Positions 1 through 64,000 of a DNA stretch of 64,000 nucleotides are shown here, piece after piece. Made by a program: the position numbers and the translations under genes. The notes beneath the pieces are model-generated. The model made no database searches and was not told the origin of the DNA. It saw only the letters and a list, made by a program, of their open reading frames with translations. Position 1 is the first letter of the stretch, and every line of letters starts with the position of its first letter. Origin of the DNA: Chrysomallon squamiferum. Its lineage: Eukaryota > Animalia > Mollusca. Location of the stretch: contig CM022679.1 of NCBI GenBank assembly GCA_012295275.1, forward strand, positions 17,980,001 through 18,044,000, written 5' to 3'.

Positions 1-2688
1 GTATTTTTATGATGAGTAATATTATAGATATTTGAAACATCAGTTTTTAAATATTTTTGTTTTAGTTTTGGTTTTCACATTAAATGATTTGTTCATCATC
101 TTTATTTCGGTTCATCTAGTAGATTTCAGAAATGACATCCATATGTCAGATCCAAAACAAATCAGTCTAACTAGGTTCAGTTTTAGATCAGGTTTAACAG
201 CAGATCATATAGACAGGTTTTTCCATTGCAAAAAATATTTTTAGTGTTCCAACCAGTGCCTTCAAGCAGCATTAGCATTAGAAGCATGTACAAAAATAAT
301 GGATAACTCATGGAATTACGGTAACAGATGGCATGCCAATCATAATTGTGTAAAACTGATATTATCAACATATGATTAACATTAAGCAAATTGTTAAATA
401 TTTATCAAGTGAAATCCATATAAAACAGACAGAATTATCAGTCCTAATTATATGTGGCTCCTCAGTGAAAAATTGATGATAATTTAACCAATAAATTATT
501 ATGTTTTGTTATTATTATTCATTTTTCATTTATTTTATTATTTTTATTTATTTACAGGGGTTAATTTCTTAATAAGTACAAATAACTCCATTCTAAAATA
601 ATAATTTAGCAAACAATATTTTTTGAAAGATTTTATCTAAACAACATTTACTAAAACAAACATAAATATATAATATAAAGTGGCATGAGTGATACTTGTT
701 TCCTATTCAAACCAGATCACAGTCATGCTATTTATCTGGAGTAAGGTGTATATCAAAGATTCCTTTCTGCTAATCAGAATAGCCCAAGGTTTTTTTCTAA
801 TTAATGTTCATTATCTGGATATACACTTCTCCATTTTATTAAATCGTTTAATCACAAATAAAAATAAGATTATAAAGAGTGTATCAATTATCATTCTTAT
901 AAATCAAAAAGAATTAAAATGTAATTTTTGGTCAGTATAGTAGATACTTCAGAAAAGGTTTGCAAATGTATGCAATCAGATTTGAACGTTTTTTCTTCTC
1001 ATTTTTTCAGAAACAAAGATAAAGTTATAAAATGATCAAATAACTGATGTTTCAGATCTAATAGTAAAGAAAATAAGTTACGTGAAATTATCTCTGCGTT
1101 CTTACATTATACACACATACAAATATTACTCAGTTTCAATAGTTTCACACAAACATGTATACATAAATACATATGTTTGTGAAATACTTGCCCTTATATA
1201 CTAAACATCACTGTACATCTAAGTTACCTTAATGTTTTTCAATGTCACTTTTTTCCTTTTGTCCAATGATCATCACATGATCACATTTTCAACTGGCTAG
1301 CAGACTTCGATTATTTCTGTTGAATTATATTTATTAATAAATCATTGGTGAAATACAAAACATTTTATTTTTGATTTACCTCTGTAGCGCAAGAGGCTGA
1401 ATAAATAAATTATAAACATGTTAAAAATAATGCTCCTGATTTTTCCAGTTTAATTTCTTTTAGTTAACAGGAAGATGGTGTAAAGATCATTAACAGGCCT
1501 TCTTTGCTTTCCCTGCAAGCCTCACTGAAAATGTTTAATGAAAACAAACATGATTCTTCTCATACTATTCTGTTAATAATTTAATTGATACAGATTTTGT
1601 GTCTATGATCCAGTATTGCAGAGACAGATATTTATCACTAGCTGGTCACCTGGAAGGAGATCATGAGACAAACTTTATGAATAGCTGCACAGATGTTTTA
1701 TTGCTGTAATAAGAGAGTGACAAGAAGCACAGTACTTAAATTAACTGATATGGACATGGTAAATGTCTACAAATAATTATGTGGACAGTATAGATTACAA
1801 TTTATAAAACTATGCAAGTAGGAGTCCGAGACAAATGTGTTAAGCTGCAAGTAATTGTAAATAAACATCAGAATACAACTGAATAAAAAGTGAATGGATT
1901 GATGAGGATTTCTCAGGATGGACCATTTTATGTTAAGTTTTTATTTTATTGTATTTTAAATATTTTTATTTATTTTATGAAAAAAATAATACTTGTCTAT
2001 AAGTTGTTCTTAAGAACTGACTCTTTATTTACCCCAGAATATACTTTCTACTTGATATTCAGTAAACAACAAATTATTAAATGAGAACTGCTGTCAGAGA
2101 TCTTTGAAACCTATACCAAATTTATTTATTAGGATCACAATCGGTAACAAAAACAAAAATTGAAAATGTTTGCTTTAATGAAAACAACATGAACTGTGCT
2201 TATTTGGATCAAGTATTTGGTTAAAGAGTAATCAGATAATGGGAACCTATTCCCATCAAATTATATAGTTCGTCACTGCTGTGAAAAAGTTGTTGGTGTT
2301 GTTCATTTGGAAAAAGATGTATTGTTATGTTATCCATGTATATTTCTGAAAATTAAAATGTTATTTTTGATATCTAAATTATAATGCATAGGAAACAACT
2401 GACCTGTACTGCAATATTAATGATTTTGAAATGTAACAATAATCTAAATGTTAACCATAATGTGTGCAGCAGTAAATAAACAAACATTACTAAAGAATAG
2501 TTTAATTTACATTTACGTTACATTTTCAGTTACTGAATAGTGTGAAACTTACACAACTTTCATTTTTTATGCAACACCAAAAGGTATGTTTTATCAAACA
2601 ATTCAGTACTTTTATACAGTATCACCTTTCAACACATTGAATGATTAGTAAAAAAAAATGCCGTGGAAATTCTGTGGTTGTATTAGAT

Positions 2689-2969
2689 CAGTCATGAGCA
2701 AACTGAGGCCTGCATGGCCGGCCTAATTTCACAATGAAACTAACATTAATTCAAATTTTATAAAATGAGTATTTTGTATCTGCTAATACACTAAAACACA
2801 ATTAATTTTTTTTTATTATAACAGTTCATTGAAATAAATGAAAATGAAAAATTTCTTAAAATAAACTATACATAAAAACACAAAATTGCCTAAATTAGTA
2901 CCAGTGGCTTGCCTGAGGATGAGCCAAGTCTCATATGGCCTGCTTCTCAAAAAAGGTTGCCCATGCCTG
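2689..2969. mobile_element. hAT (Charlie-like) MITE
   Basis: TIRs CAGTCATGAGCAA / TTGCCCATGCCTG; perfect 8-bp TSD TATTAGAT (2681-88 and 2970-77). Confidence 0.85.
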
Positions 2970-4400
2970 TATTAGATACAAACCACTTTTAACAAAACTA
3001 AATTCTTGAACTGCACTGAACAGGTTCCAAACTTTGAAGCTTAATATCTTTCCTTTTCTGATGTGCATGATTTTGTTTTTGTCTTGAATAGTAGTTTTCT
3101 ACAAAGCTAAGTCTGAAAAATGATACTTAGAAATGTTGTCATGTGTCAAGAATATATTAAATAGGCTGGTGGTATATTGATATTTAAGACAAGATACATA
3201 GGGATTTTTGTTTGTTTATTGAGGTTTTTCAATTGACAGAAAACTACTCTTTCTGATTTTGATGTGGATAACATTTTTAATACATTCATCATCTTAAAAC
3301 TGAAATATTTTGGTTAATATTTCATATTTTTCTACCTTTGCCCACTGGAGACAAGCTTCCTTCCATCTTTTCAAATTCAGTTATGTATTATGGTGTTTAA
3401 AAAGATTATTAATATCAACGGTATTGATATAATCACGTTGTGTCAGCAGTTTGAAGACATATATTAATCAGGATTAATTAATGACTTATGACCATTTAAA
3501 CAATATCAGTATGAAATTGTTAGTAACAACAATGATTTGCCAGTATAAACATGAGAGAAAAGAATGCAAAGTCACATCCACTTTTGATTAGCCATTTTTA
3601 ATTAATTAATATACAAATAGTTAATTTGATCTTTGATACCACACAACTCTTTTAATAACATAAGAAATAGAGAACAAATTTGGATAATTGAAATAGCTCA
3701 TCATTTCCAAAAGATAAATTTATAGTGCTTTCTAATTTCACCAAATAATGGACCATGAGCTTGAAAGCAGATTTCTTTGTGTCATTTCATGCATCAGCTG
3801 TATGTATTGATTTGCAAATCCCTTTTGTCTGCTGTAGAGCCTTGTATTTGTGTAATGGTGGTGGTTAACTAGACAATTGTATCTTTGTCCACTGGTGCCT
3901 TCAGTTATGAGTTGTGCATTAGCTTCATCTCTCTTCCCTTTCTTTTTGATAATGCAATTACAGTATTCAGAATGAAGCACATGATATATTAGCAACAGAT
4001 ATTTATTTTTGCTGATATTTGTTAATCATCTTTATATTATAAATAGTGATATGTGTTGTTCTGACTCTGCAAATCCTCAGTTTAATTCTGAAAATTTCTT
4101 ATTTAAAGCAAGCATAGCAAAAGAAAGATGCAGGTTGAGAGAGATCTAAAAAAAAAATTTTTTTTTTTTTTTTTAGACAAGGGGAATCTTATTTGAATTA
4201 TTTAATGATTTTTGTGTTAAAAAGGAGCAAGTGTTAAACAGAAATATCAGTATTTTACAGGACTACTGAAAATACCAGTTTAAAGACTATTTTTGCAAGT
4301 CCATTTTAAGATTTATATGTTTTGTGTATCATGAATGATTATGATGCAGTAAAGTGATTATAATTTCAATGGCAAAAACAGTTTTAATATATATATATAT

Positions 4401-5092
4401 ACAGAAGTTTTTCAAGTTACAAGCAATCGCCAGTTGATTTTTTGCTTTGATTTGTGAGCAAAAATCTGAGTTACGAGCGAGTGTCAGATACTCCACCGCT
4501 AGTTGGTGCGACAAACAGCACAACAACTAGCCAGCATACCATGTCTCACTTGTTTTTTTCATGTGGTTACCTTGCCATGGAAGCATTTCTGTTGTGCTCG
4601 CGTTTTGTGCAGTATTTTGCCAAATTTCCATGGATCCCAAGAAAGTGAGTGCAAAGGACAGTGCTGAGAAGAAGAAGTGGATGATGTCCATTGACTTAAA
4701 GCTTGAATTCATAGAAAAACATGAGCAAGGTGTGGATGTAGTCGACTTGGCTAGGCAGCATGAGCGTAGTACTTCTGCGATATGTACCATACTGAAGCTG
4801 AAGGAATCGATAAAGGCTGTAACTCCAGCCAAAGGCGTTAAAATAATTTGTCTGATCTCCAAGATTCATACACTTTACAAAACCAATTTATTTCTTTACA
4901 TTCTCTTTTATTTTGTTCTTATATAATATTTGTCATTTATAAATGCATTTTTCTTATATGAAAACATGTTGCAAAAACAAAACAGAAACAATCAAATGGG
5001 GTGTTTTTTGGGGGAAATTGATTTGATGTACAAGCAAATTGAGTTATGAGCTTGGTCATGGAACGAATTAAACTCTTAAGTCAAGCTATCTA
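4401..5092 (+). mobile_element. Tigger/pogo non-autonomous element retaining the N-terminal CENP-B/psq HTH coding segment
   Basis: ORF MDPKKVSAKDSAEKKKWMMSIDLKLEFIEKHEQGVDVVDLARQHERSTSAICTILK; GAGTTACGAG-type subterminal repeats; homologous to the copies at 6797 and 19287. Boundaries approximate. Confidence 0.8.
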
Positions 5093-6796
5093 TTATTTAA
5101 CAATGTAAGGAAATAAAAAAAAATGTGATTTTACTATAATGCATACAATTATACAAATCAGATTTAACATTAATGTATGCTGCAACACAGAATACAGTTT
5201 TACTATAACATAATGGAATACATTTGTAACTTTTTTGAAGACAAAAACTCCATATAAGCAGCATTTAACAGTTATAGAGGAAATGAATTCTGTATAATTA
5301 GAAAAAACATCACTGATGCTTGCTGTCACCTTCCACATGACGTTCACTAATGGACATTTCATCAGATACTGTCACCATGGAAGTAAATGAAAGCAGCATA
5401 TTTCTTTTCCATTTTTATCCCTTTGCTTCTGATCCATTTGACAATTGGATAGAAAGCTGTGTAAATGTCGAATTTTTTCAGTTTGTAAAAGATACATTTG
5501 TCTTATTTAATATATACTTCAAATGTTTCTTAATTTAAACATTAAGCTTTATCATTACTAGTAATAAAATATAACGATTTTATTTTTATAATGTTAGTAA
5601 TCTGATATACAACATAATCATCAAAGTCAGCATTTACCATTCAAGATTTTAATTTGTGATTTCATTATTAAATTACTTCTTTTTCATTTATTTTCTAAAT
5701 GGAAAAAATTTGACAAGCATGAATTTGTGTTATTAAACCGAGTTCTTTTCTTTCTGTATTTCAGACATATCTGTCAAGTAATTAACTATACAGTGCATAG
5801 TAATTCATATATTTAAGTTCCTTTTCTATTTTTTAAAATATTTTAATTCCACCTTTACTTAAAAATTAGTAATTGGGATCTCACTGAAATGATTATTCCA
5901 ATAATAATAATAATAATAATAATAGAATGAATGAATGAATAAAGAAAAAAATAAGTAAATGATTCCATTATCTCATCAAAAATTTAGATAGAAATTCACT
6001 AATGCAACAAACATATTAATCATATACAGATAACCAAAAACTGTAATTCACTATGAAGTTGTTCAAATAATTTGGTGTATATTATAGAAAAATATTGATA
6101 TTTTACAAATTAACCCAACAGGTAATTGATGCCAACTTAAAACTTAAATCCAGGATACCTGACAAATTTGTGCATGCACAAATTAACACATGAACAGCAC
6201 AGTATCTTTATTAACCATGCTTGTTTTTTTTCTCTTTAAAATACAGTTTCATATATTTTTTGGTAGAAAGGTATCAGTTTAATTGAACTTTAAAATGTAT
6301 GAATTATGATCAAATTCTTTGATGTTGAAATTTAATTGAAGTTCTTTATTCTTCAGGTATTAGCTCAAATACACAAAGCCTCTTAATTAAACACACATAA
6401 ACATAAAGGCTTCTTTTCCCACCTTGGAATTACTGATTATTTTTAATTTTTTTGTTTATAATGGCCTTTATAAATACTATTCTGGATACAGTAAAGTTTG
6501 CTTATCTATCTTGAGAACAAGTTTGACACACTCATCTCTTTCTCTCTGTCTAGATAACTAGCTACATAGATCAGTGAAATTGATTTATATTAAAATCCTG
6601 TGAGGTTTCAAAGGATAGCATAATCATAGACTTGGATATAAGATACATGACCATTCAGATGATAATGTCTGTGTTAAATGTTGATAAATAACAGACTCTG
6701 GATTTGGTATAATGACCAGCTGTGGGGTTTATGGTGTTCATAATTACAACAAGAAATGACTTAAGTCTTATTGCAGTGAATGTATAATTTCATATA

Positions 6797-7632
6797 CAGT
6801 GATACCTTGACTTACGAGTTTTCTGTGTTAGGAGCATTTGCCTGGTTGATTTTTTGCTTTGAGTTGGGAGCCAAAATCCAAGTTATGAGTGAGCTTCAGA
6901 TACACTGCACCTACTTAGCGCAAAGAAGAACACGACATCCAGTGAGAAATCCCACATCTCACTTGTTTACTTCACATGGTGATCTCGCCCGTTGAAGCAT
7001 CTCTGTTGTGTTGTGCTTGCGTTTTGGGCAGTAGTTTGCCAAATTTCTTTTTTCTGACCATGGATCCTAAAAAAGTGAGTGAAAGGACAGTGCTGAGAAG
7101 AAGAATAGGAATCATAGAAAAGCATGGAATCATAGAAAAACATGAACAAGGTGTGCATATAGTTGACTTGGCTAGGCAGTACAAACATAGTAGTTCTGCA
7201 ATATGTACCATGAAGCAGGAGGCAATAAAGGCTATAACATTAGCCAAAGGCATTAAAATAATAATATACTTTACAAAACCAATTTATTTCTTTACATTCT
7301 TTCTTATTTTATTTTTATATAATATTTCAACTGTTGTAATATAATAAATTTTCTATAATAATAATTATGCTTTCTTTTATTGATTTAATTTTACATCACT
7401 GATATTTTAATAAATTTTTATGCATATTGTCAGGAAAAATTTGCCTGCCAGTACTTAATATCTGTCATTTATAAATACATTTTTCTTATTTCAAAACACA
7501 TTGCAAAAAAAAATGGACTGGTATTTTAAGGGCTGGAATGGATTAATGGTATTTCAGATAATTTCAGTGGGGAAAATTGATTTGTTATATGAGCAACTAG
7601 AGTTATGAGCTCGGTCACAGAACAAATTAACT
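6797..7632 (+). mobile_element. Tigger/pogo element, copy 2, with an ~130-bp insertion at ~7330-7455
   Basis: TA|CAGTGATACCTTGACTTACGAG left end; HTH remnant IIEKHEQGVHIVDLARQYK. Confidence 0.8.
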
Positions 7633-7998
7633 TAATGTTTCTCTTGCATCACTAAAAAGCATCAGTTTGTCTCATTTAAGGTCATTGATGTCTGTTATAA
7701 TATCAGATATTAAAAAGGATTTTCACATTGTCAACAGACTTGTTTCCATGCCTCTGGGTGAGATCAGTAATGATGGTATGGGTAGCCTTTGCAACAACTG
7801 TGCATATGATTCAAATGCTCATTTACTAATCATTTTCTTTTATAATTTCAACTTTACCTATATATATTAGTCATTCTAATAGGAGCTATCTGAGCATATT
7901 GATCATCTTTAAGATAATACTTATGACAAGCTTTCATATGTGTTTCTCTTCAGATGTATTGTCAAGCACACAGTTACTGAATGAGGTACAATAAATAG

Positions 7999-8189
7999 TG
8001 TTATGTTTTAACATTAAAACATAAAGTTCATTTCAATTTCCAAACAATTTATTTTGTTTCAAAAATGGCTACGAACAAAAACTGACTCAGGCTCCCTGTG
8101 ACGTCATATAATACTATCTCCCTTATTCTGGTTCCCCTAAACATCGTAAACTGTAACAATGTTAACTATAACACCATTTATATACAACA
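7999..8189 (-). repeat. 3' LTR (191 bp)
   Basis: TGTT...AACA; adjoins the polypurine tract (minus strand AGGGGAGGAAG, 8190-8200). Confidence 0.93.
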
Positions 8190-8488
8190 CTTCCTCCCCT
8201 CCAAATTTTCAGTTTACCCACAAATTATGTTATATGTAAAATTCTAAAATAAATTTGTGTGATTTAGTAATTAGTAATAATTAAACAATTGAACTTTGAA
8301 CTTAACAAATACATTTTTTTTTTTTTCCACTGGACACCATAATAGTTCAATTACAGTTTATCAAGTACGTCCATTGGTCACATATGGAACTTCAAATAAC
8401 AAATATTATTTAAAAATATATATATTAAAAAAATAACACTAATTCTACAATCTTTCAATGAATTCACACAGATTCAGATTAAATCACT

Positions 8489-11016
8489 TTAAATAGTTTG
8501 TATCAGTCTTTGAGTTGTTTTTCGAGCACGTCTAGGATATCTTGGGGTTGATGGTATTGGTAGTTGCGGTACATTGTCAACAGTATCATTGATGGCATTA
8601 GAAGTAACCGTTCTGTTTTTCATCTCAGTCTCTTCCACCTGAACGGTTGGTTCAACAAATTCCATATCAGACTTGGTACCAATTGCAGACAGTTCTGGGG
8701 AAGTGTTCCTATTATCCTCCAAATGCACATATTTATTAAGTTGATTCACTTGTCTTTTACACACAAAATCTCCAACTTTCACTCTGTAGGTAACAGGCCC
8801 TAGCTGACACAGTACTTCTCCACTTGTGTACTCCAAAAATGATTGCCAGTGCTTCTTTATCAATTTGGGAATACTTGCGTTCTGCTGATGTCAGAGTTCT
8901 AGAAGCGTATGCTATTGGCCTATCCGATCCTTCATTTCCATGTGATATTACCGCTCCAAGACCATGCGCAGATGCATCTACTGCCAACATTACTGGTTTC
9001 ATCAGGTCATAGTGGACAAGAATTTTAGATGATGCTAACAGTTTTCCATTTTTGTTCACTATAAATGCAAAGTACTCAACTTCATCTTTCATCATTGCAC
9101 ATTTGGACCTTTTCAGTTGAATTCCATATTTTTCTAGGCGTTTCAAAGTGTTTTTCAAGTGTTCAATGTCATCCTTTCCAGTGACTATGATGTCATCCAA
9201 AATGTAACCTACACCTTTTAGCCCTTGAAGCATTTTGTCCATCGTTTGTTGAAAAATAGGCACTGCAACTCCAAATGGCAACCTTGTATAGCGATAAAGT
9301 CCAAGGTGAGTATTGATTGTGACAGTTCCTCAACTCTTCATTAAGCAACACTTGCTGGTATGCATGTGACAAATTCAGTTTGGAGAACTTTTGTACTCGG
9401 GCACTTCCAACACAGGATTTATGGTAACCTTGTAATCACCACAAATGCTAACAGTTTTGTCAGGTTTTAAAACAGGTACAATAGGAGAAACCCATTCAGA
9501 AAAATCCACCTTTTCTACAATTCCTTCTGCTTCAAGTCTGTGAAGTTCATCAGCAATCTTTTCCTTCAAAGCATAAGGTACTGGTCTAGCCTTGAAAAAC
9601 TTTGGAGTAGCATCCTCTTTCACTTTCAGATGAGCTCTTATTCTTTTACTGTTCCCAACTCATTTGAAAAAATTGAATATCTACTGAACAAATCTTCAGG
9701 GTTTCCACAGGCTTTCATAATCTTAATACTGTTCCAGTCCAACTGAAAGTTTTGGAACCAATTCCGTCCAAACAAAGTTCGTCCATTTCCTTTCACCACA
9801 ATTAAAGGTAAAAGTTTTTTCTGCTTTCCATATTTAACATCACCTCAATTTGCCCAAGGACTGGCACCACTTCATCTGTATAAGTTTTCAACACAACTGA
9901 TGTTGATTTCAATGGCACTGTTTTCTTCAATTTTTCCTGATAACTCTTATTAGAAATTATCGATACAGAAGCACCTGTATCTACTTCCATTCTTAATGGC
10001 ACACCATTGAGTTCCAATGAAATTTGAATTTCTTTCACTTTCGTAGATTTCACTGTGAAAATTGACTGTTCAAAATCACAGTCATTTCTTTCCATTGCAA
10101 CCTGTTTATTTTCAAGAACAGCTTTTATAATTTCTGATTCAGTTTCATTACTTCCAGATTCTTCATGAACCTCATGAATTTTTAAACCTGTTTCAGATTC
10201 AGCATTTTCAATTTATGAATCACTGGTACCACCTTCTGATTCCGTAAGGTCCCTATCAGAATCTTGATTCACAACATTAAGTTTAGAATTTTTCTTTTTC
10301 AACTTTTGGAATTTCTTTTTCCATCTGTTTGCTTTCCTGTCTTTCTATTTTTTTCTTTTGATTTCGACTTTTTCTACTCAGGTGTCCTGTTTCATTACAC
10401 TTATAACAGTTTGCCTTTTTCTAAATTAGTTTTACCGCACCAGAAGCATTCAATGACAGAAACTTTGTAGAACTTTTCCGTTTCTGATTTCATTCCAATT
10501 TTCAGCATGTCAGTTTCTCTAGCTGTCATTTCCATACTAACAGCTATTTGCAAGGCTTTCCACAGTGATAAGTCATGTTCAGAGAGAACTTTTTTTCTGT
10601 ATTGACTTTTCAGACAGACCACAGACCAAAATGTCTCTTAATGCTTCAGTCAAAAATGCACCAAATTCACAGTGTTCTTTCAATTTTCTTAATTCTGCCA
10701 AAAATTCACTTAGTCTTCTCTCCAGGCTCTGTTGATAGAATTTGAACCGTTCCGCAGTCACCAAAAGTTTTGGTTTGAGATGGTTTCCTATCAAGGTTTT
10801 CAATTGTTCGTAAGTCTTACTTGCTGCTTTCTCAGGCAAAGTCAGATTTTGAATCAACCTGTAAGTCTTGGCACCACATACGGACAACAAAATGGAACGT
10901 TTCTTTTCGGCATCGTCTACATCATTCGCCAACAGATACTGTTCCAAACGTTCGATGTATTCATCCCAATTGGAACTTTCTAGATCAAACTCTTCAACTT
11001 TACTGTAGGTAGCCAT
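8489..11016 (-). pseudogene. Frameshifted gag-pol of the LTR element
   Basis: gag MATYSKVEEFDLESSNWDEYIERLEQY; truncated knuckle CFWCGK; protease EVDTGAS; RT (PKFFKARPVPY, ICGDYK, MPFG, ILDDII); RNase H VDASAHGLGAVI/YSQIDKEAL; only the integrase C-tail remains. Confidence 0.92.
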
Positions 11017-11056
11017 ATTTCATAAATAGTTAATTTCAGGAAGTTCAACACGTGTT

Positions 11057-11074
11057 ATCCCATCGTCATCGCCA
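11057..11074 (-). promoter_or_regulatory. Primer-binding site, probably tRNA-Ser(GCU)
   Basis: Minus strand TGGCGATGACGATGGGAT, 2 nt from the LTR; resembles the complement of the tRNA-Ser(GCU) 3' end as recalled (ATCCCATCCTCGTCGCCA, 16/18). Confidence 0.75.
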
Positions 11075-11076
11075 AT

Positions 11077-11250
11077 TGTTATGTTTTAATGTTTTAATTT
11101 CCAAATAATTTATTTCATTTCAAAAATTGCTACGAACAAAAACTGACGCACGTTCCCAGTGATGTCATATAATACTATCTCCCTTATTCTGGTTCTCCTA
11201 AACATTGTAAACTGTAACAATGTTAACTATAACACCATTTAGATACAACA
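11077..11250 (-). repeat. 5' LTR (174 bp)
   Basis: TGTT...AACA; direct repeat of 7999-8189 with a 17-nt indel and about 15 substitutions by hand count. Confidence 0.93.
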
Positions 11251-11319
11251 AATAGACGTCGGAGAAAGACCATCTAGAAGCCAATCATAATTTTTATTTA
11301 ATATTAATTCCACTTACAA

Positions 11320-11740
11320 TAGCTAGTGGCAGCCAAAATTGTAAAATTTATATCTGTTTTCATTTTGTTTTTAATTAAACAGAACAAAATAAAATTATTC
11401 TAATATCTACCTTACTTTCTGAGATGTAATGTTTTGAATACTGACAGCATTAGCAAATGTGATCTGAACCATTTTCAGCCAAAATTTATTATGGTGTCAG
11501 AAAATGTAATATATGTGGCAGTATTAATAACTAAATTGCTTTAAAAATGTTTTTACTTTGAATCACTTGAAGTAGTTAGCAGACGCCAAAATTTGGAAAT
11601 TTATATCCATTTTAATTTTTCTAAAGTTAAATAACTTTTGAATACAAATACAGAACAAACAAAATTATTCAGTTATCTTGCATCTTTTTGAAATTTGACG
11701 TTTTAAAAACTGACTACACTGTGACAGTATCAGCAAATGT
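11320..11740. repeat. Diverged direct repeat, two units about 250 bp apart
   Basis: Shared blocks gccaaaatt..aaatttatatc..acagaacaaa..aaaattattc..tgacag..agcaaatgt at ~11330-11460 and ~11585-11740. Confidence 0.6.
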
Positions 11741-14700
11741 TTTATCAGATTATCACTGTTGAAATCACAGTTTGTTTCAGTGGTAAAATGCAAACAAAAC
11801 TTGTTTATTTTAAAATGGATTTGTGAGTCTTTTTCAAAAATAATTAGATGACAATTAAAGAGTATTTGAATAAGTTTACAAGAAACTTTAATTAAATTAT
11901 AACTGACTTACTGAGATGGTGCCAAATTCAATCAAGACCCGAGATCTAATTTGCTGATAAACTGTACTGTGTGATCAGCACCATTTTGATCATAAAACCA
12001 TCAGTTGGTCACTGGTAGCAATTGTTATATTGGAAATGGTCACATTATGTTTTGTTCGAAATAACATTTGAAATTTAACATGATTTCAAATGATACCTGA
12101 CATAGGGTGTAATTGGAATATATCGTAATTTAAGTTAAAATCCAAATTTTCTAGAAAAATATGGTTATTTGTGTGGGTTTTTTCCTGCTTTGCTATATAT
12201 CATTAGAAAGCTTATTTTATTAGCTTTCCAGTGATGCTGTATAGTATGTGCACTCCCAGAGCTGGACACTGCAGATGTTGAGATACAGTTTTCACTGTCA
12301 TGTTTTAAATGCAGGTTACAAATTCACTGAATAACTTACGATATCAAAGGAACAACAAGAAGAAATCTTCATCTTTATTTCCATGCAATTTATAATGTAA
12401 CAGGTTGCTTGTAAGCTGAGTTAAAAGAGCTTAAAAAACACCAATTTTGCATATTTCTTTGCATGCATTTTATTCTCAAGTAAATCTTTGATTCAGAAAG
12501 AACAGACATCTATAAAGGTTTCTAAAACGAAGATTAAATGATAATGTAAACACGTAGTACAATCAGTTTTTTTGGATCACACCAAAAAATGTAAAGTTGT
12601 AACTTCAACAATACTAATATTAGTAAAAATTGTATGTGATATCTCGGCAACCAATGGGCTGGTTTTCATAATGTTAGTGTCACTGAAAAGGGAATACCAT
12701 GAACAAGCCATATACTGTATAATAATAATATAATATAAAATAAGTCATTAATGTACGCTAAAAGTATAGATGCCTAAGGCAATATAGTATGTTTTGCACA
12801 TACCAAACAGTGGTAAATGCACATTGGAAGCATTTAACAGCCCATTCAGATGCATTTTTCCTTTGCTAGCTTGCAAGTTAAAAATTACTTACTGCTTGTT
12901 ACTGCACTCTGTTTTCATTCAAAACCTCTAAATGAATTCTAATTCTGAACTATAAATAAACGAAGTTAGTATCCTCTGTGTGCACAAACTCACATTATTA
13001 CATTTCAGCTACGGATATAGACCTTTTTGACAGGCAGCTGAGGAGGATGTAAACTCAGTACTGTAAAACTGATAATGACCATTCCAGTCATCTTGGTCAA
13101 ATGTGGGGACAAATCCAAACCTTCCCAAATGCCGTTTTAGCTTTTGTCTGCTTCATGGTGTTACAGTATCTTTTTTTTTTTTTTTTTTTCTCTTTGAATT
13201 GATTTGTTCGATTGGTTGTTTAATTTGGTGCCTATTGAAAAGGTTAATCTTACTTCAAAAGTTAATGATCAAGTACACATTTTCCTTCAGTTCAAACAAA
13301 TGTGGGCCACCATACGTTTCAGACATGTTTTGAGCACTGTAAATATATGTGATCAGTAAATATATAATTAAATTACTGTATGAAATGAATTTTTTAAACG
13401 TCAGCATGTTTTTCGTTCTAGGATTATCATTTTCTAGTCATTTTATTCATGTTATGAATCCCTAATACTAATAGCTACATTGTTTAAGTTTCTTTAGCAT
13501 TTAAGAACATTATTTTTATTGATTTTGGTTTGTTTTTGTTGATATCCTATAGCTATTTCTTAATTAGTATTTCCTGCCCAGTGTTAAACAGTGTCCAAGG
13601 AATCAAAGAAACCAGATGCAAGTATGACTTTGACACATACTAAATAACAGTATATAATATGACCAGCTTGTTAGTATCCACAGATAATAAAAGTATTGTA
13701 TTTATATGTTATTATTATTAGTTAACACAAGAAACTAAATTTGGTATATTACCTGAACTGTTGTGTAAAGTCTTAAGTAACAACTACTATAATAAAACTT
13801 GGACTAACAGACAACAGAATCATTCAACATTCTTAAATAACAAGATTACGGAAACCATACAATTTATCTGATAAGATGTGGCCTTCATTTCTGAAATGTA
13901 ACATTGTTATGGACAAAGGCTTAATAGGTATTTAAAATGTAAAACAAAAATGAAAAGCAAAGAACAAAACTATTTAACAGGCACAGTTTACACACTTCTA
14001 AAACTAGTTTTCTGGTTATCAGTTAAAAGGTCTGGATCTGAGCACCTGTATATGGGAAAAAGGTGTTGGTGTGTTGTATTTTCTTTTCTTTTTTAATTTT
14101 GGTTTTTTGGGGTATGTTTTTTTTATAAATTTTTTTTTTTTAATTTATAATATATTTTTCTATTTGTTATTATTTGAATTTAAAATTAACATAACATATA
14201 ATAATCATTATTATCTCCAGTAAAATGACATGGGTAAATGATCTTAAATGAAAATGGTTATATGAATATGAATAAATTGTCAATTACTACTGTTATACCT
14301 TGTAAATTTGTATTAATTCTTAATTATCTCTGTGAAATAATTTCATTAACAGTAAAAAATACCTCCAAGAATTTCTGTTTAATTTTATCAGTCAGCCTTA
14401 GGACTATTTTCTGTGGGCAAACTGCAAGAAGATTGTTTCTGAATTTAAAAAACCCAGTTAGATTTTAATTTTAGTTTTGGTGGAAAAAGCCAAAACCACT
14501 AGCTCTGTTCATGCATATGACATAAATATTTTTAAAATCCATATTATACTGTTTTAAGAATAGTCTTCTGTATTAGTTTTATTGCTTTTTATCAGTATGC
14601 ACATAAATTTATTTGTAATAATTTATGACAGATTTGTGCATTTAAATTTCATCTAATGTAGATTAAAAATGTTATTTGCTGGAAACTAATTATGGCCACT

Positions 14701-16601
14701 CTTTACAACTACAGCTTATTAATATATTGAAATAAAAAGTCAATGATTAAGGAGTCTTAAGCGTCATAACTGAAAAAGGGTTTCTGTTGCCACAGCAGTT
14801 TACTGGCAAAGTTAGGCTATATTTGTGAAGTTATTTAACACCACACTTTGTAATTAACACAACTGCTAAACAAATACTATAAAAAGTAGAGCATATGTCA
14901 TCACAAAATAACTATCAAATCTTTAGATTGTTTTCAGGTGTTAATCCAAGACATTGTGAACAGACTGAAATCATAAATAAGAAGTTTAAATGAATGAACA
15001 CATCTGATCAGTGACAACTGTCATTATGTCAATTTTGTGTTGCCATAGAAATACAAATTTGTTTATTCTTGCGACATAAGCTGTTATTAATGTTTTCCAA
15101 TGATTCATTCAGATGATTAAACACAAATGTTATGTATAATTATTATAATAACTGTGTGTATGTATTTCCTTCTAAAAGAAACCTGAAACATTTATCTAAA
15201 ATTTTTTTTTTTTAATGCACATTATTATTACACTATATTTAGTACAAAAAGAGTTAGTTAGTCCTTGAAACTTTTAATAATATAATTACATTTAAAATTC
15301 ACAAAAAGACAGGTGTCATCATTTACAAATGGACGATGATCTTTATCTTCATCATCCATTTCCAAAGCATGTTCCAGTTTTCTTTTGGAAGTCAAAGGGA
15401 AGGTCCTGGTTTGTGCCCATCTCCAGAAGCCATTGGATTATTGATTCCATTTCTTCAGTGACCTTGCTTTTTTTGGCAGTCTCTTCTGCAATTTTTTTCG
15501 TGCAGACTGTAATTGTTGTTTGTGCGATAGCTTTCATTTACCAAATTTGTGTTTTGTATTGGTTTTCTTTCTTTTCAAAAAATTAAATCTTAAAATAATA
15601 TGCTCGGGACAAAATATCCATGAACAGAAGTAAACAGTGCCACATGAAATAATGCTGATAACCAATCAGAATGCAGCAACAAGTCATGTTATATCGTACA
15701 ACCAATCCATGGGCGATGCTGTCTTAATTTTTTCTCTCATATTTTCAGAGGTTGGTGCATTAAATGAAGGAATATCTTGATGGATTTTGTATCTATTTTT
15801 AGAACATCATTCCCATAATGCTCTGTGAAAATGGGGCTTTTCAACAGTATGCAGAATGTAGATTTTGATGAAGGTTTCAAGAAACATCGAAAATAATGCA
15901 GAATTTGACTACAATGCATTTTTTTTTTGACATAATAAAATTGATTTGGTCTTTTTAACTTGTATGAATAGAAAGTGAATAATTTTTGTAAATGATTGTC
16001 AAAATATCAAAAACAATATTTTTTTCAAATTCTATCTTATTTTGATGGCATGTTCCCTTAAACAAAAAATTACATTTGAAACCCAAGGCTACATTATAAA
16101 TTCCTCTTGAGCAGTACACCTGAAGGTTCTTCATCAAACCTTATGGAATTGTTGATGTTCAGAGTTCAAGCTGGAAATTGAAATGAGTTTACAGCAGTTG
16201 GAAAACTTTTTAAAAATGTAATGAATAATAAATTATAAATCAGTACATATTCAAAATGAATTATTATAAAAAGTTATTTTGATATAGTCAAAAATGAAAT
16301 TAAAAAAATAGTTAATTTATTAGACCACTATATAGTTATTTTCAGTGCTTGTAAAATATATTTGGTTTTAAAAAATGTATTTAGTATTGCCAATTTCATT
16401 ATTAACATTTGAGCTAGAAGACTGCATATTTGAATAAGTTTTAGTTCTCATTATTAGTGCCCTGAATTGTACAGTTAAAATTAGCATTTTGTCATTAGCT
16501 TAATAAAACCAGCAGAAAGAAAATCCAAATAAATGTCTGCCAATAAAATAACACTGTAAATTACTGTTGTAAGTATTTTGTTCATTGGAGTCCCTTGTTA
16601 A

Positions 16602-16757
<156 letters not shown>

Positions 16758-17949
16758 TAGGGTAAACACATTAGTTATAATTTCAGTGCTGAAGCATAAT
16801 TCCTAAACAATGTCTAACAAGTGAAAGGATACACATATATTTCTCTTAAACAGTGTAGAAACATGATTTATTGTGATTTTGTTAAATAATTAAATAAGTA
16901 GCTTGAACTTGGATCAGTCCTCCATTACACAGCCACTCAATAACATCCTATTCTAGTCAGTTACTGTTTTATAAAAAAAAAAAAACCTGCTGTGAATGTT
17001 TTTCAGTCCACTGAGTCATCCGGCTACTTGGTTCCTAAGAGTGGCACAAACATGATCTTTTTTCCACTCAGATTTTTACATTTAAAAATTTTTGGTACCT
17101 TGTATTTTTCAATATTTATTGAGGTGAAGATTGCTGTTTTTCCCTTTTATAAAATTGTCAAATTAGTTTTCGAAAGAATATTTGTTTTTCTTTTTTGAAA
17201 AGTGCAGGTCATTTCAAAATACTCAATTATAACTCAGATTTATACAATTGAGTAAAAACTTGACTATATGTACATTTCATCTTCCCAAGTATGAGAAAAC
17301 ATTTTAAAGTAAATTTACAGTGTATCACATAACAGTGACCTTTTTCACCAGCAGAAAGAGTTTTTTATATGATAATTTTGTTCCTAACATTTATGTACCT
17401 AGACAGGTAGCTGTGTTGTATAATTTGCTTGTTGACCATACAGATTTTTCACTTAATGTCTGTTTCTCTGAATGTCATGAATGTTCTTATTTCTGTTGTA
17501 TATATCTCATTAAAGCAGACAGAACTAACTGGTCTGCAACTAGACGTTTGTTTTGAAGATATAAAAATTAGATTTTTACTAGAAATTGTAATTTGCTAAT
17601 ACTGATATTTTTCACTATTACTGGCAATTATATGTTACTGAATTGGTTTCAGGTAAAATCTTCCTGTTTGTAAGACAAGCTATAAAATTAAAATTTTACT
17701 TTGTTTATTTTATATGTCATTGACATTATGTTGAAACAGTGTTGTTTTTCTATTCATCTGAATAAAATGTCTTAGATTTTTTATTACTTATTTATTTTTA
17801 ACATCAGTTTTAAGAATTGTTTTAAAATAAACCTTTATGCAAAATGTAGTATAAAATATCTTTCACTTATTCTTGAGAAAAAGAAGTAGAATGAAAACAT
17901 TTTATTTGTTTTGGATACATAATAACTGAAATGGGTACCAGACCAATTA

Positions 17950-18268
17950 TACGGATTCCTTGGTGCCTGGGGCATTCCAGATTTCGGTATTTTCCAATAT
18001 TCTGGTACCAAGGCATCTAAATATGTAAATAATTAGGCATAAACATTTTAAAATTAAAAACAACAAGAAAATTGACGATACACAATTGTTGTGACTCAAC
18101 ATGTAAACAATGCAGTGAGTGAATGAACGCGACACGGCTGAAAGATCTGGTCTGGTGAGGACAAGACCTGTGCATGCACGAACTATGAAAATAGCATCGG
18201 GGAAAAAAACTTCCAGTTTTCTGATCTTTCTGGATTTCAAGATGCTGGATAATTGGTCTAATATCTAT
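17950..18268. mobile_element. Probable Tc1/mariner-pogo MITE remnant
   Basis: GC-richer island with ccagatttcggtattttcc / ctggatttcaagatgctggataa subterminal-type motifs; TIRs not clean. Confidence 0.4.
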
Positions 18269-18639
18269 AATATGATTCAGTATGTTTAATTTAGGACTGT
18301 ACATGTCATAACTAATTGTTTTTTTTTATGTTGATCAAGCTCCCTCTAGTGTGACAGAATGTTTATTTGCAAAGGACAAAATAATATTAATACTACTACT
18401 GATAATAATAAATGATGTATTAGCAAATAAAAAGAGATTACTATTTTTAAGAAATTGCATTTATTTCCTTCATTTCACAAAACAGCCTGCAGTGTCTGTG
18501 CAAACAGTACCTTTACAGTAATAATTATATTTGTTTCTAAAACAATTAGTTAATTATTAATTATTATTTATGGTAATTCTAAAAAAGAAAAAATATTAAA
18601 CACTAAATATTGTATGTTACTGACAAAATGGTAATTGCT

Positions 18640-18725
18640 GGGTCATTCCATCACAAATCACCCCCCCTCAAAAAAAATATATTTTAAACCTGACCATCTC
18701 AGATTTTTATGACACATGGTATACT
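18640..18725 (+). mobile_element. Isolated terminus of the same Sola2-like family as 34550-37033
   Basis: GGGTCATTCC...tgaccatctcagatttttatga...tggtata is an inverted match to 36955-37033. Confidence 0.6.
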
Positions 18726-19286
18726 GTACTTTGTTAAGCAAAACCAGGTGGCTGAGTGATGCTTCATGTATGTAACAATACTGCATGAATAAACATGTAT
18801 TTTCAGAAGTACTTTTAAGGTTTTTTTAAAGCAACTGTACAGAAAAAACAAATAAGGTGCCATTTTTTTCTGTTGCCAATTTTTCCAGTGCCATTTAGTC
18901 CTACAACTCTCTGTAACATGAAATCAATCAATTTATAATCTTTTTATGAAATATATTGATAATTCTTGTGCAGATAAAGTAGTAGAATTTATTGATCATT
19001 AATCAATGTAAACAGTAATCCCATATTTGGGGCAGAGTTTTCCTTAACAGCAATTGGTCGCTGCATGAATGAACTACTGTCAGAGAACTATATTTTCTCT
19101 GTGATATTGTAGTGTTTTTTGTTTTGTTTTTTTAGTTATTCATTTTATTATGTGATCTAAAATATTTTTCTGTTTATAAGCACTAAGAATAGAAATTGTC
19201 TTTCTTACAAATAATAATGGAAATCTGGCTTAAAGGAGACTAGTTTCTGTAAATGTCTGTTTTTGGTTAATACAGTATTTTACATA

Positions 19287-19970
19287 CAGTGGTACTTCGA
19301 CTTACGAGTGCCCCAACTTACAAGTTTTCTGAGTTATGAGCAGTCATGTGGTTGATTTTTTGCTTTGAGTTGCAAGCAGAAATCTGAGTTATGAGCAAGC
19401 TTCAGATACGCAGCTGCTAGTTAGCATAAAACAAACAACACAACATTCAGCCAGCATCCTGTATCTCACTCTTTTAGTTACCGCCTCGCGGAAGCATCTC
19501 TGTTGTGTTTGTGTTTTGTGCAGTATTTTGCCAAATTTCTTTTTTCTGACAATGGATCGTAAGAACGTGAGTGCAAAGGACAGCGATGAGAAGAAGAAGC
19601 AGACGCATTAAAGCATGTAATCATGTGAGGAGTGCATATAGTTGACTTTGCTACTGCTAGGCAGTACAAGTGTAGTACTATATTGAAGCAAAAGGAGTCA
19701 ATAAAGGCTGTAACTGTAGCCATAGGCATTAAAATAATTTGTGTGATTATCAGGATAAATACACTTTACAAAACCAATTTATTTCTTTACATTCTCTTTT
19801 TTATTTTTTTTTTATATAATATTTGTCATTTATAAATACATTTTTAAATTATGGGGTTTGGGGGGGCTGGAACAGATTAATGTTTTTTCAGTTAATTTCA
19901 GTTGGGAAAATTGATTTGATATACGATCAAATTGAGTTATGAGCACAGTCACAGAACAAATTAAACTTTT
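19287..19970 (+). mobile_element. Tigger/pogo element, copy 3
   Basis: TA|CAGTGGTACTTCGACTTACGAG left end; HTH remnant HIVDFATARQYKCSTILKQKESIKAV. Confidence 0.82.
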
Positions 19971-19974
19971 AAAT

Positions 19975-21870
19975 CATAAAAATAAAAACTACATTCTCTG
20001 GATCAAATGAAAGCTCATTTGTTTACGGTTCAAACAATGTGTGCCACTGTGATGTGCCACGTTTGGTGTAGAGCAGCTCTGCACTTGAAAGTAGCAAGTG
20101 CTTGGTGAAATCACCTTTAAGTTACGTTATCTACAGAGTAAAATTGCAACTAGAAAGGACTGGCGCTGTTTAGAATGATTATATGTTGTTTATATTTTTA
20201 ATAACTTGTAAGATCCATATTTTATTATATGTTATGACTTACTGTATATAAGATGAATATGTTCTGAAATAAACTAATTAACTGTTTTGCTGATTACTAT
20301 CTTCCGTTCTAAAACAGTTGATTATTTTGCTTTCAAAATTCTTGTGATAAACGGCGAATTAAGAATTGTAAACATAACAAAGTATACTACATAACAGAAC
20401 AATATATTCCGAGGTATTGATGGAATGCTGAATAAAAAAATAAACATTTCTTTTTAATATCATAAAATTGTAAATTGATCAGTTTTAAAACTTAGATTAT
20501 TTTTGCTTGTTGATAAACTCTATCAGAGAAAAGTTCAACAATGGTCAGATGATAGGTAACTTTTGTTTGCTGTCAAATCACAGTAAGTACATAATTTTTT
20601 TATGTCTGCTTCAATTACCACACCTGTGTCTTTAATTGCCTCTAGTCTCATGATTACATACATTTTTTAATTAATACCTGCAACACCTTTCTGGAGTAGA
20701 ATCCAAGGATTAGCCAAGTTTATGTATTGCAGAGGATTATAGCTAAACATAAAATACTTGTAGTCCTTTTAAGTAATATTTATATACACATCACAGTATC
20801 TTAACTTACTACTACTAATTATTTAATTGAGTGAAAATTCAAGCTGCTTATGTAAATAAAGTTGTGCTGTTCCATATAAAGGTGTTTGACCCATATCAGT
20901 TAGGGTTCTTTGTTGATATTTTTTTTTAAATGGCCACTCCTTTGTCATTTAACTACCTTAAAATGCAATATGACCCTAAAATAAAATGGATCTGAAGTTC
21001 AAACATACGTTAAGCTATAGATAAAAAAAGGAATCACATTTAAAAAAAAAAAAATCTTCCAATGACTGCAGCAATGGCAGATCAGCTGCTCTTTAAACTA
21101 TAAACAACAACAAATAAATGTTAAATTCTAATTAATTCTTGCTGAAACTACCCTGACTTGTTTTCTCAAAGTTTTGGCATTTACAGTGCCCAAAAATATA
21201 TGGTTGCTGTGGACTGAATTGAAAAGGTAATTTTTTTGTTATGGGCTTGGGGCATAAAAATTATCTTAAAAATTTAGACTCAAGTTTGTCATTTGAAAGA
21301 TTTTGACAGATTGTTCACAAGGCTGGTTGAATATTTCAAATAAGACCAAAATGATTAAAAGTGCAAGCACAATGTCTGCTTGCACTTTTAATCATTTTAG
21401 GAGAATTCTGCTGTGTGTCAATTTGAAGATTTTGGCATGTTTAGCATGTTATTGTGAACACACATACAAATATACAGGTCTGAAAAAAATTGAGCTCATT
21501 TAGCAAGTTGGTTCTAGCACTCTTGTCGATTTTAAGTCTTTTGTATCAATTATTTTTCAAAGTACAGTTGGCCATAATTGCCCTTTCTAATAATATGCCA
21601 AAATATGGTTGAAAACAGATTAAATACCTGTTGTACCAATTTGCATATATCTTTTGAACTGCTGGAGATAGTCATAATTTTTGGTGTGTTTTGTTTCTTT
21701 TTGCTACAGCTTTCATTTTGTGCAAATGTTCTTGCATATTATATGAAATTAAAGTCAGAACAAATTTGCCTGCTGGTACCTGCACTGTTATAATTTTCTA
21801 TAATAATAATATATGCTTTCTTTTATTGATTTAATTTTACATCACTGATACTTTCATAAATTTTTATGTC
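19975..21870 (+). repeat. Unclassified dispersed repeat family R1, copy A
   Basis: 20521-20660 is a near-exact reverse complement of 32655-32795; collinear inverted match continues along most of its length; 21060-21780 also matches 40700-41360 directly. Confidence 0.85.
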
Positions 21871-22004
21871 ATGTTCTTGTCATTTTATTGAAATAGTCCA
21901 TCAAGGCATACCATGTAAATTTTATATACAGCTGTCATAGTTTTATTTGAAATAATTTCTTTTGGTCAGTTTGGTTATGTTGTACTAAATATGTTTTTTT
22001 ATTT

Positions 22005-22721
22005 TTACCATAGTTACCATGCTTGGTGGAAAAATGTCTGCTAATGTATTCCTTCAATATGGCAAAACCCAACACACTGTCAATCTTCTGCTTTTTTTTT
22101 TTGCATGCTCATGTTATTATGGAAGATGATGCTAGTGTTGGAGGTAGAGATGGCATTGCATAGCTGAGAGAATATGGTGGATATATACACCGACACGCCC
22201 CATTTCAGTACATAGTTTCAGTCACAGTTTGAATAACAGATTGGCGCACAAAAGTGTTTTGCTGAGCCTGTAAGTTGGTTACCAACCTTACAGCAGTAGC
22301 AGCCCTTTCTTCAGATGACCAGTTGTTACCATAGTTACCATGCTTGGTGGAGAAATGTCTGCTAATGTATTCCTTCAATATGGCAAAACCCAACACACTG
22401 TCAATCTTCTGCTTTTTTTTTGCATGCTCATGTTGTTATGGAAGGTGATGCTAGTGATGGAGGTAGAGATGGAGGTAGAGATGGCATTGCATAGCTGAGA
22501 GAATATGGTGGATATATACACCGACACGCCCCATTTCAGTACATAGTTTCAGTCACAGTTTCGATTGGTTTTCAATGGAATGTCACATGATCGTTTGAAT
22601 GTGCCAATCGTAATTGCCATCTGTAGTTGGTAGTGAAGAAAGGCCCAGGCTAGTTGCTGGCGGGCCAGATAAAATGACATGTGCCAGATATGGCCTGCAG
22701 GCCCTAGTTTGCCCACCTTTG
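22005..22721 (-). mobile_element. hAT (Charlie/GTF2IRD2-like) transposon 5' fragment with an internal tandem duplication
   Basis: Terminus on minus strand CAAAGGTGGGCAAACTAGGGCC; ORF remnant LKEYISRHFSTKH; 22005-22230 is duplicated at 22326-22561. Confidence 0.75.
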
Positions 22722-23250
22722 TACTAATGTATAGTATCCAACTGGGATAATTTAAAAAATACTTGCGTTGAAGTGTGATATTTTAAATGGAAGGATATTG
22801 GAATTGCAAACTTAACAGAAGATGATTTTGTTTAAATGTTTACAGCTCAGGTAACAAATAGCTACTGATTGTCTGAAGGTTTCAGTATATATTGATGACA
22901 CCTTTTTTATCATTGATGTTGAATCAACTTTGTCTAGACAGAAGCTCAATTTTTATCTTGATGTATTTCCGAGACCAAAAATTTACATTAACACAGGTTA
23001 TTTAGTTTTTTTCAAATTATTAATTATTTAAAAAGATAGCCTAGAGTGATTAGAAGAGATACTGATTTTTATTTTATAAAGAAATGGAAAAGTCTAATTG
23101 ACTAAAGCTATTTGTTATTTCAGTCCTCAGCATGCTCATTGCATTGCTTCTGTTTAATCTAAAAGGTTGTGTTAGGTGCTAATCATCTTAGGAAAAGACC
23201 ATGTAATTTATAGATAGCTCTTTTAAATATTTGGATAATTTATTTGTTTT

Positions 23251-23317
23251 AATTTTATTTTACTTTATTTTATTTTACTTTATTTTACTTTATTTTGTTT
23301 TATTTTACTTTATATTT
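23251..23317. repeat. (ATTTT/ACTTT)n pentanucleotide microsatellite
   Basis: Read directly from the sequence. Confidence 0.85.
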
Positions 23318-24699
23318 TGCTATATATATTTAATGCATCTTCTGGCCTATTTCCCAGCCATCATAAGCATTCTTAAACTTCATCATCTTCTACTGGTGGT
23401 TGATATTAAACATGTATTTAGTTATTCATTTTTAGATATTTGAAACTGAAATAATAAATTAGTAAGTTTTTGTCATTAGCAAATGTTCTTTTAAAGCAGG
23501 TTAAACAATGTAATACAGTTTCAAAGATGGGAATTTCTGTTTCACTTGTAACATTTTTTTTTTTTTTTTTTTTTTTTTCAGCCTATTGAGTCACAAAGAG
23601 TCAGATCCTAATAGTTTTATCATTATTGTTCTTTAGTAAGTATTTCTTTCACCAGGATCCGTTTTACAGATGCAGCACCTATGTGGCTGGTTTAACCAAG
23701 CACATGAAGGAAGTGGGAATTACCTCAGATTTGTGTTACAGTTTATTTGCAGGTCGGCAGCACCAAGACAGACATTTAGACAGACATATGTTTTATCAAA
23801 AAACTTGCTGCTTTTTTAGATCAGTGACAGATTAATATAACATGATTGTATTTTTGTTTTTTTTTAAATCGTATATTAGTATGATTGCTTTTGAAAAACA
23901 GTTGATGAAATTAAATTAAGAAACACCTCATAAATTCTGTTATGAGACTTGGAAATAAATCATTATATGGTTACTGTAAATGATACTTTATTTAATATAA
24001 CAGGATTAATAAATGAAATTACTTTGCAAGCCTCGAATGAATACACTAAATATAAATAAAGTAAATCCTAATTTTAAAATTTATTAATCAGTTAAAATGT
24101 GTTTAACCCCTAATCAAAAAAATCCCCCAAAAGAACAGATAGTATTTATAACAAAATATATCCATACTGTTCATAACATAAAACTATTGAAATGTATTAT
24201 ACCTGTATAACTAGACACAAAATTAAACATCCAATGCAATTTTAATAAGGAAAAAATACTCATGTTGAATAATGGATACAATTTCTTTTTTATTGTTGAA
24301 AAAGAGAACATCCTTGTTTTTATTTGTCTTTTGTCATGGACTGTTACCATTGGATTTGATGTACTAGTTATTATTTGATTTATATTACAATAGAAGATCA
24401 TCATTTAGCAATCATAAAATTGACTAATTATGAAAAATCACTGATAAATGCCTGAAAAAAAAAGGTAGCATGTTTGACAAAGACATTCTTTTAATGTAAA
24501 TAACATAATACTTTATTGTGTTGTTCTTTATGCTGCAATTTATTTGGTCCTATGATTGTGATAAGAAACTGATCAGGAATAAGTTGTTGGTCCTATGTCA
24601 GTTTTCTTTTTTTATCTCATGGAATGTCAGGGTTTAATCATTAGAAGGAAATAAAATTAATTTCAGTGATGCATGAATATAAATGTTTGTAGTACAATT

Positions 24700-25450
24700 A
24701 TGAGGTATTAAAATGTATTAGGTCAGTTTGTACCAATTTTGTGATTTGTGCATAAATCCCTAAAATAAATCTTTCATCCAATGAAGGACAAATTAGTAAA
24801 CCATTGTAGAACACTTTTTTCCAACATTTTTGAGAAGCATACCTTCATAAAGCTTGCCTAATTAAGATAAATTTTTTGCAGAATTGCAGATTTTCTGCTG
24901 TTTTTATTGCACCAAGCATGAATAGACACTATGGGCCATATACCAGAAGAATTGTTGTGATGTCAACTTTGATTATCTGGTGTGTTATCTCATATTAAAA
25001 CTGGTTGTGTAGCAGTTTTGGTCAGTTAAAAGTATGATACTACAATGATTTATATGTAAACAATATTGTTACCACCAGCTGAAAGAAGCATGCTGATTGG
25101 CCAGATAGCATTGAGTCTGCACACTTAGGGTTTTGTGGATTGCTTTCTGTTCCATTCTTGGACAAAGGCAGTCATTTTGTTTACAAAATTCTAGAATTAA
25201 ACTCAATTTTAGGATCATAAAAATAACAATCTGTACAAAAAAAAAAATTCTGTGAGTACAGGTGTTAGTAGTATTGCTCAAATGCTCCAAAAAAAACAAA
25301 AGAAGAAGACTAATTGCATAAGAGTTGGTTTATTTTTGCTTGAATTGTTGATTAGCTCTGTCAGAGAAACTATCAACAAAAATCAGATAGGTAATTTTCA
25401 GTCAAGTACAAAGCGAGCAAAGCAGTTATGGCCTGGGATGTAGATAAGCT
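24700..25450 (+). repeat. Dispersed repeat family R2, copy A
   Basis: Collinear diverged match to 55310-55930 (gatttgtgcataaatc; gaagcatacc; tttttattgcac.aagca; gcatgctga.tggccaga; ttaa.ctcaattttagga). Confidence 0.75.
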
Positions 25451-26109
25451 TTTATAAATGGTCCTAAAATGAATTCTTCATTGTGGGACTTGTTGATGTG
25501 TACCAATTAGGATCTGTCTATGCCCTTTTATCTGGTTGACTGTGTGTGCAGTCAAACGGTAACGGCAAACTAATTCTATACCACAGTGCAGTTGTTAGCA
25601 CTAAGACTTTGTTTCAGTTGTTATGTTGTTGGTATTACAAATAAATAAAATAAAACTTAATTGTAAATTGATATACAACAATGCCTAAGTTTTAGTGTCT
25701 CTTGTGTAAACCTATCTGTCCGTATCTGTCATGTGTCTGTCTCTCTGTATCTAAATCTGTATTTTGATTTGCATATGTTAATACAACAAATAGTTCAATT
25801 TAAAATAGAATAACATTTTTATTCAAACTTTAGTAATACATTAATTGTTTCCATAATTCAGTTCCACGATTCATTTAGAACACAAACCATACAATAATGA
25901 CAAGTATGACCATAATGGAGACTATAGCTACTAAAAGAAATTAAATATTCAAAGAGAAGTATATATGTAAGAGAACAACAAAACACAGAATAAATAAATA
26001 AATAAACAAACAAACAAACAAAATAGTAAATAATGAAACAAACAAATGATGAAAAAATGAAGAAGGAAAGCAAATGAAGGTGATTTATTTTAAATAATAT
26101 TTCTGTTGC

Positions 26110-27000
26110 TTCTCACAGCTTTCAGTTGAAATGCAAAAGTTTTCAATGTGGTTGTATGACTCGTGGGTGATTTGATTGATTTTATGGTGCCACCCTTCCA
26201 AGTGGTTATTTGTCTGGTGACTGTCACTGCCAATGTGGTTCCACATTGTTGGAGTCTATGGCCCTTCTATCCAGGTGTTAGTGGCATAGTCCATGAGTAA
26301 TGTTAACTTTTCATTCTGGGGACTGTTGGCAATTGTGTCAGCCCAAATATGCTCAACTTTGTCCAGCAGGTCCATCAGAAGGGCTGAAGCACACCTTACT
26401 GTCTTTTGTAAATCATTGTTTTCAATGTATTCTGAAGCCAGTCCTCAGTCATGTGGTGGGGAATACAGTGCATACAGCATTGTGAGTAGTTCTCTCAAAG
26501 TCCATCTGAAACATCCTAGGAGTGAAATGGGTAATGTTTTGTGGCGTTGTCAGTATAGTACCATCTTGATGGCACTAAAATGAGGAATCTCAGCTAACAA
26601 ACTGCCAGGCACAGCTTCATGATTCTTGCTCAGATTGGAGATTTCATAACCATAAATCTTCATAGTTTGTGTAGTTTCCATTTTAGCCCGGTCAGTGAGT
26701 TTTGCCTTGAATGTGTCTACGTGCTTAATGAATGGCACTGCTGTATGGTTGAGCTGCATCTGTTTTGCCATCTACAACATGTTGTCTACAGTCACAACGT
26801 ATGCTGTGTACTGCGCGTTAACACATTCCCAATGATTATATTCTCTTGCCATTCTTTTATTTATATGAAATGTATGCTTGTTATAATATAGATGCCTGCT
26901 GCCTTGTATTGTATCAATACAAGTCACTTGAACCTGTTCAGCTGCCATTATATTAAATGTGAAAGCATTTCCCATTTTGATGCAAAACTTTATGTAGATT
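26110..27000 (-). mobile_element. Mutator-like (MULE) transposase remnant with an N-terminal FLYWCH-type zinc finger
   Basis: Minus-strand GSRHLYYNKHTFHINKRMAREYNHWECVNAQYTA..LNH, and by hand translation of 26160-26297 MDYATNTWIEGP*TPTMWNHIGSDSHQTNNHLEGWHHKIN (MULE WN..RTNNxxEGWH motif); in-frame stops present. Confidence 0.8.
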
Positions 27001-30000
27001 AAACAGGAAAATCCTACAATGCGCAAGCACCTGCTAAATCAAACACATTTAAAAATGCAATCCAGGATAGTAATCCTTTAAAACAGTAGAGACCAATATG
27101 AGTGAAATAAAACAAAACTGAGGAAAAAAAGAAGAAATAACAATAAAACATTAAAAGAAAAGAAAACACACACACAAGTGTCTGCTCAGTTGCTACCCCA
27201 AACAGTAGTGTTGTTGGTGTCAGCCCGGGACATAGAAAGTCCTATCTTATGTAGTACCGGTTTTCCGAATTATTAATGTCCAGGAAGTAGAAGGAACTAA
27301 TTGGTTTGTATGTTCTGCATTGCAGATTGAGTAATATTTTCTTTGAGTTTTATCACTTAAGGTGCCTAAAAAAGGATGGTTGCTAAGGACTTTTTAAGGT
27401 GAATGGACTGTCTCCAGTTGGCTAATTTCAGTGGCTTTTTTCTCAGTATTGCAATAGAGAACACTAAAAATGTCATATCTTTAGGAGTTTTTGTCCAATT
27501 TGCATATAAGTACGATTTTTTTTCTCCTTTTTCCTGTTATATTTTGTAAATGCATATATGTACTCCTTTAGGAAATATTCATATCTCAATTTCTGTTTGA
27601 AACAAAAATAGATAATATTCAATTATGTTCTTGAACTGATTTGCTTGTTTCAGATATTTCACATTGATTGTTTAAATGTTTTCTGAATTCTTCAACAGAA
27701 ACTGAAGGAATTGTTAATACTTGAAACAGCTCATACAATGCCAGGAAAATGACAATTCTGAATGAGTGGACAAGCAAAATTAAATTCCTTGTTCTTGTGA
27801 ACTGAGTATTTTATTTTTATTTTTTTATATTTTTTATTAACTTAATAATTTTTAGACTTTGTTGTTAATATGTGATACTTCATAAGATACATGAAAGTCT
27901 TTTGTTTTAGTTTTTTTGTTTTATTGTGGGTTTTTTGTTGTTATTTTTTGTTTGATTTTTATTTTATTTTTATAATTCACATGACAGAAATTGCCAGTAG
28001 CTATAATATAAATACTTTGTGTTTGATTCCTTTTGTTGAGAAAAAAATCACGAATTATTCCTGATGATTACTTCACACCAAAGACTGAGATGACCTGACA
28101 AACTCAGTGATGAACAAGCTGCCAGTGTGAAATCAATAACTTATCTGTCATAGATAAGCATGTTTCTCTTCCCTGCCTTGATCATTTGAATCACAGAGTT
28201 TAATTGAAATAGTAACAAAACTGATATTTTAAAAAAAATTTAATTTTTTTTTGTTTCTGTAAAGTTAGACGACTAACTGGATAAAGCAAAAGAAGTATCT
28301 GCATAATGCACCAACATTTCTGTAAAAAAAATAAAAAAAAAAAAAAAAAAATGTATAGTTAAATTGTTAATAAACAACAAAAAGAAAGAACAGAAGAATA
28401 AATAAAGTGTGATCTTTAGAATGATAATTAAAATACTGGCAGGGGAAATTCCATTGCAAACACTAACCTGTTTGAACTTTTTGTTACTGTGTGTATTAAT
28501 GACCCCTATAATAAATTTGACTTCCCCTGTACCTTTAATGACAACTTTTCATAGTGATAGTGACTTACAAAGTTATAGTACATTAAGCTTGAGGTTAATA
28601 CAAACCTATATTTAAAATAAATGTTTATATCAGTTAAGTAAATCAAACATGAGTTTCATTAACAACTGTCTCAGAATTTTTGCTTGTTCTGTATTCAAAA
28701 TTAAAGTTGTGGTTACTTAAAAAGTTAGGTAAATTGAGATATGATGTTATGAAATATATCATATTTTGATTAATGTGTAAGTATCTTTTTCCATTTTATG
28801 CAAATTGTTTTACTAACTAGTAAATATTCCCCTTTACAATACACCTACAGGTTATAGACAGAATTTAGTAGCACGTTCTTTGAGAACAGTGAATTAATCA
28901 TCTAATCTGCCACTCAAGACAAGGTTGGTATTTGCCAGAACTTGAGTAAAAAGCAAATATCTGTTTTGAGGTGGAAGACTGAAGTTTCATGCTTTCCATA
29001 CAATGGCTAAGTGTTTTTTAATTAACATGTGTCTGTCTGTTATTTTACCTTCTAATATACAAATTACTTGTGAAGAGATGATAATGACTTCGAAGGTAAA
29101 AAAAAAGAAAAGAAAAGAATGCACATCAAATATTAAAATCATTCATAAATTGTTTATTACATTTAGAGAGTAAAGTTTTCTTCTTTTTTTTCACCTCCTT
29201 TTTTAATTATTATTATTATTGTTTTAAAGTTTCAAAGTTTTTTGTATAAATATTTCATTGATTTTAAATAAGTTTGGCCACAATTCATTTATTGAAAATG
29301 CTGGCTAATTGTATTCTTGGTTTAGTTTTTTCTTGCATCCATCTACTAATAACATAAAATTCATTGTTTGTGAATATAATCTTTCAGACATGTCAAATTT
29401 TCTTGCAACAAATTCAAGTTTGGTAATGCATAGAATTTTTAAAGCATTAATTAATTTTAAATACTATTCAGACAAGCCATCATATTGACATCCAAATGTG
29501 TGGTCAAGAATCTTTCTGTCAGGTGTCTCTGTAGAAATTGTTGTAGCTGCAAATGAATATGTCATGTGCTGAAGAAGCTAAAGCTAGTTGGCAGATTTAT
29601 GTTTCCATTATAGTTAAATATTTTATGTCTGCTTCTAATACATATACTTAATATTTTTAAATCATCATTTTCTAACCATGTCTGTGTTTATAAAAGCTCT
29701 AGGGCATTTAGCACTTCTACAGTGTCTGCAAAACTGCAACTGTCTATAGTCCATATTCTTTAATTAGTTTTCATATTTTTTTCATAAACACTATTTTCTG
29801 ATATTTCTAAAAATTTATTTTGGTTTTGTTGTGAATAAATAAAACAAAAGATATTTTATAATAAATCTGAAGTTCAGTGCCATTCCACCTTGCATTTCTG
29901 GAACCAGTGTTATATATGCTGGCTGTGAGTGAAATTTATTTATAATTATATTAAATTGACAAACAAAACGTTTTATTTTTGAGCCTTGTCATCTCTCCTT

Positions 30001-30124
30001 TACCATTGGTAGATAGATTGCCATTATTAGTTGATCTTTATGGCAGGCTAAAATTAATCACAGACTTCTTGCTGAGATACTTATTATTTAACTGAGATGT
30101 ATTGATTTAAAAAAAAAAAAATTT

Positions 30125-30292
30125 ATTTCACATAGGGATTTATTATATAAAAAGGGTCTGTTCCCCCCCCAAAAAAAAAATGGTTTGTCTTTTTTATGAG
30201 GAAAGAATGAAAAGTATATCTTTTAAATGTCAGTTGTTGGTTCAGTTTCGTTTGCTGAAGCTTGAATATTTCCTCCAGTTGCCTAACAACAC
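30125..30292 (-). repeat. Short repeat family R3, inverted partner of 38927-39090
   Basis: agtatatcttttaaatgtcagttgttggttcagtttc is the reverse complement of gaaactgaaccaacaactgacatttaaaagatatact. Confidence 0.8.
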
Positions 30293-31153
30293 TCATAGAA
30301 ATAATCAGAATACTGCTGTACTGGCAGTATGCCAAATAACAATATAAGGCCACTCAGAAAGATTGAAAGGTATATTACAATTAGCTTTGCAGTTAAAGGG
30401 TGTTACATATGTATTTGTAAATCAGATTTTTATTATATATTTTCTGTAACACCAAGTTTAATTTAATTTTGTATGCATTATGTGATCTGAAATGCTAATT
30501 GAGACATTTTTATATGATGTAGTCAAAAAAAGGTATGATAGTGATGATAAAATATTAAAATTAATTGCTTTATTTGTATTTTTGGTATATGTTCTTCAGT
30601 AATAAGGTCTTGACAAAATAATCATATTAATGTGGAATAGCTTAAAATAAGAATCAATGTTAGAGAAAAGTGTCAAGGATTTGACCTGTTAAAAGATAAA
30701 ATAAACCACAAACACACACATACACACACAAAACACACATATATACCTATGGTTATAATCATTGTCTATTATTTCAGGTTATGTGCAGTGAAAAGTCTTT
30801 GGCTACAGAGTAACTAATAAAAAGATACCCCCAAAAAGTTAAACCTTAGGACTTACTACTTTCACCATCTGTACTAAAAATTCTATGATGTCAAATTTGT
30901 AACGTAATGAGATTATCTTCAGAATGGGTCATAAAAATGACGCTTTAAAATGTAGTTAGTAAAGAATGAAAGAAAGAAAAGAGAAAAAAAAAAAACCTCC
31001 AAAAAAAGAGTGATTAATAAAACAAACAAGTAAGTTTCATTTCTAACAGTGTTTTTCAAAACTGGAAAATGATACAACCTAGGCCACTGATATGATAAAA
31101 CATTACAGATGATACCTTGTACCCAATATAAAAAAAACATCTAAAATATGTCC

Positions 31154-31157
<4 letters not shown>

Positions 31158-31195
<38 letters not shown>

Positions 31196-31264
31196 GGATA
31201 GTTAGATATGTAGACTGATAGTTACATAGATTTTTGCATATGAACACACACACACACACACACA
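31158..31264. repeat. (TG)18 followed by (AC)10 microsatellites
   Basis: Read directly: 31158-31193 and 31244-31264. Confidence 0.9.
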
Positions 31265-31924
31265 ACACTGTTCAGTTATTGTTTGTCTTTTTTTCACTTG
31301 ATATTTTTTTATAATAAAATATAAATCTTGTTTTGCCATTATATTCCAAAATAATTGCTTTATGGAGGCATAAATCAAATTGAAAAGCTGTTTTTCTCTA
31401 CAGAAAATCAATATTTGTTATGAACCTGCTGGCATGTTTTAATAAAGGCAGAACAATCTTTGGTTAAAAAGCTTTCTCATCCTCATCTGAATATCTTTGC
31501 AATAATGAAGTCTCAAGTAAACAATTAGTTGTCCAGTGCAACCTACATAAAAAATGAAAGAGGATGAATCTGAAAGTGACCAATTATTTTCACTATATTT
31601 TTAAGTAATTAAATTACTCAACAACTTGGAATTAATTACTAAGTTTTTAAACTTAGGAAATTATATTTTAAGGCCACCTTAGGGGGAATAGAACTAAGAA
31701 GTTATTCCTCTTCATACTCTTTTTAAATATGAAGTCAGTTCTTCTATGTTCAAACTAGCTTAATTAAACCAGATATAAAAATTAAATATTTTTAAAATAA
31801 TTTTAATCTCATTAATTGTTATAGCCTTAAGATTAAAAAGTTGGAAAGTTAATCCTGAGACCAAATCCTATTTAAATTTTAATATTTTAAAGTGTTTATT
31901 TTGTAATTTTATAATAAATTAGCA

Positions 31925-32498
31925 CATAGTGAAAGCTGTAGCAAAATGAATGAAAACACACAAAAAATTATGACTCTCTCTCCAGTGGTTGAAAAGATAT
32001 ATGCAGATTGGTACGATGGGTATTTGGTCAGTTTTCAGCCCTATTTTCACTAATTAGCAGAAAGGGCTACTTTGGCCAACTCTAGTTTGAAAAGTAATTG
32101 ACCCAAAAGGCTGAAAATCAATAAGAGTGATGGGACCAACTTGCTAAATGAGCTCAATTTTTTCAGACCTGTATGTATGTGTGTTCACAGTAACATGCTA
32201 AACATGCCAAAATTATCAAAATGACACATGGCAAATGACTAAAAGTGCAAACAGACATTGTGGTTTCAGTTTTTGTCTCATTTGACAAATTCAACCTGTG
32301 TTGTGAAAAATTGATCAAGATCTTTCAAATGACATACTAACATTTATATTAAAAATATTTATATTTTTTTTCTGTTGAGCCTATAAAACAAAATTTACCC
32401 ATTCAGTTTATATAGAACAGCACAACTTTATTTACATAAGCAGCTTGAATTTTCACTCTATTAAATAATTAGTAGTAATGAGTTAAGATACTGTCGTT

Positions 32499-32529
<31 letters not shown>

Positions 32530-33726
32530 ATGTTACTTTAAAGGACTACAAGCATTTGATATTTAACCATAATCCTCTGCAGTACATAAACTCGGCTAAT
32601 CCTTGGAGTTTACTCCAGAAAGATGTTGCAGGTATTAATTAGGGACAATTAAATGTATGTAATCATGAGACTAGAGGCAATTAAAGACACAGGTGTGGTA
32701 ATTGAAGCAGGCATAAAAAAATTATGTACTTACTGTGATTTGACAGCAAACAAAAGTTACCTATCATCTGACCATTTTTGAAATTTTCTCTGATAGAGTT
32801 TATCAACAAGCAAAAATAATCTAAGTTTTAAAACTGATCAATTTATGGTTTTATGTTTTAAAAAAGTTACTAGATTTTTATTCAGCATTCCATCAATACT
32901 ATTGAATATATAGTTTAGTTTGTTATAGTTTAGGATTTTTAATGTTTATCACAAGAATTTTGAAAGCAAAATAATTCAGGGTATTAAATGGAAGATAGTA
33001 ATCGGCAAAACAATGTTAGTTCATTTATTTCAGAATGCGATTTTGCCACAAACATGTAATGTATATGCTAAAAGTAGGAACACTGATGAAAAACACAGCC
33101 AACAAGTTATTAAAAATATAAACAACATATAATCATTTTAAACAGTGCCAGACCTTTCTAGCTGTACATAAAATCTACGACGATTTCAGTCTGTAGAAAA
33201 CATCACTTGATGGCAGTTTCACTGAGCACAACCTATTTTCAAACGCGGAGCTTCTTTTCACTAAAGAAGACACACCATAGTGTCACACATTGTTTGAAAG
33301 CTAATTGAATGATCTTCCATTTGATCCCTTGAACAAAGGTTTTATTTTTGGCCACTTTTTTTCAAAATTGGTTTGAAGGCATGAAAAAGTAAATTTTTTG
33401 ACAAAACTTTTGATGTAAGCTATTGACAGTGACTTACACACTATTAGAAAGATTGAACTTTGACCCTAGTAGCTGTGCAAAAAATAACATTGAAGCCCTT
33501 TTGGCGAAAACAAGTGCCCCCACCACGTTTAACACTCTCGTACAAAGAACTGATTTAACATACAACAAGAACAACAACATTTAAAAGAGTACATAATGAT
33601 AATTACTTCCATGTATTTGTTTTTTATGGTGGATTTCTAGAAGGGATATGGGAGTGGAGGAAAATGGACAAAATCTGAACTTTTAACGGCTTTTACCAAT
33701 TATATCAGCTAGGCTGCTGGTATCTA
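31925..33726 (-). repeat. Repeat family R1, copy B (inverted)
   Basis: Reverse complement of copy A (31925-33350) and of copy C (33570-33726 vs 40501-40655; 31925-32350 vs ~40960-41300). Confidence 0.85.
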
Positions 33727-34549
33727 AAATATGTAGTCAGATATATGTGTCCTATCTGGCAAAAGAAAGAAAAAAAAATGATTCATATATGCATTACTAC
33801 TTCATCATAAAACTAATGATGCAGCAGTTTTCTGTAATGGACATTTGTATTTATTGAATGCACTGCCCTTGACTATATGTACATTTATTTATTACTTTAT
33901 AAGACAGTTATTTATATATCATGGGATAGAAACTGGTATATTTTCATGATACCAGCTTTTGTGCTGTTAACAGCGAAAGGCTTTTAAACTTGTTTTATGA
34001 TTGCACTATCAATTAATAGTGCTGTATTTTTCATTATTCTGCAGAATCTCTGGTTTTATAGAAAAGCAGGTTGATGAGTCTCTATTTTACATTTGGAAAT
34101 ATAAAAGAGCTCCAAGATCCTAAATGTTTTGCAATATCATAAAATTTTCAGATAGTCTAGCATACAAAAACATTACATCATGCACAAAATTATTAAATAT
34201 TTTAAATTAAAATACCTTAAGATAATATAGACTAATAAAACAGTATATAAAATATAAATGGATTTCTTGTTCAGACTTGAATCTTACTTTCAGTAAATAA
34301 TTTTATATTTAAAAAATATAAAATACTTTAAGTTCCAAGCATTTTTGGTAAGAGATAATCAACCTATAGAAATAGAAAGATATGTCTCCATGGAATGTTT
34401 TTATTGGTGTTCTCTGAGTGTTTTCTGTTGCTAAATATGTAAATCCATTTATTCAAAGAATCTTGTTATTTGGAAAATTAGTTTTAAAGCTCAGTCTATT
34501 TTGCAGTATGTTCAAATCTGCTGTCAGTGTCTGAGAATTTTAGCAAAAA

Positions 34550-37033
34550 TGGGCATGACCACCATCCTTTGAACCCTCATATCTCAGGAACTACTGGGCC
34601 AATCTTCATGAAATTGGTATTGTTGAAAAGGCAATATGACAAGGATTCCAAACCTGCCATTATTATTCAGGTTTGAAAATTTGGGTGTCACTGACCGTTT
34701 GACCTTTGTTATGACCTTGAAATTGACCGTGTGGATCACGTGACCTTGAGATGAGCTTTATTGAAATTTAATCTCCCACATGTTAACTAAAACATATAAA
34801 AGTTTCCTGAGAGTAATATTTTTTGTTTAGCCATAATATAGATTTAAAAAATGCATACCTGCATGGATGATTGATAAATGCATTACAATGTACATTTTTC
34901 ACATGTATACACTTCTCTGAGACCAAAAACTCATCTTTGGAGTTAAAACCCAGATGACATATCTGAAGGAATGCCTGAAGGATATAAAAAGATGCATAAT
35001 GGCATGACATATTCTACACAATCAGGCTCAAAGGGTTAACAGGCATGTCAGGAACTCCTTGAAATCCCCAGGTGAAATCCCCATTGAACACATGGCAATT
35101 AGAAGTTTAAGACAAAGAAGTTTCTTCATCTGCATTTCTTTGACAATCTGAAGCTTTTTAAGTTGGATGTTGTTAAGTAAGCATTGTTTTCTTCATAAAA
35201 CCTATAAAGTCATTTTATCATGTCATGTGGCCTTGCCATTGGTTTTGAACAAGGTTTCAGTCAACAACAGTACAACCCAGTCTGAAATCAAACTTCATCA
35301 AGTGATGTACTGCACAGATGGCACAGAGTATGAACAAGGTCTACCTACACATTGATAAACTGTGATTTATACTTGAAAGTTTGACCTAAATGCCGAAGGC
35401 TTGTGGGCCTTTGGCAAAGACACATGTACTGTGCTGCCATTTTATAACCTGCTTAACTTTACTGAAAGGGTTTCAGGGTTTGATTTGATATTTAGGAAAG
35501 CACTGACTTTGTTCTATTGAATTGAAGGTGCAGGCAATACTGAAAATCCTCATTTCTTCCAGGACTAACTGCAGCTTTTATTCTCCTGAAAATGTGTGTT
35601 ATCAACACAATCATACCAAAAAGGAGTTGTTACAAAGTATGGAAAACGGAGGACGTCAAACTCCTCACTCTTCGAAATGGGATCAAAACACAGGACATCA
35701 AGATTATCTGTTGACATCAAGTTTTCAACATTACGGAAAAAGTGTTGTGATCCCCTTAATCACCATCCTAAGCAAGCACGCACTATATCTTTAAGAATTG
35801 TTAGCATGGGCACTTACAAATGATTAGTAAATCCAAAGACACTAGTGCTAGGAGTCAAGTTGTGCTGTGACTGTTTGATTAGCCTTCAGAAATCAAAATT
35901 CCAAAATCCTGCAGAGGATGGCTTTAGTATGGGTGGTATTACTATGGGAGAGTTTGATGATATCTTGTCAGACAAACCACTGGTTGTTGTTTCCCCAGAA
36001 AAGGACTTTGATTTGAATTCTATTCTATCAAGTTTAGGCGAAACTCATGTTAAGCTCCATTCACTAGCATGTTCCAGTAAATGAATGAAAAGACAGAAAA
36101 ACTAGCATCGGCTACAGAAACATTAAAATGACATCTTGAAACACTCTCTGATATTCCGCTTCATTCTCCTGAAAGTGATCTTAATTTTTTCAGGAACATG
36201 TAGGAGGAGTTAAAATAGAAATTCAACAAGTCTGAATCCTACCCAGAGCGTGTGCAAATCTTGACTTTGTCACCCTTTACCATTTGAAACAATGAATTAC
36301 CAAGTGAAAAAAAGCCGTGCAGTGAAGAAAGAGAAAGGGGTTCTATCCTTCTGTGATAAGAAACAACGGAAAGTTCTGTCAAACGAATTGAAGGAGGAAA
36401 AGTACAATTTTATGAAAGTGATGAGAACAGTAGAATGTGTCCAGGAATGAAGGATACAGTGAGCATTTGAAACAAAGATGGTGAGAAGGTTAAGCATCCG
36501 AAACACCTAGTTCTCTCAAATTTATGTGAACTTTATGCATACACTTAGGCCTACAATGTCTTACTCGATGATCAAGAGAGATGGTGATTCCTAGCATCCA
36601 GAATTGATCATTCAGGTTTTAGTTAATCAGATGTTAATGGCAGAAAAGTGTTATTTTCATGGACATGCATTTTTTAAATCTATATTGTCGCTGAACAAAA
36701 AATTTTACATCCAGGAAAATTTTATATATTTTAGTTAACATGTGGGAGATTAAATTTCAATAAAAGTCATCTCAAGGGCACGTGATCCACACAGTCAATT
36801 TCAAGGTCATAACAAAGGTCAAAAGGTCAGTGACACCCAAATTTTCAAACCTGAATAATAATGGCAGGTTTGGAATCCTTGTCATATTGCCTTTTCAACA
36901 ATACCAATTTTATGAAGATTTCAGATTTGGTGCTGTGGAATCTCCGTCAACAATTATACCAAGTTTCATAAAAATCTGAGACGGTCGGATTTAAATTTTT
37001 ATTTTTTTTGAGTGAATTGACACAGAATGATCC
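34550..37033 (+). mobile_element. Sola2-like DNA transposon with long inverted repeats and a degraded transposase
   Basis: About 260-bp inverted repeats at 34601-34860 and 36661-36920; hand translation near 36402-36540 gives VQFYESDENSRMCPGMKDTVSI*NKDGEKVKHPKHLVLSNLCELYA (FYxxDxxSRxxPGxKDxV motif as recalled for Sola2); right end ...tgacacagaatgatcc. Confidence 0.75.
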
Positions 37034-38926
37034 ATATATATTATCTTATAAAAGTGGTAAATGATGCCTTACATGCCACGAAAATGTATTATACTTCTCA
37101 CAAATTGCATTGTAAATTATTTTAAATACAGGCAGTTCCCTTCCCAGCTATTTTTTTTCAACTGTTTTCCCCCACTGGTGTTTTCAGTTGTCTTACAATG
37201 AATATCTGAGGGGGGTAATTTCCCACTGCACTCTCTTGTTTTATTTAATATAACATTTTTTTCCATTCTATTAAAACAAAAATTAAATATTTAATTTTTT
37301 TAATTTTCAATTGTATGAAAATAATGGCTAAATTTGTATTATTCTTGATGTAAAATAATAATAATATCAATGTTTTTAATCATAAATATATTTCCAAAAC
37401 CTGATCACTGGACCAAGTTGATTAATGAAAAAGCATTGAAACAATGGACAAAAATTGACTGACACATGATGTACATAAATCACTGTAACTCTGGTTCTAG
37501 ATAAGATATTGTAATAATTTAAGCACAGTTATCTTCAGTATACCTTATTTGTTCTAACTAACCCACTTACAGTTCCAAATGTGAAAGTCTGAAATTTTAT
37601 TAATGTACCTATTAAAAGGCATATTTCACTTAAATACATGTTATATTAAAGATAACATTAAAACAGTATTTCATATTCATAACTTAACCTAATTTATTTG
37701 CTGTAAGGCTGCTAGAACATTGTATACTAATACCATTTTTCTTATGTGCAATAACATACAGTTTGAAAAATGTTCTTAATAATGTTTTCTTGCATTTTAC
37801 AGTGTCCTTAAGATAAGTCCAGACAGAAACTTCACCTATCTGTAAACAGAACTCATAACTAAACATTAACCTTGAGTTGACTTGATGCCTTATCCACAGC
37901 ATTTACAACTGTGGTAGTGCAACATATTATATTAGCTGGTTAAAGTGCACACCTCCAGTATGAAATCTCTTCCTAATTAGCTGAGTGGATAACACTGGAT
38001 ATTTCAATTTATTTGTTTATTTTTGGGGTAAATCATTTTGTAGAGTTCAGGCAGTTTACAATCTGTTGTTGTTCACTTAACCAGTTTTACTATTCATACA
38101 GGCTTAATACCTTCGGGTGATATAATCAAGTCTTTGAAAGACTGCAAATCCAGTGGTAGTTGTATACAATTAATGTTATATTGGTTAGCATATAAAAGTA
38201 GTTAAATTAGAACATTTTTATTAATTTGAACCATGATAGAACTTTAGTTTCCTGATATTGAAAAATTATCAATTTAGTTACCTGAAAAACTTTGTCATAA
38301 ATACTATAAGATAGAAGTAAAAATAATGTGATTAGATTATAAAATACCTTACCCTTTTTTTTTTCAATTCATTCATAAGAAAAGAAATTGAATTATATCT
38401 GATCAATGAAGTTAAGATAAAATAAAGTCTTGGTATATGATCATGAATATATAAAAATGAAAAAATATTTTTCTATAAATGAAAAAAAATAAACTAAATT
38501 TAATCCAACCTCTCATATATATCGTTTCTTTACTTTATAAATTATGGACATACTCCTAACAAAATAAAGAGACTAATGGATTTTTTTGTTTTAGTCATGC
38601 AGCATTATTATTAAAGGCACCATACACACACACATATGCACACACACAATAATACAATGAAGAAAATACAAATTTAACATTTTGTTAAATTGTTAAGAAT
38701 GATACACAAGAAATTGAAGTGCTACCTTAATGAGCAGTTCCTTTTTGTTTTTGTTGTGTATTTGTATGTCTGTGCAGTTGAGTAAAGAGCCTTTCTGTTC
38801 TTTTGTATGTATGAAAATGAACATGAAAATGTGCATTGTGAATTTGAATTTCAATGATGAGCATATTCTTCCTTGAAACAGTATTTATAAATCTGTAGCT
38901 ATATGAATGTGTTTTGTTCAATAACT

Positions 38927-39090
38927 GTTTTAGACAACAGGAAGAAATATTCGATCTTCAGCAAAGGAAACTGAACCAACAACTGACATTTAAAAGATAT
39001 ACTGTTCATTCTGCTCTCACAGAAGCAATAAACCAGTTTTTCTTTATTTTGGGAAAACAGACCCTTTTTTTATAAGCCCCTTTGTGCCAA
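38927..39090 (+). repeat. Short repeat family R3, about 210 nt upstream of exon 4
   Basis: Inverted match to 30125-30292. Confidence 0.8.
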
Positions 39091-39300
39091 AAATAATTAT
39101 ATATCCCTTTTGACGTATACTTGGTACACCCTGGAGACTTAAGATACATTTATGATGATATTATCATTTCTATACATTATCATTATTATGCTTGATGTAA
39201 CTTAATTTAAATATTACTTGTATAGAAGAATAACAAAAAGTGATTTAAAATATATTTTAATTGATATCTTTTTAAAAATGTTATTTTTTTTAAATTTCAG

Positions 39301-39355
39301 TTCGATTACACGACAGTATTCAGGATGAAGGATTTCATTATTTAGTGTTTGATTT
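39301..39355 (+). CDS. CaMKII: CaMKII exon 4 (55 nt): (V)RLHDSIQDEGFHYLVFD(L)
   Basis: tttcag acceptor; |gtaagt donor; in frame with neighbours (phase 1/2). Confidence 0.97.
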
Positions 39356-39462
39356 GTAAGTATACTTCATTTTCACTTTAAACATTTTAAATTTTAATAA
39401 AACATAAATAATATAAAATTCTGAACTTATCTGCATTTCACTTTATGAACAGTCATTTACTA

Positions 39463-39751
39463 CTGTTGACTCTCAATTTCAGGAAATCCACATCAAATCT
39501 TGGAAATTTGAACTTAATGCCATTTGCACTTGAAACCTTACCTTAGGTTATTCTTAGTCCCACTATGATCATGGCAACTGTTTTATGTCTGTATATCGAT
39601 CTTACAGTATTATATTACTGTTTTATAAAGCTCTGTTACATATACTAAAGTTTAATGTTTCAGTAAATTTTAGGGTTAATGATTTCCCAGACATTTCCAT
39701 TTTCTGGACTGGTGCTCCTCTCAATTTGTCCCTGAAACTGAGAGTCAACAG
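39463..39751. mobile_element. Tc1/mariner-type MITE
   Basis: TA|CTGTTGACTCTCAATTTCAGG ... CCTGAAACTGAGAGTCAACAG|TA. Confidence 0.85.
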
Positions 39752-40500
39752 TATGTATCTTTTGCTAGTAAAAGTAAAAACTTTTCAGTATTGATGTTGT
39801 TGCAGGATATGAGTAATATGATGGTTCTTTTTTTTTTCTTTTTTTTTTAACAAAATGAATTTGATTAACATATGCATTTCTTAATGAATACAACAGACTG
39901 AAGTTATTGTATGCTTCAATATGGTTTTGATCATCTTCAGGCAGCAACTTTATAAAAGTGTAACTGATTGAAAGGAGAACTTCTGTCAAAAGCTTTAATT
40001 TAAGGGCCATCAAATAAAGCAGAAATTGCAAATTGTACTGTTATAACTTTTTTCTTTTTATTACTTGTCGTAATTGACTGTATCATTGCACCTTGTAAGA
40101 ACATGAATTTCAGTGGTTACATTTAAAATAAAATAAAAATTTAAATTAAAAAACCCTTCAAACTTAGAACCAGTCACTGTTTTATCACTGGTAATACTTA
40201 TATCCTAATTACTTGTTTGCTTATCAAGACAGAACACTGGCTATAATTTTGAACAGACAGTGAAATATTTTCTAGACATTTGAATTTTGACCTACATGGT
40301 GTAGTTCATTATTAAAGATTTTAATGACATTTTTTTCAATAATTAAAATGAAAGCAATTTCAAAATATAAATGACAAAAATTTGTTTTTTAATTTAGTAG
40401 TTTCGGTCAGAATTGATATAATTTTTCATGTTTCTAAATCAGGTCATAAATAAATATGCTTCACTTTCTTAGTTTACTTAAATCTTTTTTGTTTTATATG

Positions 40501-41360
40501 TAGATACCGGCAGCCTAGCCAATATAATTGGACAAGGCTGTTAAAAGTTCAGATTTTGTCCATTTTCCTCCCAAATCCCTTATGTAAACCCTACTATGAA
40601 AAACAAATACATGGAAATGAAGATCAATATGTGTTCTTTTAAATGGTGATGTTGTTTTTTTTATTCTTTTTTTTTTAATATAATTTTTTTTATTTATTTC
40701 ACTGACTGCAACAATGGCAGATCAGCTGCTGTTTAAACTATAAACAACAACAAACAAATGTTAAATTCTAATTAATTCTTGCTGACTTGTTTTCTCAATG
40801 CTTTGGGGCTTACAGTGCCAATAAATACATGGTTGCTGTGTACTGAACATAATGATAATGGTGCACTGACTCGCAATTTTCCTTCAAATTGAAAAGGTAC
40901 TGTTTTTCATGGGCATGGCTGATAAAAAATGAAAAATATTTTTTATTAAAAATGTTAGATACAAGTTTGTCATTTGAAAAATTTTGACAAATGTTCATAA
41001 GGCTGGTTGAATATTTCAAATAAGACCAAAACTGAAATCACAGTGTCTGTTTGCACATTTAATCATTTTAGGACCATTCTGAGATCATTTAACAAGTTGG
41101 TCCCAGCACTCTTGTTGATTTTAAGACTTTTGTATCAATTATTTTTCCAACTACAGTTGGCCAAGGATGCCCTTTCTGCTAATTGCCAAAATATAGTTGA
41201 AAATGGACCAAACAGCTGTTGTACCAATTTGAACTACTGGAGATAGTCATATTTTTTTTGGTGTGTTTTGTTTCTTTTTGCTATAGCTTTCATTTTGTGC
41301 TAATGTTCTTGCATATTACATAAAATCAAAGTCAGAAAAAAAATTCCAGCATGTACCTGT
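40501..41360 (+). repeat. Repeat family R1, copy C (internally deleted)
   Basis: Shares tgactgca.caatggcagatcagctgct.tttaaactataaacaacaac and aaggctggttgaatatttcaaataagacc with copy A. Confidence 0.85.
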
Positions 41361-43517
41361 TTTATTTCTTTGAAAGTTAAACAAATCCAGTTACCATAGC
41401 AGTAATTCTTTGTTCAAACTGTTTCTCATTATTCTCTTGTATCATATTGGTTGCTAAGTGAAGATACATTAAAAATTGGCAGCCATTATTTTAAGTGAAA
41501 TTTTGTCAGGACCTGATGATAAGTTGGTTTACTCTGTTTCAAATCACTGATAAGCATTTATTTGAAAGCTATAATCATTTCACTGGTTTTTGAATTTCAG
41601 TTTTAAGTCATTCTAATCTAACTCAATTTGTTGTATTGGGATACAAATATGTTCTTCAAACATATTTCACTAAGGCTAGTGAGATGACTAAGGGCAGTGT
41701 CTGTGCTTGTAATTGTCATAATGCTTATTTAATATACTTACATTCATTATCCAGTTAACAGAGTACTAATATTTCTAAGTCAGTATTATTTTTAATATCA
41801 TGTAGCTTTTGCTTAGGTATGTCTGAAGTGCAAATACATTTGTAGATTTATGAATTTAGCCTACATTATTGTTTGCATCAGTAGACTAAGAGTATAAGCA
41901 ATGCTTGCAGGCAGCAGGTAGATCGGTTGCTCTTTTACAAACTGGTAAAATCAATAACCAGTCCAGCGAAAATTACTCCATAACAGAATTATAGCATGAG
42001 CCTTCCAGCAGTTGTTTAATGCTACAACCCCATAAACAACAGAATGAAATACATTAGATGTTGATATGTTTAATGGCTTTTCTTTCTTTTTTCTTTTTTT
42101 AATTTATGTTTGTTTTACAATAGGTAATTATTAGCTAATAGCTGTATTGTAGTTGTAATTGGAAATAATATATTATGTTTATTTGTTTCTTCTGGAAGCA
42201 AAATGTCATTTATTTTTAAGTGTTTATATTATTTATTTATATTAAGTTCATATTAAAATAAATATTAAAGCTATGCAATATTTGGGTATAATGAGTAATT
42301 ATATGCATTTTCTTTTTCTGTAACTAAGGTATATCTAGGTATTTATTTGGGTACACATACACAGATACTGTTATAAGGACAATTCTATCTATCTATCTAT
42401 ATTCCTTCTAGAAGAGAACATTAGTTTATTTGATAAATTTTTTTTTATTATTTTGTCTCTTTTGATTATACAAATAAAGTTTAAACTTAAGAAGAAGCAT
42501 TACATTTAAGGACATTTTGGTATTTTAACCTGCTTAAGTGGGTACTTTGAATTTCTTGGTCAATAAACAAAACAAAAAGCAGCTTTTATGGCAAAAAGGT
42601 TTTGTATTGATTATTCTTGGTTTCATGGCATTGAATTTGATCAGTAAGTTTGGATGTAATTAGTTTTTTATTTTAATTTAGTATATTTTTAATATTTAAA
42701 AATAAATAGAAAGTGGATCAGTGAAATTCTGTTACTGATAAAATCACTCTTTACATCCAGTTCCCTATTGTTTATCATGATTTTTTAAAATCATAATTTA
42801 ATTTTTAGAGTTTATTAATTTAAAATAATTAACAGATGCACACAAATATATTAGCTATATAGTTTTATTATCTGTTCAGTGCTATAATATTATTACTGTT
42901 ACTTCTGCTGCTATTATTTTTATTGTTACTGTCATTGTTATTACTAAGATTGTGTAGTAGTTGTTACAAATTTTTGTTACTTTATTATTATTATTATTGG
43001 CATTTTGAACACTTCGAATCACTTGTTTTGTTTATTTGTAACAATAATAATAAAGCACACAGAGAATTGTTTTACACAACAAACATGTCAGACAAAAAGT
43101 ATCAAAATAAATTCTGAAAATCTGACAAGTTTAGCAAGGATTTACAAATAACAAGGCTGAAAGATGCTGGATGAAAATATGCACAGCAGCAGGGTTTATG
43201 ATAGGGGCCAATATGCACAAAATATTCACTGTTTTGTGTTGTTTATTTAAATATTTGTTGCTTCAATCATATTTGGCATATTGTCTCATTTCTCTTTACA
43301 ACTTCTTCCTAAGGTTTCCGACTTTTCCCTAATGTGTCTAGAAGGATAACTTACTTCTTTCTATTTTTTTAAAGTCTAGCTTGAACCCTGTAAAAGTAAG
43401 TATTACAAATCCCATACTTTGATATTTTGTTGTAACATGTTCTTGTGTCAGTAGTTGTAGTGTAAAATGGATAATAAAATGTTGTTATGACTTGACTGTA
43501 GTGTTTTCTACTTTCAG

Positions 43518-43583
43518 GGTAACGGGTGGTGAACTGTTTGAAGATATTGTTGCTAGGGAATTCTACAGTGAGGCAGATGCCAG
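43518..43583 (+). CDS. CaMKII: CaMKII exon 5 (66 nt): VTGGELFEDIVAREFYSEADA(S)
   Basis: ctttcag acceptor; AG|gtaatg donor; phase 2/2. Confidence 0.97.
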
Positions 43584-43709
43584 GTAATGTAGAGAATGAA
43601 GATTTTTCTCATATAACTATAGTTGTATTAAATTGGTAAAAGTTTCAAAAAAATTAATATCATTGTAGATTATTGGTAAGATTGGTTTTAAGCTGCGTAT
43701 TCACTAAAG

Positions 43710-43710
<1 letters not shown>

Positions 43711-43748
<38 letters not shown>
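43711..43748. repeat. (TG)19 microsatellite
   Basis: Read directly from the sequence. Confidence 0.9.
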
Positions 43749-43749
<1 letters not shown>

Positions 43750-44309
43750 CTCTCTATGTATGTACGTAATAATATGTGTATGTGTAAGTAGTTGAATAAG
43801 TTGTTCTTACTTGTATAAAGATAACCAGTCTTTAATCTATTTCTCATTAAGTGTGATTTCTTTATTAGATGGATGTTTGTGTGCATATATTTAAAATCTT
43901 TTAGTAAGTTTGTAATTTATTTGTTTTTGTTAAAATTAATAAAAGTGATATTCTAACATGAATTTTTTAAAAAGCCATTTTGTGTGTATGTGTGTGTGTG
44001 TGTGTGTTTTTTTATACAAAAAAAAAGATAACTTATGAAACCCCACCTAATTCATATTCTTATCAGTAAGATGGTATTACTATAATTTCAAGCATTTTAT
44101 TCACACTCTACACTTAAAATCTCTGCGTGGCAGAAGGTATTATTTTTGACAATGTAAATAATTCAGAAAAATTATGAATTCATTTTCCATATATGTAATA
44201 TAGAAACAGCCTTTAATTATGGTCATCCAGTAACAAAGATCATCCTGCTGTTAAGACATAATTTATCAAATCCTTCATCTGGATCTTAAAAACAAAATTT
44301 CACAGCATA

Positions 44310-44521
44310 CAGTGGAACCTCAGGTTACAAATTTAATTTGTCCCAGAACTGGGATTATATCTTTAATAGATGTTGACATCAAAACCAACGTCAAACAAAA
44401 GCTTGTCATGGTGCGTCGCTGTAGTTCGTAACTCAGGACATTATTTGTAAACTGCCCAAGATCACAGTTCATAATTTGATTTGGTCATGCTTCAAGGCAT
44501 TCGTTACCCGAGGTTCCACTG
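44310..44521. mobile_element. Tigger-type MITE
   Basis: TA|CAGTGGAACCTC ... GAGGTTCCACTG|TA. Confidence 0.85.
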
Positions 44522-47173
44522 TATTTATTTTTGTGATGGTGCATGTTAGCTTAGTGTGTGCATTAACTTTTTTGTTTTTTAATTTATTGTTACTGCTGTT
44601 TATAATCTGAATTAAATAATTTTGGGTAATTCCATGCATAACTGTGTTATGTAATATACAGTTAAGTAGATAATTTAATTGCAGAATTTTGAAAAACAAT
44701 TTGACCAGAGTATCTTATGATTTTAGATTTGTAACTAATAATTCATAGTGAAAGATTTATACATGTATTCTATTCAGTATAATTATTATGTCAACAAGTT
44801 CAATATACTGAAATTATGATTTTTAAAATACATTTTTGTCTTTGGATTGAATGTTACCCACCTGTGATAAAGGTATAAACTATATAAAATTAAAAAAATA
44901 ATAAATAAATTAATAATAATAATAATATTTACTTGCTTAAAAATATGAACAGTAATATTTTATTTCTAAATGAATATAAATCAGCATTCTAAAGTAGGGC
45001 AGACTCATTTTTTCACTTTTCTTTTGTTATTTCTAATGCAACAGTTCATTCATCATATTCTGTGAAATTTAAGTAACACTATTTTCTCTGAAATAAGATT
45101 GTAACAGTATTATGTTCTAAAATAATTTAAGTACAAAAATAATTTATTCTGTCACAGAATGACTTACCTTACACTTCCCAGAAATTTTGAAATTTAAATC
45201 CTTAAAGGATTTGTCTTGATGATGATGATAACAAGAACAACAACAATAATAAAGCTTTCAACTGCCTAAAGATTCACGAGCAGTCATAGGCCTTTGTGTG
45301 TAGTTTGATATTTAAATTTTTTATGATTTAAGTTAGTGATTTATTCTGATGTTTGATGTCTTCAAGAACCCAGCATCAGGTTCACAGAGCTTGATATTGA
45401 AAGTAAAACATATTTTTAGTCCTCATCTTCTAGGCAGATGTGTTTTGGCATTTGCTTTTTGATACCATATTTGCAGAAATCAAAATATGAAAATTTGTGT
45501 ATTTCATTTCTGTTATGCTCCACTTCCATTAATAACATTTTCTGCCACCTGATCCAGATTTTTTGTGTTTATAATTTCTAACATACTGATAATTCAGTGT
45601 AAATTGTGGAACAATCAACCTGACATTGGCATCAATTCATTTAGTGTTATACTTTAGCAGATACTTTTTATAGTCGTTCAAACTGTTCAGTTTTTAATAT
45701 GGTATGGTCATATTACCAATTGACATTCAGTGGATAGTTTGAATTTTCAAGAACTTTATTATTTTACTTCTGTAAAAAACAAAAAATAAAAATAAAAAAC
45801 CAAGAACAAATTAAACTTTTTTTATAATAATTGTCTTTTTCCTGACTGGTCTTTAATTAAGAAGATATGCAGGGAATATTTGAACATATGTTGTTTTTCA
45901 GTAAACAAATATGTTCGTTCTCAATAATAAAAATGAAGGCTTAATGATATATGATGAAAGTAAGTAAAATGTTGCATACCATAAAGAGCACTGAGCAATG
46001 TTTTTCAATTCATGCTTTATTCAACTTACTGTTTATTTTTAATGTAAATATCAAATGTATTTAGAGAAATATTTAAATTTATCAGCTGATGAACAGATAA
46101 TTTGTTTTTAAGAAATTAAGTATCAGTTATGCATTGAATTGGACCAGGCCAGGTTTTTTTTTGTTTGCTTCTGATGAACTCATCATGTGCATGTAACAAT
46201 CAAGAAATTAATTTTCTCTCATATGTAAAAGGTTATGATTTAAGATTTGTTTGCATCTTAATATTGCTTAGATAAATAACACGCATAAGGAAGAAATAAA
46301 AATAACGGATTAAAAAATAAATAACTAAATAAATGATATTTTTGCAGTTTTGCGATGTATGTTTTCAGTTTGTTTTTGCCAGTTTTTCTAAATTACTCAA
46401 ATTATCTGTTTAAAAAGTTTGAAAAAATAAAAAATTAACATTAGATAGTTACGTAGACATCCCAATGAAAGTAATGCAAAGTAAAGAGGATTTCATCATC
46501 TATCATTATTTTAATCATACTGATTGGTAAAAAACCCACACCCACCTTTATAAATTATTTATCTAAACTATATCTACATTATACCAACATTATCTTTAAT
46601 TATTAACATGTTAGTAGATATAAATGGATTTAACTGCATGTTTAATATTTCAAACTGGTTTCATTATGTCAGTGTTAGTTTTATGGTTAACTATTAAAGT
46701 CAAATCAGTTGTACTTATTAATAAAAGTGCTGAATAATAATAATATTAATTTATTGTTAATTTTGAAGTTGAAAACAAAACTGTAATGTTATTATAAGAA
46801 ACATATAATAATTTACTGATTGTTCTTAATTTTATTTACTGCATGTGTCCCTTGTTTTATTATTTTAAAAATATATAATAACAATAATAATAAGATATAA
46901 AACATAATTTAAAATAATTAGAGTTTTTGTTTCTATTTTTCTGTTATACTGCTTTTGAAATAAATTTGTTTTAAAATCTAAACTTTTATTTAGCTGTTAT
47001 GGTTTTGAAAATATATCTATGTTTTAAAAAGTAATTCATATATTTTTAGTTGTTTTAAAAACTAGTACTTGTATTTGTTCTTGTTTAGCACACACCTGTA
47101 ATAGCAAAATACTAATCAAGCAAACAATATTATTTTGGTAAGAGCATTTTTAATGCAGCTTTCCCAATTTCAG

Positions 47174-47246
47174 TCACTGTATACAACAGATCTTAGAGGG
47201 TGTGAACCACTGTCATCAAAACAATGTAATACACCGGGATTTGAAG
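47174..47246 (+). CDS. CaMKII: CaMKII alternative exon 6a (73 nt): (S)[24 protein letters not shown]
   Basis: tttcag acceptor; AAG|gtaact donor; same length and phase (2/0) as 6b; HRDLK intact; not represented in the supplied ORF track. Confidence 0.9.
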
Positions 47247-47487
47247 GTAACTCCATGTTCAGCATGGAAAATCATGCTTGGATAAATCTGACTGTAGCAT
47301 TTATGACAAGACACTTGACATAACCTTTAACACAGCTGACCAGATATTTAGTTTGAAAAACAATATTCCTAAAAAGTATGGTTGAGATCTGTATTTTCAA
47401 AAATGTGGTTGATAACTTAAACCTTTTTTCAACATATTTAAAAACAAGCAAGATATATATGTATATTTTGTTTGTTTATATATATAG

Positions 47488-47518
<31 letters not shown>

Positions 47519-48425
47519 GATAGATTAAATTAATCATCAAAACTTTTTCTCTATTTCTAATCGTGTTTATTTTCACATTTTGTGTCTGGTGTCTTTTATT
47601 ATCTTTCTTTGGTGTCAAATTTTTCCATTTATTTTTATTTTATATTTTTATTTTAAAAGAAATGAAGTGTCAGTCAAATCTATTAAATGACATATTTCTT
47701 AATGATTCTAATCATTAGATCAAAACAAATTTATGAAACATTTTCTAGCTGTAATATCGGTACTCTAGTATATCTTATCTTTGGATATAGTTAATTTAAA
47801 AAAAAATGTTCTTACTTCTGGAATTTACAGTTAATATTTTTAGATAAAATATTTTTTTCTTTGTTCAAGCAAAATTCAGACTCCTCTTTTTAAAATGTTA
47901 TTACATGACTTGAAACCATAGCCATAAATATTTATACTTACTTCTGGTTTTATTCTAAATATTTTTAAATAGGTCAGACAAAAGGAAAATGTATCTAAAA
48001 TTCCTATCATTATTTCCTCATGAAATTCTGTTTCTATGATCATTTATTGATTTTGGTGTTTAAAGGCTGTGAATGCGAACTATTTTAATCAGTAGTATAG
48101 ATTTTTGATATTCACTAAAAATATTAAAATAATACATTTAATAATCATAATAATTTTCAAAATAAAATAAACAAATCTTTGGTTGGAAGGGTTTAAACAT
48201 TTTAAAATAAATATTAAAGACCAATATATTATTTTTGTACAATAATCAAATGATGACTAATTTATTCAATACTGTAGTGTTAAGATTTTAATGTTAGATT
48301 GAACAAATAAGTAAATAGAATTAGTTCCAGTAAAAAAAGATACATCTAAAGAAGCTTGTGTTAGGGAGATTTGTCAAGTGTTTTGCTGAGTGTTTTGCAA
48401 TGGAACCAACGTAGGTTCAGTTACT
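47247..48425 (+). promoter_or_regulatory. Predicted long-range pre-mRNA duplex between exons 6a and 6b (arms ~47293-47337 and ~48353-48399, plus donor GUAACU 47247-52 with AGUUAC 48419-24)
   Basis: Base pairing read by hand: 14-bp helix 47307-20/48372-85 (one G-U); 13-bp helix 47325-37/48353-66 (one bulge); 8-bp helix 47296-303/48387-94 (G-U rich). All are nested in the correct antiparallel order. Confidence 0.7.
47485..47525. repeat. (TAGA)n microsatellite
   Basis: Read directly from the sequence. Confidence 0.9.
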
Positions 48426-48472
48426 GTAGTGTGGATGCTTTTGCTCATGTGTTGTTCACTGTTATCTTTCAG

Positions 48473-48545
48473 TCACTGCATGCAGCAAATATTAGAGAGT
48501 GTTAATTATTGTCATCAACATGGTATAGTACACAGAGATCTCAAG
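48473..48545 (+). CDS. CaMKII: CaMKII alternative exon 6b (73 nt): (S)[24 protein letters not shown]
   Basis: ctttcag acceptor, putative branch point CTCAT (A48447), AAG|gtaagt donor; visible within ORF 48390..48707. Confidence 0.95.
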
Positions 48546-48562
48546 GTAAGTCGTTTACATGT

Positions 48563-48706
48563 TGTCCAGGTCCACATGCATTCAGCGAGTTCTTGCTTTT
48601 TGGGATACATACAGGTGTGTGTGTTGATAGATCATATGATAAACAAATTTATCTCAGTGTTAGGAAAGAAGAAACAGACTTCATTAAAAAAAAGTGTAAA
48701 AGTGTA

Positions 48707-48753
<47 letters not shown>

Positions 48754-48845
48754 TATTACTTAATTTTAAATTGTTGAGGAGGATAAAAATTGTTTTGGTA
48801 GGAATTGCAACAGGAGATAATGAACTCGCTGTGTGTTGCTGGATA
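48563..48845 (+). promoter_or_regulatory. Predicted intronic stem downstream of exon 6b
   Basis: CAGCGAGTTC (48583-92) is the exact reverse complement of GAACTCGCTG (48822-31); outer helix TGTCCAG (48563-69) with CTGGATA (48839-45). Confidence 0.6.
48711..48752. repeat. (TG)21 microsatellite
   Basis: Read directly from the sequence. Confidence 0.9.
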
Positions 48846-51800
48846 TCTGGCTCTAGCCACTTTGTACATTATAGTTAATTTGTCTAAACAAACTTATAAT
48901 GTTCTTAAAATACATGCAGTTGTTGCCTGCTATACCTGACATCTGCAGCTCGGTAGATATTGTTTTGTTATCATTGTTATGATAAATAACTACTTTTAAT
49001 TAACAATTTAAATCACATTATTGACATCAATTTTTTTTTTTTTTTCAAAGCTATAGTGCCATATTCAGTAATGTGTACTGCAGGATTATATTTTTTTTTC
49101 ATCCAGTTTTGAATATTTTATATAATAAATATATAGAATGAAAATTCAACATTATGTATTAATTTATAAACTTGTATTTTTCAGATTTTAATTGTTCTAA
49201 CAGATGTTAGTGTAATACAAATGTCTGTAGCTTGCTTTATGTACTACAGAGCACAATTAACAAAGTTTTGTGAAAGTAGCATATATATGTAACTAACAGA
49301 TTACTATTAATAGGTCAACTATCTGGTAAAATACCAAAATACCGTTAAGACTTACGCTGTTAATATTCACGAAACCTTCTTGTTTGTTGATAGCAACATT
49401 TTTATTTTAACAACAGAGATGATGCTGAGATAACTGAAATGATGAATGAAATATTAGATAAAGATCAGGCACAAAAATGGAGATAAGAGACCACATAATT
49501 ACATAAAAAACCTAGCTAATACACAGTTAATGTCAGATACTGTATACATGATGCACTTGCATTCTTAAAACAAACAAAAAAGACAAAAAACTCAATTTTT
49601 TTATGCCTTTAATTTCAGTGAAATAATTGATACTTTTTTCTTTCTATAAATGTAAGCAGTTATGTATATATTATTTATTTTTCTATACTGGAAAAATAGA
49701 ATTTTAATAAATAATTGAAAAATAATTAGAATTTCAAGTTCATCTCATTTTATATTAAGTTCTAATGTTATTAAAAAAAAATCTTACAATGTAAATATTA
49801 AAAAGTTAAGTATACAAAGAACAGAAGTATGCATACAGTATAAAAAAAAAAAAAAAAATAAAAATTCACCAAATTTTTTTTTTTTTAATCAAGAAGTAAT
49901 ATGTTTGTGGTCTCTTTGGTTAATTGAATCCTATGAATCCAATAAAAATGTATATTTATTTTTTATTAATTGTGTTTACTTAATGGATACAGATGTATAA
50001 TAATAAAGTTTGATTTTATTCTTTCTTTTCTTTGAACAGTACAAAATGTAAAGGTCATATGTTCATTTCTCAAACAAAAGTATTTCGCCAGTTGCTGTTT
50101 TTTACACAGTCAGTTCTTGTATTGATATTTCTCCGACAGTAAACATTTAGAAATATTCTCTCCATAGTAACTATCACTTTCATTATCAAAATATTGTTAC
50201 CTAATTCCTGATATAAATTTAGTTACTAAACTGATGTATAAAACAATGTTTAGTCACACAATTATAACAGATCATTTCTTTCAAACTTGGCATTTTATAA
50301 AATGTTAAGGTATAAGGTCATAAGGCCAGATGTTTTGAAAAAGTGTTTTTTAAATATATATGCATTTGACACAATATTTAAATTAATTGACAATATAAAA
50401 ATTGTGTGTTTTTATCTTGAACTATTAGGATATGATAAAAATGCTCTAAAATAATAAGATTAGAAATCCAATCCGTTTAAGTTTTAGACATATTGTTTGG
50501 TTTTAGATTGTATGTCATTAAAATATTCTACCATTTTTCTAACAATAAGACATGTTTTTTAATATCTGATGACTTATGAATTCTTCTGACTTGTTCATTT
50601 GTAAACCAGTTCTGTGTATGATTATGTCAAGTGTTCTTGTAAAGACTTCTAAGTGGTGTTGTACAGTTGTTGCAGATCAAGTGGATTTCTCCTTACTAAC
50701 ATAAGTGATTAGAGACAACAACACAACATTTGATAATTACAGGCCTGAAAAGGCATACATGTATCGACTGACAAAATAGTACATAACAAAAAGTTTTTAA
50801 TGTTAATTTTCCCTTAACAGCAATAAAATAGATTAATGAAGTTTTTATATTATATAAATGGTATTTAAATTTTGCAAATGAGTAAAAACTTGTCATTTGT
50901 TTTCCAGAAGAATCAAATGTTTCAATGTTTTTCATGTTTGTGGTTTTTTTGTTTTTTTTGGTTTGTTTTTTGAAGTGTACTAATTGTAGTTATAAAGTAT
51001 TTAAAAAAAAAAAATTAAGTAAGAAAAGAAAAAGTAAAAGAAATATCAAAATATTTTTTTATTTTTATTATATATTTTCCATGTTTTTTTGTAACTAAGA
51101 AGTATGATAATGGTTAATTTGATTTTGATAAGGTGAGAAACTAATAAAGTCAGGAAACGGTGGAAAACATGTTACATTCAGGAAATTAATTAAGTGAATT
51201 TTAAACAAAAGCAAAAGCAGATGTTTTTAAAGGTCAGAAGACAGAAGTTTGTAAAAGCAAAAGATTAAAATGATTTTAAATTTTATACTTCCTGTTAAGA
51301 AATACACAGTTCATGTAAGTCTGTATATATACACACACATACATACACACACAAAAATGAAGAGACAGATTCAGAAGCAGTTAATGTAGCATCAAGTAAT
51401 GTAAACATACAAGTAAATTCTAAAAGATTTATTTAGAATTTAATTAAATGAATTATACATTTATAAGACTACACATATATATATAATTTTATCAACACAT
51501 TTGTGATTTAACAAAGGACAAAAGACATTTACATTTTTATAGTTGAATGCAATTAAGTTTTTTAATATTAACTATTTGAAATAATTGTATACAGTAGTTC
51601 TTCAGGTTTTGTTTAATTTTTTCTGTTGTTTGTTCTTAAAACTGGTTTATTCTGTCAAGGTGACTGTTGCTATGTTGGTGGTCTCTTGTTTTACTAAAAA
51701 GGAATCTTTTGAGACAAGTAAAGTTTGACTGATATTTTCAATCTTTAAATGTTTATTCAGGTTAAAACATCTTTGTCTTTTTTTCTATTTTATTTGGTGA

Positions 51801-52588
51801 AAACATCTTTTGGGAATTTATTTACTGTTTGTTTTCTATTTTAATATCTCTATGATGATGGATATTTTATTTTATCAGTTTCTATAATGAGTACAAAAAT
51901 TAAATATTCCTGCTAAATGCTTTAAAACAGATTGGTGCTATTTTCATACACTGATACTTACTTCTTCTGTATTCTTTTTTCACAGAATGTGCAAGATTCT
52001 GAATTGCTTAATGTAATGTTAAATGTATGGAACAAGTCAAAAGAACTGACTACATGAGTTGATAATTTTGTTTTAAATCTTAAATGCCATGAAATGGATT
52101 AAAAGTCATAACTATCAAACAGAATAATTTTTTGCACTCTTTTTGGTAGCAGATATATTTTTTAAAATTGGTCTTAAATATGTAATTTTAAGAAACTATA
52201 TATATTTTTAAACATTAATTTAGAAAATTAGTTTTGCTTACAATTTTTAATTGAAATATGAATATATGAACACATTATTGCAAATTATTATCAATTTATC
52301 AACAGCTACAAATTAATTTAACAAATTCAGATAATTTTCCAATAAAATTGTTTTGTTCAAATGACAGTAAAATTAGGTAAAATGCTAAAAATGAGAGATT
52401 TTAATCTATGTTTTGAAAAATATAATTTTCAAAGGATTTGTTACTGTTTACATTTATGTTTATTATGCTATTATTCTGAACCAATTCTGCCAAACTTTTG
52501 TATAACCTGTCTAATTTTTATTTACTTTTTTTCTCTCTTTTTTTTTTTTTTTTTTTTTTTTTGTATTTTCCTGTGTTTAATGCTTTAG

Positions 52589-52691
52589 CCTGAGAACCTG
52601 ATTTTGGCGAATAAAGTTGGAAGTCCTGCAGTCAAACTAGCTGATTTTGACTTAGACTGTGAGGTGCATAGATACAAATATTTTAAAGCAG
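52589..52691 (+). CDS. CaMKII: Putative CaMKII alternative exon 7a (103 nt): PENLILANKVGSPAVKLADFDLDCEVHRYKYFKA(G); DFD variant with GC donor
   Basis: Long poly-T tract + tttag acceptor; open frame; 17/34 aa identical to exon 7b; the equivalent end point falls on CAG|gccatg. Could be a decayed exon. Confidence 0.65.
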
Positions 52692-55309
52692 GCCATGTCA
52701 AAAATAATAATAATAATAAAAGAAAAAATTAAAAAAAAAAAATTAAATGATCAATTCTCATCAGTATTTCTCATTTCCTGCCTGGCTGAATATTTTGGCA
52801 AATGCTCTCTTCCTTTAAAAATTTGGTAAAAAGGAAAATTGATAATTATCAAAAAAAACAAACCAGAAAACACCCAGAATTCTTTTTTCGTATTAAGAAT
52901 ATATAAATTTTTATTTATTTCTTAATAAGTTCAGATGAAAATTTACAAAACATTGTTTCATTGATTTCTAAATGAATAATTTATTTCTGATCCACACTTA
53001 TTTTTTTATTTTTTATTTTTTTAAATTAATTTAACAATCAAAGTTCATTTATATCTATTTATCATAATTCATTTCTAAAAAGTTAAATTATTTATTTTAT
53101 TTTTTTATATATAAAGTTTTTGAAATGCAAACAAAAAATATGATTGTATTTTTTTTCTTTTCTTATCTTAATATTATTTCATTTCCTACTGAGTTATTAC
53201 ATTTTTATCAACATATTTTGTTAGTTATTTTTACCTTAAAATGAAAACATTTAAAAATATATTCATATGGTGAATAACAAAAATTCAAATACAAAACAGT
53301 TTTGTAATAACATGGTTTCTAAGCCAAATTTAACATGGGCTCTGATGAAAAGTGAACATTGTTTTCTAATTTATTTTTTTGATGTGGCCTCCTGTTTATG
53401 TTGTTGAGTTTAGATCTGTATATCTGTAATGCATAGATTTAGATTTTTCATTAACATTAATTTTAAACAGACTCCCTAAACATTTTTATTTCGCATTTAG
53501 GTAATTTTTTATTTGCAGAAATTTAATACAATGCATAAAGATAAAAAAAAAATATTATTTAGGTCAAATGTTTTTAAAACATTATGGTTCATCAGTAGTA
53601 ATAATATTCATTTTTTAATTTTAAGATTTTAATTATTTATCAGCTTAAATTCTTAATTTAAATTAGTTAAAGAAAAATGCATACATTTATTGTGAAAAAT
53701 GATAAGAATATGACAAACAGTAAATTATTGTAATCATATTTATTCTTTTTCATGGGAAATTGTTAATGTGGGCAAATGTTTACCTTCATAGAAAAAAGTT
53801 TTTGTTTCTTTATCAACTTTATTTGTTTGTTTTTTTGTGTGGTTCAGAAGGAAAGTCAGTGTTTTAGGGGGGTTAAATGAAAATAAAATGTCTATGAATA
53901 CACAGTGTGAATGTGTGAACCACAATGTCTGCTGTAGATTGTATAGAATCAGCTTGTTTTCCCACTAAATATACATGTGCCACACTCAGGAAATAAATAG
54001 CTACATCTTATTTTACTATTTGCATACATTACATTCATATAAAGATATGATACATTTCTTTAAAATTACTTCTAAGCAGATATAAATTTAATTTAAGCAG
54101 ACTGTTATTATTATTTTTTCAATTTTAAATTCTAACTACTCAAGTCAGACAAAAAAAAAAAAAAAAAAGAAGAAGAAAAAAAAAAAACCCAGAAAACAAC
54201 CACAAAAAAACCCCCAAACACAACACAATGAAATGTTTGTAGGTTATTTCAAAGGATTGGTGTGTGTTTTTTGAATGTGACTGTGCATGTGATTGTACAC
54301 TCATGCATGAATATGAGACGTATGAAGTATGTTATTAAATCCTTTGTTGTTGATGTATTTTGTTGGGGATACTGACATAAGTGACCCTCAATCCAAAAAT
54401 GCACAGGACAAAAAAGACCCCTCTGAATGAAAAACAAGGTAGTACAAAAGTCACCCCCTCACCAATTAAAAACAAAGTAGTACAAACACTCCCCAACTTA
54501 CAAAATATTCTATCATTGTTTAATATTATCTGTGACATCTAATCATCAAAATCATGGAATTTATGTAATTAGTTATTTGGTCAGGCTTTAAAAAATGACT
54601 AACTTTAAAAGTGATGCATATAATTAGCATATGAAAAATGACATGGCCTATCTTAGAAAATGATTTTTTCATGAAGTCATAATATCCAATGACATTTGGA
54701 ATTTACATCAGCTTTTGGTATTATTTCCAGAAATTATATTCAGTTTTCAAAATGTCATAATTTTATCCCCTGACATTGGGATTTCATTTTTTAAAAATAT
54801 TGTTTTGAATTGTTCTAGTTAAGGAGTAAGAGGGCAAGTATTGATAATTTATTAGAAATATTCCTGAAGTAACTGTTTTTAATTACCTTCAGAAAGTAAA
54901 CGATACTTTAATATGTATCTCATATAATAGAACATATAGCTGAAAGACAGAACCTTGGAGCCTTTGGAACCTGATTGTTCAATATTTGGTTGGTTCTAAT
55001 CCCAGAACAAATGTTTGGATGATTTTCAGTTCTGATTTGACAAAGCAGTATATGAGTATATATATTTTAAGTGATTAAAAATTAAATTTATTCTGTTTTG
55101 AATATTATTAATTACATACTGGGTCTTATCTACACTTTTGAGATGGACTTTTATTATATATTGTCTTCATTGTCAAATTAAAAAAAAAGAAAAATATTAA
55201 TAACATTATATTTTGGATTATAAATATTCAACTTTATAATTTGCCTATAATGTGAGCCACTGCATAGAAAGTAAGCATTTCTCACACAAGACAATAATGA
55301 GATAATCAT

Positions 55310-55930
55310 CTGATAAAATGTTAGGTCAGTTTTTCTTGGTGTTCTAGGATTTGTGCATAAATCTCAAGTATTCATCTTTCTCCAAAGGATGCTTAAATTA
55401 ATAAATCATAGTAGAATACATGTTTTTTGGCATATTTCTGAAGCATACCATCGTAAACTGGCTAATAAAGCTAAAATAGAGGCAAAATTGCTAATATTCC
55501 CTTGTATTTTTTATTGCACTAAGCACTGATAGCCACTGTATGCCATACAACAGAAGAACGGTCATGAAGTCAGTTTTCATTATTCATTGTTTTGTTTGAT
55601 ATTAAAATGAGCTACACAGCATTTTTGGTCAATCAAAAGGATACTACAGTGATTTGCATGTAAACAGTGGAGTTTAGTTGCTATGACTGGGCTTAGAGGA
55701 GCATGCTGACTGGCCAGACACTTTGAGTTTTGCCACTCTAAGACACATAAAATTATGTTGTTTGCAAAATTCTTGCAATTCAAGGTGAATTTAACTCAAT
55801 TTTAGGACATAAACATAACTATACAATAAAAACAAATGCAGTTCTATTCTGTGAATCCAAGACATTTTGCTTCAAGTGTTGCTTAGTTCCATCAGAGAAA
55901 ATACAAATAGTGGTCAGATCATAGATAACT
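55310..55930 (+). repeat. Dispersed repeat family R2, copy B
   Basis: Collinear diverged match to 24700-25450 (same shared blocks as copy A). Confidence 0.75.
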
Positions 55931-57873
55931 TTTGTTTGCAATCAAATCACGTGAAGTATAAAGCTAAGAAAACTATTTTATGATTCTGTTTCAAGTATCC
56001 AACTTAGCACATCTGCACTTTAATTGCCTTTTGTCTCATGTTAACAGACATTTTATTGCCCCTAATTAGTACTTTCAACAACTTTTTGGAGTGGGCTTCA
56101 AGCTTTAACTGAGTTTTTATATTGCATAAGATTGTTGTCCTTTTAAGTAACACATACATTTTCTGAAATAAAAAAAGTAAATGATAGAAAATTGAAATCA
56201 GTGAAGGCAAAAATGGAAGGTCAACTGCACTTTTCACTCAGAATGCTAATCCATTGTTGCTGAAACACTATGCAGGCATGTTTTTCAAAGTTTTATGACT
56301 TAAGTTATCTAAATACCCATTGTTTTTCAATTAATGATTCGGAGAAATTCTGATTTTGGTAACACAAAAAAGGTCGTTTCTGAGTATGCACAAAACATTT
56401 TTTTTTTTTTTTTTTTTTTTTTATTATTATACTTTTAATATGTGAATATCTTATTTTTCATTTTTGAATGCAACAGGCTATTTTCAATGGAGTGGCTCAC
56501 ATATATGTAAAATTCAATGTTTGGATACAGTATGATAAGAATTTGAAACCATCTACTTGAAGAATTTGAAGAATCTTCTTGACACCATATGTTAGTTGGC
56601 TGAATGTTGTTAAGTTTACCCAGATTTTGAACAATCAGACTAATATCTGCAAGTTTGAAAAAATAATAGAATGAAAAGGTTTTCATTAACTGTTAAGGAC
56701 CAGGTTGAAAGTTATAATAAATAACAATGTCAGTAAATGTTAATATCAGTTAACTAAAATTCCTAAAGGAAGTACACTTGATTTCAGATTTTAAATACAA
56801 ATTCCAAAAAATTAATAATAAAACTTACTCTTTAACTAGCTATCTAGATTAGCACATGGTTTTAAATCGTAATTACAGTTCCCATAATTAGGACCTTAAA
56901 GCATTATGAAATAAGTGCCTTGTCTTTGAAAGATGAATAAAGAATGAACAACATGTGTGATAATGGCTATAATGAAGATACATCAGATTGTCTGTATACA
57001 TGCTTAAGTGTATTCACTTAGTTTTGTTAACTCTAGCACATTCATCAGTGTGTACAGCAGAGTGCAAATAAAGTGGAATGAATGTAAAAAAGAAAACAAA
57101 ATACATTTATCGAACTTTAACATTAGAATGTATGAAATTACAGCAATTTTATGATAAATTTTATTTATTTTTTTGTCCCTAGTTTACACAGTACAGATTG
57201 CAATATATTTATAGTAAGTCAGTATATGTTTTTCAGAAAATTACCGAATATTTGTAATTTGAGAAATAAGTTGAATAATTTTGAAAGTATTTTTTACAAG
57301 TTGTACAGCTGTAACAAAAAGTTTTACCAGAAAACAACAAAATACATTAAACAAAGTCTGAAAACTTTAATAACTATTGAATTGAATATTGGTAAGTAAA
57401 ATTGAGTGATCTCCTGTTGTTTCTTCTTTCCACCAAAAAAAACAAATAAATAATATGTTGATGAGTAATAAACTTAACTGATTAGAAAAATCTGTGCAGT
57501 TAGTTCTGTAAATGAATACATAATATCAGTGCAGAAATATGGAAAATTTAGATAAAATTTAAATCGAAAAACATTATAAAATAAATAATAAATGCTATGG
57601 CCGACAACTTTTATCCTGTTTTTATATTTTTCTATAACTTTTTGACATAAAGAAAGGATTTCAGTTTAAAATAATAATGGTTATTCTGAGAATATTTTTA
57701 TTTTATAGTTTACTGAGTAGAGATTCAGGTTAGGTATTTTAAGCCCATTTCTATATACACAACCTATCTATGTCTAACAGCATTTCTTAACCCAGTTATC
57801 AAAATTACTTGGACAAACATAGAATACATCTGTTTATATATATGTTTAAATAGCTGTTGTTTCAGGATGATAA

Positions 57874-58062
<189 letters not shown>

Positions 58063-59323
58063 TGATATCATTTTTAACTTATTCATTTATTGTTTTGATT
58101 TTCATGTTTTAGATTCTATGCAGAAAGTGAATGACCATAGATTGTTCAGAGTGATAAGTCCATATTAATGTTATATTACTATGCAGTTGTTTCTTTTTTC
58201 AATTCTGCTGTTAGTAAAATAAACTAATAGTTGAAGTTGCAGAAATTATGGAAGTAAATATCAACATTATTTAGGAGGAGGGGTGTTTCCAGTAATAACA
58301 AAAGTTGTGTATATGTGTGCTGCCTATTACTGTGTCCACCCCATAAACAAATAACATTAATTAAAAAGAAACTTAGAAATAAAGTCTCCAAAAGCATGTA
58401 TGTTACTGTAAATCAGGAAGATGAGTGCCCAACCCTGGGATTAATGCAGAACTTTACTCCATCGATTCCTTGACAGTTGGATCTGTTGTTGTGTCTATTG
58501 CAAACAGAATTGACATTCATCTGGCCACATAAATGTCACTGCCCAGCATCAAGCAACCCAGCTGTTTTCTGATAGTCATTTTGTGACAGATGTGTCAATA
58601 TGAAACAATATTTTATAAGTATTATTTGTTTGTTTTTCAAAGGCATGCATGCATAAAGCATGAAAATTATGTTTTTAGTTGTGATGGGATGCCATCATGA
58701 AACAAGAGCCAGTCAGACATATACTTGTATAGTTTGGCATATAAGCATAGTTGTTTTCCGTTATATTTAAGTAGCATTGCTAAAAAGGTATTCAATATTT
58801 CAACATGCATACTTTCTTTTTTTGGCTCAGTATATGACAGTGAAGCAGATTATTTTCACTGAACTTCTGATTAGCTATTTTAAAATGACAATGATTTGTT
58901 TTTCAGTATAGTAGTGCCCCTTCATGATCCAACATTGACATACAGCAGGATGTCCTTTAACCAGATTAACTTCAAATGTTTCAAATATAGATCTTAATTT
59001 CTTTCAAAACCACACTTGATGTGATTTTTTTTTTTTTTTTTTAATTATTATTTTTCTTCAGTTAGAATATTCAGTTTTTTCTTTCTAACAAATGTGAAAC
59101 TACTCATATTGAAAAACAAAGTATCATATAGAAAACACAATCATCGACCTAAAACCTGTAAATTCTTTGATTAATGTGGTATACAAGTCAAGTTTACACC
59201 TCTGATAAAGAAGTAAATAATCAGTATGATGATGTGTGTATATATTGTACAAATTTGTGTAGTTTCAAGAAGGCTGTGTTAGCTAATAATAATGATATAA
59301 CAAGTTAATGAAATTAGATATGA

Positions 59324-59542
<219 letters not shown>

Positions 59543-59840
59543 TGATTTCTTTATTTAAAGAGATCATTCTTTGAAAAAGAGTTAAAAGTACATATTCTTT
59601 GATTTAAGTATTTAGAAAATCCACATGATGTGTAAAATGTTTGATGCTGATTACTAAAAAAAAATATATATGATAATATTTTTAAAATACTTAAGAGGTC
59701 CAAGATCAGTAGAAAATGAGGTAAAAGATAGTTTAATATAATTGTTGTAAAGTGTTTAAACCATTAATTCTCTAAGATAATTTAGTAATAGAACAAAGAT
59801 AATCATTGTTACAAAAATTTGAAATGTAGTTTTCATTTAA

Positions 59841-60068
<228 letters not shown>

Positions 60069-60323
60069 TAAAACTAGTAGTAATTAATTTTTACCTACAA
60101 ATTACTTTCTTCTTTACATTTTTATATATTTAAATTAGTACATTAAAAAGGAAAAAATTTAATCTTTATTTTTTTTTTTCCCTGTTTTGCATCAGAAATA
60201 AATAAATATGCTACATAAATTAAATATTAGTCTATAATTAAGGTGTACTTACACATCAGTAAAATATATTATTTAAACAAAATTGAACTGATATTGTTTT
60301 CATTTCATGTTGATTATTTGTAG

Positions 60324-60446
60324 TATCCATCACCTGAATGGGACACAGTAACACCAGAAGCAAAAAATCTCATCAATAGTATGCTTACTGTGAACCCAGC
60401 CAAGAGAATTACAGCATCAGAGGCACTCAAACATCCATGGATATGT
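60324..60446 (+). CDS. CaMKII: CaMKII exon 10 (123 nt): [41 protein letters not shown]
   Basis: tgtag acceptor; |gtaagt donor. Confidence 0.97.
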
Positions 60447-60743
60447 GTAAGTTACCAGGAAACATTAACTTGCTGCAAATGTTGTGAAACAGATATTTTT
60501 AATATGTTTTATCACAGCATTCCAAGTCAGAAAAATTATACATAACATTTTATAAAGTCCATGAATAAAATTATGTACTTCACTAAATCTTAAGATTATT
60601 TCTAATGATAGTACTTATTTCTTTCCAAATCCTGAATTCTTAAAATGTTTGACTTAAACAAATTTATAGCTTCATTAATTTTGGACATTCCTATTTTCAA
60701 TAATTAATGTCAAAATTATTTAAGTGTTTCTTTTTCTCTACAG

Positions 60744-60827
60744 CAAAGAGAACGTGTTGCATCTGTGGTTCACAGACAAGAAACTGTGGATTGTCTCAAG
60801 AAATTCAATGCTCGTAGGAAACTTAAG
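60744..60827 (+). CDS. CaMKII: CaMKII exon 11 (84 nt): [28 protein letters not shown], containing the autonomy Thr (T286/287; codon 60783-60785)
   Basis: ctacag acceptor; AAG|gtgagc donor; RQET motif. Confidence 0.97.
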
Positions 60828-63771
60828 GTGAGCAGATTGTTTCTACTTCTGTAAATTTGTATGATTTGTTTTTGAAATTAAAACAGAATCTGTTTCATAA
60901 AAAATTTCATTTGCATTTTCAGTAGATGATCATAAAGAGGTTATTGTACATGTTTTGAAAAAACACATTTTGGTTTAGCAATGCTAACATTTCCAGAAGA
61001 TTAAACATGGCTTATTTGTTATCTGTTAATGACTAAAAAAACTAATGCTCATGATCATGGTCATATTTTCAAAACCTTTAAATCAGTATTCTCTAGTTTT
61101 TGATTCTTTCTAATTATCACTTGGCAACTAATGTTATACCAAAATTTAATTCAGTCTTAAAACTGAAAATAGCTTTGAAAAGGACATAAGAAATTGTTGT
61201 AATCTGGGCTTGAAAAACTACAACTGAATGAATAGTATGTATTGAAATTGTGAAATAAATAACATGCTTTAATACAAAATCAAGAATCTTTAACACTTCA
61301 TGCAGTAAAGAGTAATATCCCTTCTATGCCACAACATTTCAAAAGCCAGTATGCAAACAACAGTGATGCTTTTGTGGGTTTCTTTTGATGTGAGTTACTG
61401 TAACTACATGAATCTAGTTTATGTGTTCAGCATGTCAAATTACCTTTTCAATATGTAAAACCAAAGCTGAATTTTTATGAAAGTATCCTACTCAAAAACT
61501 GCTTTAGAAATGTGATTTTTTAAATATAAGATTTAGAGTTAAGGTGTGCATATTAACCAGTTTCTGGATGCAACCAATATCACTTAAATATGCATTAAAG
61601 CAGTAAGGATAATTTTGGGATTTTTTTTTGAAACATTGTTCCAGTTGCTGTGTCAGGCAGAGGCTTGTGATTTGTTTATTAAATGCAATGTATGTGCTTT
61701 CATAAGGGAAGATGAATGTTAAGGATCCTTTGCTGTTAGCTGAAAGTGAATAGGTTGTTAGGTTCTAGTTGATTTTAGATGTTTAAGATGAAAAACATAA
61801 TATATATATATATATATATATAAAACAGAAACAAAAACAATAAAAATAAACCATGAAAAAAACATGTTCCCATATTTTATTTACAAAGATTGTCATGGAT
61901 TTGTTTATACTTATTTTTCTTCTTTTTTTTTTCTTTTCGTTATTATTTTTTAGATATCACACAGTGTATAGTGATAGTGTATACTTTGATAACGTCATGC
62001 CAAAGTTTGCACAGCCATTTAGTTTATTTTGTAAATAGATTCATTAATTCTTTTTCATTATATCTAGTGATCTTGTTCATTTTGATCATTAGATATCTGA
62101 AATGTATATATATTATTTGATCTGGGGGAGTCTTCAAATCATCATTCTTATCATTGAAATATTCAGATAAATAGGTCTGTGAATTATTGACTACCTACAG
62201 TAAGCAGACTTGTGTTCTTGACCCATTAGTTGTATACATTGATCATTATAACAGATATGCTTAATAATGTTAATCACACATCATTTCATCTCAGCTTTAA
62301 TATAATTGTAATACGGTAGGTAGCTAATTTCAATTAAATAATTAACATTTTTTATTTTATTTAATGGTCAATTTTAAATTTAATATATTAAAATGAAATA
62401 ATTTGAAATAGAAATTATTCAATAACTTTTTAATGAATATCTGTGATATATGAATGCATGAAAACAATGGTCTTTGGACATGGTATATGTATATGCCATG
62501 TATATGCATACCCAGATGTGTATTTGTGATATGAACATAGTCATCTATCCAAATTCATGTGGCTTTCAAAAATGTATGACTTTACAGCTATACAATATAG
62601 TATTGAATGTAGTGTGTATGTGGAGTGTAATTTATTTTTAGATGGGTATTACACTGTTACTGCCAAATGATTGTCCAGATAGAAAGAAAAGACACTGAAC
62701 AAAAGAAAAATGTAATTATTATCAAGTGGTTTATTAATGAATTAGTTAATGTTTTATATTGTATGTTTAATTATTATGATTATGTGGTTTCAGAATGTAT
62801 GTGTTAGTATGTTTTACATAACATGAAATGTTTGGTTGTGATGCTGTCTGTAAGCATAAAATATTAGATTGATTGTATTTTGAGAGAAAGAATATGCATA
62901 TATTACTCCTTTAAGATACCTATCTTGTGGTTACATATTGCCCATGTGAATATAGTTTCCAGATCAGTTTAAAGAATAAATGAATACAAATATTTACAAT
63001 GTACAGTATGGATAGCATTTTATAGTGCTCAGCATTATTGTTGCAAAGTGATTTTGATCTTTGTGAAAGCTTGTCTCTTAATAATCTTGAGAATGCAGGT
63101 CATATATTGGTATGTGATAATCTAAACTCATGTACTGTGTGTCCAGCTAGAGTTAAGTATAATAGATATGTCACTGCATGTCAATCAAACAAATAATACA
63201 TTTGAAAAATAGACGACGATATGTTGATTCAGTGTGTATAACTGTACACTGGTTTAGTTTGTTAGTATTAGATTTTCAGCAGTATTGTGCAGTTTCATTT
63301 ACTCACTCTTGGTATGGTTATTTTTTTTAAATAGTAATCATTTACTATGAGCCCATAATTGTGTTTTCGTGATCAAGTTAGAATAAATTCGATTTTGTGT
63401 CAAAAAAGGTGGAAAAAGACTTTAAACACTGAGCTTAGAATTGTTTAGTATTTTATGAAGGATTCCAGTTTGTAATATTTCTTAGATGATAAATATCTGT
63501 TAGTAATTGTTTTTTCATTTTTAGTTTGTATAACAGGCTATGGAAGCATTGAGTTTTAATGTTTTAATTTATGATTTAAAAAAAAAAAGAAAAAAAATCC
63601 TATATGTATAAAATAAAGTTTATAATGTCAATGAAAAAAAGAAGACTGAAAAAGACACAGCATGTGCAAAATACTTATTGGTTTTAAATAATTTTAAACA
63701 GACAAAGCTTGTACAAATGTTGTTATTGACCTATACCTTATATATGTTCTGAAATTTGTATTTAATTTTAG

Positions 63772-63814
63772 GGTGCCATCCTGACCACAATGCTGGCAAC
63801 AAGAAATTTTTCAA
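63772..63814 (+). CDS. CaMKII: CaMKII exon 12 (43 nt): GAILTTMLATRNFS, CaM-binding segment with inhibitory T305/T306 equivalents
   Basis: tttag acceptor; |gtaagt donor. Confidence 0.96.
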
Positions 63815-64000
63815 GTAAGTAAATTTTAAACTGGAATTGTCCATTCCAGTCTTGTTCGTATATCTGTTACAATGTAAAGGTGTGTGAAATTGAATACTTG
63901 CAGAAACTAGGCATTAATTTTTACAATACTTCAAACATTCTTAATAAAAAAAAATATTAGGTTTCCTATTGAAATTTCATTTAATATAATATATTTGTGT

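Follow-up and report, generated by a model that had tools for sequence, protein, structure and literature searches.

A predicted long-range RNA duplex in the intron between the alternative exons 6a and 6b of a Chrysomallon squamiferum CaMKII gene

Does RNA structure take part in the choice between two duplicated exons of a molluscan CaMKII gene? CaMKII is a kinase central to synaptic plasticity, and its exon 6 encodes a helix and the catalytic loop. The window analysed here, a stretch of 64,000 nucleotides of the Chrysomallon squamiferum genome, covers exons 3 to 12 of a gastropod-type CaMKII gene on the + strand, to which the exons, arms, hairpins and site C given below also belong. It contains two versions of exon 6, and a first-pass annotation had proposed that an RNA duplex spanning the intron between them prevents their joining.

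We first describe the exons. Exon 5 (43518-43583), located by tblastn with the protein P0029, is constitutive and has an RNA joint to 6b. Exon 6a (47174-47246) is the minor alternative, with a non-consensus +5 base in its donor and a peptide type also present in Octopus and Haliotis RefSeq isoforms, while exon 6b (48473-48545), with UGCAUG at its 5′ end, is the default alternative, being the one joined in the RNA seen. Exon 7 (7b, 57895-57997) is joined to 6b in RNA, the loose end of a contig of X7 coinciding with the exon start. Exons 6a and 6b are tandem 73-nt duplicates whose peptides are 71% identical, and a check of the coordinates gives the intron between them (47247-48472) a length of 1226 nt. 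They are homologous, of equal length and bounded by splice sites of the same phase, and both are in frame between exons 5 and 7b. Indeed, frame translation shows that either exon alone keeps the frame and that 5-6a-6b-7b and 5-7b both stop early, the former inside 6b. Since double inclusion is out of frame, no duplex is needed for exclusivity.

RefSeq models of Octopus bimaculoides (P0033, P0035) and of Haliotis (P0024, P0025) contain either the 6a-type or the 6b-type peptide without the other. Of 122 proteins, 6b is the sole version in 35 cephalopod-type and 7 Haliotis models and 6a in 3 Octopus-type and 3 Haliotis models, these being counts of gene models and not of expression. Gigantopelta aegis XP_041363803.1 contains an identical 6b peptide and also has a near-copy of an extra exon found here at 52589-52663. 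The exon pair itself is already known, from mammalian CAMK2D and from mollusc gene models, and the frame and the gene models support 6a and 6b as an either-or pair of CaMKII.

RNA was aligned over 43450-50800, using 4 of the 11 runs found, all of them as contigs. Two runs from a single study show the exon 5-6b joint, at depths of 144.8 and 27.8, and one shows the 6b-7b joint; 5-6b-7b is the sole spliced form in the contigs of these two runs of C. squamiferum. No joint involving 6a (5-6a or 6a-6b) appears in the contigs of these two runs, which is no proof of absence because contigs drop rare joints; they also show no strand, starts or levels. For exons 7a and 7b, a single loose end is the sole indication of use. 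Since contigs cannot show starts, no weight was given to those ending close to the 6a donor or the branch point. The calculated duplex with U1 is -10.6 kcal/mol for the 6b donor versus -6.5 kcal/mol for the 6a donor.

The exon 7a mentioned above is an in-frame 75-nt partial duplicate of exon 7 (52589-52663) in which DFD replaces the kinase DFG, its frame staying open up to a GC where the full 103-nt exon would end (52691). One RNA contig skips it. Of 7 RefSeq isoforms of Gigantopelta aegis, 5 carry a near-identical peptide ahead of the usual exon 7, and Haliotis models have a 9-residue version. Between 7a and 7b, 55250-55290 has a fairly strong, sense-biased pairing with 56470-56510 (-39.3 vs -31.9; rank 8 of the 783 seeded pairs considered below).

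The ends of the 6a-6b intron are complementary far beyond chance. Arm A (47293-47337) and arm B (48353-48399) are predicted to form three nested antiparallel helices (47296-303 with 48387-394, 47307-320 with 48372-385 and 47325-337 with 48353-366), to which 47293-296 in arm A and 48396-399 in arm B are added. The three helices comprise 29 Watson-Crick and 6 G-U pairs, with one bulged base and no A-C, and they loop out 1015 nt (47338-48352) that are AT-rich, carry a (GATA)n run and are single-copy by read depth. In a partition-function fold of 47170-48560, 33 of the 35 A:B pairs have probabilities of 0.9-1.0, the other two 0.36 and 0.50. The first-pass annotation was accurate on these points: the ten stretches that it quoted are all in place, its helices and lengths are as described, and its non-Watson-Crick positions are indeed G-U, which pair on the sense strand only.

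Over the windows proposed in that annotation, the duplex reaches -53.3 kcal/mol, a value equalled by 1 of 1000 dinucleotide shuffles. The core arms give -42.3 kcal/mol (0 of 2000 shuffles as good; antisense -32.4). With unbiased flanks, namely 130 nt at either end of the intron under a compact-helix score, the value is -39.2 (0 of 3000 shuffles; Gumbel p 2.5e-5) and the antisense strand, at -19.3, is 20 kcal/mol weaker. Among the 66 donor-flank by acceptor-flank pairs of the gene, A:B ranks first (next -20.7, others -9.8 +/- 3.0), with errors of one or two bases in some control coordinates of this comparison. When 783 seeded pairs no more than 6 kb apart were scanned, A:B scored -44.0 in sense and -32.4 in antisense, and the pairs above it were confined to a terminal-inverted-repeat element (4 rows) and a CA/TG microsatellite pair. 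Rfam covariance models gave 0 matches at E <= 1 over 46800-50900. No A>G change over the arms is listed in the RNA contigs (0 other letters, 3 records), with which partial editing is still compatible. Altogether, the modelling predicts a stable, sense-strand, long-range intronic duplex near regulated splice sites, and we consider A:B a real, well-placed and sense-specific duplex of a known kind, whose function is at most predicted.

The first-pass annotation had also asked whether the arms are the two ends of one transposon. Copy number was judged from a self-BLAST of the window and from RNA read depth. Arm A has the read depth of one contig each in X6 and X7, and an element near 44300-44520 draws up to 11 contigs. 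Nothing falls on the arms among the self-BLAST matches listed, and no target-site duplication was seen around them by eye. With single-contig depth, strand-asymmetric energies and no such match, A:B does not resemble a transposon with terminal inverted repeats. A 2.3-kb element in CaMKII intron 3 (34601-36920), with 257-nt terminal inverted repeats 94.6% identical, served as control, and its pairing is strand-symmetric. In intron 5, a small inverted-repeat element (44307-44516) belongs to a multi-copy family, because many RNA contigs with variants match it. The window also holds dispersed repeat families, 75-84% alike and in both orientations (4433-4952, 6810-7327 and 19316-19845; 20147-21764, 31918-33164 and 40501-41341).

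A complementarity of this kind could nonetheless have no role in splicing, being a lineage-specific product of chance or a decayed short inverted duplication, with splice-site strength, RBFOX motifs and message decay sufficing for the exon choice. The p value given the flanks speaks against this explanation, as does the fact that the first rank of 66 falls at the one intron separating exclusive exons. Moreover, a decaying DNA repeat should give G-U and A-C alike, and the 6 versus 0 found here has an estimated probability of about 0.04 at the base composition of the intron; the true inverted-repeat element in the window shows the strand symmetry that A:B lacks. On the other hand, very many introns were scanned, and conservation, to which we now turn, is on the side of no role.

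We compared the locus with organism B, a related species (X10 and X11, a single sample), in pieces aligned at 80% likeness that correspond to 47130-47281 and 48382-48551. At this likeness the alignment of organism B included neither arm A nor the site C discussed below, and arm B only from 48382 onward. No difference is listed over 48443-48521; in both pieces the listing omits differences within about 30 nt of the ends, which leaves 8 + 8 differences unplaced. Out of 80 metagenome loci, the four animal contigs with both exons (L005, L007, L036 and L078) were tested and loci with one exon or of spliced RNA were dropped. In these four, in that order, 64, 81, 37 and 72 of 100 shuffles were as good as the end-to-end duplex, and 74, 52, 11 and 69 of 100 with 300-nt flanks; under a looser score, 3 of 60 were as good in L078. 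Since these four distant loci keep the exon pair and do not have the duplex, the pair is older and wider than the duplex. Neither conserved arms nor compensatory changes were found in organism B and the four distant loci. Unconserved arms were among the outcomes that the first-pass annotation had said would count against it, and this outcome has partly come about: the alignment with organism B did not recover the arms, and the duplex is absent from 4/4 distant introns. Weighing the lack of recovered arms and of visible covariation against the statistics and the strand asymmetry, we consider it rather unlikely that the complementarity plays no part in splicing.

Several observations were made on the orthologous loci themselves. 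Three orthologous introns (L005:1401-1413, L007:9936-9948 and L036:6387-6398) share a TGTTTTATGT motif, 45-110 nt upstream of the 6b acceptor, that the window does not have at this position; it is possibly a branch point or a protein site. The first exon-6 copy of L078 (5945-6016) reads EAVLHCHQ, like mammalian 6v2/alpha/beta and unlike the mollusc 6a type, and in L074-L077 the 6b type is the sole exon-6 copy between exons 5 and 7. The CaMKII of L007 has two tandem versions of exon 11 (18071-18160 and 18694-18777), the regulatory segment around the autophosphorylation site. A scan of prokaryote genomes gave 9 matches, and the 4 that were translated are unrelated bacterial frames.

How, then, could the duplex act? 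The first-pass annotation held that it enforces exclusivity by blocking the joining of 6a to 6b, through occlusion of the 6a donor or through steric hindrance, which would be between U1 and U2. The donor (47247-47252) is complementary to 48419-48424 at 6 of 6 positions, but this helix is worth just -4.1 kcal/mol alone, has a probability of 0.01 in the fold of 47170-48560 and is absent from both 3.5-kb minimum-energy folds, and organism B is without base 48421 of the partner strand. The donor is not predicted to be sequestered, and the pairing is not conserved. Because the donor helix is weak, improbable and broken in organism B, the closure of a multibranch fold over the donor, as the annotation had drawn it, is unsupported. 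The two local hairpins of that fold, in contrast, are predicted, with probabilities of 0.94-0.99 and one terminal pair at 0.51: 47261-47278 (about 0.96), which falls inside a piece aligned in organism B, and 48403-48418 (0.94-0.99), in which organism B has 48417 T>G, the partner base not being visible. A further hairpin is predicted at 48440-48489 (core 0.97-1.0), over the 6b acceptor, the exonic UGCAUG (48477-48482) and the likely branch point at 48447, whose motif sits in an AG-free zone. Its core is unchanged in organism B and its outer pairs are changed; such a hairpin is odd for a default exon.

With A:B formed, 46 + 47 = 93 nt of single-stranded path would separate the 6a donor from the predicted branch point, or about 63 nt if both local hairpins collapse. 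Both values exceed the steric limit of ~50 nt described for the donor-branch point distance in PMC7969005, where RNA structure with steric hindrance is cited for Dscam exon 17. That precedent, the shorter path with collapsed hairpins and the skipping of 6a in the RNA seen would fit a duplex that enforces exclusivity. Nevertheless, the 93-nt path, the improbable donor helix and the persistence of exclusivity in lineages without the duplex make this very unlikely, and the A:B duplex by itself likely does not block splicing.

The GCAUG motifs offer a different handle on the locus. One of them (47262-47266, +16 after the donor) lies in the hairpin at 47261-47278, 27 nt before arm A, as a pentamer only and as a candidate RBFOX-type site; another is the UGCAUG in 6b. 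No GCAUG is found between arm B and 6b. Both motifs recur in orthologues as sequence motifs only. Indeed, 5 of 6 loci have a GCATG in the 160 nt that follow the 6a donor (p 0.0017), versus 1 of 22 at other donors, the 160-nt window having been chosen after seeing the data and L067 having been added for this motif count only. TGCATG encodes the first Cys-Met in 10 of 13 distinct exons of the 6b type, and the second Cys is TGC in 5 of 13; the loci in these motif counts share ancestry and are not independent. Synonymous identity to L007 and L036 is 30/44 for 6b, 20/43 for 6a and 133/329 for constitutive exons (6b versus constitutive, Fisher p 4.5e-4). As far as motifs can tell, the conserved layer is made up of the putative RBFOX-type GCAUG sites after the 6a donor and inside 6b; the arms look lineage-specific, and the motifs look like an older layer. 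In contigs of the vertebrate 6v1/6v2 type (L065:1-58 and L068:10215), the second exon's acceptor contains TGCATG and a GCATG follows the first exon at a distance of 143 nt, an arrangement that echoes the layout in C. squamiferum. As a positional rule, RBFOX proteins activate an exon from a downstream site and repress it from an upstream or internal one. (U)GCAUG is the Rbfox motif, and Rbfox acts in opposite directions in SCN paralogues (PMC12772994).

The reading that we favour, tentatively and at somewhat less than an even chance, is that the A:B duplex is an RNA bridge tuning the 6a/6b ratio together with an RBFOX-type protein, exclusivity being backed by decay of the out-of-frame double-exon message. 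The duplex would form during transcription and would leave a path of 93 nt, instead of about 1200 nt, between the 6a donor and the 6b branch point. Where no RBFOX-type protein is present, the stronger sites of 6b would win, 6b being the form in the RNA seen. Where it is present, probably in nerve or muscle, the GCAUG at +16 would act as a downstream site and activate 6a. Through the bridge, a protein bound there would come to lie about 75 nt from the 6b branch point and may add to the repression exerted from the UGCAUG inside 6b. Nonsense-mediated decay would then remove the double-inclusion and skipped forms, whose frame shift is shown by translation. In this reading, use of 6a in C. squamiferum would be regulated. 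As the arms were not found conserved, the duplex is a candidate for, and not a shown member of, the class of RBFOX bridges of the FGFR2, SCN9A and ENAH kind.

Several points count against such a tuning bridge besides the unrecovered arms: the RNA contigs show no 5-6a joint, the +16 motif is just a pentamer in a predicted hairpin, a GCAUG between arm B and 6b, as in FGFR2, is missing, and Rbfox can act in either direction among SCN paralogues. In addition, a stem bringing donor and acceptor together can promote their joining, as described for SF1 (PMC10790352). Taken further, the bridge might promote 6a-6b joining, so that 6a would serve at times as a poison exon and reduce CaMKII output by way of decay, double inclusion stopping inside 6b as noted above. 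We hold this to be extremely unlikely: 6a occurs alone in Octopus and Haliotis RefSeq isoforms, its peptide is conserved, and the two RNA runs, whose contigs drop rare forms, contain no 6a-6b joint.

Arm A also has a tentative second partner beyond 6b. Site C (50612-50640), the second-best partner of arm A in the window, offers 24 Watson-Crick pairs in three segments, 18 of them with one bulge and 6 more, and its pairing would loop out 6b. Within the 64 kb, the 10-mer core has no copies other than those at A, B and C. In different tests, 0 of 120, 1 of 60 and 0 of 40 shuffles were as good as A:C, and 11 of 800 and 9 of 500 with the arm fixed; with the whole 130-nt flank as query, 33 of 400 were as good, so that p is about 0.015-0.08 depending on the test. 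An unrelated site at 23162 scores -22.9 versus -23.9 for C. In 3.5-kb folds, which are unreliable, the A:B and A:C states are 1.1 kcal/mol apart (-709.5 vs -708.4). Because its significance varies with the test and an unrelated site scores nearly as well, we treat C as a lead only.

These features would suit a competition in which arm A pairs either with B, made first and leaving 6b free as the default, or with C, looping 6b out so that 6a is chosen, B then being a decoy for a loop-out like that of Us:Dd in srp. The small set of sites sharing the core, the better shuffle tests, the near-equal states and the presence of 6b in RNA agree with such a switch. The whole-flank result and the site at 23162 oppose it, as does the dissimilarity of B and C beyond the core, homology between them having been rejected with 80 of 785 windows as similar. 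Moreover, C was not aligned in organism B, and neither L007 nor L036 has an equivalent (31 of 40 shuffles as good in each). Helper helices were not significant: a clamp enclosing 6b (23 of 100 shuffles as good), a stem after 6b pairing 48570-600 with 48811-845 (5 of 40; rank 9 of 783) and a pairing of 48388-427 with 51659-698 (2 of 60) were all rejected. In L036, a stem after 6b had 0 of 40 shuffles as good, as one of 19 ortholog tests. We therefore regard the competing-partner switch as unlikely.

The tuning bridge, our preferred reading, can be extended into a wider speculation: molluscan CaMKII would keep the position of the bridge while its sequence is replaced between lineages, one RBFOX site would act on both exons, and in C. 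squamiferum arm A would flip to the 6b-looping partner, giving a bistable switch of the catalytic-loop exon that arose independently of FGFR2. We find this distinctly unlikely as a whole. If arms do turn over while their position stays, searches based on sequence conservation would miss such structures.

Among known systems, the exons themselves have a match in mammalian CAMK2D 6A/6B (6v1/6v2), which belongs to the same family, duplicates the same 73-nt exon, is mutually exclusive and is tissue-specific in mouse (PMC12060085, bioRxiv 10.1101/721589). The peptides differ, and the default is the first exon in mouse (same sources) and the second in the snail. The role of the mammalian choice is stated as unknown (PMC12060085), and the available parts of these two sources make no mention of an RNA structure for 6A/6B.

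The first-pass annotation compared the duplex with arthropod Dscam1, Mhc and 14-3-3zeta, which are not its closest relatives. In these genes and in Drosophila srp, each pairing loops out an exon, whereas in CaMKII A:B loops out none and only A:C would do so (PMC4691838, PMC6071210). In srp exon 4, with its Ud:Ds and Us:Dd pairings, it is Us:Dd whose geometry A:C would share, the second exon being looped out (PMC4691838). A docking and selector arrangement, in which each pairing loops out the unselected exon, was not found here; a candidate upstream docking site was rejected (38 of 40 shuffles as good). Human ATE1 7a/7b, with its elements R1-R5, resembles A:C in having one element with two possible partners and a long-range pairing over the second exon. 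Its competing arms overlap acceptors and are conserved (PMC7797038), whereas B and C of CaMKII cover no splice site and C is weakly supported.

SCN9A 5a/5b offers a parallel to the proposed tuning role. There, an ISRE1:ISRE2 stem and Rbfox2 change the exon ratio without loss of exclusivity, and SCN9A shares with CaMKII duplicated exons not divisible by three and an RNA stem with Rbfox motifs, which in SCN9A set the ratio (PMC12772994). In SCN9A the stem is found downstream of the second exon and shows conservation with covariation (PMC12772994), while the CaMKII stem lies between the exons.

Insects and mammals have provided tested cases in which RNA structure controls either-or exons; the open-access literature searched yielded none for CaMKII exon 6 or for molluscs. 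The closest likeness to A:B, a stem within the intron between exclusive exons, is IAS2:ISAR of FGFR2. In FGFR2 the stem lies between exclusive exons of which the first is weak, and CaMKII 6a-6b shows both features. The FGFR2 IIIb/IIIc choice involves this stem together with gcaug elements, which lie in exon IIIc and downstream of ISAR (PMC2471395). In FGFR2, as is predicted for CaMKII 6a/6b, joint inclusion of the exclusive exons can lead to decay, and both genes have GCAUG in the second exon and a two-element intronic stem, a predicted one in CaMKII (PMC2471395, PMC12772994). The intronic GCAUG lies 5′ of the stem in CaMKII, whose arms have 35 pairs, and 3′ of ISAR in FGFR2 (PMC2471395). Conservation of the FGFR2 stem reaches from sea urchin to human, and this stem has been tested (PMC2471395, PMC12772994), whereas CaMKII A:B is not visibly conserved and is predicted from sequence. 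With a 35-pair duplex and flanking GCAUG motifs in a 1.2-kb intron, the CaMKII locus of C. squamiferum would be a compact system in which to study RBFOX-coupled activation and repression by an RNA bridge.

Follow-up and report, generated by a model that had tools for sequence, protein, structure and literature searches.

A shortened duplicate of CaMKII exon 7, spliced ahead of the canonical exon, in the snail Chrysomallon squamiferum

Introduction

In the excerpts of the literature used here, most of the splice diversity reported for CaMKII concerns the linker, and a single exchanged exon, exon 6 of CAMK2D, belongs to the kinase domain (10.1101/721589, PMC12060085). The two vertebrate forms of this exon, 6A and 6B (6v1/6v2), likewise arise from tandem duplication of a kinase-domain exon and are alternatively spliced (10.1101/721589, PMC12060085, PMC9741552). 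According to the cited part of one structural account, CaMKII has no activation-loop phosphosite; its activation segment is ordered without phosphorylation and is held by a hydrophobic cluster (PMC2910593). Variants of the DFG motif are described, again in excerpt, for two other kinase groups. MNK1 and MNK2 carry DFD for DFG, which is linked to a stable inactive conformation (PMC9059116), and the plant AGCVIII kinases (PINOID, D6PK) have DFDLS followed by an activation-segment insertion of 36-118 residues (PMC3499706, PMC10881395).

This article examines a CaMKII locus of the snail Chrysomallon squamiferum within a stretch of 64,000 nucleotides, here called the window. In contrast to CAMK2D 6A/6B, the snail copy derives from exon 7, is cut to 75 nt and is added rather than swapped, and an active-site segment is thereby repeated in one chain. 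MNK kinases have a single, constitutive DFD, whereas the snail isoform also has the canonical DFG 25 residues downstream, and entry of its DFD into the kinase core is only putative. The AGCVIII kinases are an unrelated group, in which the insertion is constitutive and is not a copy of the core; the snail insert measures 25 residues and depends on splicing. No published account of a CaMKII exon-7 duplicate or DFD isoform was found in a literature search that covered few subscription journals.

The CaMKII gene in the window

The gene was delineated by tblastn and a per-exon scan. Its parts are as follows.

16672-63814, plus strand: CaMKII gene span (exons 1-2 and the hub exons lie beyond the window)
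16672-16731, plus strand: exon 3
39301-39355, plus strand: exon 4
43518-43583, plus strand: exon 5
47174-47246, plus strand: exon 6a, from an older duplication of exon 6; 6a and 6b are likely mutually exclusive
48473-48545, plus strand: exon 6b (HRDLK), spliced to exon 7a in RNA
57895-57997, plus strand: exon 7b, the canonical exon 7 (103 nt), which encodes DFG and the activation loop and directly follows 7a in RNA
59361-59444, plus strand: exon 8 (GFAGTPGY...), phase 1 start
59956-60050, plus strand: exon 9
60324-60446, plus strand: exon 10
60744-60827, plus strand: exon 11
63772-63814, plus strand: exon 12

The constitutive residues of exons 3-12 are identical to those of CaMKII from Gigantopelta aegis at 259 of 259 positions, and the next best proteins differ at 2-3; the G. 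aegis protein matches both PF00069 and PF08332. By this match of its kinase exons, the gene in the window is CaMKII. The part of the gene in the window holds no duplicated exons other than 6 and 7.

The exon 6 pair is a subject of its own. Exons 6a and 6b are 73 nt each and share 53 of 73 nucleotides, with pN 0.15 and saturated silent sites. Peptides resembling 6a occur in gene models of Liolophura, Patella, Biomphalaria, Babylonia and Nucella, and by these sequences the pair looks mollusc-wide, in parallel to vertebrate CAMK2D 6A/6B.

Upstream of exon 3, the minus strand of the window carries an LTR-retrotransposon remnant in several frames (about 8490-11020), with matches to aspartyl protease, RVT_1 and RT-RNase H. 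Three short related frames (4531-4923, 6946-7341 and 19369-19608; MDPKKVS...-like), two of which were scanned and gave no Pfam match, resemble Tigger/pogo transposon ends. A weak FLYWCH match on the minus strand at 26775-27038 (E 0.0006, below the cut-off) is possibly a MULE-type transposon fragment.

Position and limits of exon 7a

The duplicate, termed exon 7a, and its surroundings comprise four elements.

52526-52588, plus strand: acceptor region of exon 7a, a long T-run with AG at 52587-88 (sequence and RNA junction at 52589)
52589-52663, plus strand: exon 7a, cassette, 75 nt, phase 0-0 (RNA contigs, G. aegis RefSeq models)
52664-52669, plus strand: GT donor of exon 7a, GAG/gtgcat (the contig end after 52663 goes on with exon 7 letters)
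52664-52691, plus strand: probable decayed 3' remnant, intronic, its homology assumed from colinearity; it contains what had been taken for a rewritten loop and a GC donor

Exon 7a repeats the PEN-beta7-beta8-DF part of exon 7 over 25 residues, the last of which are DFDLDCE, and starts 5306 nt upstream of the canonical exon. The strand names beta7 and beta8 follow general kinase nomenclature, mapped on the strands of the model described below. The two exons agree at 49 of 75 nucleotides and 16 of 25 residues; the remnant agrees with exon 7 at only 10 of 28 nucleotides and one of nine residues. In a six-frame scan of about 127,800 segments of 25 residues, identity to exon 7 above 8/25 was confined to exon 7a (16/25) and exon 7 itself; the likeness is therefore not due to chance.

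The original prediction, made from the letters of the window, had described much of this correctly: a copy at 52589 that follows a T-run and AG some 5.3 kb upstream of exon 7, with 34 codons free of stops and indels, 17 identical residues of which 9 use different codons, and DFD in the place of DFG. All of these are present as described.

Exon 7a has an AG acceptor, a GT donor, a length divisible by 3 and junctions with both flanking exons, as expected of a cassette exon. Its donor, gtgcat, is weak and falls, by the codon table, within the former Val26 codon of exon 7 (GAA GTA). The phase 1 start of exon 8 fits exon 7b, not the 75-nt exon 7a. The Rbfox motif TGCATG is absent from the scanned range 52200-53100.

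RNA evidence for splicing

Five public runs contain the gene. Contigs of the RNA runs X1, X2 and X3, together with those of X5, a run of unknown kind, were compared over 52570-53700, a range outside the 6b-7b skip junction and the exon 8 junctions. RNA support for the junctions of exon 7a comes from the contigs of one run, X1, from one study. The contig depths (44.3, 42.6 and 16.7) are not taken as expression levels. Exon 7a is without contig cover in X2 and X3, and such missing cover carries no evidential weight. X5 covers exon 7a and the intron and does not differ from the window inside the exon; further downstream it differs at 52859 and 52862.

One X1 contig consists of the last 25 letters of exon 6b followed by 52589-52663, and its end before exon 7a agrees with the end of 6b, not with that of 6a. 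A second contig runs from 52634 to 52663 and continues with 28 letters from the start of canonical exon 7. From these two junction contigs it follows that an in-frame exon of 75 nt, with the GT at 52664 as its donor, is placed before exon 7. The junction 48545 to 52589, one of two proposed for checking, is thus found in X1, while none leads from exon 6a (47246). It is almost certain, in our estimate, that 52589-52663 is a real exon, spliced as a 75-nt cassette between 6b and exon 7.

Both junction contigs end exactly 30 letters from the points where the direct 6b-7 path would branch or rejoin; the 30 letters are made up of 25 letters of 6b plus a shared CCTGA on one side, and a shared AG plus 28 letters of exon 7 on the other. 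As this is the break pattern of 31-mer contigs, the skip form 6b-7b is likely present in the same run.

The third contig spans 52634-52995 unbroken and crosses 52691 into the intron.

52664-52995, plus strand: read-through RNA contig (X1 record 2); its frame stops at TAA 52730-32

At 52677, within the intronic remnant, this contig has T for A, an allele or an error seen in one contig.

These records bear directly on the proposal that a 103-nt exon with the GC donor CAG/gccatg replaces exon 7 and yields a DFD kinase whose activation loop is rewritten. The frame is indeed open and the letters of a GC donor stand at 52691 in matching phase, but RNA of X1 leaves at 52663 through the GT, none of the five X1 records branches at 52691, and the crossing contig is unbroken there. 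Moreover, gccatg departs widely from the consensus formed by the other exons' donors, this form is missing among the fetched proteins, and the stretch that the longer exon would add looks unconstrained (pN 0.61). The swap with a GC donor at 52691 is hence rejected as a candidate, and we regard it as barely credible; RNA of X1 joins exon 7a straight to exon 7. The basic, Tyr-rich loop (VHRYKYFKA) foreseen for the product is intronic, and the isoform retains the canonical DFG and activation loop.

Exon 7a is homologous to its neighbour, as are mutually exclusive exons, but its length differs (75 versus 103 nt) and it is co-included. A mutually exclusive exon of the CAMK2D 6A/6B type is rejected on these grounds: exon 7a is shorter and joined directly to exon 7.

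The read-through contig may represent pre-mRNA, a retained intron or a terminal exon. None of the X1 contigs leads into exon 7a from 6a or out of the preceding intron; a DNA source is therefore less likely than partly spliced RNA or a terminal form. Truncating read-through had been foreseen as the fallback to splicing; the AATAAA at 52715, the TAA at 52730-32 and one contig into the intron agree with it, but the contig overruns the AATAAA, reaching at least 52995, and could derive from pre-mRNA in the course of splicing. The ends of RNA molecules are not visible in contigs.

As an off switch set by splicing, without any structured role, the exon would act by either route: the insert would destabilise the catalytic loop, or read-through to the TAA would truncate the protein. 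The read-through contig in X1 agrees with this, as do the low confidence of the structural model even in beta7 and the near invariance of exon 7 in animals, where 22 of its first 25 positions do not vary among 15 distinct fetched peptides. Against it stand the spliced form, which is in frame and yields full-length proteins in the G. aegis models, and the consideration that a mere disruptor needs no conservation of single residues. We consider such a switch unlikely.

Gigantopelta aegis and the range across species

A search with the read-through peptide found one protein among five candidates, CaMKII XP_041363803.1 of G. aegis, a vent snail of the Peltospiridae (Neomphalina). Its order is HRDLK, a 25-residue copy, then the whole of exon 7. 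The insert is identical to exon 7a at 23 of 25 residues, and the identity ends exactly at the GT donor. Since insert and ends are the same, this is an orthologous exon, not an analogy. The insert occurs, without comment, in five of seven G. aegis isoforms (X1-X3, X6 and X7; XP_041363800, 801, 803, 806 and 807), all of them automatic RefSeq gene models; the other two models are an isoform without the exon.

Identity is unevenly spread. The segment AVKLADFDLDCE is the same in the window and G. aegis (12/12), and the two substitutions fall within the stretch that forms the beta7-beta8 loop. Two of 25 residues differ in exon 7a, compared with none of 259 in the constitutive exons (about 0.008, hand calculation), which speaks against strong constraint on the copy. 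The agreement at 23 of 25 may say little by itself. For scale only, the two sequenced peltospirids are reported to have split about 66 million years ago, and the published diversity of G. aegis is 0.0025 (both from excerpts of PMC7736800); at that diversity, a pair of amino-acid changes within 75 nt would hardly be expected inside G. aegis (P about 0.016), and the window therefore probably represents a related species.

Among 231 proteins fetched, 174 of them CaMKII-like, the DFD copy occurs only in the five G. aegis isoforms. It is absent from the isoform clusters of Patella, Liolophura, Pomacea, Biomphalaria and Babylonia among the matches listed, and from all proteins outside G. aegis in the best 120 of 7678 matches of a homologue search. 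Two matches inspected from another 1318 lack the insert. A further search gave 54 matches, none with the copy; the collection searched shows one protein per 50% cluster, and P0001, the long isoform, was itself not recovered there. Haliotis and other vent snails are not among the listed matches, and many isoforms are invisible to such searches. The records suggest, weakly, that exon 7a is lineage-restricted.

Like the snail gene, the CaMKII models A0A1I8GVS1 and A0A1I8GSY4 of Macrostomum lignano have exon 7 repeated ahead of the canonical exon. Unlike the snail exon, the Macrostomum copy (P0009, P0010, P0127) is of full length and keeps DFG, with a diverged activation loop; it is annotated in tandem, and its sequence differs from that of the snail copy. 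The duplicate is probably independent of the snail copy, and its tandem annotation may have come about because the gene predictor joined a mutually exclusive pair.

Two further records have inserts or repeats in this region. P0118 (a JGI record), an arthropod-like CaMKII, carries 11 extra residues, PENLILSEKPK, after HRDLK and before exon 7, and they begin like the snail copy; as this is one record, the insert could stem from an error of assembly or prediction, or it could be a further short duplicate of exon 7. P0187, a kinase fragment of 124 residues, contains three HRDIKPEN repeats 29 residues apart, which are unrelated to exon 7a and possibly an assembly repeat.

Selection and origin of the copy

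The prediction of an old duplicate of exon 7 kept at the protein level is borne out by codons 1-25, which compare with exon 7 at pN 0.24 and pS 0.70, silent sites being near saturation. Codons 26-34, the remnant, have pN 0.61, and an alignment of the 500-nt flanks of the two exons does not rise above shuffled sequences. Constraint hence ends where the RNA leaves.

Within exon 7a, changes are concentrated in the beta7-beta8 loop (one of six residues identical) and after DF (two of five), while PEN-beta7 (6/7) and AVKLADF (7/7) are kept. The copy retains AVKLADF-x-L, its Leu22 through two silent changes. At codon positions 1-2, AVKLADF agrees with exon 7 at 13 of 14 sites compared with 8 of 18 in the remnant (Fisher p 0.005, for a segment chosen after looking); for the whole of exon 7a against the remnant, p is 0.051 at positions 1-2 and 0.007 at all positions. 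The conservation of AVKLADF could be a relic of a mutually exclusive stage or due to splicing enhancers.

Exon 7a would descend from a tandem duplication of exon 7. As the donor sits in the old Val26 codon, a cryptic GT in this codon presumably became the donor after duplication, and the 3' part decayed. Such a history could also leave a tolerated relic: an exon 7 once mutually exclusive with its twin that, after the loss of its donor, is decaying and is still included to no advantage. The weak donor, the decayed remnant, faster change than in the constitutive exons and occurrence in one lineage agree with a relic, and the full-length duplicate of Macrostomum demonstrates that such a starting state arises. 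On the other hand, the frame is open and pN is low over 25 codons next to a remnant and two flanks that cannot be aligned; the ends are the same in G. aegis, and expression suffices to assemble both junctions. A mere relic therefore seems improbable to us.

Fold and mechanism of the long isoform

The long isoform carries two beta7-beta8-DF segments in tandem, DFD first and DFG second (residues 157 and 182 of P0001). The copy supplies the catalytic-loop Asn of HRDLKPEN. The Pfam kinase profile matches through the copy up to profile position 144 of 263. Two registers are conceivable. In register B, the copy would provide PEN and beta7, and exon 7 would provide beta8 and DFG, so that 25 residues are looped out and the active site is normal. 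In register A, the copy would also provide beta8 and DFDL, and the first 25 residues of exon 7 would lengthen the activation segment in the manner of MNK or AGCVIII kinases. The AGCVIII layout is what register A would give, and the snail isoform has DFDL plus 25 extra residues. A kinase of the MNK type proper is rejected, as DFD is present in addition to DFG, not instead of it; the comparison stays a live lead by analogy.

Our preferred reading, to which we assign a probability of roughly 0.45, is that the DFD segment competes with DFG for one slot in the core and thereby lowers or retunes the activity of the subunit. Register A is favoured because core-facing residues are kept and because DFD is a variant of working kinases (MNK, AGCVIII); by sequence and analogy, these two points suggest that register A is populated. 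Were the insert a plain loop, there would be little reason for core-facing residues to persist. Register A would disturb the ordered activation segment of CaMKII, and the proportion of damped subunits per holoenzyme would then depend on splicing. A more speculative extension is a splice-controlled register switch: a single chain with interchangeable beta8-DFx segments would flip between damped and active states and, by way of this intramolecular decoy, tune the holoenzymes of vent snails. We put this forward tentatively, as doubtful rather than probable.

AlphaFold2, run with 49 sequences, chose register B: the strand 142-145 comes from the copy, 177-180 and DFG come from exon 7 (177-184), so that DFG occupies the Mg-binding position of the core, and the insert is looped out, with residues 142-175 at pLDDT below 50. 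The model superposes well on solved CaMKII structures; all 303 residues of 7b56_B fit model residues 6-333 (Z 43.2, rmsd 1.4), and the rmsd to 2vn9_A is 1.1. By this model, an intact active site in the long isoform is possible, which counts against the decoy reading. All three MAFFT alignments placed the relatives on exon 7b and so biased AlphaFold2 toward register B. With this bias, and with pLDDT below 50 in the insert, the model cannot exclude register A. Folding without an alignment gave a pLDDT of only 35.8.

The structural model and its fit to solved CaMKII speak in favour of a chain that adopts register B only, i.e. a normal kinase with a 25-residue surface loop or an extra hairpin between beta7 and beta8; in the hairpin, beta8 of the copy would pair with beta7 of exon 7. 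The acidic, Cys-bearing tip DFDLDCEPEN of such a chain would offer a novel site for binding, for metal or for redox chemistry. The window and G. aegis share the new residues DLDCE without change, and the D-x-D-x-D pattern of exon 7a was created by two separate changes; both agree with a function of the tip. In contrast, no hairpin is predicted in the low-confidence insert, and the retention of D-F and Leu22 is easier to explain by the slot in the core. The calcium-binding motif DxDxDG has Asp at positions 1, 3 and 5 and Gly at position 6. DFDLDC has Cys at position 6 in place of the Gly, and this motif is rejected for exon 7a. A surface loop is possible, in our view, but it is not the reading we would expect, and the same holds for the proposed site at its tip.

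Significance

The catalytic Asn, beta7-beta8 and DFG are all encoded by exon 7, a segment that the expressed isoform has twice. Exon 7a thus illustrates a third fate for a duplicated exon, which is added, and neither swapped nor lost. The narrow species range limits the general weight of the exon. If the insert is only a loop, it marks a site at which the kinase core accepts an insertion. If the two segments do compete, exon 7a would represent natural regulation, by splicing, of a kinase without an activation-loop phosphosite.
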